64,000 bases of DNA from Thermoguttaceae bacterium (GTDB lineage Bacteria > Planctomycetota > Planctomycetia > Pirellulales > Thermoguttaceae), in the NCBI GenBank assembly GCA_039698035.1, contig JBDKSW010000019.1, positions 66,140-130,139 on the forward strand, written 5' to 3'. Numbering within the stretch: position 1 is the stretch's first letter; the number at the start of each line of letters is the position of its first letter. The notes under the pieces were generated by a model. It saw only the letters and a program-made list of their open reading frames with translations, did no database searches and was not told the origin of the DNA. The translations under genes and the position numbers were made by a program. Shown here one piece after another: positions 1 to 64,000 of this stretch.

Positions 1-936
1 GCGGCCAACCAGCAGCGGATGCAGCCCGGGCAGCATCGACGCGTGTTCGCTGCCATCAGGGATTGGCAGTCGCCAGGCCACGCCGCCAGGCAGGATCGCC
101 ACGGGCGGCGCCACGCCGTTGCGCTCCGCATTGCCGCCGAACGTGGTCCAGTCCGACTTCCGCGCGACCGGCCGCCACGCGACGCTCTCTTTCAGCATAT
201 TGCCGAGCAGCTCGACATACCGGCCTTCGCGCTGGCCGAGCCGCCCGCGAGCGTCGGGGTCCGACCGACCCAGCGCGGCCAATTCGGCCCGCGCCCGAGC
301 CGTTTCGCCCGCCAGAATGGAAACCAGCACGAGTCTTGCCCTGGCGGCAGCCAACTCGCGCGGATTGTCGGCAGCCAAGGCGACCGCTCGCTCCCAAGAG
401 GCTCGCGTGGCGGTGAAGTCGCCCGACTCGAGCGTCATCTCGCCGAGCGCCGTGAGGGCCGGCAAACCGTAACTGCTGGCCACGGCCCGATCCACGACGT
501 TCCGCAACCGCGAGCGATCGCGTTCGGCAATGGCCCGCTCGTACCACCGCCGCACTACAGGATCGACTCGCGTGCGGTAGACCTTTCGCGCCTCGGCCGG
601 CAGGGCGGCCAACTGCCGCTGACACCATTCCTGGAGTTCGACGTACCGCCCGTCGCCGAGACCGACCAGCCGGTGCCCCGGCGATTCCGAAAGCTGCCGC
701 AACCGCTCGATCGCCTCGTCCCACGCGCGGTCGCCAATCAGCGTCTTGACCCGCTCGAGCTGCCGCTGGACCGCATGGCTGGGCTGATCGATCTGAACGG
801 CCTCGGCCAGCTCGAACCGATCGCCGGGCTGCGAGCTCGTCGCCTGGGCGTCCGCCGTGTGCTGTCGTCCGCCCAACAGCAAGAGACCGCTCATGAGCGG
901 CAGCGAAAACCAGAATAGCGAGCGGCGAACGGCCAT
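1..936 (-). CDS. Secreted repeat protein, N-terminal 312 codons (signal peptide, helical/TPR-like region, probable start of a PQQ/BamB-type beta-propeller); 3' end lies outside the window
   Basis: Absent from the ORF track because it has no stop in the window. Reading the minus strand from the ATG (cat at 934-936) stays open for all 312 codons to position 1. The protein runs MAVRRSLFWFSLPLMSGLLLLGG..AQA (signal-peptide-like) ..RVDPVVRRWYERAIAERDRSRL..DWTTFGGNAERNG. Its composition is protein-like, unlike the R/A/G-rich track ORFs 19..918(+) and 56..1003(-) that overlap it. Confidence 0.6.
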   Translation of the reverse strand, partial: MAVRRSLFWFSLPLMSGLLLLGGRQHTADAQATSSQPGDRFELAEAVQIDQPSHAVQRQLERVKTLIGDRAWDEAIERLRQLSESPGHRLVGLGDGRYVELQEWCQRQLAALPAEARKVYRTRVDPVVRRWYERAIAERDRSRLRNVVDRAVASSYGLPALTALGEMTLESGDFTATRASWERAVALAADNPRELAAARARLVLVSILAGETARARAELAALGRSDPDARGRLGQREGRYVELLGNMLKESVAWRPVARKSDWTTFGGNAERNGVAPPVAILPGGVAWRLPIPDGSEHASMLPGLHPLLVGR

Positions 937-1018
937 CCCCTAAGTATAGGCAACCGGCCCGCCCCGCGACAGCCGCACCGCATTGGTTCGTGCGACTCCG
1001 CAAGGGCCGACCGAGGGC

Positions 1019-3073
1019 CTACTGCACGTCCAGCCCCATCAAGTATTCGTCGAGCGACTTCCGCTGCGCTGCCTCTTGAGCCGTCAACTCCACGATCTGC
1101 CCGCGCAACTTATCGAGTTGCCCCTCCTGGTCGCTGAACTTCTTGACGTAGCTCTTGTAAACGTCACTCTGCCGGTCAAGCTCGGCCATGTTCTGCCGAA
1201 TCCGGGCCTGGTCCTCGCCGATCTGGTTGAGTTGCTGCTCGACCTGTTGACGCCGGGCCACGGTCCGCGCGATCTCCTGCTTCCGCTCGACCACCTGCCC
1301 GAGCGCCGCCTTAACCGCGCCGCTAACAACCTTCGCGCTCACATAAAACCGAATCGTGGGGTCGTCCAGATTGCCAATCATCACCTGCTGCCGATCGATC
1401 CGCTCCTGCTGCACCGTCAGTTTGGCCGACTCGCCCGCTTTCGCCGCCACGGCGAACCGGTACCGACTCCGAGTCTTTTCCGTCGGCTTCTTCGGTTCGA
1501 CCAGCGTCCATTCCGGCTCGATCGGGCATTCGATCAACACGGTCTTCTCTCGCCTGGCCGAGTTCTTCACCGTGTACTCGACCGACCGCGTCCACTTCCG
1601 AGCCGCGATCATCGTCCCCTTCAACAACCGAACGCTCAGCAACTCCTCCGGTTGTGCTTTCCCTTGCGTCGCCACCTCGGTGTCCAGGTCCAGCCCATAG
1701 CTGATCAAGCGTTCGCCGTGAGGCGGCAGGTCCTCGATCTTGGCGTCGCCCGCATAAACGCCGCCGTCGAACACGGTGACCGGGCCTTGCATCAAGTGCA
1801 AGTCGGTCGTATTCGTGAACCGCAGGCCATACAGCGGATGCTCCGCCTGCACGGCCGCGTCGTAGATCGAGACCTTCTCCCCCTTCACCTCGGCGTTCAC
1901 GATCGGCAACATGGCCGACCGCTGCCGCGGCAAGGTGACAGGCATGGCAATGGCATACTGGAACAGGTTTCCCACGTCGCCGCCCCGAGCCGAAGCCGCC
2001 ACGCCCGCAAACCATTGATCATGGTCGACGCCATCTTCAAGAAACGCGTCGGCCGGCCGGTATGCTGGCGCCACTGCCATCTTCAGCTTTTCAGCGGGCT
2101 TTGCAGCCGCCATGCGACCGGGTGCCCTGTCATTCCGGAAAGGCCGCTCGGCCGATTTGCTCAAGTCCTGTTGATAGACCTGCGGGCGCAGCGAAGCGAA
2201 CAGCTGCAACTGCTCCGCCGGCCGCTCCAAATAGAGCGGCTCGTAGAGGTCCATCGTGAACGAAATGGGCCGGCCGCTGACCAGCGTCAGCCGCACGTTG
2301 CTCCAATCGGCCTCCGACGTGTTTTCGACGATTGCCCAGCCCTGCAAGAACGGCTTGGCGTCGTCGGCCAACACCAGGCGATACGTGGTTTTCCAGATCG
2401 GCGACTCCTGGATGTACCCGACCCGCACGCGCCGCATTCCCTTGCCCGCAAAACCCAGCTCGACCGACTTTTGATCCGCCGCATGCGACGAAGCCAACAC
2501 GGCCAGGGCCTTTCGCAGCTCGGCGTCCAGTTTCTCGTTGGCCAACTTGATTCGGATCACCGAATCCAGCGACACGCTGCGCAGTCCCCCGTCCGTCAAC
2601 AGATTGAGCACATCGACGTCAATCGTCTCATGCTCGGCAACTCGCTTCTTCCGCGTCTCAACGCCGACAATGATTCCGCTCAGCTCATTCGGCGATTCGA
2701 CCAGGACTCGCTCGCCTCGGACCTGCTGAAGAAGCTGGGCGAGCGTCGGGTTTCCTCTCAAATCAATCGAAAAGCCTTCGAGGGTCCTTGTTATCGGGTC
2801 TTTCGATCCGTACGTCACGATCGAAACCTGCCCACCGTCGAAATCCTGAACCACCATGCTCTTGAGCAGGTCGTTGATCTGGCTCGTTTTGAACTTCATC
2901 TCGACTCGGGCGTCGCCCTTCACCTGCCCGGCGTGCTCGAAGAACCCGACACCCGAACTAAACAGGACGACGCGTTGCAGAGGGAGACTGCCATCCCGCG
3001 GTTTTTCGGCCGCCTGGGCGTTCGCCACGGTCAACGACGCCAACACGACCCCGCAAATCCAAAGGCGCAACAT
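1019..3073 (-). CDS. DUF4139/DUF4140-like secreted protein with C-terminal coiled coil
   Basis: From track ORF 1019..3199. I place the start at the internal Met (cat at 3071-3073), which gives the signal peptide MLRLWICGVVLASLTVANAQA. The body (VVLFSSGVGFFEH.., SPIWKTTYRLVL.., GWAIVENTSEADW) resembles the DUF4139 family. The C-terminus is heptad-rich (QQLNQIGEDQARIRQNMAELDRQ). Confidence 0.6.
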   Translation of the reverse strand: MLRLWICGVVLASLTVANAQAAEKPRDGSLPLQRVVLFSSGVGFFEHAGQVKGDARVEMKFKTSQINDLLKSMVVQDFDGGQVSIVTYGSKDPITRTLEGFSIDLRGNPTLAQLLQQVRGERVLVESPNELSGIIVGVETRKKRVAEHETIDVDVLNLLTDGGLRSVSLDSVIRIKLANEKLDAELRKALAVLASSHAADQKSVELGFAGKGMRRVRVGYIQESPIWKTTYRLVLADDAKPFLQGWAIVENTSEADWSNVRLTLVSGRPISFTMDLYEPLYLERPAEQLQLFASLRPQVYQQDLSKSAERPFRNDRAPGRMAAAKPAEKLKMAVAPAYRPADAFLEDGVDHDQWFAGVAASARGGDVGNLFQYAIAMPVTLPRQRSAMLPIVNAEVKGEKVSIYDAAVQAEHPLYGLRFTNTTDLHLMQGPVTVFDGGVYAGDAKIEDLPPHGERLISYGLDLDTEVATQGKAQPEELLSVRLLKGTMIAARKWTRSVEYTVKNSARREKTVLIECPIEPEWTLVEPKKPTEKTRSRYRFAVAAKAGESAKLTVQQERIDRQQVMIGNLDDPTIRFYVSAKVVSGAVKAALGQVVERKQEIARTVARRQQVEQQLNQIGEDQARIRQNMAELDRQSDVYKSYVKKFSDQEGQLDKLRGQIVELTAQEAAQRKSLDEYLMGLDVQ

Positions 3074-3237
3074 GACGATGGACTCCTCGAAAGAGTGTTT
3101 TTCTGGACAGGAACGCGGCCGCCCGCGCGATGATTCTACGTCTTCGACGGGCCCGGGACCAGAAAAGTTCCCGCCAGGGTCGATCGTGCCTCGCGGCAAC
3201 GACGGCCGCCCAAGATTCCGAACGTCGCCGCCAAGGG

Positions 3238-3846
3238 CTAGGCAACCTGCCGGACGACACCGACCACGACGCCCAACACCCGGGCGTCCTTTACATAGAT
3301 TGGCTTCATCGTCGAGTTGGCCGGTTCGAGCCGAATCCGGTTTTTTTCTGGGAACCAGCGTTTCAGCGTCGCCTCGCCCTCGCCGGTGATGGCCACGACG
3401 ATCTGCCCCTTCCGCGCGGTCCGCTGCTTTTGTACGACAACATAGTCGCCGTCGGCGATCTGGTCCTCGATCATCGACTCGCCGCGCACCCGCAGCACGA
3501 AAAGGCTCTTCTTGCCCGGATCGAACATCTGCTGGAAATCGACCCGTTCGTTTTGCTCGATGGCCTCGTGCAAGACGCCGGCCGCGATGCTGCCGGCCAG
3601 CGGCAGTCCGCGCACCTCGATCGGCTCGGCCGCCAGTTGGATGGCCCGGGACATGTTGGGCTCGCGAGTGATGAGCCCCTTCTTCACCAGCGCGTCGAGG
3701 TGGCAGACGACGCCGTTGGGCGACTTGATGCCGAACTCCGCGCCGATCTCGCGCACGGTCGGCCCGTAACCGCGGTTCCGGATCTTGCCGCGAATGAATT
3801 CGTACACTTCCTGTTGCCGTTTAGTCAGGCTGTCAAACAGTCCCAT
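3238..3846 (-). CDS. lexA: LexA SOS repressor/autopeptidase
   Basis: 202 aa. It has an N-terminal winged HTH (LTKRQQEVYEFI..GYGPTVREIG), an Ala-Gly cleavage site (SIAAGVL), a Ser nucleophile motif (RGESMIE) and the downstream Lys region (TLKRWF). Confidence 0.9.
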   Translation of the reverse strand: MGLFDSLTKRQQEVYEFIRGKIRNRGYGPTVREIGAEFGIKSPNGVVCHLDALVKKGLITREPNMSRAIQLAAEPIEVRGLPLAGSIAAGVLHEAIEQNERVDFQQMFDPGKKSLFVLRVRGESMIEDQIADGDYVVVQKQRTARKGQIVVAITGEGEATLKRWFPEKNRIRLEPANSTMKPIYVKDARVLGVVVGVVRQVA

Positions 3847-3894
3847 CGCGCGCCTCGTCCTAAGCAGTTGTCTAAGAAGGCCCTCCGCGACAGA

Positions 3895-3924
3895 ATCCTA
3901 CAATATACACCCGTACATAGTCAA
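3895..3924 (-). promoter_or_regulatory. Candidate sigma70-type promoter of lexA (TTGACT-N18-TAGGAT on the minus strand)
   Basis: The reverse complement of 3895-3924 reads TTGACT atgtacgggtgtatattg TAGGAT, about 45 nt upstream of the lexA ATG. The spacer carries three TGTA repeats. Confidence 0.4.
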
Positions 3925-4031
3925 GCCCCCGCCGCCGCGGTGAATCGCGGCCGTTCCACGGACTTTGCGTAATCTATATTTGACAAGCGGCAATCCCACC
4001 TCGCCCAAGGATCAACACGCAGGTCCGAACT

Positions 4032-5402
4032 GTGATTGGTACGAAAGGCTGGCAACGATACGCACCCGCGCTGATTTGCCTGGCGACGCTGCTGGCCTAC
4101 AGCGGAGCGTTCCGCTGCCCGTTCGAGTTTGACGATGAAGGGGCCATTCTGACGAACCCGACGATCCGACACGTCTGGACGGCCCTGGTGCCGCCGGGCG
4201 ACGGATCGGCCGTGCAGCGACGACCGATCGCCAATCTCTCGCTGGCCCTGAACTATGCAATCAGCGGTGTCGACGTTTGGAGCTACCACGTTTTCAACGT
4301 GGCAGCCCACATGGCCGCCGCGTTGCTGCTGTTCGGCATCGCGCGGCGCACTTGGCCCGCAGGCGGTGCCCGGTCGGCCTTCGCCATCGCGATCCTGTGG
4401 GCCGTGCACCCGCTGTTGACCGACGCCGTCACTTACGTCTCGCAGCGGACCGAGGTCTTGGCTGGCCTTTTTGCTCTGCTCACGATCTACTGTGTGATTC
4501 GCGGCTGGAACCTCATGGCCGTGACCGCCTGCGCCCTGGCGGTGGGCAGCAAGGAGTCGGCCCTGCTCGTTCCGGTGATCGTGGTCTTCTACGACCGTGC
4601 GTTCCTCGGCAAGCGGTGGTCCGATCGCTGGAAACTCTACGCCGGCTTGGCTGCCACCTGGACGATCCCCATACTGATGCTTCCGCACGGCAACGAGGGG
4701 ACGGCCGTCTTCGGGCGCGGCGTCGAGTCGCTCGAGTACCTTCTAGTTCAGTGCGGCGTCATTGTCCACTACCTTCGCCTCAGCTTCTGGCCCGCGCCGT
4801 TGGTGTGCGACTACGGTTTTCCGCATTCGCCATCGCCGATGGAGGTCATCCCATCCCTGCTCATCATCATCGCCCTGCTGGCCGGAATCGTCGTTGCCTG
4901 GCGATACCAGCCGTGGCTGGGCTTTTTGGGCATCTGGTTCTTCGCCATCCTGGCGCCCAGCTCCAGCATCATCCCCGTTGCGCAGCAAGTCGCTGCCGAA
5001 AAGCGGATGTACCTGCCGCTGGCCGCCGTGGTCGTGCTCGCAGTGGTCGTCGCTCGGCGAATGCGCTGCCCCGGCTGGCTTGCCGTGCCGGCGGTGGTCC
5101 TGCTCACCGCCCTGACATTCCAGCGCAACCTGGATTACGAAAGCCCCGTGACGCTCTGGGCCGACACCGCGACCAAGCTGCCGCAAAACGCCAGGGCATG
5201 CAACAATCTGGGTGTCGCGCTCGGCCGAGAAGGACACTTCGAGGAGGCCGCCACGTTCTGCCGCGCGGCCATCCGGCTCGACCCGAACTATGCAGACGCC
5301 TACAACAATCTGGGCATCGCGCTACACAAGCTGGGCAACCGCAATCAGGCGTCCGCCTGCCTTCGCCGCGCAAGCCAGCTTTACTCGCGGAACAGCAGGT
5401 AG
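4032..5402 (+). CDS. Multi-pass membrane protein with C-terminal TPR repeats (PMT_2/DUF1736, TMTC-like putative glycosyltransferase)
   Basis: 456 aa with a GTG start. The N-terminus reads ..LLAYSGAFRCPFEFDDEGAILTNP..RRPIANLSLALNY..VWSYHVFNV. About 9 hydrophobic segments follow. The C-terminus has TPR motifs (ACNNLGVALGREGHFEEAATFCRAAIRLDPNYADAYNNLGIAL). It is a paralogue of 11859..13814. Confidence 0.7.
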   Translation: MIGTKGWQRYAPALICLATLLAYSGAFRCPFEFDDEGAILTNPTIRHVWTALVPPGDGSAVQRRPIANLSLALNYAISGVDVWSYHVFNVAAHMAAALLLFGIARRTWPAGGARSAFAIAILWAVHPLLTDAVTYVSQRTEVLAGLFALLTIYCVIRGWNLMAVTACALAVGSKESALLVPVIVVFYDRAFLGKRWSDRWKLYAGLAATWTIPILMLPHGNEGTAVFGRGVESLEYLLVQCGVIVHYLRLSFWPAPLVCDYGFPHSPSPMEVIPSLLIIIALLAGIVVAWRYQPWLGFLGIWFFAILAPSSSIIPVAQQVAAEKRMYLPLAAVVVLAVVVARRMRCPGWLAVPAVVLLTALTFQRNLDYESPVTLWADTATKLPQNARACNNLGVALGREGHFEEAATFCRAAIRLDPNYADAYNNLGIALHKLGNRNQASACLRRASQLYSRNSR

Positions 5403-5459
5403 ATCGGACGCCTTCGCGCCCGATGGCCGTTCGCCGGACGACAAACCAACCGTTGCGAT

Positions 5460-6044
5460 TTAGGCTTGCGACGGAAAGCGTTCCCGCACGGCCGTGCGAA
5501 CTTCCTCGAGCCAGCCGCGGCGCTGCTCCGCCGTGCTCATGATGATCGACTCGAAGTTGCGTCGCTGAAAATCCGTGATGCCGCAGAAGCCGAAAACACA
5601 CGTCTTCCAAAGATTCTCGAGTGGATCGCCGAACAGCCGCAATTCGTCTTCCCGAGGCGTGTTCGAGGTGGTGAACACCAGCGCCCGGCGGCCCGCCACT
5701 AGCGATTCGACGCCGCTGGGACCGAAGCGATAGATGACGCCCTGCCGCCAAACGCGGTCGATCCAGCCCTTCAAGATAGCCGGCGGCATGGCCCACCAGT
5801 TCGGATGCACGACCAGATAACCGTCGGCCGTCGTCACCTCGCGGCAATGCTGGGCGACGATCGGGTCGAGGGAGCTGTTGCGCGGAATTTCGTCGTGCGG
5901 CAGGATCGGGTCGAACTTTTCGGCGTAGAGATCGTGGAAGACAACCTCATGTCCGGCCGCCTTCAACGCCTCGATCGCCGTCGCGGCAATCGCGTGACAA
6001 AAACTACCCGGATGCTGATGGCCAAGCAAAACAAGGATTTTCAT
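5460..6044 (-). CDS. NAD(P)H dehydrogenase (quinone)/flavodoxin-like fold (Flavodoxin_2) protein
   Basis: 194 aa. MKILVLLGHQHPGSFCHAIA.., VVHPNWWAMPPAILKGWIDRV and ALVFTTSNTP are typical of NQO/KefF/MdaB-like FMN reductases. Confidence 0.7.
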   Translation of the reverse strand: MKILVLLGHQHPGSFCHAIAATAIEALKAAGHEVVFHDLYAEKFDPILPHDEIPRNSSLDPIVAQHCREVTTADGYLVVHPNWWAMPPAILKGWIDRVWRQGVIYRFGPSGVESLVAGRRALVFTTSNTPREDELRLFGDPLENLWKTCVFGFCGITDFQRRNFESIIMSTAEQRRGWLEEVRTAVRERFPSQA

Positions 6045-6074
6045 CGGGTGACCCGTCGCAATTCCCAGTCTCCA

Positions 6075-8279
6075 CTACCTCACGTCCATGTCGCAACTGA
6101 CGCCGCCGGCGGCCGGCAGGTAGCACTTGTGGACATAGTCGGCCACCATGCGGTCGGCACTGAATCGCCAGGCCAGCGAACTGATCGAGTTCATCATCCG
6201 CTTGATCCAGTGGCCCGGCAATCCGTCCACGTCGCGATCGTAATAAAGCGGAATCACCTCTTCGATCAGCACGCGGTACAGGTCGGCCGTGTCCCGGGCA
6301 TCGGTCACCCGCTCGTCCACGTGCGACGTGCCCTTGCCGATGGCGAACCCGTTCGTACCGTCGTAGGCCTCGGCCCACCAACCGTCAAGAATCGACAGGT
6401 TCAGCGCGCCGTTGAGGACCGCCTTTTGACCGCTTGTGCCGGAAGCCTCCAACGGACGCCGAGGGTTGTTCAACCACACGTCCACGCCCTGAATCAGGTG
6501 GCGACAGACGTTGATGTCATAATCCTCGACGAAGGCGATGCGACCGGCGAATCGCGGATCGTGCCGGAGGTTGGCGATTTTCTGGATCAACTGTTTGCCC
6601 GGCTCGTCGGCCGGATGGGCCTTGCCGGCAAAGATGATCTGCACGGGCCGCTCGGGGTCGTTGATCATCTGATCCAACCGATCCGGATCGTTCAGGATCA
6701 TCGCGGCCCGCTTGTACGTCGCAAACCGGCGTCCGAAACCGAGCGTCAAAACGTTCGGATCGAGAATGTTCCGAGCTGCCTCGACCGCCTCGTCACTCTC
6801 GCCGCGACGCCGGCACTGGCGGCTAGTCCGGCGGCGAACGAAGGCCAGCAAAAGGTTTTTCAGGGCGTAGTGCGTTTCCCAAAGCTCGCCGGGATCGATG
6901 TCGTGGATACCCTGCCAGACGTCCGGCTCGCCCATCCGACGCATCCAATTTGCCGGGAAATAGCGGTCGTAAAGCTGCTGCATCTGCCAGGCGAGCCAAC
7001 TTTCGATATGGACGCCGTTGGTGATGTGACCGATCGGGATTTCTTCCTCGACGCGCCACGGCCAGAGGTGGGCCCACATCCGCCGCGTCACGTGCCCGTG
7101 CAGATTGCTCACGGCATTCGCCCGGCGAGACAGCTTGAGGCCGAGCACCGTCATGCAGAATGTCTCGTGCTCGTTTTGCGGCTCGACCCGTCCGAGCCCC
7201 ATCAATTGCTCGGTCGAAATGCCCAGCTCGTCGCGCAGCGGTCCAAGATGCTCCTCGATCAGGTTGCGATCAAACCGGTCGTGTCCGGCCGGCACGGGCG
7301 TGTGCGTCGTGAAGACCGTCCGCTGCGCAACGTCGCGCAGGGCCGTGTCAAAGCTCATGCCGTCGTCCTTCATGCGGACCCGAATGGCCTCGATCGTCGC
7401 AAACGCGCTGTGCCCTTCGTTCAAGTGATAGACGCCCGGATGAATACCCAAGGCGCTGAGCGCCCTCATGCCGCCGACGCCGGCCACCATTTCCTGCCGA
7501 ATGCGCGTGCGATTGTCGCCGCCGTACAGCCGGGCGGTCAGCTCGCGGTCCTCGGGGCTGTTGCTCGGCACGTCGCAGTCCAACAGATAGAGCCGCACGC
7601 GACCGACGTTCATCAGCCAGACCTTGGCAAGCAGCCGGCCCTGCCGCGTATCAATCCGAACCGTGATCGGCTTCCCGTCTGGCCCAAGCGCGGGCGTCAT
7701 CGGCAGATTCTCGACCTTCGTGTCGAGATACTCCTCGCTCTGCCAGCCGTTGATGTCCAAGTGCTGCTTGAAATAGCCCTGATCGTAAAACAGGCCGACC
7801 GCAACCAGCGGGACGCCCAGGCCGCTGGCGCTTTTGATGTGGTCGCCCGACAACACCCCAAGGCCGCCCGAGTAGACCGGAATCGACTCGTGAACGCCAA
7901 ACTCGAGCGAGAAGTAGGCCACCGGCTTGCTGCCTAAGACGCCGGCGTGCGTCCGCCCCCAAGACGGCGTTTCAGCGACATATTCCTTCAACCGGCGATA
8001 CGCCTGATTGATGCGACTGTAGAGGACCAACTCGGCCGCCCGCATCTCCAATCGCTCGGGCGTGAATTCGGCCAACAGGGCGATCGGGTTGTGGTCGAGC
8101 TGGCGCCAGCGGATCGGATCGAGATCACGGAAAAGGTTGATGACCTCGGCGTGCCAACTCCACCAAAGGTTTCGGGCCAACGCAACACACTTGTCGTACT
8201 GCGTTTCAGCCGTAAGTCCAAAAGCCGCAGTTCGTTGCGGCAAGTGCATCGGAGGCGATTCGACCGGGCTCATACACAC
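6075..8279 (-). CDS. glgP: Alpha-glucan (glycogen/maltodextrin) phosphorylase, GT35 alpha-glucan family
   Basis: 734 aa. Motifs are LARNLWWSWH, YFSLEFG, YSGGLGVLSGDH, HLNEGHSAF, FTTHTPVPAGHD and the PLP-lysine region EASGTSGQKAVLNGALNLSILDGWW. The start could be any of three N-terminal Met codons. Confidence 0.85.
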   Translation of the reverse strand: MCMSPVESPPMHLPQRTAAFGLTAETQYDKCVALARNLWWSWHAEVINLFRDLDPIRWRQLDHNPIALLAEFTPERLEMRAAELVLYSRINQAYRRLKEYVAETPSWGRTHAGVLGSKPVAYFSLEFGVHESIPVYSGGLGVLSGDHIKSASGLGVPLVAVGLFYDQGYFKQHLDINGWQSEEYLDTKVENLPMTPALGPDGKPITVRIDTRQGRLLAKVWLMNVGRVRLYLLDCDVPSNSPEDRELTARLYGGDNRTRIRQEMVAGVGGMRALSALGIHPGVYHLNEGHSAFATIEAIRVRMKDDGMSFDTALRDVAQRTVFTTHTPVPAGHDRFDRNLIEEHLGPLRDELGISTEQLMGLGRVEPQNEHETFCMTVLGLKLSRRANAVSNLHGHVTRRMWAHLWPWRVEEEIPIGHITNGVHIESWLAWQMQQLYDRYFPANWMRRMGEPDVWQGIHDIDPGELWETHYALKNLLLAFVRRRTSRQCRRRGESDEAVEAARNILDPNVLTLGFGRRFATYKRAAMILNDPDRLDQMINDPERPVQIIFAGKAHPADEPGKQLIQKIANLRHDPRFAGRIAFVEDYDINVCRHLIQGVDVWLNNPRRPLEASGTSGQKAVLNGALNLSILDGWWAEAYDGTNGFAIGKGTSHVDERVTDARDTADLYRVLIEEVIPLYYDRDVDGLPGHWIKRMMNSISSLAWRFSADRMVADYVHKCYLPAAGGVSCDMDVR

Positions 8280-8427
8280 CTACTACTCGGATGGGGGAGA
8301 AAATCCGTCCAAACGCGGACAGAATATTATAGCCGTCCCTCAGGAACGAGACGACCCCAGTTGCTATCGACCGCGGAACAGCCCTAGCTCCGATATTGCC
8401 AGAGGCCGTTTCTTGGGCGACGTGCGG

Positions 8428-9606
8428 CTAGCTTCGCCCACCGGCCGGCCCTTCGATCCAACCGCCGCCCAGCACTCGGTCCCCCTGGTAACAGACGGCC
8501 CCTTGACCCGGGGCCACGCCGTAACACGGCTCTTCGAAGCAAACCCGGAAGCGACCGCCGACCAACCGCTCGACCCGCGCGTCGACGGCCGGGCTGCGAT
8601 ACCGAATCTTGACGGAACAAGAAAACGGGCCCTCGGACACCGCGACGTCCGGCCAGTCGACCAGCCAGTTGGCCTCGGCGGCGAACAGCTCGGTTCGCGC
8701 CAGGTCTTCGCGTGTGCCCATCACCACGCGGCGGCTGTCCGGCTCGATCCGAACGACGTAGCGCGGCTCGCCAAACGCCACGCCAAGCCCCTTCCGCTGG
8801 CCAATCGTGAATTGCTCGAACCCGCGATGATGGCCAACAACCGCGCCGTCCGTGGTCACGATCTCGCCCGAGCTGTCGAGGCCGCCGCGACGTTGGCGAA
8901 TGAATCGGGCGTGATCCTGGTCGGGCACGAAGCAGATTTCCTGGCTGTCTCGCTTCGCCGCCACGCGCAGCCCCAGCCGCGCGGCCATCCGTCGGATCTC
9001 CTCCTTGCGATGCCCGCCCACGGGAAACATCAGCCGTGGCAAGAAGGAACGCTGGATCCCGAACAGCACGTAGGACTGGTCCTTGGTCGCATCCAAGCCA
9101 CGGCACAGCGCGACCTGCCCGTCCGCCGTCGGCAGGAGCCTCGCGTAGTGGCCCGTCGCAACATACTGGGCCCCGAGTTGGTCGGCGTAGTCGAACAGGC
9201 GGCCGAACTTCAACCACGTGTTGCAAACGATGCACGGGTTCGGCGTCCGTCCGGCAACATATTCCCTGACGAAGTACTCGACGATCCGATCGAACTCGGC
9301 CTGGAAGTTCACGACATAGAAAGGGATGCCAAGCATGTCGGCCACCCGACGGGCATCGGCCGCGTCGGCCGCCGTGCAGCAGCCCTGCTTGCCGCAACTG
9401 GCTTGCTCGGAACTTCCCTCGCCCTCCCTTGAGAGAGGGCCGCATGGACAACTGCCATCGCCGGCCGGCGGGAGAGGCGGCTGAGGCGAGGGCTGCTGCC
9501 CATGCCGCATGAAGACGCCGACCACGTCGTGCCCCTGCTCGCGCAGCAGCCAAGCCGCCACGCTGCTGTCCACGCCGCCCGACATTGCCAGAATCACACG
9601 AGCCAT
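8428..9606 (-). CDS. mnmA: tRNA 2-thiouridine(34) synthase MnmA, with a Pro/Cys-rich insertion
   Basis: PP-loop MARVILAMSGGVDSSVAA. It also has CTAADAADARRVADMLGIPFYVVNF, TPNPCIVCN, ATGHYAR and KDQSYVL. I chose the Met at 9606; the alternative is 9624. Confidence 0.85.
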   Translation of the reverse strand: MARVILAMSGGVDSSVAAWLLREQGHDVVGVFMRHGQQPSPQPPLPPAGDGSCPCGPLSREGEGSSEQASCGKQGCCTAADAADARRVADMLGIPFYVVNFQAEFDRIVEYFVREYVAGRTPNPCIVCNTWLKFGRLFDYADQLGAQYVATGHYARLLPTADGQVALCRGLDATKDQSYVLFGIQRSFLPRLMFPVGGHRKEEIRRMAARLGLRVAAKRDSQEICFVPDQDHARFIRQRRGGLDSSGEIVTTDGAVVGHHRGFEQFTIGQRKGLGVAFGEPRYVVRIEPDSRRVVMGTREDLARTELFAAEANWLVDWPDVAVSEGPFSCSVKIRYRSPAVDARVERLVGGRFRVCFEEPCYGVAPGQGAVCYQGDRVLGGGWIEGPAGGRS

Positions 9607-9770
9607 CAGCCGACACCACCCCATGAGCCGCCGGATTCGCCATCACACCTGCCAGGCAAGCTCGAAATGCCTTCCACGTCGCTCCGCGCCCCAGCAACCA
9701 TTAAAACCGCCCTGCCGTCTCGCTGGCAAGCGGACTCTCGTCTCGCCTATCCACGCCGTGCGGCGGGGAA

Positions 9771-9776
9771 TATAAT
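9771..9776 (+). promoter_or_regulatory. TATAAT -10-like hexamer upstream of prfB (weak -35)
   Basis: A perfect TATAAT lies 94 nt upstream of the prfB ATG. The best -35 at 17-nt spacing is only TATCCA. Confidence 0.25.
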
Positions 9777-9869
9777 CTGTTGGAGTGGTTTGGGCAGCAA
9801 CCCTCGCCTCAGCCCCCTCTCCCGCTTGGCGGACGGGCCAAGTCAACGAAGTCCCAGGAAATCGGCGCC

Positions 9870-10965
9870 ATGGAACGCGAGACTATCGACCGTGCGGAGG
9901 CCATTCAGCAGCGGATCGTTCAACTGCGGGACTCTCTTTGACTACGAAACCAAGCAGAAAAAGGCCGTGGAGATCGACCAGCACATGGCCGCTCCCGATT
10001 TTTGGGCCAACCAGGAACGAGCGCTCGAGGTCGTCGCCGAGCTGAAATCGCTGAAGGCCGTCATGAAGCCTCTCGAAGAGGCCATCAAGATGGCGGACGA
10101 TCTGGCCGCGTTGGTCGAAATGGCCCAGGAGGATGAGGAACTGGGCGCGGAAGTGCCCGGCGAATTGGATCGCGTCGAACGCCTGGTCGAGGACCTGGAG
10201 ACCAAGGCGCTGCTGAACGGCCCGCTCGACCCCAATCCCGCCTTGCTGACGATCAACGCCCGCGACGGCGGCACCGACGCCAACGACTGGGCCGAGATGC
10301 TCTTGCGCATGTACCTCAACTGGGCCAGGGAAAACGACTACGAAACCGAGATCCTCGACCGCCAAGACAACGAAGAGGCCGGGATCACCAGCGCCACGAT
10401 CGCCGTCCGCGGACCGATGGCTTACGGATATCTCAAGGGCGAGAGCGGCATCCACCGGCTCGTCCGCATCAGCCCATTCAACGCCGAAGGCAAACGACAG
10501 ACCAGCTTTGCCGCGGTCGACGTCTCGCCTGAAATTTCCGAACAGTCCAACGTCGAAATCCGCCCAGAAGATCTCGAGGAGCAGGTGTTCCGCGCCAGCG
10601 GCCCCGGCGGCCAGCACGTCAACAAGACATCGAGCGCCGTGCGGCTCATCCACCACCCGACCGGGATCGTCGTGGCCTGCCAGAGCGAGCGAAGCCAGCA
10701 CAAGAATCGCTCGACAGCCATGAAAATGCTCCGTGCGCGAATCGCTCGCATCGCCGAGGAAAAGCGCGAGGCGGAAGCCGCGGCCAAATACAACCAGATG
10801 CCGAAGGTCGGCTTCGGCTCGCAGATTCGCAGCTACTTCCTGCACCCCGATCAGCGGGTCAAGGACTCGCGAACCGGCTGCACCGACACCCGGTTTCACA
10901 ACGTACTGGACGGTCACATCCAGCCGTTCCTGGACGCCTACTTACGATATCGGGCCGGCAAATAG
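9870..10965 (+). CDS. prfB: Peptide chain release factor 2, requires programmed +1 frameshift
   Basis: Frame 0 reads ATG(9870) MERETIDRAEAIQQRIVQLRDSL and then TGA at 9939-9941. The +1 frame from GAC (9940) continues DYETKQKKAVEIDQHMAAPDFW.. and carries the RF2 signatures SPF (RISPFNAEGKRQTSFA) and GGQ (ASGPGGQHVNKTSSAVR). The two parts total 364 aa. The track ORF start at 9502 is a non-coding extension. Confidence 0.9.
9936..9942 (+). promoter_or_regulatory. prfB autoregulatory +1 frameshift site CTT TGA C
   Basis: The canonical CUU UGA C heptamer is read directly at 9936-9942. A purine-rich GCGGGA lies a few nt upstream and is a weak SD-like stimulator. Confidence 0.85.
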
Positions 10966-11041
10966 CAGGGATTGCCGGTCGACCGAGACGGTGATACATT
11001 GGAGGCGAACCCCGAGAAATTCCCGCGAGGGCAGCCAAACC

Positions 11042-11257
11042 ATGTCGCCCGAAAAAATCGAGCAGTTGAAACGTCAATACACCGGCAAGCGATTGCAGGT
11101 CGACGCCCGGCGGCCCGAACTCACCCGATTCGCGGGGCGGATCGGCCGCGTCGTCACGGTCAATCACAATGGCCGAACGCTGGTCCAGTTCGACGGACCC
11201 GACACGAGTTGGTACGACATCCATCCCGAGTTCCTCACGTTGGAGCCATCCGAATGA
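11042..11257 (+). CDS. Small conserved-looking hypothetical protein (71 aa)
   Basis: MSPEKIEQLKRQYTGKRLQVDARRPELTRFAGRIGRVVTVNHNGRTLVQFDGPDTSWYDIHPEFLTLEPSE. Its composition is protein-like. Its stop overlaps the next start as ATGA at 11254-11257. Confidence 0.55.
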   Translation: MSPEKIEQLKRQYTGKRLQVDARRPELTRFAGRIGRVVTVNHNGRTLVQFDGPDTSWYDIHPEFLTLEPSE

Positions 11258-11814
11258 ACACAGACATTTCGGACGCCGTCGCCGTGAAAGTCGCCAAGGT
11301 CGCCGCGAGAAAACGCGGTTGGTTCAAACGCCACTGGCTCTGGTTCTTGCCAACGTTGGTCGTGCTCATTGCGGCCCTCGGCGCGGGCGTTGCCTACTGG
11401 TCGCTCTTCGTCAGCATCTATCGCTTAGACGTGGTCCAGGCCGCGATGAAGACGATCAAGGCCGACAAGACGCTCCAAGAAAAGCTCGGGGCTCCCCTTC
11501 ACAAAGTCTGGTGGCCGTCGCGCGAAGCAATTCCCAACGCCCGAATCGAGGAACGCGAGAAGGACGTTCTTTGGAACATCCACGGGACCAAGGGCGTCGC
11601 CAAGGCGCACGTCTTGGCCCAAATGAGGCTCGGCCAGTGGCAGACTGTTTTGCTTGAAGTCACCTTGGCGGACGGCAAGAAGATCTCGCTCGGCGGTGGA
11701 GGCGACAAGGCGGACGACGCGCCCGTCTATCAAGCGCCCAAACCCAAGCCGGGCGACAAGAGCTCGGAGCGTAACGCCCCGCCGCCGAACGTGGACCTGA
11801 AAATCCCGGAGTAG
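11254..11814 (+). CDS. Single-pass membrane protein (possibly Coa1/Tim21-like fold), Lys/Pro-rich tail
   Basis: 186 aa, MNTDISDAV..KRHWLWFLPTLVVLIAALGAGVAYWSLFV (TM) ..AAMKTIKADKTLQEKLGAP... The family assignment is tentative. Confidence 0.55.
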   Translation: MNTDISDAVAVKVAKVAARKRGWFKRHWLWFLPTLVVLIAALGAGVAYWSLFVSIYRLDVVQAAMKTIKADKTLQEKLGAPLHKVWWPSREAIPNARIEEREKDVLWNIHGTKGVAKAHVLAQMRLGQWQTVLLEVTLADGKKISLGGGGDKADDAPVYQAPKPKPGDKSSERNAPPPNVDLKIPE

Positions 11815-11858
11815 CGTCGTCGCAACCGGACGACGCACCCCAGAGCCCGGCATGGTGT

Positions 11859-13814
11859 TCAACGGCCGCGATCCGGTCGCCCCAAGGATTTCCGGGACAT
11901 GGCTTCATACTCGGCCGCCTTCGCTCGCAGCACGTTCGCCAAGGCGGTCCGGTTTTGTTCGCTGGCCAGTTGCAGTGCCCTGCGTGCCGCGACCAGGGCC
12001 TCATCAAACCGCCCGCTCGACGCGAGCACGCTGGCCAGATTGCACTGAGCTTCGACGTAGGCCGGCCGCAATTCGAGAGCGTTTCGAAACTCGGCAGCGG
12101 CCCGATCGAGCCGTCCTTCCGCCGCCCAGACGTTGCCCAAGTTCAGATGGGCTTCGGCATAGTCGGGTCGCAGCGCGATGGCGCGATCCAGATGGCGCAA
12201 CGCCTCCTGCGTCCGCCCCAGTTTCGTGAGGGCGTCGCCGAAATTGTTGTGCGCCTCGGGATAGTCTAGCCAAATTGCCAGGGCCTTTTCAAAGTATCGA
12301 ACCGCTTCGGCAACGCGCCCCTCGGCAGCCAGAGCGTTGGCCAGCCCCAGATAGGCCGGAGCAAAACGCGGCCGCAGCCCGATCGCCGCGCGAAACTGCT
12401 CGGCCGCGTCCCGCAACCGTCCGGCCCTGATAAGCGCTCCGCCCAGATTGCTGTGCGCCACGGCCAAGTCGGGCTGAGCATCGAGGGCTTTCCGATACAG
12501 GGCGATGGCCTCTTCGACACGTCCCTCGGCCGCCCACTGGTTGCCCAGATTGTTATAGGCCATCGCGCACCGCGGATTCCGCTCGAGGGTCATGCGAAAC
12601 AGGGTCTCGCCGTCGGCGTACATCCGACTCTGTTGCCACGTGAGCGCGAAGAGCGTCGCCAGCAGCATTGCGATGAGCGCGCGACCCGCCGCGACGTTCC
12701 AACGGCGACGCTGCCAGAACGTCGTTGCAATGCCCGCCAGAACCGCGCAAGGCACGATCATCGCCGCGTATTGCCAATGGTCGGCCACCAACGAGTATTC
12801 CATGAAGTAGACGTTCACGAAGCCCAAGATCGGAAGCAACAGGGTCACATAGCAGACGAGCAGCATCAAGAACGGCCGCCCCCACGAGCTTCGCCGCGTC
12901 CACGCCGCCACGACCAAGCCAACCAGCGCCAAGCCCGGCAGGAACCACCACGCATTGACCGCGTTCAGGTCCCATCGCGGATAGACGAACATCAGGTTGG
13001 CCGGCCAGATCAGCTTCCACAGGTAGAACCACACGGCGCAGCCGGCCACGGCCGCTCGGCTCAAAAATCCGTCATGACGCACCACGTCGTCGGCGGCCGC
13101 CAAGTGTTGCTGAAAAACCTCGATGCCGACCATCGCCAGACCGATCAACACGAGCGGCATGACTCGGAGCAAATCGCGGCGGTCGATCCGTCCCCGTTGC
13201 CACCAGGCAAGCGCCAGCAGCACCACCGGCAGCGTCAACGTCATCCCTTTGGCTAACGTCGCCAAGGTGAACATCGCAATCGCCGCGATGTACGCTCCTC
13301 GATTTCCGTGCCGCTCGTGGCGCAAGTAGAGAAGCACGGACGCCAGCGTCAGCGCCAGCGAAAACACATTCTTGAGCTGGGTGATCCATGCGACGCTTTC
13401 CACGTTGACCGGGTGCAGCGCAAACAGGGCCGCCGCCAGCGGGGCCCCAGGCAGGTTCAGCGATGCCAGCACGCGCCAAACAAGAATGGCCGACAGGGCG
13501 TGCAGCCCGATGTTCACCAGATGGAAGCCGGTCGGGCTCAGCCCCCAGAGCTGATACTCGAGCCAATAGACCGTCGAAGTCGCCGGCCAGTAGTTGACGT
13601 GCGTGCCCGGCAACCAGATGCGAAAAACGCCGCCGGGCGCCAAGACCGGATTGTTCAGGAGGTGCAGGTTGTCGTCCCAGACGAACCCGCCGTGCCACGC
13701 GGGCTGATAGGCCAAAAAGACGGCAACGACCAGGCCGGCCGCGAGCCACCCACGTTGAACGGGCGTCGCCGAACCCGGTGCAATCCATTCGCTGCCAGGG
13801 GATGCGTCATTCAT
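11859..13814 (-). CDS. Multi-pass membrane protein with long C-terminal TPR array (PMT_2/DUF1736, TMTC-like putative glycosyltransferase)
   Basis: 651 aa. The N-terminus reads ..YQPAWHGGFVWDDNLHLLNNP..VNYWPATSTVYWLEYQLWG..GFHLVNIGLH, followed by about 10 hydrophobic segments. It then has at least 7 TPR units (AYNNLGNQWAAEGRVEEAIALYRKALDAQPD.. repeated). Confidence 0.7.
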   Translation of the reverse strand: MNDASPGSEWIAPGSATPVQRGWLAAGLVVAVFLAYQPAWHGGFVWDDNLHLLNNPVLAPGGVFRIWLPGTHVNYWPATSTVYWLEYQLWGLSPTGFHLVNIGLHALSAILVWRVLASLNLPGAPLAAALFALHPVNVESVAWITQLKNVFSLALTLASVLLYLRHERHGNRGAYIAAIAMFTLATLAKGMTLTLPVVLLALAWWQRGRIDRRDLLRVMPLVLIGLAMVGIEVFQQHLAAADDVVRHDGFLSRAAVAGCAVWFYLWKLIWPANLMFVYPRWDLNAVNAWWFLPGLALVGLVVAAWTRRSSWGRPFLMLLVCYVTLLLPILGFVNVYFMEYSLVADHWQYAAMIVPCAVLAGIATTFWQRRRWNVAAGRALIAMLLATLFALTWQQSRMYADGETLFRMTLERNPRCAMAYNNLGNQWAAEGRVEEAIALYRKALDAQPDLAVAHSNLGGALIRAGRLRDAAEQFRAAIGLRPRFAPAYLGLANALAAEGRVAEAVRYFEKALAIWLDYPEAHNNFGDALTKLGRTQEALRHLDRAIALRPDYAEAHLNLGNVWAAEGRLDRAAAEFRNALELRPAYVEAQCNLASVLASSGRFDEALVAARRALQLASEQNRTALANVLRAKAAEYEAMSRKSLGRPDRGR

Positions 13815-13846
13815 GTCGGGCGTCTGTCACCGGGTGCGTGGTGGCG

Positions 13847-16381
13847 CTAAGGCAGCGTGGGCTTCGGCTCCTCGGCGGACGGTGCGTTCGATTCCACGCT
13901 CCGACGCGGCGCTCGTTCCACCGGCAACGTTCGTTCCTCGGCGTCTTTCGCCCGAATTTCCTTCGCGTCGAGCCGTTGCCGCCATTGCTGGACGGCCATG
14001 CGGCGTCGCGCGGCCGTTTGCTCGGGCTGATAGTACAGCCCCAGGCCGGTGAGCTCCCGCAAGTTCCAGAAACTTAGCCGGCGGATGGCGAGCGAGTCGT
14101 CGTCCAGCCCCTGAACGAGCTTCGCGTCCTCCCCGCCTTCCAAGTCCTTTTGGCTGTACCCCAAGAGCATTCGGTAGAGGTCGGCCGCCTGTTGCGAATA
14201 GCGACGTTCGAGCGCTGCCCGGACCCCTGCCGCCGTCTCGCCGTCCCGAGCGACCGCCGACCTCAGTTCCTCGACATAGTAGTCCTGCCAATCCAGCTTG
14301 TGCGCTGGATCGTCGAGCGCGGCCACCATTTCCGAAAATTGGCCGACGTATCCCAAACTGCGCAAGGCGAGCCATCGCACCTCGCGCTGCGGCCTCGTCG
14401 TCGCCGCCTCCAACAGACTCAAGCGAGCCGGCTTTTCGGCCTTCTCGCTGGCAAGATACTGCGACAGCATGACCGACGCTCGACGGTCAAGCTCCTTGAT
14501 CGGCTCGGCCGTAATCCACCGGGGCATTTCCTTCAGCGCCACCGGCGCCGGCACCGCCACGCCGTCAAACGCCACTTTCTGCGGCGCGGCCAACTGCACC
14601 TGGCTCGGCTTCCCCTCGACGGTCTCCTCCCACACGATCGGGCCGGCGACGGCATACAACGTGGCCGTCACGCGCGGCGGATCCGTTTCCGGATTTTTGC
14701 CCGGCGCATGGAGATGTCGTACGTCAACCGCGGCCACCGAGTCGCCGTCGACGAACGTGACCGTGCCCGTGCGGTCGCCAAAAGCGACTCGCAGTTTTGT
14801 GTCGCCCTTGGCCAGCGGCCGCATCACGGCGCGGCCGTAAGAGACGCGCACGCCAGGCGGCTGTGACGCGGCCGTGCCGAGCAGTTCGAGCCGCGTACCG
14901 CCGAGGATGTCCAGCGTCACGCCGGCGGTCAGCGCCACCTTGGCGCGATACGTTGGAAGCGCCAACACGTGACTCGGGAAAAGCACCTGATTGGCCGTCA
15001 CGCGAGCCCACTCCGCATCACCCGCGCGGCTCAGCAACACCTGGTCGCTCAGCATGAGCCGCCCCAAGGCTTCGCGTTGCGGGGCAGCCGGCGACGTTCC
15101 GGGCGGCGCATCGTGCTTTTCGCCCATCTCGTCCACGCCCGGGATGGCGGGGGCCTTGGGCGTCGATTTCGACTCGTCGCTCGCAGGCGCCTTGGGTGTC
15201 TCCGACAGTGGGGGCTTCGTCGTGTCGGCAGGCGGCTTGGGCGTCTCCGACGGCGGCGGCTTCACCGTGTCCGCAGGCGGCTTGGACATGTCGATCGGCG
15301 CCTTCGCCGTCTCGGGAGCCTTCCCCGGCTCCTCGTTCCGCGGCTGATCGGGCGGCGAGACGACCGGCGCCTTGGGTGTCTCGACCTGCTTGGTCGCATC
15401 GGCCGACGGCGTCACGGGCGGCTGCTTCGCCGTGTCCGTTGGGGGCGAGACCGCTTGCCCACCAGGCGTCACGGGAACGACAGGCAAGCTTGGCGGCAGC
15501 GCCTTCGCGGTCTCAGGCTTGTCGGCCGGCGGCAGTCCGAGGGGCGTCTCCCGTTTTGTCGCATCAGCCGGCAAACTCGGAATCTCCGATTTTGGCTTCG
15601 TTTTCTGCTCGATTACGCCGCTGGCGGCATCCGGCGACGCGGTTTGCGGCGGCCGCGGTGTCGCTTTCTCTCCCTCGGTCACGGCGGCAACCTCGGGGGC
15701 GGCCGGCGCGGAGATCAGACCAAACTCGACCAACAGCTTGCCCAGCGGCGTCTCCGGCTCGAACTGGCCAAGCGACTTCAGCCCAATGCCCGTGATGCAA
15801 ATGACCAACACGACGGCCGCAACCACCGAGACCCAAATCGGTTTGCGATGCGACTCGCGCAAGTACTCCGGCACAGTCGGCTTCGGCCGAGCCTTTCGAT
15901 CGCCGCCCAAGTCGCCAAGATCCAACAACGGCCCCGTGGGTTGCGAAGGCAACGCCGGCTGCTCGGCCGTCGGGGGCAGCGGCGGCGCATGGCCCGACCG
16001 ATCTTTCAAGTCATACATCTGCAGCCGGCTCGCCGGATCGACCTCGGCCGGTTCGCCGAGCACCAGCGTCAGGATCTGATGGCAGGCCGCGACCTCCGCC
16101 AGATGGACGTCCGAGTCAAGGCAAACCTTTTCAAACTCGGCCACCCGCTCCGAGTCGAGCGTGTTGTCCAGATATTCGGCAACCGTGTTCGCATCGAGGC
16201 CCGGTCCGCGTTCCGTCAGGCTGGGCGCCCCAAGCCGCAGCCGCCGCATGGCGTCGCGAATGCGATGCACCAACGTCGTGGCGTATTCGCTCTCCTCAAT
16301 CTTTTTGCCGAGCTCCTCGGCGTCCTTCGGGTCGAGCAGGCCGTCCAAATAGGCCAACAGGGTTCGCAGCGTGAGTCGCAT
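13847..16381 (-). CDS. Anti-sigma-like (zf-HC2-like N-terminus) single-pass membrane protein with Pro/Lys/Thr-rich spacer and large C-terminal domain
   Basis: I start it at Met-65 of track ORF 13847..16573 (cat at 16379-16381). That gives MRLTLRTLLAYLDGLLDPKDAEEL.. and a second similar helix pair (TVAEYLDNTLDSERVAEFEKVCLDSDVHLAEVAACHQIL). A TM segment follows (IWVSVVAAVVLVICITGIGL), then about 250 aa of low-complexity P/K/T/A sequence and about 400 aa of globular C-terminus. Confidence 0.6.
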   Translation of the reverse strand: MRLTLRTLLAYLDGLLDPKDAEELGKKIEESEYATTLVHRIRDAMRRLRLGAPSLTERGPGLDANTVAEYLDNTLDSERVAEFEKVCLDSDVHLAEVAACHQILTLVLGEPAEVDPASRLQMYDLKDRSGHAPPLPPTAEQPALPSQPTGPLLDLGDLGGDRKARPKPTVPEYLRESHRKPIWVSVVAAVVLVICITGIGLKSLGQFEPETPLGKLLVEFGLISAPAAPEVAAVTEGEKATPRPPQTASPDAASGVIEQKTKPKSEIPSLPADATKRETPLGLPPADKPETAKALPPSLPVVPVTPGGQAVSPPTDTAKQPPVTPSADATKQVETPKAPVVSPPDQPRNEEPGKAPETAKAPIDMSKPPADTVKPPPSETPKPPADTTKPPLSETPKAPASDESKSTPKAPAIPGVDEMGEKHDAPPGTSPAAPQREALGRLMLSDQVLLSRAGDAEWARVTANQVLFPSHVLALPTYRAKVALTAGVTLDILGGTRLELLGTAASQPPGVRVSYGRAVMRPLAKGDTKLRVAFGDRTGTVTFVDGDSVAAVDVRHLHAPGKNPETDPPRVTATLYAVAGPIVWEETVEGKPSQVQLAAPQKVAFDGVAVPAPVALKEMPRWITAEPIKELDRRASVMLSQYLASEKAEKPARLSLLEAATTRPQREVRWLALRSLGYVGQFSEMVAALDDPAHKLDWQDYYVEELRSAVARDGETAAGVRAALERRYSQQAADLYRMLLGYSQKDLEGGEDAKLVQGLDDDSLAIRRLSFWNLRELTGLGLYYQPEQTAARRRMAVQQWRQRLDAKEIRAKDAEERTLPVERAPRRSVESNAPSAEEPKPTLP
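15139..15390. repeat. In-frame reiterated coding repeat; core is a 45-bp tandem unit, about 2.4 copies at 15184-15293
   Basis: caggcg(c/g)cttggg.gtctccgac... recurs at 15184, 15229 and 15274, a period of 45 nt. On the minus strand it encodes KPPADT(V/T)KPP(P/L)SETP. A near-identical 20-mer ggcgccttgggtgtctc-gac recurs at 15366. Confidence 0.7.
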
Positions 16382-16742
16382 TGTGACATCTCCTACCCGT
16401 ATTAGTGCCGCATCCGGCCCAATTTCGTGCAAAAATGTTGCAACTTGCCTTGGCGCAAGCCGTTGCGTCGCCAGGCCAAATGGCCCGAACGCAAGAGACT
16501 CGCGTGGGCCCGAGTGGTCGCCCCGCCCGGCGGCCGCGCGACCGCCGGCCCTTCCCGAGCGAAGATCTGGCACGCCCGGCGCGCCGGGGAACGACTCTGA
16601 CGATCAACGCCAGACAGCATGGGCATCCATTCCCTCCAAGGCGACCAGCCCAGGTGTCCGCAGTCGCCAAGAGCCAAACGCCCCCCCTTAACAACGGTGT
16701 CGCCGGCGTGTGTCAAGCGTTAACACCGCCACGATGTGCGTC

Positions 16743-16771
16743 TTGACGCCGCCCGAGGCCCCCCCTAGAAT
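16743..16771 (+). promoter_or_regulatory. Sigma70-type promoter of terC (TTGACG-N17-TAGAAT)
   Basis: TTGACG at 16743-16748, a 17-nt spacer, then TAGAAT at 16766-16771. It sits about 65 nt upstream of the GTG start at 16837. Confidence 0.55.
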
Positions 16772-16836
16772 CAGAACCATACTTTAGAGGGACACCCTGG
16801 ATCTGTGAGTCCTGGCGAGCAACAGAGGCATGCCCC

Positions 16837-17835
16837 GTGAACGATGTCGTCTTCTGGCAATGGGCCATCTTCGGATGCCTTGTCGCAGTGCTCTTGGCCC
16901 TCGATCTGCTCGTCTTTCACCGGGATGATCGCGCCCCTTCGCTGCGGGGATCGGCCTGCTGGACCCTGTTTTGGTGCGGTTTGGCGCTCACGTTCAACGG
17001 CCTTCTTTGGTGGTGGCGCAGCCAGCAAGCGGGCCCGGCGGAAGGCCGCGAGGCGGCCCTCTCCTTTTTCATTGGCTACCTGGTCGAATGGTCGTTGTCG
17101 ATGGACAACGTCTTCGTCTTCGCCGTTATCTTTCGGTTTTTCCAGGTCCCGGCCCAATACCAGTACCGCGTGCTCTTCTGGGGCATCCTGGGCGCGATCG
17201 GCCTCCGACTCCTGTTTATCCTGGCCGGCGTTCAACTGATCAACCACTTCTCGTGGACCGTGCCGCTGCTCGGAGTGCTGCTGGTGTACACGGCCGTCAA
17301 GCTGGCCATCCACACGGAAACCGAAGTTCAACCGGAAAACAACCTCGTGCTCCGAGTCGCCCGGCGATGGCTCCGAGTCAGCCACGGCGGTCATCACGAG
17401 CATGGCCACGCCTTTTTCGTCCGTCAAGCAGGCCATCTCTGCATCACGCCGTTGTTCCTTGTGCTGCTCGTCATCGAAACCACGGACATCGTCTTCGCCG
17501 TCGACAGCGTGCCGGCCATCCTCGGCATCACCAAAGACCCGTTCGTCGTCTTCACGTCGAACATCTTCGCAATCCTTGGCCTCCGAGCGCTCTATTTTCT
17601 GCTGGCCGGCGCGATCGAAGCGTTCCGCTATCTTCACTACGGTCTGGCGACCGTCCTCGCGTTCGTCGGCGTCAGCATGATCGGCGACCACTTTCTCGTT
17701 TCTGAACCAGGCGGCCATCTCGTGCCCACCTGGGCCAAGCTGATCGTCATTGCCACCGCACTCGGCGTGGCCATCGCGGCGTCGCTGGCATCGAATCGCG
17801 CCGCTCGGAGCGGCAACACGTCGGCCAAACCGTAA
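16837..17835 (+). CDS. terC: TerC/Alx family integral membrane protein
   Basis: 332 aa. FIGYLVEWSLSMDNVFVFAVIF, ETTDIVFAVDSVPAILGIT and FTSNIFAILGLRALYF form the duplicated TerC signature. Confidence 0.85.
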   Translation: MNDVVFWQWAIFGCLVAVLLALDLLVFHRDDRAPSLRGSACWTLFWCGLALTFNGLLWWWRSQQAGPAEGREAALSFFIGYLVEWSLSMDNVFVFAVIFRFFQVPAQYQYRVLFWGILGAIGLRLLFILAGVQLINHFSWTVPLLGVLLVYTAVKLAIHTETEVQPENNLVLRVARRWLRVSHGGHHEHGHAFFVRQAGHLCITPLFLVLLVIETTDIVFAVDSVPAILGITKDPFVVFTSNIFAILGLRALYFLLAGAIEAFRYLHYGLATVLAFVGVSMIGDHFLVSEPGGHLVPTWAKLIVIATALGVAIAASLASNRAARSGNTSAKP

Positions 17836-17837
17836 GG

Positions 17838-18545
17838 CTATGCGCCGGCCGCGCGCAGCAACGGGTGGCCTGTGTAGAGGTGATAGCGGTCGCAACCGAA
17901 GCCGTCGGCCAAGCGACGGATCAGGGCCGCGCGAATCGATGTCATGCGAACCGGCCCACACCGCTCGGCCGCCAGCGAACTGGTCTTGGGTTCGACCAAC
18001 GAAAGCAGTCCGGTCGCCGGGCTGACGTTCAGATACGCGCCGTAGTAGGCGACCCAATGACGGACGGCCACGCCGACCGCGGCCAGTTGGCCCGTGCGTC
18101 CCCAAACACCCCAGCGCGGCGGCACACCGGCGGTGGCTGGCACATGGAGGTCGTCGAGCGTTTCCAGAATGCCGGTCTGGAGGCGTTCGAGAAACTGGCC
18201 GACGGACAGTGCGTGCCATCGCAGGGGCACGATCGGGTAGATGGCCAATTGGCCGGGACAGTGGAGGATGCAACCGCCGCCCCGATTGACCCAGCGGACC
18301 TCGATCTGCCCGGTCCGCACGGGCGTGCTTTGCCTGGCGATGTCGCCCGGCGAGCCGCCGCGTCCAACCGTGATGATCGGCCGGTGTTCGCACAGAAGCA
18401 GGGTCACCTGCCCGTCGTCGCGGCCGTTCGTTTGCTCGACGAGCCGTTGCTGGAGCGACAGGATGCGATCGAACTCGACCTGGCCCAGCAGGAACGCTTC
18501 GAGGGCCGGCGCGGTCGATCGCTCGTTGGGCAGTACGGTTGGCAC
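17838..18545 (-). CDS. LipB-like octanoyltransferase homologue (catalytic dyad apparently not conserved)
   Basis: This is the C-terminal two-thirds of the fused track ORF 17838..19199. It reads ..LLLCEHRPIITVGRGG.., NRGGGCILHCPGQLAIYP (compare RGGxxTxHGPGQ) and VAYYGAYLNVS. There is no in-frame ATG. The candidate starts are GTG at 18545 or TTG at 18554. Confidence 0.6.
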   Translation of the reverse strand: MPTVLPNERSTAPALEAFLLGQVEFDRILSLQQRLVEQTNGRDDGQVTLLLCEHRPIITVGRGGSPGDIARQSTPVRTGQIEVRWVNRGGGCILHCPGQLAIYPIVPLRWHALSVGQFLERLQTGILETLDDLHVPATAGVPPRWGVWGRTGQLAAVGVAVRHWVAYYGAYLNVSPATGLLSLVEPKTSSLAAERCGPVRMTSIRAALIRRLADGFGCDRYHLYTGHPLLRAAGA

Positions 18546-18683
18546 GGCGTGCAACTTGAGTTTGTTCGGCCTATTCGCTAAAAAGAGGGATGGTACGCGA
18601 ACGGCGAAGGCGTTGGAAGGGGACCGCCGATTCGCCGGCGTCGCTTCCAGCGAGGACGCCCGCCCCGCAAAGGGGCCTTTCAC

Positions 18684-19193
18684 CTGGCGAGGACAGCCAC
18701 GAGCAAGCAGTCGAAGAAAAAAGGAGCGGCCGCGGCCGACCCCAACGAGAAGGTTATCAGCCAAAACCGCAAGGCCCGGCACAATTTCACCGTGCTCGAT
18801 ACGCTCGAATGCGGCATCGTGCTGGTGGGCAGCGAGGTCAAAAGCCTGCGCATCGGCCGCGTCTCGCTCGAGGAGGCCTACGCGCGGATCAAGAACGGCG
18901 AGGTCTGGCTCGTAGGCTGCGATATTGCCGAGTATTTCGAGGCCAATCAGTTCAACCACAATCCGCGCCGGCCCCGCAAGCTGCTGATGCACCGCCGCGA
19001 GGTCAAGCGGTTCGCCCATCGGGCCTACGAAAAGGGCCTGACCCTGGTCCCCTTGGAGATGCATTTCCGACGAGGACTGGCCAAGGTCGTCCTGGGCATC
19101 TGTCGCGGCAAACAGCAGCACGACAAACGCGACGCCATGAAGCGGGCCGACGCTCAACGTGAGATCCAACGCCAATTGCAACGACGGAGGTAG
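18684..19193 (+). CDS. smpB: SsrA-binding protein SmpB
   Basis: It reads ..KVISQNRKARHNFTVLDTLECGIVLVGSEVKSLR..EAYARIKNGEVWLVGCDI..YFEANQFNHNPRRPRKLLMHRREV.. The track start (GTG 18792) would remove the conserved NRKARH segment. The only in-frame upstream candidate after the TAA at 18579 is CTG at 18684, which has AAGGGG 8 nt upstream. The start is therefore uncertain. Confidence 0.75.
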   Translation: MARTATSKQSKKKGAAAADPNEKVISQNRKARHNFTVLDTLECGIVLVGSEVKSLRIGRVSLEEAYARIKNGEVWLVGCDIAEYFEANQFNHNPRRPRKLLMHRREVKRFAHRAYEKGLTLVPLEMHFRRGLAKVVLGICRGKQQHDKRDAMKRADAQREIQRQLQRRR

Positions 19194-19468
19194 CCACACC
19201 GCAAAGGCGGCTCGCCCGGTGCATCCCGGCTTCGCCCAAGAAAATGCCGAACCAAATGCCGGCCGCTTTCGTAAAACACACGTGCGGAGAGCTGTGTGAT
19301 ACGATTGACCATGGGACCTCGGAAGGCTGACGTAACGCCGGCTGAGCGACCGACGGCACGCCGGTCCTGTCTCGTAAATCGCCTTGACTCAAGAACTTAC
19401 CGCTCCGACGTTCCAACGACGCGACCAAGCCGCCCCCCCTTTCTGAGAGAACACTCCACAAGACGCCC

Positions 19469-20149
19469 ATGTTGCTCCTAAAGGACGTGAAGAAATCGTT
19501 CAAGCAGCCCGATGGATCGGCGCTGCCCGTACTGGATGTCCCCGAGTTTCGCGTTGCGGCAGGCGAACAAATGGTCATGGTCGGCCGCAGCGGATGCGGC
19601 AAGACGACCTTGCTCCACATCATCGCCGGGATCGGACGGCCCGACTCGGGCAAAGTGCGAATCGACGACTGGGACATCACGCTCATGCCCGAGGCCGAAT
19701 GCGACCGCTTTCGAGCGGAACGGATCGGCTACGTCTTCCAAACGTTCAACCTGCTGGCCGGCTTCACCGCGTTGGAGAACGTGCTGGTGGCCATGCGATT
19801 CGCCCGCGGCCGGCCCGACAAAGCCCGAGCGAAGCATCTGTTGGAACGAGTAGGCCTGAAGCATCGGATCACGCACCGCCCATCGCAGCTCTCGGTCGGC
19901 GAACAGCAACGCGTCGCGGTTGCCCGAGCGCTGGCCAACAAGCCGCAGTTGCTGCTGGCCGACGAACCGACGGCCAACGTGGACGCCGGCCACCAACAAC
20001 AACTGCTCGACCTGATCCGCGAAACGTGCCGAGAAGAGAACGTGGCGCTGGTTATGGTCACACACTCGAACGACGTGGCCACGCAATTCGATCGCATGGA
20101 TCATCTTGAGGACATCAACCGCGTGGCCGTGGGCGGCGCGATCGGCTAA
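19469..20149 (+). CDS. ABC transporter ATP-binding protein (MacB/LolD/FtsE-like)
   Basis: 226 aa. Walker A is GRSGCGKTT, the Q-loop is YVFQ, the signature is LSVGEQQRV and Walker B is LLLADEPT. Confidence 0.85.
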   Translation: MLLLKDVKKSFKQPDGSALPVLDVPEFRVAAGEQMVMVGRSGCGKTTLLHIIAGIGRPDSGKVRIDDWDITLMPEAECDRFRAERIGYVFQTFNLLAGFTALENVLVAMRFARGRPDKARAKHLLERVGLKHRITHRPSQLSVGEQQRVAVARALANKPQLLLADEPTANVDAGHQQQLLDLIRETCREENVALVMVTHSNDVATQFDRMDHLEDINRVAVGGAIG

Positions 20150-20278
20150 CTGGCATGTTTTTTTGTGGGACAGGTTGTCAACCTTCCCTGTTTTGGCCGC
20201 TTCGGGGCCGACAATCCAACCTGCCCCACGAAGCACCATCCCGAAATCCCAAAATCCCCAGTCCCCAACCTCTCCCCC

Positions 20279-21589
20279 ATGAGTCTCTGGAAAATCGCTT
20301 GGCGAAGCATTCAGCAGCGGTTCTTCGTCTCGATGCTGACGGTCCTGTCGATGGGGCTTGGCGTCGCGCTCGTCGTGGCCGTGCTGGTCGTCTACAACGT
20401 CGTCTATCAGTCGTTCCACCGCGGCGGCGAAGGCTATGACCTGATCGTCGGCGCCAAGGGCGGCCGAGAACAACTCGTCCTGAACACGGTCTTCTATTTG
20501 AGCCAGCCGGTCGGCAACATCCCTTACAGTTTGTATGACGAGCTGAAAGTCGGGAGTCGCTTTGCGAGCGACGTGGAAACGGCCATTCCCGTCTGCATGG
20601 GCCATACCTACCAGGGGTTCCGCGTCGTGGGCACCGTGCCCGAGATGTTCACCGACCTCAAGTATCGCGGCAACGAATCTTATCAGTTCGCGCAGGGGAG
20701 AAACTTCAAGGAGGACGAGCCCTTCGAGGCCGTCCTGGGCTCGGTTGCCGCGTACCGAACCCAGTTGCAGATCGGCGAGGACGTGCGAAGCATCGCCGGC
20801 GGCGGTCACACCGACAAGAAGCCCTTCAAGGTGGTTGGCATCCTGGCGCCCACGGGCACGCCAGTCGATCATGCCGTCTTCGTCAACATGCGCGGCTTCC
20901 AGGCGATGCATCACGCCGGAGAAGCCGCCGACCATGACGAGGCCGAGTCGCCCGACAAACAACACCAAGAGGCCGCAAAGCCCGAAGAGCGCCATGAAGA
21001 AGCGGCCCATCACGACCATGCGCACGGCGAAGAGATCTCCGCCGTCCTGGTTTGCATCGATCAGAAACGGGCCAACGCCGGGCGAACCGACGTCGTCGCC
21101 CGAATGATCAACGACGGCAAAGTGGCACAGGCCGTCGTGCCCGCCCGCGTCGTCGCCGACCTGTTTGAAGGCGTGGTCGGCAAGCTCCAATGGATCTTGC
21201 TGGGCATGGCCGTCCTGACCGTCATCGAGGCCGGAATCGCCATCATGGTCAGCATCTACAACTCGATGAGCGACCGCCGCCACGAAATCGCCGTGATGCG
21301 GGCGCTCGGCGCCAGCCGCTTCACCGTCATGATCGTCATTCTGATGGAGTCCATCTTGCTGGCGCTGATGGGCGGAGCGATGGGCCTCCTCCTGGGCCAT
21401 GGCGCCATCTGGGTCTGCACGCCGTTGATCGCCGATTGGACAGGCGTCGTCGTCGGCCTGCTCCAATTCCAATGGATGGAACTCGTGCTGATCCCCGGCC
21501 TCATCGTGCTGGCCTCGGCCGTCGGCTATCTGCCGGCCGTGGCGGCCTATCGGACCGACGTGGCCAAATCGTTGATTACGACGCCGTAA
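20279..21589 (+). CDS. ABC transporter permease, FtsX/MacB-type, with His/Glu/Asp-rich loop
   Basis: I start it at the Met at 20279 (MSLWKIAWRSIQQRFFVSMLTVL..). It has an N-terminal TM, a large extracytoplasmic domain and a C-terminal FtsX module (EIAVMRALGASRFTVMIVILMESILLALMG). Confidence 0.8.
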   Translation: MSLWKIAWRSIQQRFFVSMLTVLSMGLGVALVVAVLVVYNVVYQSFHRGGEGYDLIVGAKGGREQLVLNTVFYLSQPVGNIPYSLYDELKVGSRFASDVETAIPVCMGHTYQGFRVVGTVPEMFTDLKYRGNESYQFAQGRNFKEDEPFEAVLGSVAAYRTQLQIGEDVRSIAGGGHTDKKPFKVVGILAPTGTPVDHAVFVNMRGFQAMHHAGEAADHDEAESPDKQHQEAAKPEERHEEAAHHDHAHGEEISAVLVCIDQKRANAGRTDVVARMINDGKVAQAVVPARVVADLFEGVVGKLQWILLGMAVLTVIEAGIAIMVSIYNSMSDRRHEIAVMRALGASRFTVMIVILMESILLALMGGAMGLLLGHGAIWVCTPLIADWTGVVVGLLQFQWMELVLIPGLIVLASAVGYLPAVAAYRTDVAKSLITTP

Positions 21590-21663
21590 TCGGCGGGTGA
21601 GTTGCACTCCAGACGTTTTGTAAGGGATAATGAACGAGGCGACCCGCGGGTTGCCGAATCGAC

Positions 21664-22332
21664 ATGGCACTACCATTGGAACCCAACTCGATCGAACCGC
21701 ATCCGGGCAGGCCGGCGGTCCGTTATCGCGCGCTCGCGCCGCTGGCCATTGCCAGCATGGTTCTCGGCGTGCTCTCCCCGGCGACTGCACTGAGTTGGAC
21801 CCTGTTCCCAATTCCGATGGCCGGGGCCGCTCTGGGCTGGCTGGCGCAACGGCGCATTCGCCGCGCGCCGGACGAATGGGTCGGACTTGGGCTGGCCCGC
21901 GTTGGCCTCGCACTTTCCGTCGCGTCCTGGGTGTTCGGATTCTGTTGGCTCCTGTTCGCCCGCGGAAGCGAAGTGCCGCCCGGTTACGCGCGGATCACGT
22001 ATGAAATGCTTCAGCCCGACCCGCAAAAGCCGACGCAGCCGGTTCCGCAGTCCGCCTTGGACATGCAAGACAAAAAGGTCTTCATGCAGGGCTACATGAT
22101 GCCCTCGCGACGGCAGACGGGCATCAAGGAGTTCATCTTGTCGCCGACCAATGGCGAGTGCCAGTTTTGCAGCAAGGCCCCCCGGCCCACCGAAAAAGTC
22201 CGCGTCATCTTGCAAGGCGACCTCGAAACGGTTTTCACGACCCACTTGGTCCGCATTACGGGCCGGTTCCGCGTGGACGCCGAAAACGCGGCCGGAGTCC
22301 CCTACGGCATCGAGGCGGACTGGATCCACTAG
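21664..22332 (+). CDS. Membrane-anchored DUF3299-like protein
   Basis: 222 aa. Two N-terminal TM segments are followed by KKVFMQGYMMP...IKEFILSPTNGECQFCSKAPRPTEKVRVIL..ITGRFRV, which resembles DUF3299. It is the third gene after the ATPase and permease. Confidence 0.6.
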   Translation: MALPLEPNSIEPHPGRPAVRYRALAPLAIASMVLGVLSPATALSWTLFPIPMAGAALGWLAQRRIRRAPDEWVGLGLARVGLALSVASWVFGFCWLLFARGSEVPPGYARITYEMLQPDPQKPTQPVPQSALDMQDKKVFMQGYMMPSRRQTGIKEFILSPTNGECQFCSKAPRPTEKVRVILQGDLETVFTTHLVRITGRFRVDAENAAGVPYGIEADWIH

Positions 22333-22364
22333 AGCGTCGCTTCACGATCGCAACACGCTTCGAG

Positions 22365-23438
22365 CTAGGCCGCACCGCCCGAGACGGCCGCCTCGGGATA
22401 GAAACCGAGATTTTTGAAAGTCATTGCGGCCTTCCGCACGCCGTCGAGCGTCTTCTTGACGGCCGGATCGTCCGGTTTGCCTTGGAAGTCGAGAAGAAAG
22501 GCGAACACGCCCAGATTGCCGCGGATCGGCCGGGACTCGATCCGGGTCAGGTTGATCTTGTTTTCGGCGAACAGGCGTATCACGTCCGACAGGGCGCCGA
22601 CGCGGTGCGGGGTGGAAAAGGCGATGGTGCATTTGTTCGCCGCCCCCGTCGCCGGATACCTCGAAATGAAGACGAATCGCGTTGCATTTCCCGGATGGTC
22701 CTCGATCTCTGCCTCGACGACCTGCAGCCCATACAGAGCGGCCGCCAAGTGGCTGGCGATCACGCCGGCCGAGCGATGCTGTTCCTGGGCAAGCCAGCGG
22801 GCGGCGCCGGCCGTATTGTGGAAGGGCCGCGGCTCGAGCTTGTTCCGCGTCAGGAACGCGCGGCATTGGCCCAACGCCTGCGGGTGCGAATAGACCGAGC
22901 GGATTTCTTGACGACCGACGCCCGGCAACACCAACAGATGGTGATGGATCGGAATCGCGACCTCGGCGACGATGTGCAGGTCGGTGGCAATCAGCAGGTC
23001 GTTGACTTCCGCGACCGAGCCCTCCAAAGAGTTTTCGACTGGAACGACGCCGTACTCTAACTCGCCATTGGAGACGCACGAAAACACGTCCTGAAAGTCG
23101 GCGCAGGGAATGGGCGCCACGCCACGGACGAACGCCTGCGCCGCGATCTCGCCAAACGAGCCGTGTTCGCCGCCAAAGCCGACGAGCTCTAGATGCTTCT
23201 TTTGAAGCTCCTTGCTCTCGGCCAGAATCGACTGGTAGAGTCGCAGAAGAAACGCCTTGTCCAACAGCGGAGACGTTTGCGACGTGACGTGGGCAAGAAT
23301 GGCCTCCTCGCGTGCCACGTCCTGGGCGTCCCCCTTGTGCTTCTCGGCCTGCAACACGCATTCCATGCGTCGGCGCAGCAGTGCGACCACCTGCTGATCG
23401 AGCTGGTCGATCGCATCGCGAATTTCCACGAGTTTCAT
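22365..23438 (-). CDS. pheA: Bifunctional chorismate mutase / prephenate dehydratase (P-protein)
   Basis: I start it at the Met at 23438 (MKLVEIRDAIDQLDQQVVALLRRRMECV = CM_2 helix). The PDT domain reads VGFGGEHGSFGEIAA..VPVENSLEGSV..SHPQALGQC. The ACT domain has the TRIESRP motif (NLTRIESRPIRG). Confidence 0.85.
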   Translation of the reverse strand: MKLVEIRDAIDQLDQQVVALLRRRMECVLQAEKHKGDAQDVAREEAILAHVTSQTSPLLDKAFLLRLYQSILAESKELQKKHLELVGFGGEHGSFGEIAAQAFVRGVAPIPCADFQDVFSCVSNGELEYGVVPVENSLEGSVAEVNDLLIATDLHIVAEVAIPIHHHLLVLPGVGRQEIRSVYSHPQALGQCRAFLTRNKLEPRPFHNTAGAARWLAQEQHRSAGVIASHLAAALYGLQVVEAEIEDHPGNATRFVFISRYPATGAANKCTIAFSTPHRVGALSDVIRLFAENKINLTRIESRPIRGNLGVFAFLLDFQGKPDDPAVKKTLDGVRKAAMTFKNLGFYPEAAVSGGAA

Positions 23439-23571
23439 GACGGACTCCGCCTCGGATGATGAACCCTGTCGATGTTCCGCACCATCAGCCATTTCCAACG
23501 GAATTGGTCGACGACATCGCTTCCACAACCCGTGCCATCAGCTCCGGCCATCGGACGACCGTCCTCCGAGC

Positions 23572-24606
23572 CTACCGCTGCATCGCGTTGTTGATCGCTC
23601 TGAGGTAAAACGAAAACCCGCGAAAGATGAACACGGCGATGACCGCGGCGATGACCGCCCAAACGAGCCAGACGGCCACGTTCATCAAAATGGCAACGGA
23701 CGAGCGGGCCTGCTCCTGATATTGCTGGGCGAGCCGCTCCATCGACTCGGCCACCTGGCCGCTCTCCTCGCCGACGGCCAGCGTGTCCAGAAAATCGGCC
23801 GGATAGCCGCCGGCACGGCAGAACGCCTCGTGGATCGAGTTGCCCGCCACGATCTCGGCGTCCACGACCGAAATCTGATCGAGGTATCGCGCGTTGCGGG
23901 TGCTGCCAAGGCTCAGCTTCATCGCCTTGCGAACGTCCATCCCCGTGTTCATCGTCAGGTGCATCGACCAAGCCAGCCGCGACAGAGCGACCGTTTGCAG
24001 CGAATTTCCAATCACCGGAACCTTGAGCATCAGTCGCTGCACCGGCGCGGTCCACGCCAAGCCGCGACGGATGGCCTCGCAGGCAAGCCAAAACAGAAGG
24101 CCCAACACGCCAAGGAAGCTGAGGTAGGCAATCAGCCCGCCGGTGCCGACCAATCCGAAGCCAAAAATGTCGGCCTTGACCGGCAGCACGCCCATGATCC
24201 AAATGGCGAACCCAATGACGGCCAACGTGACGGCCAGCTCGACCAACGGCCAGGAGATGGCTGCGAGGAAGTGCCGCCGGATGGTCAGCCGGCCCCGATA
24301 GTATTCGGCCAACTGGGCCAAGACTCTTTCGAGGCATCCGGTCTGCTCGCCCACGACGATTAACTCGCGGAAGAGCGACGGGAAGTAATCTTCGGTGCGG
24401 GCCAGCGCATCGCCCAGCGTCTCGCCGCGATGGATGGCCTGACTGATGAGCAGAACGCGCGTGCGAAGCGGCCCGGTCGTCCGATCGGCCTCGCGCGCCC
24501 AGACGGTTCGCAGGTCGATGGCCGCTCCGACAGCCGTACTCAGACGGCCACAGAGTTCGACCAACTGTTTCAGGCCAATTCGGGGGGAGAAGAACATGCC
24601 CCTCAA
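23572..24606 (-). CDS. Type II secretion/type IV pilus platform protein F family (GspF/PilC-like), solitary
   Basis: 344 aa. It has two T2SSF-like repeats (..ISQAIHRGETLGDALARTEDYFPSLFRELIVVGEQTGCLERVL.. and ..DAEIVAGNSIHEAFCRAGGYPADFLDTLAVGEESGQVAESM..) and 3 TM segments. Confidence 0.75.
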   Translation of the reverse strand: MRGMFFSPRIGLKQLVELCGRLSTAVGAAIDLRTVWAREADRTTGPLRTRVLLISQAIHRGETLGDALARTEDYFPSLFRELIVVGEQTGCLERVLAQLAEYYRGRLTIRRHFLAAISWPLVELAVTLAVIGFAIWIMGVLPVKADIFGFGLVGTGGLIAYLSFLGVLGLLFWLACEAIRRGLAWTAPVQRLMLKVPVIGNSLQTVALSRLAWSMHLTMNTGMDVRKAMKLSLGSTRNARYLDQISVVDAEIVAGNSIHEAFCRAGGYPADFLDTLAVGEESGQVAESMERLAQQYQEQARSSVAILMNVAVWLVWAVIAAVIAVFIFRGFSFYLRAINNAMQR

Positions 24607-24798
24607 TATACCAGCGTTGCTCGGCTTGGCCCAGCGTCGCCAGCGCTAGCATCGCTGGCGCACTCTCGATCTTGTTCCCGTGTTCCCGCGTGGGAACGCG
24701 GCCGTCACGACGCGCGGCATCGCCCAAGCTCGCCGAGAGGGCGATTTTTCCCGCATGGAATGATGCTCAAACGCCTATTTTTCAGGCACTTCGCGTGG

Positions 24799-24827
24799 TT
24801 GACCGGTTTCCCTGGTTCCAGTATAAT
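24799..24827 (+). promoter_or_regulatory. Near-consensus sigma70 promoter of dnaG (TTGACC-N17-TATAAT)
   Basis: TTGACC at 24799-24804, a 17-nt spacer, then TATAAT at 24822-24827. It lies about 105 nt upstream of the dnaG ATG. Confidence 0.65.
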
Positions 24828-24870
24828 CAGCACCGCTGCTTGGGACACGGTTGTCCTTGGTCAAGCGGCA

Positions 24871-24914
24871 CGACAAACGGATTTGTCGCTGCGTGAGAGA
24901 GGGATTTCTCTCAC
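24871..24914 (+). promoter_or_regulatory. Two adjacent perfect hairpins in the dnaG leader
   Basis: CGACAAA-cgga-TTTGTCG at 24871-24888 and GTGAGAGA-gggatt-TCTCTCAC at 24893-24914. No strong U-tract follows. Confidence 0.4.
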
Positions 24915-24936
24915 ATTTCTGGCAAACTTACGCGAA

Positions 24937-26916
24937 ATGGAATTCGCCGGCATGGCCACCCAGGAGCTGACGGTGTCTGGCGGCTCGTTCGACACCAAAG
25001 AGCGGGTCAAGCAGGCGGTCGACATCGTCGATCTCGTCGGCAGCCACATCCAGTTGCGGCGTCAAGGCCGCAACTACGTCGGCCTCTGTCCCTGGCATGA
25101 CGACTCGCGTCCCAGTCTCCAGGTCAACCCCGAGCGCCAGTCCTTCAAATGCTGGGTCTGCGACATCGGCGGCGATGTCTTCAGCTTTGTCATGAAGATG
25201 GAAGGCGTCGAGTTCCGTGAAGCGCTCGAAATGCTGGCCGATCGCGCCGGCATCCAGATCGAGAAACCAGGACGACGACCGAACTTCGTTCTTGACGAGG
25301 CGGCCATCGGCCCCGAGGACGCTGCCGGCGGCTTCGCACCCGAAGCGCCGCGGCGGCATCAGGATCGACGCACCCTCTTGCAGGCCATGGCCTGGGCGGA
25401 ACAGCAGTACCACGACTGCCTGCTCCATGCGCCCGAGGCCGACACCGCTCGGCGTTATCTCCAAGAGCGGGGCATCACGGCCGAAAGCATCGAGCGGTTC
25501 CACCTTGGCTTCTCGCCGTTGGAACGCGACTGGATCCTGCGGCAATCCCATGGCGAGGCCAGCCCGGAACGGGTTCAACGTCGGGCGAAGGTTCTCGAAT
25601 CGATCGGTATTCTCGCTCGTCCGGCCGAAGGCGGGAGCCACTTCGACCGCTTCCGCGGACGGTTGCTATTCTCGATCCGCGACGGACAGGGCCGGCCCGT
25701 CGGCCTCGGCGGCCGCGTGCTGCCCGAGCTTGGGACGAACAGCCCGGCAAAGTACGTCAACTCGCCGGAAACGCCACTGTTCACGAAGAGCAAGCTGCTT
25801 TATGGACTCGATCAGGCCCGCGATGCCATGCGCAAAGCGCCGCGGACGGCTCTGGTCATGGAGGGCTACACGGACGTCATTGTGGCCCACCAGTACGGTT
25901 TCACCAACGCCGTGGCCGTGCTGGGCACCGCGTTGGGCGAGTCGCATATTCGCATCCTCAAGGCCCACGTCGATCGGATCGTCCTGGTCCTCGACGGCGA
26001 CGAGGCCGGCACGCGCCGCACCAACGAAGTCTTGGAGCTGTTCGTCGCCCAGCAGGCCGACCTGCGAATTCTGACGCTGCCGGAAGACCTGGACCCGTGC
26101 GATTATCTGCACAAGTACGGCCACGACGGCTTCGCGCGCCTTCTGGAAGAAGAGACTGTCGATGCGCTGGACCACGCCTTCGAGGCGAAAACGCGCGGAG
26201 TCGATCTCGATCGGGACGTTCATGGAGCCAGCCAGGCGCTCGAGGAGCTGATCGCCATCGTGGCCAAAGCGCCCCGGCTTCGACACGACACGACCCGCGA
26301 CGCGAGATTCCGCGAGGAAAAGATTTTGCAGCGGCTGGCTGCCCGGTTCCGGGTGGACGAGCGCGAGGTGCGGCGGCGTCTGACGACCCTTCGGCGCGCC
26401 GCGGCCGCGCCGCGGCCGACCGCCCAGTCGCTCGCCGCTTCGCAGGAAGCAGTCGCCGCGCCGTTGCCAACCAACCCGTGGGAGCGTGAACTGCTGCAAC
26501 TGCTGGTTTCGCACCCCGAGTGCATCGAGCCGGCGCGAAGCCAAATCGCGGCGGAACAGTTGGCCGTCGGCCCCTGCCGGCGGATTTACGAAACATGCTG
26601 TCGGCTGGCCGACGAGGGCGTTGCGCCCACGTTCGACCGGCTGATGCTGGAGTTCGACGAGCCGGCCATCAAGAACCTGCTCGTCGAATCGGATGAAACG
26701 GCCACGTCCAAAGGCTGGGCGGCGGCCGACGCGGCGGCCATTTTGTCCGAGTTGGAAAAGACCGTGAGTCGCAAGGAAGACGAGCGGCAGCGTCCGGCCA
26801 AGATCGTGACGCTACGCGAGGGAGGGTTGGATGCCCGCCAGCAGGCCGCCATGCTGGACGAAATCATCCACCAACAACGCGACCGGCAAGGCATTTCCGA
26901 ACCCACGGACGGGTAA
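24937..26916 (+). CDS. dnaG: DNA primase DnaG
   Basis: The zinc ribbon is CPWHDDSRPSLQVNPERQSFKCWVC. The RNA-polymerase core reads ..RFRGRLLFSIRD.. and the TOPRIM motif is EGYTDV...DGDEAG. The start is ATG 24937 or 24952. The track start at 24430 is a non-coding extension. Confidence 0.9.
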   Translation: MEFAGMATQELTVSGGSFDTKERVKQAVDIVDLVGSHIQLRRQGRNYVGLCPWHDDSRPSLQVNPERQSFKCWVCDIGGDVFSFVMKMEGVEFREALEMLADRAGIQIEKPGRRPNFVLDEAAIGPEDAAGGFAPEAPRRHQDRRTLLQAMAWAEQQYHDCLLHAPEADTARRYLQERGITAESIERFHLGFSPLERDWILRQSHGEASPERVQRRAKVLESIGILARPAEGGSHFDRFRGRLLFSIRDGQGRPVGLGGRVLPELGTNSPAKYVNSPETPLFTKSKLLYGLDQARDAMRKAPRTALVMEGYTDVIVAHQYGFTNAVAVLGTALGESHIRILKAHVDRIVLVLDGDEAGTRRTNEVLELFVAQQADLRILTLPEDLDPCDYLHKYGHDGFARLLEEETVDALDHAFEAKTRGVDLDRDVHGASQALEELIAIVAKAPRLRHDTTRDARFREEKILQRLAARFRVDEREVRRRLTTLRRAAAAPRPTAQSLAASQEAVAAPLPTNPWERELLQLLVSHPECIEPARSQIAAEQLAVGPCRRIYETCCRLADEGVAPTFDRLMLEFDEPAIKNLLVESDETATSKGWAAADAAAILSELEKTVSRKEDERQRPAKIVTLREGGLDARQQAAMLDEIIHQQRDRQGISEPTDG

Positions 26917-26932
26917 GGATGCCGAGGCTGGT

Positions 26933-26955
26933 GTAGGGCGTGAAGAACGCCCTAC
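26933..26955 (+). promoter_or_regulatory. Perfect 8-bp hairpin in the dnaG-rpoD intergenic spacer
   Basis: GTAGGGCG-tgaagaa-CGCCCTAC. It overlaps the GTG at 26940 that the track uses as the rpoD start. Confidence 0.45.
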
Positions 26956-27002
26956 GGGGATTAGACACCACTGCCGCGCACGAGGCGCGAAAGGAGTGTA
27001 CG

Positions 27003-28718
<1,716 letters not shown>

Positions 28719-28757
28719 CGCGGGCCGTCTCTACGGTCCCTTGTCCTTCGGACACAG

Positions 28758-28795
28758 GCCCACGGGATTGCAACCGTGGGCTTTTTTCTTTTCTT
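28758..28795 (+). terminator. Rho-independent terminator after rpoD
   Basis: GCCCACGG-gattgcaa-CCGTGGGC (a perfect 8-bp stem) followed immediately by TTTTTTCTTTTCTT. Confidence 0.8.
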
Positions 28796-28869
28796 GGCGT
28801 CCGCCCACCGGTCTCGTGAGCTGTGCCTTTCCGTCGAGTTGTCATCCCTAACCCCAAAACGATCCCTCC

Positions 28870-29586
28870 ATGTCCGCTGCCACACCGAACACAAGCACCT
28901 CCGTTCTTCGCGTCCTGCACCGCATTCAACGTCAGTTGGCCGATCTCCACGAGCGGCTCGATCGCGGCCCACGACAGGCCCGCGCCGCCGAAATGAACGT
29001 CCAACGATGCGAAGACCATCTGACGCAAGTGAAGAACGAGTCCAAGGCGCTTCGCATGGCGGCCGACCAGAGACAGCTTCAGCTCAAGACGGGCGAGGAA
29101 AAGATCAAGGACCTCCGGCGGAAGCTCAACGCGGCGTCCAGCAACCGCGAGTATCAGGCCCTGCTCGAACAGATCGCCGCCGACGAAATGGCCGCCAGCG
29201 TGCTGACGGACGAAATCCTCGAAGCGATGGAAAAGGCCGACGACTTCGGCAAGAACATCACCGAGGCCGAAGCCGCGCTCGCCGGCGCTAAACAGAAGGC
29301 CGATCAGGTTCGCGCCGAGGTCGCCGAGCAAGAGCCCCTGTTGCAGGCGGACGTGACTCGGCTTCAAGCCGAACTGCGGCAGGCCGAAGAAGGCTTGCCC
29401 GAAGACACCCGCGAGCTCTACCATCGCATCGTCCGGCAAAAGGGCGAGGATGCCTTGGCAGTCGTTGAAAACCAGTGTTGCACTGGCTGCAATCAGCGGA
29501 TCACTTTGAACGTCTACAGCCAAGTCAAGCTAGGACAGCCCATCGGGTGCAAGACGTGCGGTCGGCTGCTCTATCTGCCGGAATGA
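28870..29586 (+). CDS. Coiled-coil protein with C-terminal C4 zinc ribbon (DUF164/COG1579-like)
   Basis: 238 aa. It has long heptad-rich helices, then CCTGCNQRI...GCKTCGRLLYL. Confidence 0.7.
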   Translation: MSAATPNTSTSVLRVLHRIQRQLADLHERLDRGPRQARAAEMNVQRCEDHLTQVKNESKALRMAADQRQLQLKTGEEKIKDLRRKLNAASSNREYQALLEQIAADEMAASVLTDEILEAMEKADDFGKNITEAEAALAGAKQKADQVRAEVAEQEPLLQADVTRLQAELRQAEEGLPEDTRELYHRIVRQKGEDALAVVENQCCTGCNQRITLNVYSQVKLGQPIGCKTCGRLLYLPE

Positions 29587-29589
29587 GCG

Positions 29590-31530
29590 ATGTCCAAAAG
29601 GTCACGACGCCGCCGTCCCGAACCGCCGCCGGCGTCCGTGTGCGGCTTGTCCCGCCCCGATGCAGCGCCGGTCAGCCATGAGCCGCTCGCTCGGCGCGTG
29701 TTGACTGTCTGGTGGGGCCCCGTCGCCATCGCCAGCGCGGCACTCGCAATGCTCGCCTGGACTTGGGGGACATGGCCGGACGTTCTCATTGACTTCGGCG
29801 TCGAGCGTTACATCCCCTGGCGACTGGCCCAGGGCGACGTTCTCTACAGGGACATCGCGTTCCATAACGGTCCCTTCTCACAATATTTCAACGCGCTCTG
29901 CTTCGGCCTTTTCGGTTCCAGCCTGCGCACGCTCGTTTTTTCCAACCTCGTCTGGCTGGCGCTGTTGATCTGCCTGCTGCACTACGCATTGCGGCAAGTC
30001 GGCAGTCGCACGGCCGCCACGATCGCCTGTCTGGTGTTCGTGCTGCTGTTTGCGTTTGGCCAGTATCTCGGGATCGGTAATTACAACTACGTCTGTCCCT
30101 ACGCGCACGAGATGACGCACGGATTGACGCTGTCCCTGGCGGCCGTCGTCGCGGCATGGCCGGCCGACCGCCGCCAACGGAGCCGAATGGCCCTCGGCGG
30201 ACTCGCGCTGGGCATCGCGTTTCTCACGAAGACCGAAGTCTTCCTGCCGGGCGCCTTCGCGACTGCCACAGCCGTCGCGCTCAGCCTCTGGTTCCAGCGG
30301 CCCGGCTGGCGGCCGACCATCGCGCGAGTCGGCTGTTTTCTGATCGCTTTTCTGGTTCCGCCGACGATCGCCTTCGTGTGCCTGGCAACGGCCATGCCCA
30401 CCGCGCAGGCCATGCTCGGAACGCTGGGCACCGGGGCCGTCGCCTTGCATCGCGACATTCTCGACTTGCCATTCTATCGGCGCGGCATCGGACTGGACCA
30501 GCCAATGCACAACGCGTGGCTGATGCTGTCGCTGACGGGCCTTGAGGCGATCATTTTGGCGCCGGCAGCCGCGCTCGGGCTCTTGCTGCGGCGGCCCCAG
30601 CGATTCCGCCGCGTCATTGTCGCGGCCGTGTTCTTCGCGATGGGTGCAATTCTTTGGTGTTTGCAAACGCACATTCCTTGGTACGACATGGCGCGTCCGC
30701 TGCCCATCTTGATGCTCGCCATGGCAGCGGCCGTCGTGGCAAGTTTCGTCAGGGGCCCTCGGAAACGGGCCGACCAGTTCCGATTGGTCCGACAGGTGTC
30801 GCTGTTGGTATTTGCGATGGTCTTGTTGACCAAGATCGCCCTCTACGCGAGGATCTATCACTACGGTTTCATCCTGGCCATGCCGGCAGTGTTGCTGCTG
30901 TGCGTCGCAGCGTTCGATTGGATTCCGCGATTCCTCGATCGTCGCGGCGGCTTCGGTCCCGTGTTTGCCGCGGCGGCCGCCGCCTTGCTCTCGGTCACGA
31001 TCGTCGCCCACCTCGACGTCCAGTCGCAACTGATCAGCGCGAAGACATGCCGGGTCGGCGCGGGGGCCGACGCCTTCTGGGCCTACGCCGCCGGCGACCT
31101 GGTCAACACAATCACGGCCGAGATCGCCAAACGAACGCCGCCGGCCAAGACCCTAGCCGTCTTCCCCGAAGGCGTCATGATCAACTGCCTCACGCGGCTC
31201 CGGAACCCAACGCCATATATCCACCTGATGCCAACCGAGTTGATATTGTTCGGCGAGCAGCGAATTCAAGCGGCCTACCAGGCCCATCCGCCGGACCTGA
31301 TCGTTTTCGCCCACAAGGACACATCCGAGTTCGGGCTGCGCTTCTTCGGCCAGAATTACGGCCAGCGACTCGCCGATTGGGTCCTCGCCAACTATCGGCC
31401 CGTCGCACTGGCCGGCTCGCTGCCGTTCCAGAACGACCAGTTCGGAATCCTGTTGCTGGAGAAGAAAGACGGCCCGGCAACGGAAGAAGACGCGCCGCGG
31501 CGATCGGACATGCGCAACGGCGGGCAGTGA
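29590..31530 (+). CDS. Large polytopic membrane protein, GT-C (ArnT/PMT_2, GT39-like) putative glycosyltransferase
   Basis: 646 aa. A basic N-terminus is followed by more than 10 hydrophobic segments and a C-terminal soluble domain. The early loop YRDIAFHNGPFSQYFNAL and the overall architecture resemble GT-C enzymes. The assignment is by topology only. Confidence 0.5.
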   Translation: MSKRSRRRRPEPPPASVCGLSRPDAAPVSHEPLARRVLTVWWGPVAIASAALAMLAWTWGTWPDVLIDFGVERYIPWRLAQGDVLYRDIAFHNGPFSQYFNALCFGLFGSSLRTLVFSNLVWLALLICLLHYALRQVGSRTAATIACLVFVLLFAFGQYLGIGNYNYVCPYAHEMTHGLTLSLAAVVAAWPADRRQRSRMALGGLALGIAFLTKTEVFLPGAFATATAVALSLWFQRPGWRPTIARVGCFLIAFLVPPTIAFVCLATAMPTAQAMLGTLGTGAVALHRDILDLPFYRRGIGLDQPMHNAWLMLSLTGLEAIILAPAAALGLLLRRPQRFRRVIVAAVFFAMGAILWCLQTHIPWYDMARPLPILMLAMAAAVVASFVRGPRKRADQFRLVRQVSLLVFAMVLLTKIALYARIYHYGFILAMPAVLLLCVAAFDWIPRFLDRRGGFGPVFAAAAAALLSVTIVAHLDVQSQLISAKTCRVGAGADAFWAYAAGDLVNTITAEIAKRTPPAKTLAVFPEGVMINCLTRLRNPTPYIHLMPTELILFGEQRIQAAYQAHPPDLIVFAHKDTSEFGLRFFGQNYGQRLADWVLANYRPVALAGSLPFQNDQFGILLLEKKDGPATEEDAPRRSDMRNGGQ

Positions 31531-31571
31531 CGCCAGCGATGCGACGCTTGCCGGCGATTTGGGGCCGGCCG

Positions 31572-33671
31572 TCATCCCACATCGCCCAGTTCGAGCGCCT
31601 TGCCGTAACGCACCATGATCATCCGCCGCAGCTTGGCGTGCTCGTCGGCGGCAAGCCCGCGATCGGCTGCGACCAGCGCCTGGGCGTCCCGACGCGCCTC
31701 TTCCAACGTCGCCCCGTCTCGCAGCAGATCGGCCACGCGCAACGGCGGCAACCCGTGTTGCCGGGTGCCAAACATATCGCCGGGCCCTCGAAGTTTGAAA
31801 TCCGTCTCGGCCAGCTCGAATCCGTCCGTGGAAGCGACGAACGCCTGGAGCCGGGCGATGGACTCTTCGGTCCGAGGGTCGCCAAAAACGCAACAGAAAC
31901 CGGGGAACTTCCCACGGCTGACGCGCCCGCGAAGCTGATGCAGTTGGGCCAGTCCAAAACGATGCCCGCCCTCGATTGTCATCAGCGTGGCATTGGGAAC
32001 ATCGACGCCCACCTCGACGACCGACGTGCAAACCAGGGTCTGAATGTCGCCGCTTCGAAATCGGTCCATGACGTCGTCTTTTTCGGCCGAACTCATCCGG
32101 CCGTGGATCAGCCCGAGGCGAAACGCCTCCAACTCGCCATTGGCCAGCGTCTCGTAGGTTTCGTCCAGGCTGGCGACCTCCATCGCGTCCGACTCCTCGA
32201 CCAGCGGCGCGACCACGTAGCCCTGCCGCCCCTCGGCCAGCTTGCGCCGGAAGAAGGCCCACCACTTGGCCCGCTGCCCCTCGTTGGCCAGGTACGTGTT
32301 GACCTTCTGCCGGCCCGGCGGCATGTCGCGCAGCGTCGAAACATCGAGATCGCCGAACAGGGTCATCGTCATCGTGCGGGGAATGGGCGTAGCCGTCATC
32401 ACCAGGTAATGCGGGTCGATCCCCGCCTGTTTGAGCTTAGCCCGCTGAAGCACGCCGAACCGGTGTTGCTCGTCGATAATCACCAGCCCAAGTTTGGCGA
32501 ACGACACGTCCTCCTGAATGATCGCCTGGGTGCCGACGACGATGTCGACCTGCCCGCCCGCAATCTGTTCCAGCAGGGCCGCGCGCTGCGACGCCGCGAG
32601 CCCGCCGGTCAGTTGGGCACGACGCACTTGGCTGGCGGCCAGCATCTTTTCCAATGTCAGCGCGTGCTGCCGCGCAAGCACTTCCGTCGGCGCCATCAGA
32701 ACGGCCTGATGCCCGTGGGCGACGGCCAGCAGCATGGCGTACACGGCCACCACCGTCTTGCCGCTCCCCACGTCCCCCTGCAACAGCCGGTTCATCGGCA
32801 GCGGTCCAGCCATGTCGGCCGCAATCTCGCCAATCGCTCGCTGTTGCCCCGCTGTCAGCTCGAAGGGAAACAGCCGGCGGATTCGCGCGTCAATCCGCGA
32901 CGTCGCCTCCAGCGACGGGGCCGTCCGCTGGTCGCGTTGCTGCTGACGCTTCAAGGCCAACGCCAATTGCAGAATCAGCAACTCTTGATAGACCAGCCGC
33001 CGTCTGGCGCGCTCCAAGGCTTCCTGGTCGCTCGGGAAATGGATTTGCGGCAACGCCTCCCTCAGCGGCAACAACTCGTGATCCCGCAAGTACTCCTCGG
33101 GAAACACCTCGTCGAGCACCTCGACGTACGTCTCGAGTGCGCCGCGCACGATCCGCCGCATCTGCCACTGAAGCAATCCTTCGGTCAGCGCGTAGACCGG
33201 CCGAATCTTGGCTGCCGGCTCGTCTTCCTCCGCGTCGAGAGCCTCGACCCGCGGATGGTGCATCTGCCAGACAAGGCCCTCGTGCTTCGGCTTGCCCGAA
33301 ACCATCACCCGCTCGCCGATCTCGAACCGGGCGCGCATCATCGGCTGGTTGAACCAGAGCGCCCGCACATACCCCGATCCGCATCGCACCGAAACGCCCA
33401 GCACGCAGCCGCCCGTACTCGTGCCGCGAAAATCGATGTCGTCGACTACGCCGCGAACGCTTTGCAGCTTGCCTTCCTCAAGTCGGTCAACTTCCCGCTG
33501 CTCGACGAACTCTTGGTAGTCCCGCGGAAAGAAGAACAGGACATCCCGTGCCGTGCGCAGGCCAAGCCTTTCGAGCAAGTCCGCGCGGGCCGGCCCCACG
33601 CCTTTCAGAAAGCCAATCGGCGTGGCAAGTTGCTCGGCGGCGGTTCGTTCCATGGCAGCCATTCGACCCAT
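31572..33671 (-). CDS. recG: ATP-dependent DNA helicase RecG
   Basis: The wedge/OB N-terminus reads LKGVGPARADLLERLGL. The helicase motifs are GDVGSGKT, DEQHRFG, MTATPIPRT and QLHQLRGRVSRG. The start is one of three clustered Met codons (33653-33671). Confidence 0.9.
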   Translation of the reverse strand: MGRMAAMERTAAEQLATPIGFLKGVGPARADLLERLGLRTARDVLFFFPRDYQEFVEQREVDRLEEGKLQSVRGVVDDIDFRGTSTGGCVLGVSVRCGSGYVRALWFNQPMMRARFEIGERVMVSGKPKHEGLVWQMHHPRVEALDAEEDEPAAKIRPVYALTEGLLQWQMRRIVRGALETYVEVLDEVFPEEYLRDHELLPLREALPQIHFPSDQEALERARRRLVYQELLILQLALALKRQQQRDQRTAPSLEATSRIDARIRRLFPFELTAGQQRAIGEIAADMAGPLPMNRLLQGDVGSGKTVVAVYAMLLAVAHGHQAVLMAPTEVLARQHALTLEKMLAASQVRRAQLTGGLAASQRAALLEQIAGGQVDIVVGTQAIIQEDVSFAKLGLVIIDEQHRFGVLQRAKLKQAGIDPHYLVMTATPIPRTMTMTLFGDLDVSTLRDMPPGRQKVNTYLANEGQRAKWWAFFRRKLAEGRQGYVVAPLVEESDAMEVASLDETYETLANGELEAFRLGLIHGRMSSAEKDDVMDRFRSGDIQTLVCTSVVEVGVDVPNATLMTIEGGHRFGLAQLHQLRGRVSRGKFPGFCCVFGDPRTEESIARLQAFVASTDGFELAETDFKLRGPGDMFGTRQHGLPPLRVADLLRDGATLEEARRDAQALVAADRGLAADEHAKLRRMIMVRYGKALELGDVG

Positions 33672-33850
33672 TCTAGAACGCCAGGCCCGCGCCAGCCAGC
33701 GGCACGGCACGGCCTCGCAGCCCTTCGGCCCGAGGCCTCTTGCCACGATTCGCCGGTTTGGCACAATAGTATTCGGCTGGACCAAACCCATCCACCAGGG
33801 TTGCCACGCATCGCCGATCCCAAACCGCCGCTAATCCCGCGAGGATCCCC

Positions 33851-34123
33851 ATGACTGCCGGCAATTGCCAAACGCAAGCTCAGTTCGACCAGCTCAAGAC
33901 GGGCGATCGCGTCGCCGTCGAACATACGGTCACCGTCGGGCAGAAAAGCTGGCGAAAGACGACCCTCGGAACGGTCATCCGCACCGAACGACGCCGCCAC
34001 GGCCTTCACTTCGACCGCGGCTCCGACGACCAGGTCTTCAGCGATGTTATCCTCCTCGAACTGCCCGACGGCGAACTCGCCGACATCACCATCGACGAGT
34101 TCACGGTCATCCATCGGGTCTAG
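33851..34123 (+). CDS. Small hypothetical protein (90 aa)
   Basis: MTAGNCQTQAQFDQLKTGDRVAVEHTVTVGQKSWRKTTLGTVIRTERRRHGLHFDRGSDDQVFSDVILLELPDGELADITIDEFTVIHRV. Its composition is balanced. The overlapping 416-aa track ORF is R/P-rich junk in this part. Confidence 0.5.
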   Translation: MTAGNCQTQAQFDQLKTGDRVAVEHTVTVGQKSWRKTTLGTVIRTERRRHGLHFDRGSDDQVFSDVILLELPDGELADITIDEFTVIHRV

Positions 34124-34230
34124 CTGAACGTGTCCCCTCGCCCTTTGGGCGAGGGGCTTTAGGGGTGACGGCGGCGGTTGCCCCGCTTGCCGACGGCCGG
34201 TGGGGCCAGTACGCTGATATATTTCCCGCC

Positions 34231-35115
34231 ATGCCCGATTCATCGCCCGACAGCCGGCTGTTCCAATCCCATCCCCGCACCTTCGCGGCCGGGCGCCACG
34301 TCTACCCTGTGCTGAGCCGCCGCGCGGGCGGAATCTCGATCGGCGTCAACCTGAACCTCGACCGCCGCTGCAATTTCAACTGCGTTTACTGCCAGGTCGA
34401 TCGCTCGACGCCGGCCAACACCGCGCCGATTGATTTGGAACAATTGGCCGCCGAACTGGATCAGATGGTCGAGCTGGTCGTCTCCGGCCGAATCTTTGAT
34501 GGTCCGCAGTTCCGCGACACGCCGGCCGCCTTGCGGCGGCTGAACGATATCGCCCTAAGCGGCGACGGCGAACCGACGCTTTCGGCCAACTTCGAGCAGG
34601 CTGTCGAACGGTGCGCGGAGGTTCGCCGCCGACATGGCCTGGACAACGTCAAGATCGTGCTGATTACCAACGCCACCGCGCTGGATCACCCGCGCGTCCG
34701 CAAGGCGCTCGCCACGCTCGACCGCAACGGCGGCGAGATCTGGGCCAAGCTCGACGCCGGCACCGAAGACTACTATCGGCTGGTCGATCGCTCGACGGTC
34801 CCTTGGCAACGAATCCTTGACAACCTGCGGGCGGCCGCCACGGCCCGGCCCATTGTCATCCAGTCGCTCTTCATGCGAATCCGCCAAGAAGCGCCGCCCG
34901 CCGCCGAGTTGGACGCCTACTGCGCACGGCTTCAAGAGATCGTGGCCGCCGGCGGTCAGATCAAGCTGGTCCAGATTCACACCATCGCTCGCCGACCGGC
35001 CGAACCCTGGGTCGCGCCGCTGAGCAACGCCGAGATCGACGCCATCGCCAACCTGGTCCGCCATCGCACGGGCCTCTCCACCGCCGCCTTCCACGGCGCA
35101 GCCGAGTTCACCTAA
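34231..35115 (+). CDS. Radical SAM protein (COG0731-like), function unknown
   Basis: I start it at ATG 34231 (MPDSSPDSRLFQ..). The CxxxCxxC cluster is CNFNCVYC, followed by ALSGDGEPTL. Confidence 0.75.
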   Translation: MPDSSPDSRLFQSHPRTFAAGRHVYPVLSRRAGGISIGVNLNLDRRCNFNCVYCQVDRSTPANTAPIDLEQLAAELDQMVELVVSGRIFDGPQFRDTPAALRRLNDIALSGDGEPTLSANFEQAVERCAEVRRRHGLDNVKIVLITNATALDHPRVRKALATLDRNGGEIWAKLDAGTEDYYRLVDRSTVPWQRILDNLRAAATARPIVIQSLFMRIRQEAPPAAELDAYCARLQEIVAAGGQIKLVQIHTIARRPAEPWVAPLSNAEIDAIANLVRHRTGLSTAAFHGAAEFT

Positions 35116-35179
35116 GAAGCCTCGCACGATCAACGCCCCGACCGACCGAACAAGAGCAGGCCCGGCCCCAGCCAGCTTG

Positions 35180-36301
35180 CTATCCGACGGCCCGTCCCAG
35201 AAGCCGCAGCGACGCATAGAGCAACGCAATCGCGCCGACGACGGCCAAAACCGTCTTGACGCTGTCCATGGTGGGCAACGAAACGGTCACCGAACGCGGA
35301 GGCGCAGAGGCCGGAACCAGCGTGGGCTTTGGAACTTCGACGGAACACGAAACGCTCGGCGCCGCTCGACCCGCATGCGCAACTGGCGCAGCGACCGGCT
35401 GCGGCCTGGGCGGCGTGGATAGCGTGGTGGGCGCGGGCGACGGCGACACGGCGACCCCTCCGGCCGCCGTCTGGCCGCTCGAAATCGCAACCAGCGGCGC
35501 CGGATCGCGGGGCGCGGCCGGCTGACGAGCAGCCGCCATCTGCAAGGAGAGCCGCTGAAAATCTCCATCGACCAAGGCCAGAAACCAGCGGACGCGGCCA
35601 CAGTAGCTGCCCGTCGTGCGGCCAAACCCGGAGCCAAAAAGGACGCCGGCCAGCTCGCCGCGGCTGTTAAAGATCGGCCCGCCGGAGTCGCCTTGTCGTG
35701 CGGCCACGTCGAGCTCGACCATTTCGTACGGCAGATTCTGACCTGGCGAGAGGTACTCGGTGCAGCGGCCCGACACGGCCCGATACGGCCCGCTTCCGTA
35801 GCCGGCGATGGTGAGCGTGTCGCCCGGCTGCGGCGATTGGCTCGCCAGGGGAATCGGCGCGACGTTGGGCCGCCAGACGATCAGCGCGGCCAAGTCCCAG
35901 TCGCGGTCGGTTCGAGCAACCGTGGCCGCCGAGCGGAAGCCATTGGGAAAAATGACGCCGACCTGACCCGCTGCATCGCGGACGACGTGCCAGTTGGTGA
36001 TGACCAAGCCGAACGAGTCGTTGACGGCCACCAAGGAACCCGAGCCCAACGACATGCCGTCGCGTTCGGGAGCGACGACGCGGACCACGGCCGGATGCGG
36101 CTGGGCGTAAGAGGCTGCCCAGCTTGTCGCGCCAGCAAAAACGCTCAATGCCGCAAAAGCAGCAACGACAACGAGCCGCCAACACGACACGACAACCCAA
36201 CGGCCGCCCGCGAATCGCTCGGCGAGCGCCGATCGGATCCGGGTTCGCTTCGGGTAACTGTCCGCGGCGGTTGGCAACAGAGAATATCCCATCCTCCCCA
36301 T
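35180..36301 (-). CDS. Trypsin-like (S1/DegP-type) serine protease with N-terminal signal anchor, Pro-rich linker and C-terminal TM anchor
   Basis: The catalytic triad context is TNWHVV, DWDLAAL and GDSGGPIF. The start is the Met at 36301 or 36292. The C-terminal helix is TVLAVVGAIALLYASLRLL. Confidence 0.75.
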   Translation of the reverse strand: MGRMGYSLLPTAADSYPKRTRIRSALAERFAGGRWVVVSCWRLVVVAAFAALSVFAGATSWAASYAQPHPAVVRVVAPERDGMSLGSGSLVAVNDSFGLVITNWHVVRDAAGQVGVIFPNGFRSAATVARTDRDWDLAALIVWRPNVAPIPLASQSPQPGDTLTIAGYGSGPYRAVSGRCTEYLSPGQNLPYEMVELDVAARQGDSGGPIFNSRGELAGVLFGSGFGRTTGSYCGRVRWFLALVDGDFQRLSLQMAAARQPAAPRDPAPLVAISSGQTAAGGVAVSPSPAPTTLSTPPRPQPVAAPVAHAGRAAPSVSCSVEVPKPTLVPASAPPRSVTVSLPTMDSVKTVLAVVGAIALLYASLRLLGRAVG

Positions 36302-36523
36302 CGCTTCGACCGCAAACACAGCGGCTGTCCAGCGTTTTTCCGGCGGGACATGGCCCGTCTTGTCAGGCCGGTGTAGATTTGCCGTAGGCGTTGCCAAAAC
36401 CGACGTGTGGAGATATGACGCCCAGACGGCCCGCCGCCGCCAGGCGAAAAACGCTCCGAGCGAACACCATACCTCCGATTGAGTGCAACACCAGCCGTTG
36501 GAGCCAGCGTTAATCCGGTGATA

Positions 36524-36532
36524 TGGTACAAT
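36524..36532 (+). promoter_or_regulatory. Extended -10 promoter element (TGgTACAAT) for the kinase gene
   Basis: TG at 36524-36525 and TACAAT at 36527-36532, 33 nt upstream of the ATG at 36565. There is no good -35. Confidence 0.4.
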
Positions 36533-36564
36533 AAAACTGTCTTGTCGTACCGAACAGGGCAAGC

Positions 36565-38088
36565 ATGGCCAAGCTGAGGGTAGACGATTTTATCGATCTC
36601 GTGCGTCGCAGCGGGCTGGTCGAAAAGGACCGCCTCAATGCGCTGCTGCGCGAGCTCAAACGCGAGGCCGGCGGCCACTCCATCAACGACACCGACTTCG
36701 TCGTTGCCCGGCTTGTCGAAGCCGGCATGTTGACCCGCTGGCAAGCCGATAAGCTGCTCGAAGGCCGCCACAAGGGCTTTTTCCTCGGCAAGTACAAGCT
36801 GCTCGACCATCTCGGCACTGGCGGCATGAGCATGGTCTATCTCGGCGAGCACGTGCTTATGCAGCGTCGCGTCGCCATCAAGGTGCTGCCGAAGAGCCGC
36901 GTCGAAGACACCTCCTACCTCGCCCGATTCCATCGCGAGGCCCAGGCGGCCGCCGCGCTCGACCACCGCAACATCGTCCGGGCATACGATGTGGACAACG
37001 ACGGCAATGTCCACTACCTCGTGATGGAATACGTCGACGGTCGCGACCTCCAGCACATCGTCACCGAGGACGGCCCGCTCGATTATATGACCGCCGCCGA
37101 CTACGTGCGACAGGCGGCCGCCGGGCTCGCGCACGCCCACCGAGCCGGTCTCATCCACCGCGACATCAAGCCGGCCAATCTGCTGATTGACCAGCGGAAC
37201 GTCGTCAAGTTGCTCGACCTCGGGCTGGCCCGCTTCACCGACGAGGACAAGGCGTCGCTGACAGTTGCCTTCGACGAAAACGTGCTCGGCACGGCCGACT
37301 ACCTCGCGCCCGAGCAGGCCCTGGACAGCCACGGCGTCGATGCCCGCGCGGACATCTACGGCCTTGGTTGCTCGATGTACTTCGCGCTGACCGGCCATCC
37401 GCCATTTGTCGGCGGAACGCTGCCACAGCGTCTGATGATGCACCAAAAGGAGCCGCCGCCGAGCATCTTGCTGGACCGGCCCGACGCGCCGCCCGACCTG
37501 ATCGCCATCTGCCTGAAGATGCTGGCCAAGAAGCCGGAGCAACGTTACCAGTCGGCCGGCGAGGTGGCCCACGCCCTGGGCCAATGGCTTCGCATGCACG
37601 GCGCCCAGGTCGAGTCCGGGAGCAACAGCGGTCTTTCGTCGGTCCAACTGGCTGGACAAGCCGCTGCGTTGCCCCGCGCGGAAGCCCTGGACAGCCAACG
37701 AGCGATGCCACGAGCCGTCGGCCTGCCGCCGGGCCGTCGAGCGACGGGCACCGAGCGTCCGCGCGGCATGCCCCCCCTGCCCGGCCGCCCCAACGCACTG
37801 AGCGATACCCTGCCGGGACAAGATCAGCCAACGGTCGCGGGCCCCGGGGCTGGCAGCCACCGTCTGCCGGTCGCCCAGTCGCTCGAGGACGACTCGTCGG
37901 AACAGGTGGTGAACACGGACATCGAACCACTGAAGTTTCGCAGACAGGCGGACTTGCTCATCGACACGCGGCTCGGCGTCTATCTGCCCCCCCGTCAAGG
38001 CATCCGCCTCCGCACCTGGCTAACAGCGGCCATCTGGACCCTGCTGGCCGTCGGGGCGGTGATTGTCTTCCGGGTGATTGGCCGCTAG
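36565..38088 (+). CDS. Membrane-anchored Ser/Thr protein kinase (Hanks type)
   Basis: The motifs are [33 protein letters not shown] and TADYLAPE. The C-terminal TM is [17 protein letters not shown]. Confidence 0.9.
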
Positions 38089-38109
38089 CGGCCGCGATGC
38101 CGCTAGCGG
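38082..38109. terminator. Twin 10-bp palindromes CCGCTAGCGG, a possible bidirectional terminator hairpin at a convergent junction
   Basis: CCGCTAGCGG lies at 38082-38091 and again at 38100-38109, with an 8-nt spacer. The copies can pair with each other to form a 10-bp stem. Each copy contains the TAG stop of one of the two converging genes. Confidence 0.4.
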
Positions 38110-38336
38110 TTTGGCGATGAGGACGCGCACATCTGGTCGCGCACGGCACCGAATCCATCTAGAATGATGCCAGACAGACACACGCAGCTCGATAAGATCA
38201 AGTAATTCTGCCTTGCGTTCATCAAGCTAAGGTGAGCAACGCGGCCTGGAAGCACCTCACTCGGCACAGAGCAGTCCATCGTTAGCGACAAGATGATTCC
38301 GAGAATGCCAGCCACGACGAGCAAATTGGCGACCAT
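38103..38336 (-). CDS. Small hypothetical membrane protein (77 aa, two hydrophobic helices), third gene of the AT-shifted cassette
   Basis: MVANLLVVAGILGIILSLTM...YLILSSCVCLSGIILDGF.. Its ATG directly abuts the TAG of the upstream gene. Confidence 0.45.
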   Translation of the reverse strand: MVANLLVVAGILGIILSLTMDCSVPSEVLPGRVAHLSLMNARQNYLILSSCVCLSGIILDGFGAVRDQMCASSSPNR

Positions 38337-38750
38337 CTACGCCGCCAGCAAGCGGGACATCTCGATTTCGCGGTCACCATACTCGGTAAGGTCGCTCGCA
38401 TAAGGCTCGACATCCGGCTTCGTAACCTGAGCCAACGCGACTGTCAAAAGCACGCCCAGCTTGATCTTGTGGTCGACGATGCCCACCCGAAACGCGCTGG
38501 CAAGTTCCAGAATACGCTTGACACCCTTGACCTCAAACCCAGCCAAGCGGCCATCGTCCATTGACAGGTAAAGCGTTACCCAGCTGTTGAGACGCTTGCG
38601 ATACGTGTCCGTGTCGCGAACGTAGAAGATGATCGAGTCTGCCCCGGGGGCGTAAAACGGCTCGGCCTTAAACGCGACCTTTTCATGCTGCTCGCCATAC
38701 TCCTGTGCAAGCGTGGCGATGTAGTCAGTAACGTTCATTGTGTCGGCCAT
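38337..38750 (-). CDS. Hypothetical protein (137 aa) with DUF2283-like core, second gene of the cassette
   Basis: YAPGADSIIFYVRDTD...LSMDDGRLAGFEVKGVKRIL resembles the DUF2283 pattern. Starting at 38750 gives a 16-nt overlap with the upstream gene. Starting at Met-5 (38738) gives an ATGA overlap. Confidence 0.6.
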   Translation of the reverse strand: MADTMNVTDYIATLAQEYGEQHEKVAFKAEPFYAPGADSIIFYVRDTDTYRKRLNSWVTLYLSMDDGRLAGFEVKGVKRILELASAFRVGIVDHKIKLGVLLTVALAQVTKPDVEPYASDLTEYGDREIEMSRLLAA

Positions 38751-39160
38751 AATCGTTCTCCGAAGCGGTTTGGGTCATCGTGGCCCACGGGCCAACCTAG
38801 ACATTGAGCGTCTGCCTGCTCCCACCCGTAGTTGATTACCTCAAAATCGTGATCGACGTACACGCAAAACGTGTACCCTGGTCGGATCGGAACCGTGACT
38901 CGAAGGTCCGATCCACTCGGGACCCCTGCAACGCAGTAACCATCATCAAACCCTGGTCGTTTCAGATCGTGCCACACGCCAGCGGGTCGCGCTAAAACCT
39001 CGGGCACAAGAAGCCCCGCCAGGTACATTCGCCAGTTCCCACTCTGTCGGTAAGCGTGCCGCAGCCCATCCCTCATGCCATAGGCTTGCGAGCCTTCGCC
39101 CGATGGATGCAGCCCTTGAAACGATGCCATGTCTAGTGGCGTCCAGGCGCGCAAGGGCAT
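38735..39160 (-). CDS. Hypothetical protein (141 aa), no family recognised, first gene of the cassette
   Basis: MPLRAWTPLDMASFQGLHPSGEG...GYTFCVYVDHDFEVINYGWEQADAQ... Its composition is protein-like. It lies downstream of a strong promoter. Confidence 0.6.
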   Translation of the reverse strand: MPLRAWTPLDMASFQGLHPSGEGSQAYGMRDGLRHAYRQSGNWRMYLAGLLVPEVLARPAGVWHDLKRPGFDDGYCVAGVPSGSDLRVTVPIRPGYTFCVYVDHDFEVINYGWEQADAQCLGWPVGHDDPNRFGERLWPTQ

Positions 39161-39231
39161 AGCTTTGTCTGCCTAATCCTAGAGTCTAATTGATGGCAGG
39201 GCAGAAGGGAAGTTCCCGAGTCGTACCGCCG

Positions 39232-39260
39232 ATTTTAACACCCCCCCGGCCAAGCGTCAA
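39232..39260 (-). promoter_or_regulatory. Near-consensus sigma70 promoter of the three-gene cassette (TTGACG-N17-TAAAAT, minus strand)
   Basis: The reverse complement of 39232-39260 reads TTGACG cttggccgggggggtgt TAAAAT. The leader of about 65 nt contains the inverted repeat GGGAAcTTCCC. Confidence 0.6.
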
Positions 39261-39559
39261 GCACCAATCTTAAAGAACTCCACGTTTCCGGCGATAGCCA
39301 CACGGTTGCGTGAATTCCGCGTTTCAAACTGACCCACCACCTGGCGTTTTGCCGCAATGCCGCGTCCGCACGCCAAATAGCCAAGAAATTCCGGCGGCCG
39401 GATGGCAGCGACTCTGGTTGGCTGGCAATTCTGCGTAGGTTTGAGAGGACAGGGAAGATTTTTGCCGTCGTGCCGAGATTGTCACTTCTCCGATTCCTTC
39501 CGCCGATTCACTAGGAATGTATTAGTTCGGCTATTCACTTCAGACAAGGGGGACACGTC

Positions 39560-40624
39560 ATGAAGACGTTCGTGCGCGCTACGATGGCGCTAACAGCAGC
39601 CATCGCCTTGTGTCAGGGAAGCCTGGCGCTGGCTGAGGATTACTACTGGGTATCCGGCGGCGATCAGACCGCCACGGCCGTCGCTGAGCAAAAAGCTCCC
39701 GCGGCCAATCCCACGACGGCTGGCGTCTGCAACGATCAATCCTGCTGCGATCCGTTCTCCAACGACTGCGAGCGGCGCGGCGGCGTGATCGGCCAATTCG
39801 GCTTTGATTCGTTTAAGGGCATTAGCGATGCGCCCGGCGCAAGCAACTTCGGAGCGGTCACCGGCTTCAACCTCGGCTGGCTGCTGCCTGGCGAAGCCGG
39901 CGACCGTGGCCTGGGATTCCAGCTCGGCATGACCTATGGTCTGTACGACTGGGACGGACGCACGGCGCCCCTAGGCTCGACGGTCAACGAAGCCAAAAGC
40001 CAACAGCAGACGTTCCTGACCATCGGTTTCTTCCGTAAGTCGGACGAAGATCACCCGCTGAGCTTCGGCTTGGTTTACGACTACATGTTCAACGAAGGCT
40101 GGGGCGAGTACGCCACCAGCCCGACCCTTGGCCAATGGCGTGGCCAGATCGAATGGGCCTTCAACGAGAACAACGGTTTGGGTGCTTGGGGATGCCTGCG
40201 TGATCGCGATGCCTACAGCACGATCGACTACTCGTCGGTCACTCGCAACCGCAGTGTTAGCCAAGCGAGCTTCTTCTGGCACCACAAGTTCGACTACCCG
40301 GCGCAGAGCTGGCTGTGGGTCGGCGCTCCGCAAACCGATCGCCTGAACGGCGAAGGCAGTCTCTATGGCTGGACCATCGGCGGCGCCTTGCAGGCCCCCA
40401 TCACCGACCGGTTGGCCTGGTACGGCAACTTCGAGTATGCCCGCCCGACCGCCTCGGCTGGCTCGGTCGCTTCGAGCGAGAGCGCTTGGAACGTCGGCAC
40501 CGGAATCCTCTGGTACTTCGGCGGCGGCGCCCACACGCACCAACTCAATGGCGAGCGTTGGACCCCGTACATGCCGGTTGCCAACAACAGCACCTTCCTG
40601 GTGGACCAGCAGACCGGAATCTAG
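39560..40624 (+). CDS. Secreted porin-like / outer-membrane beta-barrel candidate with N-terminal Cys cluster
   Basis: The signal peptide is MKTFVRATMALTAAIALCQGSLALA. An AAGGGGGA SD lies 7 nt upstream. The protein has CNDQSCCDPFSNDC, then alternating aromatic/Gly-rich segments (GFQLGMTYGLYDW, LSFGLVYDYMF, WYGNFEYARP, GTGILWYFGG). Confidence 0.6.
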   Translation: MKTFVRATMALTAAIALCQGSLALAEDYYWVSGGDQTATAVAEQKAPAANPTTAGVCNDQSCCDPFSNDCERRGGVIGQFGFDSFKGISDAPGASNFGAVTGFNLGWLLPGEAGDRGLGFQLGMTYGLYDWDGRTAPLGSTVNEAKSQQQTFLTIGFFRKSDEDHPLSFGLVYDYMFNEGWGEYATSPTLGQWRGQIEWAFNENNGLGAWGCLRDRDAYSTIDYSSVTRNRSVSQASFFWHHKFDYPAQSWLWVGAPQTDRLNGEGSLYGWTIGGALQAPITDRLAWYGNFEYARPTASAGSVASSESAWNVGTGILWYFGGGAHTHQLNGERWTPYMPVANNSTFLVDQQTGI

Positions 40625-40666
40625 CCAAGCTGGGGGAGTGTCCCCATTGTCTTTCAATCGCTGAGG

Positions 40667-40694
40667 GGGGCGGCAGCCTCGAAACTGCCGCCCC
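40667..40694 (+). terminator. GC-rich hairpin after the porin-like gene (terminator-like, weak U-tract)
   Basis: GGGGCGGCAG-cctcgaaa-CTGCCGCCCC (10-bp stem), followed by tcgctcatttctt. Confidence 0.45.
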
Positions 40695-40882
40695 TCGCTC
40701 ATTTCTTGGCCCAATCGCGCGCCGCTTGCCCCCCCCAGCAACCTCTCCCGGGCCGTCTGCCTTTTTGCATTCCTAGGGCTGGCAGCGCGGCCCCACCGGG
40801 CCCTCCGCGAAAAAACGGGCCGCGCGGCAGCCCACACCACCCCTCGCTCAGGCCGGACGCCGGCCGGCGTTAAAAACTACCA

Positions 40883-40912
40883 TTGACGGTACTGCCCATC
40901 CTCCAGTATTCT
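40883..40912 (+). promoter_or_regulatory. Candidate sigma70 promoter of the polysaccharide locus (TTGACG-N18-TATTCT)
   Basis: TTGACG at 40883-40888 and TATTCT at 40907-40912, about 50 nt upstream of the wzc ATG at 40964. Confidence 0.45.
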
Positions 40913-40963
40913 CCGCCCCCTATTCATGAGGGAGCAATATTGTCTCTTTTCTCGTGATGCGCC

Positions 40964-43321
40964 ATGGTGCAACCAACCGACTCCGCCGCCGTCGAACCTG
41001 AATTCGAGAACCGATCCGGTGCGGAACTCGTCCATTCCGTACTACGATTGGTGTTCGCCGTGCGCTATCGCAAGAATCTGGTGGCCGCCGTCATGACCGC
41101 CGCCGCATTGCTCGGCGGTCTCTATTACGCCACGGCCACGCGCTACTACGCGGCCAAGGCCCAAGTCCTCGTCACGCAACCGCGATCGGATCACTTCGAT
41201 ACGTCTGTGACCAACGAGGAGTCGGTCCGGCAGAACATCATGCCCACGTACGAAAACATCGTACGGAGCGCCAAGGTCATCGAAGGCGCGGTCAACAACC
41301 TGCCGGCCGCCGACCGCATCGACCTGGGGAATCTGGCCAAAGACCACTGGGCCGCGCGCGTCCAAGCCAATCTCGCGGCAAAGGCCATCCGTTCAACCAA
41401 CGTCCTCGAAATCAGCTATCGCTCCCGCGATCCCAAGGTCGCGGTCCACGTCGTGCGCGCCGTCGTCCAGTCCTACCTCGACTTCATGGAATCGATGCAG
41501 CGCGGCACGGCCGGCGACATCAGCCGCATGCTCACCAAGGAGCGACAGACGCAGGCCCAGCAGCTCCAGAAGAAACAGGAAGAGTTGCTCGAAGCGCGAC
41601 GTCGGTTCGCCGACATGGGCTTCCGATCCGATGGCAAGACCCTGCACCCGACCGTTCAGCGGGCCGTCTACTTCAACGACGCTCTGATCGCCGCCCAGAA
41701 GAGACGGGTCGAGGCCGAGGCCCTCCTGGCCGGCATTCAATCCGCCATCCAACGCAAGGAGGATGTCGGCCAATATCTGATGGCCGTCGGCAACGAGGTT
41801 GGCCGCGACCTGTTGATGAGCAATCTGGGCCTCACCGGTCGCGACGGACTCTCGCAAGCCAATATCGAGCAAAACTTGTTGGCCGACCGCGCTCAACTGC
41901 AGACCGTCCAACAGAACCTCGGGCCCAACCATCCCGAAGTCCAGGCGTTGGCCCAACGCGTCCGGCTCACCGAGCAGTATCTCGCCACCACGCAACAACG
42001 ACTCGACGAACGCCTCGCGGCGCTCGGCAAGGGCGAACTCGGCCCTTGGCTCTCACGTCTCGTGCAGCAGAAGCTCGAACAATCGCGTCGCGAGGAGCAA
42101 ACCCTCTCGTCGCGATTCGAGGAAGCCCGAACCGAGGCCATCAACCTCAGCGGCCAGTTGGCTCAAATTGAAATGCTCGAACGCGACGTGAAGCGCTTGA
42201 GCGACATGAACGACGTGCTTCTGAACCAGATCGCCGCCATCGACCTTAAGCAGAACGGCCAGGAAGTCCGCGTCGCTGTCATCGAAGAGCCCACCATCTC
42301 GGCCAAGCCCGTCTCGCCGCGACTCAGTGTCGTCGTGGTCCTGGTGGTCCTTGGCGGCCTTGGCACGGCGATCGGACTGGTGACGCTCTTGGACGTGCTC
42401 GACGACCGTTTCCGGTCCATCGAAGAACTCCAAGGCCGACTGGGACTCCCGCTGCTGAGCATGATCCAACAACTCACGCCGCCGGAAAAGACTGGCCCGA
42501 GGGCCTTGATAACGCACGCCGCGCCCACGTCGGTGGCCAGCGAAAGCTTCCGCACCCTGCGGACCGCCCTGTCGCTGACACACCCCGACGCGCGGCAGAT
42601 CGTCGTGACCAGCGCCGAGCCAGGCGACGGAAAGACGACAACCCTGGCCAATCTGGCCGTCTGTTACGCCCAGGCGAGCAAACGAACGCTTCTGATCGAC
42701 GCCGACATGCGACGGCCCGGCCTGACCGGTCTTATGAACATGCGCGGCCCCCAGGGACTGAGCGAGATCTTGCGATCGGACGGGGACATCGCCGGATGCG
42801 TCAAGGCCCACGTCCGTCGGTCGGGCATCGACGGGCTCGACATCATCCCGTCCGGCCCGCGACCGACCGACCCGGCCGAGTTGCTTGCCAGTCCGCGATT
42901 CTCGCAACTCTTGGCCTGGGCTGAAACCGCCTATGACCTCATTCTGATCGACAGCCCACCGACGTTGGCCACCACCGACACCGCAATCATCGGGCGACTG
43001 GTTGATGGCGTCATCCTTGTCGTGCAGCCGACAAAGAACCGACGCCGTCTGGTCACCCGCGTCGTCGAGCGGCTCGAACTCATGAAGATTCCGCCTCTCG
43101 GAGTGGTGGTCAACCGAACCGGCGCCGAGGGCGACGAAGGCTACTACGGCTATCACAGTTACGGATACGGCTATGGCTACGGAGACAGAGACGACTATGG
43201 GCACGACGAAGCGCCGCGCCCCGTGGACGACAAGAAACGCGCGACATTGTCCACCGGCAGAAAGCCAGATCCCGACGATGACCAAGAACCACCACTGCTG
43301 ATCCCTCGGCGTGCGGCGTAA
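40964..43321 (+). CDS. wzc: Polysaccharide co-polymerase / tyrosine autokinase (Wzc/GumC/EpsG type, PCP-2a)
   Basis: 785 aa. It has a Wzz-type N-terminus with two TMs and a long coiled periplasmic domain. Walker A is SAEPGDGKTT, Walker A' is LLIDADMRRP and Walker B is LILIDSPP. The Tyr-rich tail is EGYYGYHSYGYGYGYGDRDDYG. Confidence 0.85.
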   Translation: MVQPTDSAAVEPEFENRSGAELVHSVLRLVFAVRYRKNLVAAVMTAAALLGGLYYATATRYYAAKAQVLVTQPRSDHFDTSVTNEESVRQNIMPTYENIVRSAKVIEGAVNNLPAADRIDLGNLAKDHWAARVQANLAAKAIRSTNVLEISYRSRDPKVAVHVVRAVVQSYLDFMESMQRGTAGDISRMLTKERQTQAQQLQKKQEELLEARRRFADMGFRSDGKTLHPTVQRAVYFNDALIAAQKRRVEAEALLAGIQSAIQRKEDVGQYLMAVGNEVGRDLLMSNLGLTGRDGLSQANIEQNLLADRAQLQTVQQNLGPNHPEVQALAQRVRLTEQYLATTQQRLDERLAALGKGELGPWLSRLVQQKLEQSRREEQTLSSRFEEARTEAINLSGQLAQIEMLERDVKRLSDMNDVLLNQIAAIDLKQNGQEVRVAVIEEPTISAKPVSPRLSVVVVLVVLGGLGTAIGLVTLLDVLDDRFRSIEELQGRLGLPLLSMIQQLTPPEKTGPRALITHAAPTSVASESFRTLRTALSLTHPDARQIVVTSAEPGDGKTTTLANLAVCYAQASKRTLLIDADMRRPGLTGLMNMRGPQGLSEILRSDGDIAGCVKAHVRRSGIDGLDIIPSGPRPTDPAELLASPRFSQLLAWAETAYDLILIDSPPTLATTDTAIIGRLVDGVILVVQPTKNRRRLVTRVVERLELMKIPPLGVVVNRTGAEGDEGYYGYHSYGYGYGYGDRDDYGHDEAPRPVDDKKRATLSTGRKPDPDDDQEPPLLIPRRAA

Positions 43322-43434
43322 TTTCCTTTCCCCCCGCCATTGGAGCGAGGGCCAAGGTGAGGACGAGTTTGCAGAAGACATGCTTCCTTGCAACGCTTTG
43401 ATGCGGATCGGCCTAGTGATGACTCGGGGCAACC

Positions 43435-45315
43435 ATGCGTGACATTTCCAACCAACCGCAACACGCCTATTGGCGACTGCACGGCCACCTGCTGACCGCC
43501 GCCGGGCTCGCTCCTCTGCTGGTCGGAATCTACTTTCTCTGCTATTGGCTCCGGTTCGAAGGCCAACTGGGCCAGACCGAGCTGACCGGCTTCCGCGCGA
43601 CCGTCGGTTGGGTCGTCGCCTCGCAGTTGGTGTGGTTCATCGCTCTGCGCGCTTGTCGCGGATGGCGGCGATCCGTCACCTTCTACGACCTTGTCGTCCT
43701 GGCGCGAACCGCGACCGCCGCCCTGCTGACGGTCGCCATGATCCAATACCTCTTCGCGCCGCTTCCGGCCGTCCCTCGCAGCGTGCTTCTGCTGGATTGG
43801 GGCGCAACCATCGTGGTCATCGGCGGCGCCCGGTCGTTGCTGCGAGGTGTTCGCGAGCTGCATTGGCGACCCTTTTCCTCAACGGAACCGGTGCGTGTCC
43901 TGATCGCCGGGGCCAGCGAGTTGGGCACATCGACGCTCCACGCGATCCGCGGTCTGACACAGCCGAGCTACCACGTCGTCGGCTTCATTGACGGCAACCC
44001 CGGCATCCGAGGCAACCATATCGAGGGCGTGCCCGTCCTCGGCGATTGTCGCCACGCGCGACAACTGGCGTCCGAACACCGAGTGCGCCAAGTCTTGGTC
44101 ATGCAAGGCGAACTGACCGGACCGCAAATCCGCCAGCTCATCGACGACGTCGGCCGTCTTTGCGAAGTTCGTATCGTTCCCCACTACCAACGACTCATTG
44201 AAGGCTCTGTCACGGTCCAGCCACGGCCCGTCTGCATCGACGACCTCCTGCAGCGCGAGCCCGTCAAACTCGCCATCGCCGACATTCGGCAATGGATCGA
44301 CGGCCGCGTGATTCTTGTCACCGGCAGCGCCGGCAGCATTGGCTCCGAGATCTGCCGCCAGCTGCTTCAATTCGATCCCGAGCGCGTCGTCCTGGTGGAC
44401 CGGGCCGAAACGGCCCAGTTCTTCATCGAACGAGAATTGCAGGCCTTGGCCCCGAACAAGAGGATCGATGTCTGCGTCGCCGACGTGCTCGACGAGACCA
44501 ACATGCGACGCATTCTGATGCGTCATCGGCCGCACGTCATTTTCCACGCCGCAGCCTACAAGCACGTTCCGCTCATGGAACGCCATCCGCAAGAGGCCGT
44601 CAAGAACATCGTGACGGCGACGCGCCGCATGGCCGACCTGGCCGTCGCATTCCACGTCGATTCGTTCGTGCTGATCTCGACCGACAAGGCCGTCAACCCG
44701 ACGAGCGTGATGGGCGCTTGCAAGCGAGCGGCCGAACTTTACGTCCAGTCGCTGGCTGGCCGTGCCTCGGGGCGTTTCGTCACCGTGCGGTTTGGCAACG
44801 TCCTCGACTCGGCCGGCAGCGTCGTCCCGCTGTTTCGCCAGCAGATCGCCGCCGGCGGCCCCCTGACCGTCACGCACCCCGAGGTCCGCCGCTACTTCAT
44901 GACCATTCCGGAAGCCTCGCGGCTCGTGATCCAGGCCGGCGCCATCGGTCAGAGCGGCCAGATTCTCGTCCTCGACATGGGCGAGCCCGTTCGGATTGTC
45001 GATCTGGCCACCGATATGATCCGGCTGTCCGGCCTCCGCGTGGGCGAGGATGTTGCAATCCAATTCACCGGACTTCGTCCTGGCGAGAAACTCTACGAAG
45101 AACTGCACATCGCCGGCGAGCAACGGCTGCCGACCACGCATCCAAAAATCATCGTCGCCACCCATCGGCCGCCCCGGGTCGGCGACGTGCGCCGTGCGAT
45201 TGCCGAGCTGGAGGAGACGGCTCGGATGGAGCCCGAGGCGATCGTCGGCCAATTGAAGCAACTCGTCTGTGGTTACGCCCCAGAGCCCCTGGCCCGCGAA
45301 CGATTGGCGGCCTGA
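43435..45315 (+). CDS. Membrane-bound NDP-sugar 4,6-dehydratase (CapD/WbpM/PglF family)
   Basis: 626 aa. It has 4 N-terminal TMs and a Rossmann motif VTGSAGSIGSE. STDKAVNPTSVMGACKRAAE is typical of the PglF/WbpM class. Confidence 0.85.
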   Translation: MRDISNQPQHAYWRLHGHLLTAAGLAPLLVGIYFLCYWLRFEGQLGQTELTGFRATVGWVVASQLVWFIALRACRGWRRSVTFYDLVVLARTATAALLTVAMIQYLFAPLPAVPRSVLLLDWGATIVVIGGARSLLRGVRELHWRPFSSTEPVRVLIAGASELGTSTLHAIRGLTQPSYHVVGFIDGNPGIRGNHIEGVPVLGDCRHARQLASEHRVRQVLVMQGELTGPQIRQLIDDVGRLCEVRIVPHYQRLIEGSVTVQPRPVCIDDLLQREPVKLAIADIRQWIDGRVILVTGSAGSIGSEICRQLLQFDPERVVLVDRAETAQFFIERELQALAPNKRIDVCVADVLDETNMRRILMRHRPHVIFHAAAYKHVPLMERHPQEAVKNIVTATRRMADLAVAFHVDSFVLISTDKAVNPTSVMGACKRAAELYVQSLAGRASGRFVTVRFGNVLDSAGSVVPLFRQQIAAGGPLTVTHPEVRRYFMTIPEASRLVIQAGAIGQSGQILVLDMGEPVRIVDLATDMIRLSGLRVGEDVAIQFTGLRPGEKLYEELHIAGEQRLPTTHPKIIVATHRPPRVGDVRRAIAELEETARMEPEAIVGQLKQLVCGYAPEPLARERLAA

Positions 45316-45418
45316 TCGGTTCTGGGCAATGCGGCAACGATGCCGCAACATGATTGACAGCAGGAAACACACCGGGTGCCAGCCACCCACGGGAACGGAG
45401 TACGCGCGGACGATACGA

Positions 45419-46750
45419 ATGACGGCGCTGCGAACGCTGAAATCGCACATGGCGGGCTGCCTGCAAACGGCAATGGCATCTCGCACGTTGCGAACCGTTT
45501 CCATCTTTGCCGGCGGCAACCTGATCGCAACCGCATTGGCCATCGTTGGCTCGGTCGTCCAGGCGCGCTATGTCGGTCCCGAAGAGATGGGCGTCTTTCG
45601 CACCTTCTCGATTGTCGTCGGCTATCTGTCTTTCCTGCACCTCGGCACCGTCGACGGTCTCCAGCGGCAACTGCCGTGTCTTCTGGGAAGCGGCCGCCGG
45701 GACGCAGCCGAAAGGGCCGCGAGCGCCTCGTTGGCCTGGACGCTGCTGGTCTCAGCCCTAGGCGGCATTGCGTTCCTCGGCTTGGCTTTGGTCGACGCCC
45801 TGCACGGTCGTTGGATGCACGCGTGCGGCTGGATCGCGCACACCCCGGTCCTTTTCGCGGCACTGTACGGCGTCGGGCTTGGAACGACCTATCGCACCGG
45901 CGGCGATTTCGCCCGACTGTCGACCATCAATATGGCCCAGGCGGTCGTCGGAACACTACTACTGCCATTGGTGCCGCCGCTTCGATATGTTGGTCTGTGC
46001 CTCCGGCTTTTTCTGGTTTCACTGTTTGGCGCCGCCTTGCTGCAGCGATCGTGTCCCTTTCCGATTCGCCGCGGCTTTGGCGTCAAGGACCTCTGGGGCG
46101 TGGTCCGCGTGGGGCTGCCGCTGAGCGTCGTCGGGTACCTGGCCACGTCCTTCTGGTGGTCCCTCGAAAGCTCTCTCGTGTTTCGGCATCTCGGGGTCGA
46201 GGCGCTCGGCTTGTTCACTGTCGTCGTGCTGTTCCGCCAGACGGCGTGCCAACTGCTGCTGAACGTCAATCAGGTGTACATGCCACGAATCGCGGAGCAA
46301 TTCGGCCGGTCGGGTCGGATCACGGACTGTGTCCGGCTCTCGGTAAAACCAACGCTGTTGGCAGCCTTGGCCACGTTGCCGCTCATGGCGATTGGCTGGG
46401 CGTTGGCGCCTGCGGCGATCCGGCTTGCAATGCCGAAGTACGCGGACGCCATTGCCGCGGTTCAGTGGACATTGCCAATGATGCTGGTGTTCGTGCTGAG
46501 ACTGCCGCTTTACTCGCTCCAAGCGTCGGGCCGCTACGTCGATCATGGCGTCAGCGTCGTCTGCGGGATCGTCTGCTTTGTCGCCGCCGCAATCATCGCG
46601 TTTCAGTGGGACGGCGGGCTGGTGGGAATCGTCCTGGCTTCGACGGCCGGACATGTGGCACAAAACGCCGTCTCGTACGTCTTCATCTTTCTGCAAATGC
46701 ACCGAGAGCAAACGGCTTCGGCGGCCATGGCGACGGGAGGGATCTCTTGA
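45419..46750 (+). CDS. wzx: Oligosaccharide flippase (Wzx, MOP/PST family)
   Basis: It has about 12 hydrophobic segments and a typical N-terminus ..SIFAGGNLIATALAIVGSVVQARYVGPEEMGVF. The start is ATG 45419, with 45350 as an alternative. Confidence 0.7.
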   Translation: MTALRTLKSHMAGCLQTAMASRTLRTVSIFAGGNLIATALAIVGSVVQARYVGPEEMGVFRTFSIVVGYLSFLHLGTVDGLQRQLPCLLGSGRRDAAERAASASLAWTLLVSALGGIAFLGLALVDALHGRWMHACGWIAHTPVLFAALYGVGLGTTYRTGGDFARLSTINMAQAVVGTLLLPLVPPLRYVGLCLRLFLVSLFGAALLQRSCPFPIRRGFGVKDLWGVVRVGLPLSVVGYLATSFWWSLESSLVFRHLGVEALGLFTVVVLFRQTACQLLLNVNQVYMPRIAEQFGRSGRITDCVRLSVKPTLLAALATLPLMAIGWALAPAAIRLAMPKYADAIAAVQWTLPMMLVFVLRLPLYSLQASGRYVDHGVSVVCGIVCFVAAAIIAFQWDGGLVGIVLASTAGHVAQNAVSYVFIFLQMHREQTASAAMATGGIS

Positions 46751-46850
46751 TGCCCGCCCTGCAGTCATGGCACACCGCGGCTCGTCCTCGAAACGCCGTT
46801 CGCCAAGGATCGCGTTGCACGGCCAGCCGCCATCTGTCCGGACGACCGTC

Positions 46851-47810
46851 ATGAAGAAGATCGTGCTCTACAATCCCGCGGTTAGCACGATGAACCTCGG
46901 CGACCAAATCATTTGGGATGGCGTGGCCGCCGCGTTGCGGCCGCTTTTTCCCGGAGCGTTTTACGTCGAGATTTCGACCCATTTGCCAGTGTCGCCTTGG
47001 TATATGAGACTGCTAGCCGATGCGGATCTGCGGTTCGTCTGCGGCACCAATCTCATCTCCTCGACCATGAACCGCTTCCGACAGTGGAACGTCAACCTCC
47101 GGACCGCCGGAAGCGTTCGGCCGACGATCTTGCTCGGCGTTGGTTGGTGGCAATATCAGCGGAATCCCAATCTTTACTCCCGACTCCTGATTCGCCGGCT
47201 GCTTTCGAGGACGCATTGGCACAGCGTTCGCGACCAGTACACGGCCGACAAGCTGGCGAGCGTCGGCATCCGCAACGTCGTGAACACGGGCTGCCCGAGC
47301 ATGTGGGGGCTCACGCCCGAGCATTGCCGGACCATTCCGTGCGACAAGGCGCCCAGCGTCATTTTCACGCTGACCGACTACAACCAGTCGCCGGAGGCCG
47401 ACCGACGCCTCATCGCAATCTTGAATCGCAACTATCGGCGCGTGCGGTTTTGGACGCAGGGCTGGAACGACCGCGACTACTTTTTGTCGCTCGAACCCGG
47501 AACGAATATCGAAGTGATTGGGCCGTCCCTCGCCGCGTATGATCGCGCGCTCGACGAAGAGGACGCCGACTATGTTGGCACGCGTCTGCACGCCGGCATC
47601 CGGGCGATCCAGCGACGGCGGCGCGCCCTCATCCTGGGCGTTGACAATCGAGCGGCGGAGAAACAAAAGAGCTTCGGCCTCAACGTGCTCGACCGTCGCC
47701 AACTGGATGAATTGGAAGCCCGCATTCGCCAACCGATCACCACCGAGATCCGGCTGCCTGACGCAAACATCCGCCGTTGGCTCGCCCAGTTCCGCGAGAA
47801 CTCGAATTAG
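46851..47810 (+). CDS. Polysaccharide pyruvyl transferase family protein (WcaK/CsaB-like)
   Basis: I start it at ATG 46851. MKKIVLYNPAVSTMNLGDQIIWDG.. and ..FVCGTNLIS..VGTRLHAGIRAI.. resemble the PS_pyruv_trans fold. Confidence 0.65.
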   Translation: MKKIVLYNPAVSTMNLGDQIIWDGVAAALRPLFPGAFYVEISTHLPVSPWYMRLLADADLRFVCGTNLISSTMNRFRQWNVNLRTAGSVRPTILLGVGWWQYQRNPNLYSRLLIRRLLSRTHWHSVRDQYTADKLASVGIRNVVNTGCPSMWGLTPEHCRTIPCDKAPSVIFTLTDYNQSPEADRRLIAILNRNYRRVRFWTQGWNDRDYFLSLEPGTNIEVIGPSLAAYDRALDEEDADYVGTRLHAGIRAIQRRRRALILGVDNRAAEKQKSFGLNVLDRRQLDELEARIRQPITTEIRLPDANIRRWLAQFRENSN

Positions 47811-47814
47811 CTCG

Positions 47815-48786
47815 ATGAGCGAACACCACACCAACCTTCCGGTCATCATGGTCGCCTTCAACCGGCCGGCGAAGGTACGCCAGGTCTTGGAAGTCGTCCG
47901 GTCGGTTCGCCCTCCGGTCGTCGTTCTGATCACCGACGGTCCGCGGCCAGGACGCCAGGCCGATGTGGACAATTGCCGCGAGGTGCGACGCGTTCTCGAA
48001 AGCATCGATTGGCCGTGCGAGATTTTGCGAAATCACGCGGACGCCAACCTTGGCTGTGGCCGACGGATAGCAACGGGCTTGAGCTGGGCGTTCGAGGCCG
48101 TGCCGCGCGCGGTCGTGCTTGAAGATGACATTCTGCCGCATCCGAGTTTCTTTCGCTACTGCGAGGAACTGCTCGATCGCTACGCCGACGATGAACGCAT
48201 CATGATGATCAGCGGCGCCAATGTGCTCGGCCAATGGAAACCAGAACGCCACAGCTATCACTTCTCCTATTACGGCGGCATCCATGGCTGGGCATCGTGG
48301 CGGCGCGCTTGGACGCATTTCGACCCGTCGATCTCTCGCTGGAAAGACCCGGACGTGCGGCAACGTCTCAAGGACATCCTGGTCGACGGTCGGCAGTATG
48401 CCTATCGAGCGTCGTTGTACGACCAGATCTGTGATGGCAATGACCTGGGAACGTGGGATTATCAGTGGGGTTTCGCCAGGCTTGTTCAGAGCGGGCTTTC
48501 CATCGTCCCCTCGGTGAATCTCGTGCGAAACATCGGGTTCGACGCCAGCGCGACACATACCCGAGGCGTTTGGACTCCGGCCTGCGATCGGCCGGTCGCC
48601 GCCATCGACTTCCCATTGCGGCATCCAGACTACTTGATGGTCGATCGCGAGTTCGACAATCGCATGTTTCGATCGCTTCAGCCCAATTGGCGTTGTCGGT
48701 GGAAGGGGCGGCTTCGAGCCTGCCTGGGAACTGGTCACCGCTCGCTTCTGAAAAGGATCAAGACGAGAGCCGCTCGTGCCACATAG
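47815..48786 (+). CDS. Glycosyltransferase, GT-A fold (GT2/GNT-I/HlpA-like)
   Basis: I start it at ATG 47815. It has VIMVAFNRPAKVRQVLEVV and a DxD-like VLEDDILP. Confidence 0.55.
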   Translation: MSEHHTNLPVIMVAFNRPAKVRQVLEVVRSVRPPVVVLITDGPRPGRQADVDNCREVRRVLESIDWPCEILRNHADANLGCGRRIATGLSWAFEAVPRAVVLEDDILPHPSFFRYCEELLDRYADDERIMMISGANVLGQWKPERHSYHFSYYGGIHGWASWRRAWTHFDPSISRWKDPDVRQRLKDILVDGRQYAYRASLYDQICDGNDLGTWDYQWGFARLVQSGLSIVPSVNLVRNIGFDASATHTRGVWTPACDRPVAAIDFPLRHPDYLMVDREFDNRMFRSLQPNWRCRWKGRLRACLGTGHRSLLKRIKTRAARAT

Positions 48787-50224
48787 CAAGGTCTTGCCCG
48801 TTCGCGCACGCGATGGCCTCGCCACGAGAGGCAGCGGAGACGCTCTTGGATCGCGTTGGAACGCCGCCCACGGCTCGGCCGCAACGTTGAGCGCAAACAC
48901 GGCATGCGGACGCGCGCGATTTCACGTGCTCGATCAGGTGGCATTTTGCCTGGCCTTGGCCTTCCTGCTGTCGCTGCTGCTGCCGCAACTGAGCTCGCTA
49001 TGGTTGCGAGGCTCCTGTCCGGTGTTTGCAACGTGGCTTCTGCTGACGTTCTGGAATGGCAACCTCCTGTCAGTCATCAAACGGTTTGCCAACCGGTTCG
49101 CGATGGCCGGCGCGTTTATGGCCGTGTTGGCAATCAATTTCCTTTTGCGCAACGGCCCGAACTCGCATCAATTTCTTGCCGGTTTCATCAACAACGCGGC
49201 GTCCATGACGATCATGACCTACTACGCCGCCAGACGCCCCGACCTGCTCCCCACGATGCGTTGGTGCATCGCGGTCGTTTTTGGATTGGCGCTTTTGCCG
49301 TCGCTGCCGTTGATGTATGCAGATCCCTGGGCAGCGAGGTTTTTGAGTTCAAGCACGGCGTGGAACCAGCAATTGGCGCGTCCCGAACTCTTGTTGCAGG
49401 GGGTGGGAACCTACGCCCAATACGCAGGCATTGCGGTGGTGATGTCCGCGCTGATTGCCAGCATCTTTGAGAATTCTCTGGCCCGGCGACTCCTGTTGAC
49501 GGTTGCCATCGCGGCCATGGCGGCAAGCACCGTGTTGGCCATGTTCACGATGGCGTCCGTGCTGCTACTGTTGGCCGTGGTGGCCAGCGCCGTCGTCCTG
49601 CCGTTCCTATTCCAAAACCGTTACCGCTGGGTCGCCGCGGGACTGGCGGCCGGAATCCTCGCAGTCCTGCCCATATCGATCAGCCTGCTCTACGACAACT
49701 ATGAAGCGGTGCAGTTGGTCCACGACAAGTTCTTTCGACTCGTGAACGGCATCTCCCAAATGGGCATCGAGCGGGGCGATGAATCATCGAGAGCGGAAAT
49801 GTTCCTGGGCACGTGCGAAACGTTTTTCAATTACCCCACGCTTGGCACGGGATTCGACGCCAGCCGCGAGGCCGACGATTTCATCGGCGGCCACAGCTCG
49901 CTCATCGATCATTGGGCCATGTTCGGCATCCTCGGATATGCGCCGTTCTTCCTCCTCCAGGCCTCTTTCACACGTATCGCTGTCGCCAATTGGACGACCC
50001 GCCGCAACAACGTCGTCGCCTGGGGCAGCGCCTATGCGTGGGCCACTTACTGGGTGGCTAGCGCATGCAATCCAACCGCGTTCAGCATCTTCCCGTATCT
50101 CATGATCTTTACGGACTGCCATCGCCGCAAGGCGGCCGCGACCTCTGCAGAACGAAGCCACTGGTCCGCGGGACGTCCGCACGCAATCAATTCACGCAGC
50201 TTGCCGCAATGGGTCGGCCGATGA
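48776..50224 (+). CDS. wzy: O-antigen/EPS polymerase or ligase-like membrane protein (Wzy family)
   Basis: It has about 10 hydrophobic segments and one large loop (..GISQMGIERGDESSRAEMF..GTGFDASREADDFIGGHSSLIDHWAMFG) that resembles the Wzy_C motif region. The start is GTG 48776 or GTG 48926. Confidence 0.6.
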   Translation: MPHSKVLPVRARDGLATRGSGDALGSRWNAAHGSAATLSANTACGRARFHVLDQVAFCLALAFLLSLLLPQLSSLWLRGSCPVFATWLLLTFWNGNLLSVIKRFANRFAMAGAFMAVLAINFLLRNGPNSHQFLAGFINNAASMTIMTYYAARRPDLLPTMRWCIAVVFGLALLPSLPLMYADPWAARFLSSSTAWNQQLARPELLLQGVGTYAQYAGIAVVMSALIASIFENSLARRLLLTVAIAAMAASTVLAMFTMASVLLLLAVVASAVVLPFLFQNRYRWVAAGLAAGILAVLPISISLLYDNYEAVQLVHDKFFRLVNGISQMGIERGDESSRAEMFLGTCETFFNYPTLGTGFDASREADDFIGGHSSLIDHWAMFGILGYAPFFLLQASFTRIAVANWTTRRNNVVAWGSAYAWATYWVASACNPTAFSIFPYLMIFTDCHRRKAAATSAERSHWSAGRPHAINSRSLPQWVGR

Positions 50225-51561
50225 AAGTGCTCTGGACTTCCAATGTTCTGCTGCCCGCCGCCGCCGAGGCCATGGCTCGGACGCCCGGACGCGGCGGCTC
50301 CTGGATGGCCGCATTGGCCGACGAACTGGAGCGTCGCTGTCCCCAGGTCGAGTTGGGCGTCGTCACGATGCAACCGTGCTCCAGCGTCACACGCCGCGTC
50401 GTCGGCAACGTCGTCTACTATGTCGTGCCCAGCAGGCTTCGCGATCCCTTGGGCCGCCCCCGCAAGCCAGTGCTCCGCGCATTCCGGGACGTGATCGCCG
50501 ATTTCCAGCCCACCCTGATCCACGTGCACGGCTCCGAGTATTCCTATGGTCGGATCGCGTCGGAAGTTGCCCCAGAGACCCCAACGGTCGTTGAAATCCA
50601 AGGGCTGATCGCCGCCTGCGAAAAGTGCCATTGGGGCGGCATGAAGCTAACCGAGTTGATCCGTTATCGCACATTCCGCGATTGGCTTCGTCTCGATGGA
50701 CTGCTGGAACAGCGATGGAAACTGCGACGCCGCGCCCGGCAGGAGTCGGACATCCTCTGCCAGGCGCGTCACATCATCGGAAGAACGGCCTGGGACCGCA
50801 CATCTGCCTTTGCTTTGGCGCCGAACGCCGCCTACTATCATTGCGACGAAATGCTTCGCCCGCCCTTCTTCTCACTCGCCTGGCAGACCGCCGGAGCGAC
50901 GAAGCACACGATTCTCGCAACATCCACCGTTTGTCCAAACAAAGGCTTCCACCTCCTGCTGACGGCCGTGCATTCGCTGAAACGCGACTTCCCAAACATT
51001 CAGGTTCGGGTCGCCGGCTCGACCTTCAAGCGTCAAGGAGACCGGCCGTCGATCGGCGAGCGTCTTCGCATGCCCGGCTATTCGCGCTATCTGACGGATC
51101 GCATCCGGCAGTACGGTCTTGAACAGAACATTGTGCCGCTGGGCTGGCTCGACGCCGAGCAGATGGCGGCGGAACTCACCAGGGCGCACGTCTATGTGCT
51201 GCCGTCGTTCATCGAAAACAGCCCCAACGCGCTCGCCGAGGCCATGCTGGTCGGCACGCCATGCGTCGCCGCCCGCGTCGGCGGCGTCCCGTCAATGGCA
51301 CAGGACGAAACCGAAGCGTTGCTCTTTCCGCGGGGAGACGCCGAGCGTCTGGCGGGTCACATCCGCCGCCTGTTCCTGGACGATGGCTTGGCGCAGACCC
51401 TTTCCAACAACGCCCGCCGAACGGCCCTTGTCCGGCACGCGCCCGAGACCGTCGTTCGGAACCTGCTCGGCATTTATGAAACCGTAACCAACCGTCGCCA
51501 GGTCCCTGCTGCGAACCCGCGCGACTTCTCGAGCCCCAGCAACGTCGGACGAGCCGCCTAG
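50221..51561 (+). CDS. Glycosyltransferase family 4 (GT-B)
   Basis: I start it at ATG 50221, which forms an ATGA overlap with the wzy stop. The C-terminal domain has the E-x7-E-like region (YVLPSFIENSPNALAEAMLVGTPCVAARVGG). Confidence 0.75.
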   Translation: MKVLWTSNVLLPAAAEAMARTPGRGGSWMAALADELERRCPQVELGVVTMQPCSSVTRRVVGNVVYYVVPSRLRDPLGRPRKPVLRAFRDVIADFQPTLIHVHGSEYSYGRIASEVAPETPTVVEIQGLIAACEKCHWGGMKLTELIRYRTFRDWLRLDGLLEQRWKLRRRARQESDILCQARHIIGRTAWDRTSAFALAPNAAYYHCDEMLRPPFFSLAWQTAGATKHTILATSTVCPNKGFHLLLTAVHSLKRDFPNIQVRVAGSTFKRQGDRPSIGERLRMPGYSRYLTDRIRQYGLEQNIVPLGWLDAEQMAAELTRAHVYVLPSFIENSPNALAEAMLVGTPCVAARVGGVPSMAQDETEALLFPRGDAERLAGHIRRLFLDDGLAQTLSNNARRTALVRHAPETVVRNLLGIYETVTNRRQVPAANPRDFSSPSNVGRAA

Positions 51562-51562
51562 C

Positions 51563-52987
51563 GTGAGCAAACCCTTTAGCCCGAGACCGATCCTGGAAAC
51601 CTCCTGCGGTCCTGAACGGAGCCCGTTCACGGACGCAACACGGCTTCCGCGAGTGACCGTCGTCTCGGCCAATCCGATTTGCCGCGATCAGGCGAACGGC
51701 ATCTTCATGCGGTCGCTGTTTCTCGGCTGGCCGCAAGAGGCCTTGTCGCAAGTCTACTTCCCCGTGGCCGTAACCCACATGCCAGACCGGGCGGTTTGCG
51801 GCGACTATCGGCTGATTCATCCGTCAGGCCGCGTCCAGCGCATCGCTGGCGGAAACGCCGGACCAATCGCGTCGCCGAAGCAGGACGACCCTGGCGGGTC
51901 TGGTCCGCAATGGCGCAAAACGGTCGCCGGAGTGACGCGACGCCCACGCCTGATGCGCTGGCTGCGGCCGGGGGTCGAGCTCTGGTACGCCAACTCTTGG
52001 TTACAGGCCATTCTCGAACGACAACTTCTCGAGCTTCGGCCAAACCTGGTCTACGCATTGCTGGGCAACTACTGTTTGACAAAACTCACCTACTCGGCCT
52101 GCAAGCGACTTGGAATTCCGCTGTTCGTCCATGTCACGGACGACTTCGTCACATCGCTCTACGCCACGATGCCGTTTAGCGCACCATTTCAGACAGCCTC
52201 CGAGCGGTGGTTCCGGCGAGCCGTCGGGCATGCCGAGGGCGTCGCGGCGATCAGTCCCGTCATGGCCGAGGAGTACGACGGCCGCTACGGTGGGCCGTGG
52301 ACTTGGTTCGCAACCCTCATCGACGCGGACGCCTACGATCCGACGCCGCGATCGACCGACGGAACGGTCCGGCTGGTTTACGCCGGAAACCTCGGTCTCG
52401 AGCGCTGGCGCTCGCTCGCAGAGCTTGGCGCGGCGCTCCGCACGCTGCGAACCGAGAACGGCATCGACGCCCGGCTGACCGTTTACTCGACTCCAGACCA
52501 AATCGCAAAGCATCAAAACGCCCTGGCGTCGCCGCCCGCCGTGGAGATCGGAGGCTGGCTGCCCCCGGAACGGCTGCCTGCCGTATTTCACGACGCCGAC
52601 GTGCTGGTCCATGCCGAGAGCTTCGACCCGGCCGCGGCCGACTATACGCGGCTCTCGTTCTCGACCAAGTTGAGCCAGTACTTCATGGCAGGGCGTTGCG
52701 TCTTGATGTTCGGCCCGACCGACATCGGTTCGGCCCGCATGATCCAGTTGGCCGGCGCGGGGCTCACCCTGGGCCAGACAGATCGCGACGCGACGCTCGG
52801 CGCGTTGCGGCGGCTGCTTGTCGATGACGCATCTCGGCGCCGCTACGGCGACAATGGGCGGCGTTATGCCCTCACCTGGTTTGAATCAACAGCCGGACGC
52901 GAGCGGTTCCGGCTGGCGTTGGCCGAGGCGTTCGAGGCGAGCCGCCGGAACTGCGGCACTCCGGTCGCGTCGCTGTTGCGATCCTAA
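51563..52987 (+). CDS. Glycosyltransferase (GT-B, GT4-like C-terminal domain)
   Basis: 474 aa with a GTG start. ..VRLVYAGNLGLERW..HDADVLVHAESFD..LSFSTKLSQYFMAGRCVLMFGP.. is a GT-B C-terminal pattern. The N-terminal half is unrecognised. Confidence 0.55.
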   Translation: MSKPFSPRPILETSCGPERSPFTDATRLPRVTVVSANPICRDQANGIFMRSLFLGWPQEALSQVYFPVAVTHMPDRAVCGDYRLIHPSGRVQRIAGGNAGPIASPKQDDPGGSGPQWRKTVAGVTRRPRLMRWLRPGVELWYANSWLQAILERQLLELRPNLVYALLGNYCLTKLTYSACKRLGIPLFVHVTDDFVTSLYATMPFSAPFQTASERWFRRAVGHAEGVAAISPVMAEEYDGRYGGPWTWFATLIDADAYDPTPRSTDGTVRLVYAGNLGLERWRSLAELGAALRTLRTENGIDARLTVYSTPDQIAKHQNALASPPAVEIGGWLPPERLPAVFHDADVLVHAESFDPAAADYTRLSFSTKLSQYFMAGRCVLMFGPTDIGSARMIQLAGAGLTLGQTDRDATLGALRRLLVDDASRRRYGDNGRRYALTWFESTAGRERFRLALAEAFEASRRNCGTPVASLLRS

Positions 52988-53011
52988 CCTCTCAGACGAA
53001 GGACGAAAGAC

Positions 53012-54076
53012 GTGTTCAAGAACAAAGTCCTGTTGATCACCGGCGGCACGGGCTCATTTGGCAACGCCGTTTTGCGGCGCTTTCTCGACACGTCCATCGC
53101 CGAGATCCGCATTTTCAGCCGGGACGAAAAAAAGCAGGACGAAATGCGCCGCCAGTACCAGAACAGCAAACTGAAGTTCTACATCGGCGACGTCCGCAAC
53201 CCCGGCGGGCTGCGCGACGCGTTCGATGGCGTGGACTACGTCTTCCACGCCGCCGCGCTCAAGCAGGTCCCGTCCTGCGAGTTCTACCCGCTCGAAGCCG
53301 TGCAAACGAACGTCCTGGGCGCGGCCAACGTTCTTTCGGCCTCGATCGAGTCCGGCGTGCGCAACGTCGTCGTCCTGAGCACCGACAAGGCGGCGTATCC
53401 GGTCAACGCGATGGGCATGTCCAAGGGGCTCATGGAAAAGGTCACGATCGCCCGATCGGCCGTGGCTGCCCGCCGCGGTTGCACGCTCTGCGTCACCCGT
53501 TATGGCAACGTGATGGCCTCGCGCGGTTCGGTGATTCCACTGCTGGTCGAGCAACTTCGCAATGGCCAGCCGCTGACGCTCACCGATCCGGACATGACCC
53601 GCTTCATGATGTCGTTGGACGACGCGGTCGATCTGGTCCTCTACGCCTTTCAGCACGGCGCGGCCGGCGACTTGCTCGTTCAGAAGGCGCCGGCGGCCAC
53701 GATCGGCACGCTGGCCGAGGCCCTCAAACGCATCTTCGACGCCGAGAATCCCATTCGGCTGATCGGCACGCGTCACGGCGAGAAGCGTTACGAGACCCTG
53801 TTGACGCGCGAGGAAATGGTCCGCGCCCTGGACCTCGGCGACTACTACCGCGTACCGGCCGACGTGCGCGACCTGAACTATGCCAAGTACTTTTCCGACG
53901 GCCAGAGCCGCGTAACCGAGGTCGAGGATTATCATTCGCACAACGTGCGGCGGCTCAACGTCGATGAAATGGCCGAGATGCTGCTCGCGCTCCCGTACAT
54001 TCAGGAGGAGCTGGCCGCCATGCCTCGCAAGACGCTCCCGATCGCCCGGCGGCGTTCGCGGCGCAAGGCGGCGTAA
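53012..54076 (+). CDS. fnlA: UDP-GlcNAc 4,6-dehydratase/5-epimerase (FnlA/CapE/WbjB)
   Basis: MFKNKVLLITGGTGSFGNAVLRRFL..IRIFSRDEKKQDEMR..FHAAALKQVPSCEFYPLEAVQTNVLGA..LSTDKAAYPVNAMGMSKGLMEK is a near-textbook CapE/FnlA sequence. Confidence 0.9.
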   Translation: MFKNKVLLITGGTGSFGNAVLRRFLDTSIAEIRIFSRDEKKQDEMRRQYQNSKLKFYIGDVRNPGGLRDAFDGVDYVFHAAALKQVPSCEFYPLEAVQTNVLGAANVLSASIESGVRNVVVLSTDKAAYPVNAMGMSKGLMEKVTIARSAVAARRGCTLCVTRYGNVMASRGSVIPLLVEQLRNGQPLTLTDPDMTRFMMSLDDAVDLVLYAFQHGAAGDLLVQKAPAATIGTLAEALKRIFDAENPIRLIGTRHGEKRYETLLTREEMVRALDLGDYYRVPADVRDLNYAKYFSDGQSRVTEVEDYHSHNVRRLNVDEMAEMLLALPYIQEELAAMPRKTLPIARRRSRRKAA

Positions 54077-54127
54077 CACACCGTCCGACGTGCTTTTTCC
54101 GCAACCAACGAAAAGACGCGTGTCCAC

Positions 54128-55252
54128 ATGAAGACTGCACTCATCACCGGCGTTCACGGCTTCATCGGCCGAAACCTGGCGGCCCACCTGAACCAACGCC
54201 CCGACGTTCGCGTGCTTCGATACGATCTCGACAACACCGACGCGGAGCTGGCCGCGATGGCTGCCGAGGCCGACGTGATCTTCCATCTGGCCGGCGTCAA
54301 CCGACCGCAAGACCCAAGCCAGTTCAGCACCGGCAACGTCGGCCTGACCGAATCGCTCTGCCGCGTATTGACCGAGCGCCGTTGCAGGCCGCTGGTAATT
54401 TTCAGTTCGTCCATCCAGGCGGAATGCGACAACGCCTACGGCCGCAGCAAACGGCGGGCCGAGGAGGTTCTGCGCCAGTTCGCCGACCAAAGCGGCGCGG
54501 CGCTGGCCATCTTCCGCCTCAAGAATGTCTTCGGCAAATGGTGCCGCCCGAACTACAACTCGGTCGTCGCCACGTTTTGCCACCACGTGGCCCACGACCT
54601 GCCCATCGAAATCTCGGACCCCGACCGACAACTCGAGCTGATTCACGTGGATGACGTCATCGCGGCCTTCCTCGCCACGATGGATTGCCCGACCTCGGTC
54701 CCACATCCCGACCACATCAACTCCTACACGCTGACGCTCGGCGACTTGGCCGGCCGCATCCAGTTCTTCCACGAGATGCGGCGATCCCTTGCCGCGCCGG
54801 ACTTCTCGGTCCGCTTCAACCAACAGCTCTATTCGACCTACCTGTCGTACCTCGAACCGTCGCAATGCGAGTACGGTTTGAACGTCAACTCGGACGCCCG
54901 CGGCAGTCTGGCTGAGTTCCTCAAGTCGCCGACGTTCGGCCAAATCTTCGTCTCGCAAACGCGCCCAGGCGTCACCCGGGGCAACCATTACCACCACGTC
55001 AAAACGGAAAAGTTCCTCGTCCTGGCCGGCAGCGGCCTCATTCGTCTTCGCCGCATCGACAGCGACGAGACCCATGAAATCCCAGTCCGTGGCGCGGATT
55101 ATCGAGTCGTCGACATTCCGCCCGGCTACACCCACTCGATCGCCAACGTCGGCCCCGGCGAGATGGTCACGCTCTTCTGGGCCAGCGAGCCGTTTGACCC
55201 CGACCGCCCGGACACCTACTTCCTGCCGGTGGAACTGAGAGCAGCAGCATGA
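54128..55252 (+). CDS. fnlB: UDP-2-acetamido-2,6-dideoxy-hexulose reductase with C-terminal cupin (FnlB/CapF/WbjC)
   Basis: The N-terminal SDR reads ITGVHGFIGRNL. The C-terminal cupin reads RGSLAEFLKSPTFGQIFVSQTRPGVTRGNHYHHVKTEKF. It sits between fnlA and fnlC. Confidence 0.85.
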   Translation: MKTALITGVHGFIGRNLAAHLNQRPDVRVLRYDLDNTDAELAAMAAEADVIFHLAGVNRPQDPSQFSTGNVGLTESLCRVLTERRCRPLVIFSSSIQAECDNAYGRSKRRAEEVLRQFADQSGAALAIFRLKNVFGKWCRPNYNSVVATFCHHVAHDLPIEISDPDRQLELIHVDDVIAAFLATMDCPTSVPHPDHINSYTLTLGDLAGRIQFFHEMRRSLAAPDFSVRFNQQLYSTYLSYLEPSQCEYGLNVNSDARGSLAEFLKSPTFGQIFVSQTRPGVTRGNHYHHVKTEKFLVLAGSGLIRLRRIDSDETHEIPVRGADYRVVDIPPGYTHSIANVGPGEMVTLFWASEPFDPDRPDTYFLPVELRAAA

Positions 55253-56391
55253 AAATCACAACGATCGTCGGCACCCGGCCAGAAATCATCCGCCTCTCGC
55301 GAGTCATGCCCGCGCTGGATCGCTGCTTCGAGCATGTCATGGTCCACACGGGCCAGAACTATGACTACGAACTCAACGCAATCTTCTTCGAGGACCTCGA
55401 TCTTCGCAAGCCGGATCATTTTCTGGACGCCGCCGGCGCCACGGCCGCCGAAACCATTGGACTGGTCATTGCCAAGAGCGACGCGTTGCTGCGAACCATT
55501 CGGCCCGACGCCGTGTTGATCCTCGGCGACACCAACTCGTGTCTGGCTGCCATTTCCGCGAAACGGCAAAAGATTCCCGTCTTCCACATGGAAGCCGGGA
55601 ACCGCTGCTTCGACCAACGCGTGCCCGAGGAAATCAACCGCAAGATTGTCGACCATATCGCCGACGTGAACCTCCCCTACAGCGACATCTCGCGGGACTA
55701 CTTGCTGCGCGAGGGTTTGCCGCCCGACCGGACCATCAAGACCGGCAGCCCGATGTACGAAGTGCTCCACCACTACCTGCCAAAAATCGAGCGGAGCGAC
55801 GTGCTCCAGCGTCTGGAGCTGCAGGCGGGCCAGTATTTCGTCGTCAGCGCCCATCGCGAGGAGAATGTCGAACCGTCGGACCGCTTCGCGCAACTCTGCG
55901 ACGTGCTAGACCGCCTGGCCGCGACTTACTCGCTGCCAGTCATCGTGAGCACGCATCCCCGCACGCGCAAACGGCTCGATGCCGAAGGGGTAAAGCTCGA
56001 CGCACGGGTGCGGCTTCTGCGGCCGCTCGGCCTCGGCGACTATGTCCACTTAGAAATGCACGCCAAAGCGACCCTGAGCGACAGCGGCACCATCGCCGAG
56101 GAATCGTCGATCCTCAACTTCCCGGCCCTCAACCTCCGCGACGCCCACGAGCGGCCCGAGGCCGTCGAACAAGCCGCCGTCATGATGACGGGCCTCCGCT
56201 GGGAGCGAATTCACGAGGCGCTCGCAATTCTCGAGTCGCAAGGCCGCGGACAACATCGCACCCTGCTGCCGGTCGGCGATTACAGCGTGCCTAACGTGTC
56301 CGAGAAGGTCGTCCGAATCATCCTCAGCTACACCGACTACGTAAACCGAACCGTGTGGCAAAAGAGCGACGCCGTTTCATCCGCACAATAG
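55249..56391 (+). CDS. fnlC: UDP-N-acetylglucosamine/UDP-L-TalNAc 2-epimerase, non-hydrolysing (FnlC/CapG/WbjD)
   Basis: It reads MKITTIVGTRPEIIRLS..HTGQNYD..LGDTNS..EAGNRCFD.RVPEEINR..DSGTI.EES. It forms an ATGA overlap with fnlB. Confidence 0.85.
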   Translation: MKITTIVGTRPEIIRLSRVMPALDRCFEHVMVHTGQNYDYELNAIFFEDLDLRKPDHFLDAAGATAAETIGLVIAKSDALLRTIRPDAVLILGDTNSCLAAISAKRQKIPVFHMEAGNRCFDQRVPEEINRKIVDHIADVNLPYSDISRDYLLREGLPPDRTIKTGSPMYEVLHHYLPKIERSDVLQRLELQAGQYFVVSAHREENVEPSDRFAQLCDVLDRLAATYSLPVIVSTHPRTRKRLDAEGVKLDARVRLLRPLGLGDYVHLEMHAKATLSDSGTIAEESSILNFPALNLRDAHERPEAVEQAAVMMTGLRWERIHEALAILESQGRGQHRTLLPVGDYSVPNVSEKVVRIILSYTDYVNRTVWQKSDAVSSAQ

Positions 56392-56424
56392 CCATCACCC
56401 TCTTCCAATGGGAGAGGGGACAGA

Positions 56425-57735
56425 ATGCGAATCCTGATCCTTAGCCAGTTCTTCGCCCCCGAACCGACGTTCAAGGGCCTGCCGTTCGCCCGCGAACTGG
56501 TCCGTCGCGGCCACGAGGTCGAGGTCCTGACCGGCTTTCCGAACTATCCGGGCGGAAGGCTCTACCCAGGCTACTCGGTGCGGCCGTGGCAGCGAGAAAC
56601 GATAGACGGCATCCGCGTTCACCGCGTTCCCCTCTATCCAAGCCACGACCAATCGGCCCTGCGACGAGTCGCCAACTACGCAAGCTTTGCGCTGAGCGCC
56701 GCGGCCCTCGGTCCTTGCTTGATTAAGAAACCGGACGTGATTTACGCCTATCAGCCGCCCGCAACGGTCGGGCTGCCGGCCCTCGTGCTTCAGGCCATGT
56801 GCCGCTGCCCGGTCGTCTACGACATTCAAGACCTTTGGCCAGACACGGTCGCCTCGTCGCAAATGATGAAAAACCGGCGGCTGCTTGCCGTGCTGGCCCG
56901 CTGGTGCCGTGGCGTCTATCGCCGCATGGACCGCATCGTCGTCCTTTCGCCCGGAATGCGCGAAACGCTGATCGCCCGTGGCGTCGCCGCCGAGAAGATC
57001 GACGTGATTTACAACTGGGCCGATGAAGACAGTCTGTGCCGCCAGCCGATCGGCGACGCGAGCGAGTCGCCCGCGACACGCGCGATGGCCGGCCGGTTCA
57101 ACGTCGTCTTCGCCGGCACGATGGGCCTGGTCCAATCGCTCGATACCGTGTTGGACGCGGCCAGCATTTGCCTCCGCACGGTGCCCGACGCTCAGTTCGT
57201 TTTCGTCGGCGGCGGCGTCGACAAGCCACGTCTCGAACAACGGGCCCGCGAGCTGCGGCTTCGCAACACGCTCTTCCTTCCGCGTCAACCGATCGAGGCG
57301 ATGGGCCCCATCCTGTCGCTCGCCGGCGCGGCCCTCGTTCACCTCAAGGACGATCCCCTGTTCCGCATCACCATCCCGTCGAAGACGCAAGCCTATCTGG
57401 CGGCCGGTCGGCCGATTCTGATGGCCGTCGGCGGTGACGCGGCCGATCTGGTCGCCCAATCCGGCGGCGGCGTCACCTGCCCACCGCAGAATCCCCTGGC
57501 GATGGCCGAGGCCGTCCGACGCCTGTCAAGCATCGGCCTCCAGCAGCGCGAGGCCATGGGCGCCCGCGGCCAAGCGTTCTACGACGCCCAGCTCTCGCTC
57601 CGAACGGGCGTCGCCAAGTTCGAGCAAGCCTTCGAGGCGGCCCTTGGCGCTCGAAAAGCCCGCAGTTCCGTCTCATTTGCAGTGCAACCCAAGATACATC
57701 CAGCCGCCGAAGGACAGCCGCGACGCGCCGCATGA
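56425..57735 (+). CDS. wbuB: GT4 glycosyltransferase, WbuB-like (L-FucNAc transferase type)
   Basis: MRILILSQFFAPEPTFKGLPFARELVRRGHEVEVLTGFPNYPGG..YP is characteristic of WbuB/WbjE-like enzymes encoded next to fnlABC. Confidence 0.75.
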   Translation: MRILILSQFFAPEPTFKGLPFARELVRRGHEVEVLTGFPNYPGGRLYPGYSVRPWQRETIDGIRVHRVPLYPSHDQSALRRVANYASFALSAAALGPCLIKKPDVIYAYQPPATVGLPALVLQAMCRCPVVYDIQDLWPDTVASSQMMKNRRLLAVLARWCRGVYRRMDRIVVLSPGMRETLIARGVAAEKIDVIYNWADEDSLCRQPIGDASESPATRAMAGRFNVVFAGTMGLVQSLDTVLDAASICLRTVPDAQFVFVGGGVDKPRLEQRARELRLRNTLFLPRQPIEAMGPILSLAGAALVHLKDDPLFRITIPSKTQAYLAAGRPILMAVGGDAADLVAQSGGGVTCPPQNPLAMAEAVRRLSSIGLQQREAMGARGQAFYDAQLSLRTGVAKFEQAFEAALGARKARSSVSFAVQPKIHPAAEGQPRRAA

Positions 57736-58379
57736 CACGCCATCCCATCCAACGAACGCTCAAACGCGGGCTCGACGTGGCCGTAGCCGTCACCGTGTTG
57801 CTGCTCGCACTGCCTGCCATGGCGTGTGTTGCCGTGGCCATTTTCCGGCGGATGGGCCAACCCGTCCTGTTCCGCCAACAGCGTCCTGGACTCGGGGAAC
57901 GCCCGTTCCTCCTGTACAAGTTCCGCACGATGGACGATTCTCGCGGACCTGACGGACGGCCGCTGCCCGACGCGCAACGGCTCACCCGCCTGGGCCAGTT
58001 CCTCCGCCGCACCAGCCTCGACGAGTTGCCGCAGTTGTGGAACGTGCTTCGCGGCGAGATGAGCCTCGTGGGACCTCGCCCGCTGCGATGCGATTATCTC
58101 CCCTACTTCACGTCCCACGAACGACTGCGCCATTCCGTGCGACCGGGCATCACCGGCTGGGCGCAGATTCATGGCCGCAACGAGGCCTCGTGGGATCAGC
58201 GATTCGCCAACGATGTGTGGTACGTCGAGCATTGGAGTTTGTGGCTCGATGGCCGAATCCTGTGGTCGACGGCTTGGCAGGTGTTTCGCGGCCGAGGAAT
58301 CGTCGTCGACGCCGCCTCGATCATGAAAAATCTCGACGACGAAAGACGCTCCATGGTCATCGGAAAGACCGTCTCTTGA
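57732..58379 (+). CDS. Small monotopic phosphoglycosyl transferase (bacterial sugar transferase, PglC/WbpL-class initiating enzyme)
   Basis: 215 aa. It has KRGLDVAVAVTVLLLALP (re-entrant helix), KFRTM, LDELPQLWNVLRGEMSLVGPRP and GITGWAQI. Confidence 0.85.
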   Translation: MTRHPIQRTLKRGLDVAVAVTVLLLALPAMACVAVAIFRRMGQPVLFRQQRPGLGERPFLLYKFRTMDDSRGPDGRPLPDAQRLTRLGQFLRRTSLDELPQLWNVLRGEMSLVGPRPLRCDYLPYFTSHERLRHSVRPGITGWAQIHGRNEASWDQRFANDVWYVEHWSLWLDGRILWSTAWQVFRGRGIVVDAASIMKNLDDERRSMVIGKTVS

Positions 58380-59194
58380 GCCAACGATCCGTCACATTTC
58401 GGCCCGCTGCGCCAACCGACGCTCCGGCGATTGTCCGCGTCATCCGCGAAGCCTTCCCCGCGAGGCTCGTCGGCGCGATGATCTACGGATGCCACGGCGT
58501 CGCGGGTTTCGTGGCCGAGCAAATCCGCGTGCAACAACTCGGGGGTGAAACCTGCTATGCCGTTGCATGTGACGGCGGCCGGGTTGTCGGCTGTGCAGAA
58601 ATGCGATGTCAGCCGAATCGTCTGTTTCTGACTTACATTGCCATCCAACCAGATTATCGCCGCCAAGGCCTTGGCGGCCGCCTGCTGCACGCGGCCATTG
58701 AGGCGGCCGGCGCCGACGCGGCGGAGTTCGCGCTAGACGTCTTCGATTTCAGCGACGGCGCTCGCCAGTGGTACCGACATCTCGGCCTCGAACAGCGCGA
58801 TGCGTTCTCCTGGTGGCAGATTGCGCCGACCGACGATGCCCCGGCGCCCGTCCGACTCAGCGGTTACGCTCAGGCCCAGGCGTGCCATCGCGACTTCGGA
58901 TTCTCGCAATTCAGCCTGACCGCGGCCGACACACGGTATGAAATCGGCCGCCTCGGAGATCAGTGGTATCGCTTGACCGACGCTTCCGCTCTGACGGTCC
59001 CGGGCCTGATCGCCGCGATCACACGGCTCTCGCCGCAACGAGACGTACTGCTCGTGGCAAAGACCTCAGCACTCGACTCTTCGCCGAACCGTGCCAGCGA
59101 AATCGCGCGATCCCAGCGCCTCGCCGGGCCGCTGGCGACTGTCCTACAACGCTTGACGGAAAAGGAATTGGAACGTGCCCAAGGACGGCAATAG
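58376..59194 (+). CDS. GNAT-family N-acetyltransferase with extra C-terminal domain
   Basis: There is no in-frame ATG. TTG at 58376 forms a TTGA overlap with the preceding stop. The GNAT core is VVGCAEMR...LTYIAIQPDYRRQGLGGRLLHAAIE. Confidence 0.6.
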   Translation: MSQRSVTFRPAAPTDAPAIVRVIREAFPARLVGAMIYGCHGVAGFVAEQIRVQQLGGETCYAVACDGGRVVGCAEMRCQPNRLFLTYIAIQPDYRRQGLGGRLLHAAIEAAGADAAEFALDVFDFSDGARQWYRHLGLEQRDAFSWWQIAPTDDAPAPVRLSGYAQAQACHRDFGFSQFSLTAADTRYEIGRLGDQWYRLTDASALTVPGLIAAITRLSPQRDVLLVAKTSALDSSPNRASEIARSQRLAGPLATVLQRLTEKELERAQGRQ

Positions 59195-60200
59195 CATCGA
59201 CAAGACAGCGGCCGACGCAATGGCATTTGCAAGGCCGTCGCGCCTGTTCGCCAACGCGCGATCGGCGTTCAAGGCATTGCTGGCGGCATTGCAGTTTCGT
59301 CCCGGCGAGCGGATTTTGCTGCCGGCCTACATCGGCTGGTCGGCCAACGAAGGGTCCGGCGTCTTCGATCCGGTCGCCGAACTGAATCTGCCATGCGAGT
59401 TCTACCGCGTCGACGACCGATTGCTGATCGACGTGGATGACTTGGAAAGCCGTTTGCGCACCGGGCAAGTGAAGGCGTTGACGCTGATCCACTATTTCGG
59501 TTATGTCGATCCGCGATATGCCGAGTGTGTCCGCTTGGCCCGGCGTTACGGCGCTTGCGTGATCGAGGACGAGGCGCACGCGTTGTTCTCCGATTGGATA
59601 GGCGGCGTCTGCGGCCGATTGGGCGACGCGTGCGTCTACTCGCTCCACAAGATGCTTCCATGCCAGGGCGGAATGCTCTCCGTCTCTTCCCGACACGCCG
59701 CGTTGCTCGAACGCATCCCCGACAACACAGAGAACGTCCAATCGCCCTGGAGCTACGATCTCTGCGAAATCAGCCGACGCCGCCGCGAAAACGCCCTGTT
59801 TCTGGCCAGCCTCCTGAAGCCGTTGGCCGAAGAACTATCCCTGTTGCGCGAGATGCCTGCGGATGGCCAGGTGCCGCAAACTTTGCCGGTTCTCGTACGG
59901 CGCGCGTCGCGGGACGAGCTTTACTTCGCTCTCAATGAGGCCGGGTTTGGCGCCGTGAGCCTTTATCACACGCTGATCCCGCAAATCAGCGGCGACGCAT
60001 TTTCCGACTCTCACCGACTGTCCCGCACCATCCTCAATCTGCCGGTTCACCAAGACGTGGAACCCCGCCAGCTCGAGGCCTTGGCCGACACGCTGCAACA
60101 ACTGGTGCGAAGCCACGACAACCGCCGCCCACGTTTCCTTTCCACTCGTTCCTGCTCCGTTTCAGACAACACACGCGATGCGCGTCCTGTTTCTCGATAA
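59175..60200 (+). CDS. DegT/DnrJ/EryC1-like PLP-dependent enzyme (divergent)
   Basis: It has ARSAFKALLAAL..GERILLPAYIG, VIEDEAHAL and a Lys motif YSLHKMLPCQGGML. The start is GTG 59175 or ATG 59220. Its 3' end overlaps the next gene by 23 nt. Confidence 0.6.
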   Translation: MPKDGNSIDKTAADAMAFARPSRLFANARSAFKALLAALQFRPGERILLPAYIGWSANEGSGVFDPVAELNLPCEFYRVDDRLLIDVDDLESRLRTGQVKALTLIHYFGYVDPRYAECVRLARRYGACVIEDEAHALFSDWIGGVCGRLGDACVYSLHKMLPCQGGMLSVSSRHAALLERIPDNTENVQSPWSYDLCEISRRRRENALFLASLLKPLAEELSLLREMPADGQVPQTLPVLVRRASRDELYFALNEAGFGAVSLYHTLIPQISGDAFSDSHRLSRTILNLPVHQDVEPRQLEALADTLQQLVRSHDNRRPRFLSTRSCSVSDNTRDARPVSR

Positions 60201-61245
60201 CGCCGTGCCGGCGGATCGCGCCCGGTGGCTGACTGCCCTGCAGTCCTGGCCTGGGCGCGAGGTTTTCGCCCATCCCGATTATGCACGGCTCTTCGCGCGG
60301 CCGATGGATCGCGTCATGTGCGCCACGATGGCGGCCGACGGCGCCGGAGTCCTGTTCCCTTTCCTTCTGCGTCCCCTCGCCGTCGAACCATGGGCCATGC
60401 CGGGCGAAACCGCCTGCGACCTGGTCACCCCCTACGGCTATGGCGGCCCCTTCGCCTGGAATTGCTCGGAACAACACGATGCCGCATTCTGGAACCAGTT
60501 CCAATGCTGGGCCGACGCTCATCGAATCGTCTCGTCGTTTGCCAGGCTCTCGGTGTTTCCAGAACAACAGTTGCCTTTCGCCGGCGAGGTGGCGATCGAT
60601 CGGCCGAATATCGTCCGCAGCCTGGATCTGTCGCCCGACGCCCTGTGGCGCGACTACGAACACAAGGTCCGGAAGAATGTCCAGTGCGCGATCCGTTCCG
60701 GCCTCCGCGTCGTCGTCGACCCGACGGGGCAGCGCATCGACGATTTCGTGGCCATCTATTACGCCACCCTGGACCGTCGCGGGGCGTCCGGCAGCTACTA
60801 TTTCCCGCGGGACTTTTTCGACGGCCTCCTGCGGGACCTGCCCCAGCAGTTCGTCTTCTTTCACGTACTCAGCGAAGGCCGCGTCGTTTCGACCGAACTC
60901 GTGCTGCTCTCGGCCGAAAACATGTATTCGTTCCTTGGCGGAACACTGGCCGAGGCCTATGCCCTCCGACCCAACGACTTGCTGAAACACGAAGCCACCC
61001 TGTGGGGCCGACAGGCCGGCAAGCGCGCCTTCGTGCTCGGTGGCGGCTACGACGGCCAGGACGGCATCTACCGCTACAAAAAATCGTTCGCCCCCCACGG
61101 TGAAAAGCCGTTTCGCGTAGGCCGTCGCATTTTTGACCACGACCGCTATCGCCAACTCGTCGAACGTCGGCGGCAATGGGACGAACGCCACGGCCGAACG
61201 CCGACGCGCCATACGGAATATTTCCCTCAGTACCGGGCTTGCTAG
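60178..61245 (+). CDS. FemAB-like / BioF2-like GNAT-fold (Acetyltransf_6) protein
   Basis: 355 aa. It has ..TPYGYGGPF.., WRDYEHKVRKNVQCAIRSGLRV.., FVAIYYATLDRRGAS..YYFPRDFF and YSFLGGT...RPNDLLKHEA..WGRQAGKRAFVLGGG. This layout matches FemX-type aminoacyl/peptidyl transferase homologues. Confidence 0.6.
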   Translation: MRVLFLDNAVPADRARWLTALQSWPGREVFAHPDYARLFARPMDRVMCATMAADGAGVLFPFLLRPLAVEPWAMPGETACDLVTPYGYGGPFAWNCSEQHDAAFWNQFQCWADAHRIVSSFARLSVFPEQQLPFAGEVAIDRPNIVRSLDLSPDALWRDYEHKVRKNVQCAIRSGLRVVVDPTGQRIDDFVAIYYATLDRRGASGSYYFPRDFFDGLLRDLPQQFVFFHVLSEGRVVSTELVLLSAENMYSFLGGTLAEAYALRPNDLLKHEATLWGRQAGKRAFVLGGGYDGQDGIYRYKKSFAPHGEKPFRVGRRIFDHDRYRQLVERRRQWDERHGRTPTRHTEYFPQYRAC

Positions 61246-61255
61246 GAGCTTAGCG

Positions 61256-62437
61256 ATGGATCGCATCTATCTCTCTCCGCCCCACATGTCACAACAAGAA
61301 AAAACGCTTCTCATCGAGGCGTTCGATTCAAATTGGATCGCACCGCTCGGCCCGCACGTGGATGCGCTCGAGAACGAGTTTGCATCGCTCGTGGGCGTCA
61401 ACCAGGCCGTGGCCCTGTCCTGCGGGACGGCCGGTCTCCACCTGGCCCTGCTCCTGCTCGGCGTCGGCCGCGGCGACGAGGTGTTCACCTCGACGATGAC
61501 CTTCGCCGCGACGGCCAACGCCATCACCTACGTCGGCGCCGAACCCGTCTTCATCGACAGCGACGAAGCCACCTGGAACATGGATCCCCATCTGTTGCTC
61601 GACGAGCTCCGCGCCCGGGCACGCCGCAACAAGCTCCCCAAAGCCGTGGTCTGCGTCGATCTCTATGGCCAATGCGCCGATTACGGCCTAATCCGCCAGG
61701 CGTGCGAGTGGTACAACGTTCCGATCATCGAGGACGCGGCCGAGTCGCTCGGAGCCACCTACGACGGCCAGTCGGCCGGCACCTTCGGCCAACTCGGCAT
61801 CTTCTCGTTCAACGGCAACAAGATCATCACGGCCTCGGGCGGCGGTATGTTGGTTTGCAGCAGCAAGGAGACGGCCGACCGGGCCCGGTTCCTCGCCACG
61901 CAAGCCCGCGACCCAGCGCCCCACTATCAGCATTCCGAAATCGGCTTCAACTATCGGATGAGCAATCTTTTGGCCGCCGTCGGCCGCGGCCAACTGCGCG
62001 TTCTCGAAGATCGCGTGCAGCGTCGGAGAGAAAACTTCGAGTTCTATCGCGATGCGCTCGCCGACGTGCCGGGCGTCGACTTCATGCCCGAGCATCCCCG
62101 CTGCCGCTCGACCCGTTGGCTCACCTGCGCGACGGTCGATCCTAAACGGTTCGGCGCGACGCGCGAGGACGTGCGGCTGACGCTCAATGCGGCCAACATC
62201 GAGTCGCGTCCCACTTGGAAGCCGATGCACCTTCAGCCCGTTTTTGCGCACTGCCGCGCGTGCGGCGGCGCGGTGGCGGAACGCCTGTTCGAGCAGGGGC
62301 TGTGCCTGCCAAGCGGCTCGAACCTCACCGAGGACCAACTGTTGCGAATCGTCAACCTGGTTCGCGCCGTCGGCCATTGCGAGCCGCTTTCGCGCGAGCT
62401 CTCCCCCGTCCTGGAACCGCGTCGGAAGGCCGCGTAG
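61256..62437 (+). CDS. NDP-4-keto-6-deoxy-sugar aminotransferase (DegT family; PglE/WbpE/WecE-like)
   Basis: I start it at ATG 61256 (MDRIYLSPPHMSQQEKTLLIEAFDSNWIAPLGPHV..). It has CGTAGLHLAL, IIEDAAESLGA and the PLP Lys in FSFNGNKIITASGGGML. Confidence 0.85.
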   Translation: MDRIYLSPPHMSQQEKTLLIEAFDSNWIAPLGPHVDALENEFASLVGVNQAVALSCGTAGLHLALLLLGVGRGDEVFTSTMTFAATANAITYVGAEPVFIDSDEATWNMDPHLLLDELRARARRNKLPKAVVCVDLYGQCADYGLIRQACEWYNVPIIEDAAESLGATYDGQSAGTFGQLGIFSFNGNKIITASGGGMLVCSSKETADRARFLATQARDPAPHYQHSEIGFNYRMSNLLAAVGRGQLRVLEDRVQRRRENFEFYRDALADVPGVDFMPEHPRCRSTRWLTCATVDPKRFGATREDVRLTLNAANIESRPTWKPMHLQPVFAHCRACGGAVAERLFEQGLCLPSGSNLTEDQLLRIVNLVRAVGHCEPLSRELSPVLEPRRKAA

Positions 62438-62609
62438 CAGCCTGACGCAGTTGGCCTGTTGGGTTGGCCACGGTTGGCTCGGCCCACCGTGTGCTCCGCA
62501 CTGCGGGCCGAGCCAGCGGCGCAGTACGCCAAATCGCCCACTCTTGCTTCTTGCATCGCATCATTCTCGATGACGATGCGTGCCGCACCGTGCACTCGCG
62601 CTGCGGCCC

Positions 62610-62637
62610 TTGCGTCCCGCCGCACCCAGGCTAAAAT
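62610..62637 (+). promoter_or_regulatory. Weak candidate promoter for nagB (TTGCGT-N16-TAAAAT)
   Basis: The hexamers were read directly. The -35 matches only 3 of 6 positions. Confidence 0.25.
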
Positions 62638-62666
62638 CGCGGGAAAGCCCCCCGAGGAGTCTGCCG

Positions 62667-63413
62667 ATGAATATCGTGATTTGCCGGGACGCCAAGGATC
62701 TTGGGCGGCGAGCGGCCGAGGAGGCCGCGGAACGCATCCGCCAAGCCATCGCCAGGCGAGGCGAAGCCCGAATCATCGTCGCCACCGGGGCATCGCAGTT
62801 CGATGTCTTGGCCGCGCTGGTCGCCGCGCCCGGCATCGACTGGCCCCAAGTCGTCGGCTTTCACCTGGACGAATATCTCGGCGTGCCGATGTCCCATCCG
62901 GCCTCGTTCCGCGGTTACCTGAAGCAGCGGCTCGTCGATCGCGTGCCGCTGGGCGCATTCCACTACATCGACGGCGAGTCCGATCCCGAGGCCGAGTGCC
63001 GCCGCGTCGGCCAGTTAATCGGCGCCCAACCCGTCGATGTGGCCCTGGTGGGAATCGGCGAAAACGGCCACTTGGCCTTCAACGATCCGCCGGCCAACTT
63101 CCAGACCGAGCGACCGTACCTGGTCGTCGAACTGGACGAGGCCTGCCGCCGCCAGCAACTCGGCGAAGGCTGGTTCCCAATCCTGAACGATGTGCCACGC
63201 CGGGCGATCAGCATGTCGATCCGGCAAATCATGAGATCCGAAGCCATCGTTTGCAGCGTGCCCGACCGACGCAAGGCCGAGGCCGTTCGTGCGACGGTCG
63301 AGGATCCGGTCAGCCCAAGAACGCCCGCCTCCATTTTGCGACAGCACCCGCGGGCAACACTCTATCTCGATCCCCCCGCCGCATCGATGCTCTCGCCCTG
63401 TCCCGTCCCATGA
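62667..63413 (+). CDS. nagB: Glucosamine-6-phosphate deaminase/isomerase (NagB family)
   Basis: I start it at ATG 62667. It has [15 protein letters not shown] and [16 protein letters not shown]. Confidence 0.8.
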
Positions 63414-64000
63414 CGCTTCGACCTTCGGCCGCCGCCGCACCAACGTTCGTCGACCTTCAGGTCAACGGCTACGCGGGCGTTGATTTCAACCAGGACGATC
63501 TGAGCGCGGCCGATCTGCAACGCGTCTGCCGCCGGCTTCGTGAAGATGGCGTGGCCGTCTTTTTGGCCACCATCATCACCGACGAGCTGCCGCGGATGGA
63601 GGCCCGGCTTGCGCGGATCGCCGCCATTCGCCGCCAAGAGCCGCTCGTCCGCGACGTTCTTGGTGGCATCCACGTCGAAGGACCGTTCATCAGCGACTTG
63701 CCAGGCTACCACGGGGCGCATCCCCGCGAACTGGTCCGACCAGCCAGCGTCGACGCCATGAAGCGGCTCTTGGACGCCGCCGAGGGCCTCGTGCGGCTCG
63801 TCACGCTCGCCCCCGAGTGCGACCCGGGGCTCAAGCTCGTTCGCTATCTGGCCGACCGAAACACTCTTGTCTCCGCCGGCCACTGCAACCCGAGTCTCGC
63901 CGAGCTCCGCGCGGCCGTCGACGCCGGACTCTCGCTGTTCACCCATCTCGGCAACGGTTGTCCAACGATGTTGCCGCGTCACGACAACATCATTCAGCGA
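63410..64000 (+). CDS. nagA: N-acetylglucosamine-6-phosphate deacetylase (NagA), 5' 197 codons; continues beyond the window
   Basis: Absent from the track because it has no stop in the window. ATG at 63410 forms an ATGA overlap with the nagB stop. It reads [52 protein letters not shown].. and stays open to position 64000. Confidence 0.7.

Follow-up and report, generated by a model that had tools for sequence, protein, structure and literature searches.

Proteins with the DUF2283 domain are small (65–78 aa in the canonical form), and on plasmids their genes were found just downstream of DUF4258, RelE/ParE or HicA genes, which agrees with the earlier note's description of DUF2283 as the small partner in two-gene antitoxin-like modules. 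The two genes overlap by 4 nt in both DUF4258–DUF2283 pairs and by 20 nt in the RelE/ParE–DUF2283 pair, and are separated by a 68-nt gap in the HicA–DUF2283 pair. DUF4258 itself belongs, as a toxin family, to the BECR-fold RelE/ParE superfamily (PMC11980606). We found no experimentally shown function of DUF2283 in the accessible literature, and the accessible NetFlax supplementary files do not mention the domain. The only functional statement made there on "DUF2283", in a paper on FseA/QseM (PMC4755241), is a misprint for DUF2285 (PMC10359603) and has no bearing on the present case. A second system of relevance is the bacterial SEFIR gene, which has been experimentally shown to be an anti-phage gene (bioRxiv 10.1101/2022.05.11.491447).

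Here we analyzed a stretch of 64,000 nt from a Thermoguttaceae metagenome-assembled genome (hereafter the window), in which a cassette of minus-strand ORFs is flanked by a Pkinase gene and a DUF6666 gene. The observation made in the earlier note, namely three ORFs with a promoter-like site and a drop in G+C content, was confirmed as a whole, and the three ORFs were recovered at the same positions.

38735–39160, minus strand: gene A, 141 aa, a member of an unnamed family of ~140-aa proteins and the upstream (toxin-slot) partner in the pair
38337–38750, minus strand: gene B, 137 aa, encoded downstream of A as its obligate partner, with a 16-nt overlap
38508–38660, minus strand: DUF2283-like core of B (residues 31–81), from hhalign
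38103–38336, minus strand: ORF C, a 77-aa orphan ORF with two hydrophobic segments, outside the conserved module

A and B are both genuine genes, and both are conserved. Gene B is recorded in NCBI as the hypothetical protein MEN6459650.1, while gene A is apparently unannotated in the public record of the source genome. The ATGA overlap between Met-5 of B and the stop codon of A is present as described before, and it is the start called by NCBI (133-aa B). However, we favor the start at 38750, which gives an A/B overlap of 16 nt, because the closest B homologue retains the N-terminal "MA", the identical 16-nt overlap recurs in six of the 12 neighborhoods described below, and GGAG lies 9–12 nt 5' of this start. 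Since B is read in the −1 frame with respect to A, a programmed −1 frameshift fusing A and B is geometrically possible; this candidate was rejected, as the overlap contains no slippery heptamer. The ATG of ORF C directly adjoins the TAG of gene B (TAGATG), also as previously described.

At E ≤ 1e-3, the A family comprised 151 representative clusters. Three of them (P0006, P0016, and P0076) were artefacts: these large repeat proteins owed their low E-values to summed weak repeat hits, and their matches vanished under a deeper profile. The family is rare, with ~150 clusters found mostly on single metagenomic contigs, and the lineage clues, where present, are planctomycete (the Thermoguttaceae genome of the window and planctomycete-type neighbors in L005). 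Gene A and P0003 align gap-free over their full length with 59–61% identity, and stand-alone proteins of ~140 aa make up more than 140 of the ~150 clusters. No match in Pfam, NCBIfam, PADLOC, or PDB was found for A or for 60 family members; "undescribed" holds only in the sense that the family has no name in these four resources. In hhalign comparisons with DUF4258, RelE/ParE, and HicA, the probability for A was at most 1.2%, and A showed no relation to B or to DUF2283. Conservation in A falls mainly on Gly, Pro, Trp, and Phe; R68, Y77, and R132 are the only candidate functional residues, and no clear catalytic motif was found in the family, which is not basic (median pI 6.2). Thus, A shows neither the recognized toxin family nor the catalytic signature that would characterize one partner of a type II toxin-antitoxin pair. 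AlphaFold models built from two-sequence alignments were unusable, with mean pLDDT of 43 for A and 39 for B.

Gene A was followed by an overlapping gene of 132–146 aa in all 12 independent neighborhoods (the window, a JGI 3.9-kb contig, L001, L002/L003, L004, L005, L009, L016 with a 13.8-kb contig, the P0007 contig, L017–19, L020, and L022). The overlaps ranged from 4 to 40 nt, mostly 13–40 nt, and wherever its sequence was available, the downstream gene proved to be a homologue of B. The arrangement typical of type II toxin-antitoxin systems, that is, small, adjacent, co-oriented, and overlapping genes conserved as a pair, was therefore found in 12 of 12 cases.

The earlier note had seen a resemblance to DUF2283 in the core of B. 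This was supported by profile–profile comparison: hhalign of 11 B sequences against six annotated plasmid DUF2283 proteins gave a probability of 80.6% (E 1.3e-5, score 33.9), whereas column-shuffled controls scored 10.4 ± 2.5 with a maximum of 18.7, so that the real score was ~9 sd higher. The probability rose from 55% to 74% and 81% as B sequences were added, and residues 31–81 of B aligned in register to DUF2283 positions 3–53, covering the whole domain of ~49 residues. However, B fails Pfam's own DUF2283 model (PF10049, gathering threshold 23 bits). In hmmscan, PF10049 had no match at E ≤ 1 for the B protein of the window or its L009 copy, nor at E ≤ 5 for five homologues, whereas a consensus-like DUF2283 control sequence scored 90 bits. 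As judged from the profile alignments, the core of B is remotely homologous to DUF2283. With lengths of 132–146 aa and additions at both the N- and C-termini, B-family proteins lie outside the size of small single-domain DUF2283 proteins. In all 10 pairs compared, B is acidic (pI 4.6–6.8), and no HTH, RHH, or AbrB domain was matched, leaving B with no recognizable DNA-binding domain.

The cassette occupies a compositionally distinct segment, whose edges and leader carry the following features.

38089–39430: atypical, window-specific insert, bounded by the stop codon of the kinase gene and by the conserved element upstream of DUF6666
38082–38109: hairpin CCGCTAGCGG-N8-CCGCTAGCGG, which marks the left edge of the insert
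39390–39402, minus strand: terminator-like hairpin TCCGGCCGCCGGA with a T-rich tail, a pattern match alone
39232–39260, minus strand: predicted sigma-70-like promoter TTGACG-N17-(TGt)TAAAAT upstream of A, from its consensus match
39207–39217: palindrome GGGAAcTTCCC in the leader, a candidate operator at most

The G+C content of 38089–39430 was 0.572, compared with 0.636 in the window. At −3.3 sd, no other stretch of 1.3 kb in the 64 kb is lower, and by tetranucleotide distance the segment ranks in the top 0.6%. The reported drop in G+C is borne out, and the insert is the compositional outlier of the window; among the hand counts given for it, 30/60 and 42/60 were right, while the first is 28/60 instead of 27. 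In the syntenic relative L007, whose kinase and Wzz proteins are ~80% identical to those of the window, the cassette is absent between the kinase and DUF6666 genes, and the DUF6666 upstream element lies within ~90 nt after the kinase stop. By blastn against L007, positions 37643–39430 of the window had no DNA match, and matching restarted at 39431. No remnant of a DUF6666 paralogue was found inside the insert. Both arms of the CCGCTAGCGG hairpin (inverted repeat I13, 100% complementarity; two exact copies against 0.12 expected) hold TAG stops, one of the convergent kinase gene and one of ORF C. The search for target-site duplications and terminal inverted repeats at the insert edges returned chance-level short repeats alone, including a 13-nt repeat (38091 and 39351), for which chance predicts about one occurrence. 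The window contains no tRNA, as had been noted of the surroundings. The description of an inserted accessory element unrelated to its neighbors therefore holds, given the missing cassette at the syntenic site and the outlying composition, and the best reading is that a segment of ~1.3 kb was horizontally acquired into a short kinase–DUF6666 spacer.

The predicted promoter at 39260–39232 has 10 of 12 consensus matches plus a TG extension, which agrees, at the level of consensus match alone, with the near-consensus site proposed before. The cassette promoter region holds two promoter-like sites, against 0.6 ± 0.8 in shuffled sequences, and the TCCGGCCGCCGGA hairpin sits upstream of the promoter, just inside the right edge of the insert. 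The inverted repeat proposed in the leader is present, but its size does not exceed chance, since a 5+1+5 palindrome should arise roughly every 200 nt, and homologous A genes do not have it conserved in their upstream regions. No significant operator palindrome was found for the pair. No Rfam RNA family matched in 37500–40000.

The distribution of the pair is patchy and suggestive of mobility, with its absence in L007 and different neighbors at every locus. One A-family neighborhood is a Cas3 operon with HicB-like genes, and another contains Mrr and a type I restriction-modification system plus HipA_2/DUF3037. In L001, IS1-like transposase genes and repeats flank the pair on both sides, and L017 has an IS1-like gene close by. 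Within ~5 kb, genes of defence, toxin-antitoxin, or IS type occurred in L005, L009, the P0018 contig, L001, L017, and possibly L020, and none were found within that distance in the window, L002, L004, and L022. Such genes are thus present in only about half of the neighborhoods, a sample too small for statistics. In the neighborhoods examined, no consistent effector gene was found near the stand-alone copies of A. Searches by tblastn with A and B of GenBank phages and PLSDB plasmids gave no match, as did scans of viral contigs with two A clades, of metagenome contigs with B and then A, and of genome contigs with A; L020 DNA had no match with phages. No defence-system model of PADLOC-DB 2.0 was matched by A, B, or C.

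One member of the A family, P0121 in L009, combines an N-terminal bacterial SEFIR domain with a C-terminal A domain (hhalign 99.7%). Its N-terminus matched PADLOC bSEFIR with an E-value of 1e-49 as well as Pfam SEFIR/TIR_2, and this SEFIR part was the only PADLOC match among the A-family proteins searched. A B gene follows P0121, and a second TIR gene precedes it; neither the C-terminal part of this second TIR protein nor the middle of P0121 showed any relation to A or B. SEFIR fusions are represented by this one case among ~150 A clusters. Defence proteins usually carry their sensing domain C-terminally, as P0121 carries the A domain.

Taken together, these results put at about an even chance the reading that A–B is a horizontally acquired two-gene conflict module, similar to type II toxin-antitoxin or abortive-defence systems. 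This partly supports the interpretation of the earlier note: its toxin-antitoxin- or defence-like character is the best available reading, and is strengthened by the SEFIR/TIR fusion and by the defence, toxin-antitoxin, and IS neighborhoods elsewhere, whereas its three-gene composition did not hold. Counting for a conflict module are the overlapping pairing in 12 of 12 neighborhoods, the DUF2283-related core of an acidic B, a gene order identical to that of the plasmid toxin–DUF2283 pairs with DUF4258 as a toxin family among them, the P0121 fusion, the Cas3, Mrr, and IS1-like neighborhoods, the absence in L007, and the composition of the insert. Counting against it, A has no detectable similarity to any known toxin, is non-basic, and conserves mostly Gly, Pro, Trp, and Phe; B has no recognizable DNA-binding domain, the pair has no significant operator palindrome, and the link of B to DUF2283 is remote; the SEFIR fusion is single; defence or mobile genes occur in about half of the neighborhoods; and no copy was found in the phage and plasmid collections. 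In such a module, the acidic B protein would bind and restrain the product of the upstream gene via its DUF2283-like, beta-rich core, and could thereby neutralize it. The restrained partner A would be either a toxic effector itself or a domain that senses a trigger and can in addition be coupled to a SEFIR/TIR effector, and the gene overlap would couple translation so that B is always made along with A. The pair may also have a role in phage defence. ORF C would be a lineage-specific orphan that arose at the edge of the insert and takes no part in the mechanism.

The tripartite alternative, an A–B–C abortive-infection cassette with C acting as a holin-like protein or small membrane effector, was the form in which the module had originally been proposed, and we consider it very improbable. 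ORF C adjoins B, is the only open frame of the six at its position, and has a GC3 of 0.68, above GC1 and GC2, as well as two hydrophobic stretches (maximum Kyte–Doolittle value of 2.56 over 17 residues), all of which count for this alternative. However, its codon score, the best at that position, is barely positive (+0.04 vs 0.39 for B), and an open frame of 77 codons has an estimated chance of roughly 5% per frame at the local G+C content. No homologue of ORF C was found at E ≤ 0.1 among 5.8 billion clusters, and no counterpart occurred downstream of B at any other locus examined. Its exact sequence was not found in the protein collection, so that it is apparently not annotated by NCBI. The conserved unit is therefore A plus B, the hydrophobic segments are all that is left of the proposed membrane effector, which falls outside the conserved system, and the pair presumably functions without C.

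Two other explanations keep the pair and change its role, and we regard both as unlikely. A may be a sensor or adaptor instead of a toxin, with A–B as a regulatory pair in which B caps A, and release or binding of a trigger would switch on an effector either in cis (SEFIR–A) or, for the stand-alone proteins, in trans or not at all. The position of the A domain in P0121, C-terminal behind SEFIR and with B retained, fits this, as does a non-basic A lacking a catalytic-looking conserved motif. However, this fusion is a single example, and more than 140 of the ~150 clusters stand alone with no consistent effector nearby, where a sensor would have no output. Alternatively, A–B could be an accessory pair outside biological conflict, whose mobility is incidental; examples would be a binding protein or small enzyme together with a regulator or chaperone of its own, or a function in mobile-element maintenance or anti-defence. 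The ordinary metabolic or regulatory neighbors in the window, L002, L004, and L022, among others, speak for such a pair, and neither protein matches known toxin, antitoxin, or defence models. Against this, several features are typical of conflict systems, namely the strict overlapping pairing, a DUF2283-like partner, fusion to SEFIR/TIR, a patchy distribution, and recurrent closeness to restriction-modification, CRISPR, HicB, and IS elements. The two-gene conflict module thus remains our preferred reading. If A–B works as a toxin-antitoxin or defence module, A would represent a family of effectors or sensors that is new and unrelated to any entry of Pfam, NCBIfam, PADLOC, or PDB, and the pair would offer the first functional handle on DUF2283, a small and widespread domain downstream of several toxin families. 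The SEFIR–A fusion would then provide a direct test system for control of a SEFIR/TIR effector by B via A.

Among known systems, A–B is closest to the plasmid DUF4258–, RelE/ParE–, and HicA–DUF2283 pairs, which are putative type II toxin-antitoxin systems. Both consist of small proteins encoded by close or overlapping genes in mobile contexts, with the partner gene followed by the DUF2283-type gene, and the core of B aligns across the entire DUF2283 domain. However, gene A is unrelated to DUF4258, RelE/ParE, and HicA, and B is twice as long as the plasmid DUF2283 proteins (137 vs 65–78 aa) because it has an additional helix at the N-terminus and extends by ~55 aa at the C-terminus. The A–B overlaps are also longer (mostly 13–40 nt) than those of the plasmid pairs, and B falls below the Pfam DUF2283 threshold. 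A more tentative extension of the conflict module, which we consider possible but doubtful, is that the DUF2283 fold may serve as a promiscuous neutralizer of at least four unrelated partners (DUF4258, RelE/ParE, HicA, and A), with A as an unrecognized toxin or trigger-sensing fold that has also been plugged onto a SEFIR/TIR NAD-targeting effector.

The bSEFIR system (Millman et al. 2022; PADLOC) is matched by the N-terminal domain of P0121, with the A domain at the C-terminal end, although the match covers only positions 37–197 of the 412-position bSEFIR profile. The A protein of the window has no SEFIR/TIR domain, and bSEFIR consists of one gene alone, whereas the A domain is here always followed by B. 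Finally, although promiscuous antitoxin domains such as Panacea/PanA (DUF4065; PMC8832971, PMC10440598) have no sequence relationship to DUF2283-type proteins, whose neutralizer role is putative, the two are alike in concept: one small neutralizer fold is combined with several unrelated upstream partners, which for DUF2283-type proteins are DUF4258, RelE/ParE, HicA, and now A.

Three abutting minus-strand ORFs were found at 38103-39160, with coordinates exactly as the earlier note had claimed:

38735-39160, minus strand: gene A, 141 aa
38337-38750, minus strand: gene B, 137 aa
38103-38336, minus strand: ORF C, 77 aa, with its ATG directly after the TAG of gene B

For gene B, the start at 38750 was favoured over the Met-5 start (NCBI) because of the shared MA N-terminus, the shared 16-nt overlap and a GGAG located 9-12 nt upstream. 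Gene A was followed by a same-strand overlapping gene of 132-146 aa in 12 of 12 neighbourhoods (the window, the JGI contig, L001, L002/L003, L004, L005, L009, L016 with a 13.8-kb contig, the P0007 contig, L017-19, L020 and L022), with overlaps of 4-40 nt (16 nt in six of the 12), and wherever sequence was available the downstream gene was a B homologue. The A-B pair is obligate. Of the three-gene cassette proposed earlier, the A-B pairing stood, and C was not part of it. At locus L004, the full B gene is followed after ~100 nt by a second B-like ORF (7012-7320; core motif RLTDHITLYLSLEDDSIVGCRVKGISGI), truncated at its N-terminus, which is a duplicated or decaying B copy.

Neither A nor B matched any Pfam, PADLOC or NCBIfam model. 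A word-indexed search found a single close relative for each, and both relatives lie on the same 3.9-kb JGI contig; for B it also returned NCBI record MEN6459650.1, which comes from a Thermoguttaceae MAG. In a 15-billion-protein collection, no exact match was found for the product of A (three possible starts) or of C (two starts), while B is present under this record, so that apparently only B is annotated in the MAG; the public record seems to lack gene A, although the gene is clearly conserved and undamaged. An exhaustive profile search with A yielded a family of 151 representative clusters at E<=1e-3, nearly all of them ~140-aa single-domain proteins; three large matches were rejected as repeat-protein artefacts. 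No Pfam, NCBIfam or PADLOC family was found for 60 members, and the family profile had no match in the PDB. Conserved positions are mostly Gly, Pro, Trp and Phe, plus R68, C76, Y77, E114, D117 and R132, and the median pI of 6.2 is not basic. A was also considered as a DUF4258, RelE/ParE or HicA protein, and no relation was detected.

One member of the A family, P0121 (426 aa, locus L009), carries at its N-terminus a domain that matches Pfam SEFIR/TIR_2 and PADLOC bSEFIR (E 1e-49), and at its C-terminus an A domain (hhalign 99.7%). An overlapping B homologue comes after P0121, and another TIR gene, matching ThsB-like and PDC-S66 models, comes before it. Defence islands are enriched in bacterial SEFIR proteins, one of which confers protection against phage phi29 (bioRxiv 10.1101/2022.05.11.491447). 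A is not a known toxin, yet it is wired once to a defence effector.

The earlier note had likened the core of B to DUF2283. A consensus-like DUF2283 sequence, written as a query and checked in Pfam (90 bits across the whole model), pulled 23 annotated DUF2283 genes from plasmids. In the six plasmid loci opened, the DUF2283 proteins were 65-78 aa long, and in four of the six the gene lay immediately downstream of a DUF4258, RelE/ParE or HicA toxin gene, with the typical 4-nt overlap in two of these four pairs. At the fifth locus DUF2283 followed a small unannotated gene, and at the sixth there was no annotated gene directly upstream, with a separate RelE/ParE-HTH pair further upstream. When the B family was compared with the six plasmid proteins by profile-profile alignment, the hhalign probability rose with the number of B sequences, from 55% with seven to 74% with nine and 81% with 11. 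The final comparison gave an E-value of 1.3e-5 and a score of 33.9, against 10.4 ± 2.5 (maximum 18.7) for column-shuffled controls, with B residues 31-81 aligned in register with the whole DUF2283 domain. From this result, the resemblance holds as remote homology, B not being a member at the Pfam threshold. B is double the size usual for DUF2283 proteins and carries an N-terminal helix and a ~55-aa C-terminal extension; B proteins are all acidic. A sequence search found no solved DUF2283 structure, and no experimental characterisation was found in the literature searched. It should be noted that the FseA/QseM domain was given as DUF2283 in PMC4755241 (2015), whereas later work on the same proteins says DUF2285 (PMC10359603); the former number is a misprint and gives no basis for inferring DUF2283 function.

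The G+C drop reported for the cassette, with hand counts correct to within one base, was borne out: the stretch 38089-39430 has a G+C content of 0.572, against 0.636 window-wide, and is the lowest 1.3-kb stretch in the whole 64 kb (-3.3 sd), with a tetranucleotide distance in the top 0.6%. A consensus scan recovered the promoter-like TTGACG-N17-TAAAAT at 39260-39232 (10/12 matches plus a TG extension), one of two such sites in the region against 0.6 ± 0.8 in shuffles; the second (39485-39458, minus strand) overlaps an element upstream of the DUF6666 gene. The leader inverted repeat GGGAAcTTCCC is present at 39207-39217, but about one repeat as large as this is expected in every 200 nt, and homologues have no comparable palindrome conserved in their upstream regions. 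At 38082-38109, the palindrome CCGCTAGCGG occurs in two exact copies (two in the window vs. 0.12 expected) with 8 nt between them, which form a perfect hairpin with the kinase-gene TAG in one arm and that of ORF C in the other; it may be a bidirectional terminator or an insertion-made junction.

The cassette lies between genes for a Pkinase protein and a DUF6666 protein, with no tRNA in the window. The only syntenic relative found was L007, from a Planctomycetaceae MAG, whose kinase and Wzz-type proteins are ~80% identical to those of the window and whose DUF6666 protein is 62% identical. A, B and C are all missing at this site. Instead, the conserved DUF6666 upstream element comes within ~90 nt of the kinase stop, and two DUF6666 genes then follow in tandem, in place of the cassette and the single DUF6666 gene of the window. 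Window positions 37643-39430 have no DNA counterpart in L007, with similarity resuming at 39431, and no DUF6666 remnant, target-site duplication or terminal repeat was detectable in the insert region. In its mobility, its foreign composition and its absence at the syntenic site, the cassette agrees with the inserted accessory element proposed earlier. With one relative compared, loss in L007 is the alternative, and insertion in the window's lineage is more likely because the absence from L007, the compositional outlier and the patchy distribution combine. The element GGGAAGATTTTTGCCG...GTGCC.AGATTGTCA upstream of the window DUF6666 gene (39443-39490) also precedes both L007 paralogues (8620-8690 and 9890-9960) and is probably a DUF6666 promoter or operator. 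In L007, tblastn matches to DUF6666 and Wzz at 8737-11073 and 13812-16004 are split over different frames, which suggests MAG assembly frameshift errors or pseudogenes.

Elsewhere, A-B has a Cas3 operon on one side and HicB-like genes with a CRISPR-associated kinase-like gene on the other (L005), and adjoins DUF3037/HipA_2, Mrr and a type I restriction-modification system (P0018 contig). IS1-like transposase genes and repeats flank the pair on both sides in L001, and an IS1-like gene is near it in L017. The L001 segment (4045-8301), with two IS1-like transposase genes or fragments, a 300-nt direct repeat (79% identity) and several copies of the 27-nt repeat CTCATGCCGTCATTCTAGCGGCGGATT, resembles a composite transposon or IS nest. 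In L020 (1-4769), A-B comes last in a series of roughly twelve small genes (60-150 aa, including one HTH_3 and one DUF7736), all co-oriented and closely spaced; the series looks like a prophage or mobile-element segment. This DNA had no match in GenBank phages. Two unrelated contigs (L017 2573-3385, minus strand; L020 544-1334) carry near A-B a small ORF paired with an Xre-type HTH_3 gene, arranged like a toxin-antitoxin pair; the small ORF has the motif GGLRK.R...GKxxGxRVCY...YPKxxxDDLS and no Pfam match. In the window, L002, L004 and L022, the pair has unremarkable neighbours. Scans of IMG/VR (with two clades), GenBank phages and PLSDB plasmids gave no copy of A-B.

The reading with the best support, to which we give about even chances, is that A and B form a conflict module of two genes, of the toxin-antitoxin or abortive-defence kind, gained by horizontal transfer. 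B would be a DUF2283-like acidic partner, translationally coupled, that binds and restrains A, and A would be an effector of unspecified chemistry or a trigger-sensing domain fusible to a SEFIR effector; we infer A-B binding, toxicity, neutralisation and any part played in defence. The main rival takes A, found fused to SEFIR in P0121, as purely a sensor or adaptor, which seems unlikely to us. A non-conflict function seems about as unlikely. The three-gene model, with C as a membrane effector, is very improbable. C is the sole open frame of six at its position, with a codon score (+0.04) that is the best there but weak against 0.39 for B, and it may be translated. However, it had no homologue among 5.8 billion clusters, and no small hydrophobic ORF consistently followed B at other loci. 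C is a local orphan, and the module cannot be kept as one of three genes.

No description of the upstream A family, of the enlarged architecture of B or of the fusion of SEFIR to A appeared in the libraries or literature searched. Small overlapping two-gene modules with a DUF2283-type downstream partner are of a kind already known from annotation, and to these our study adds A, a rare but real, clean and testable unnamed family of putative function that is linked to a defence effector.
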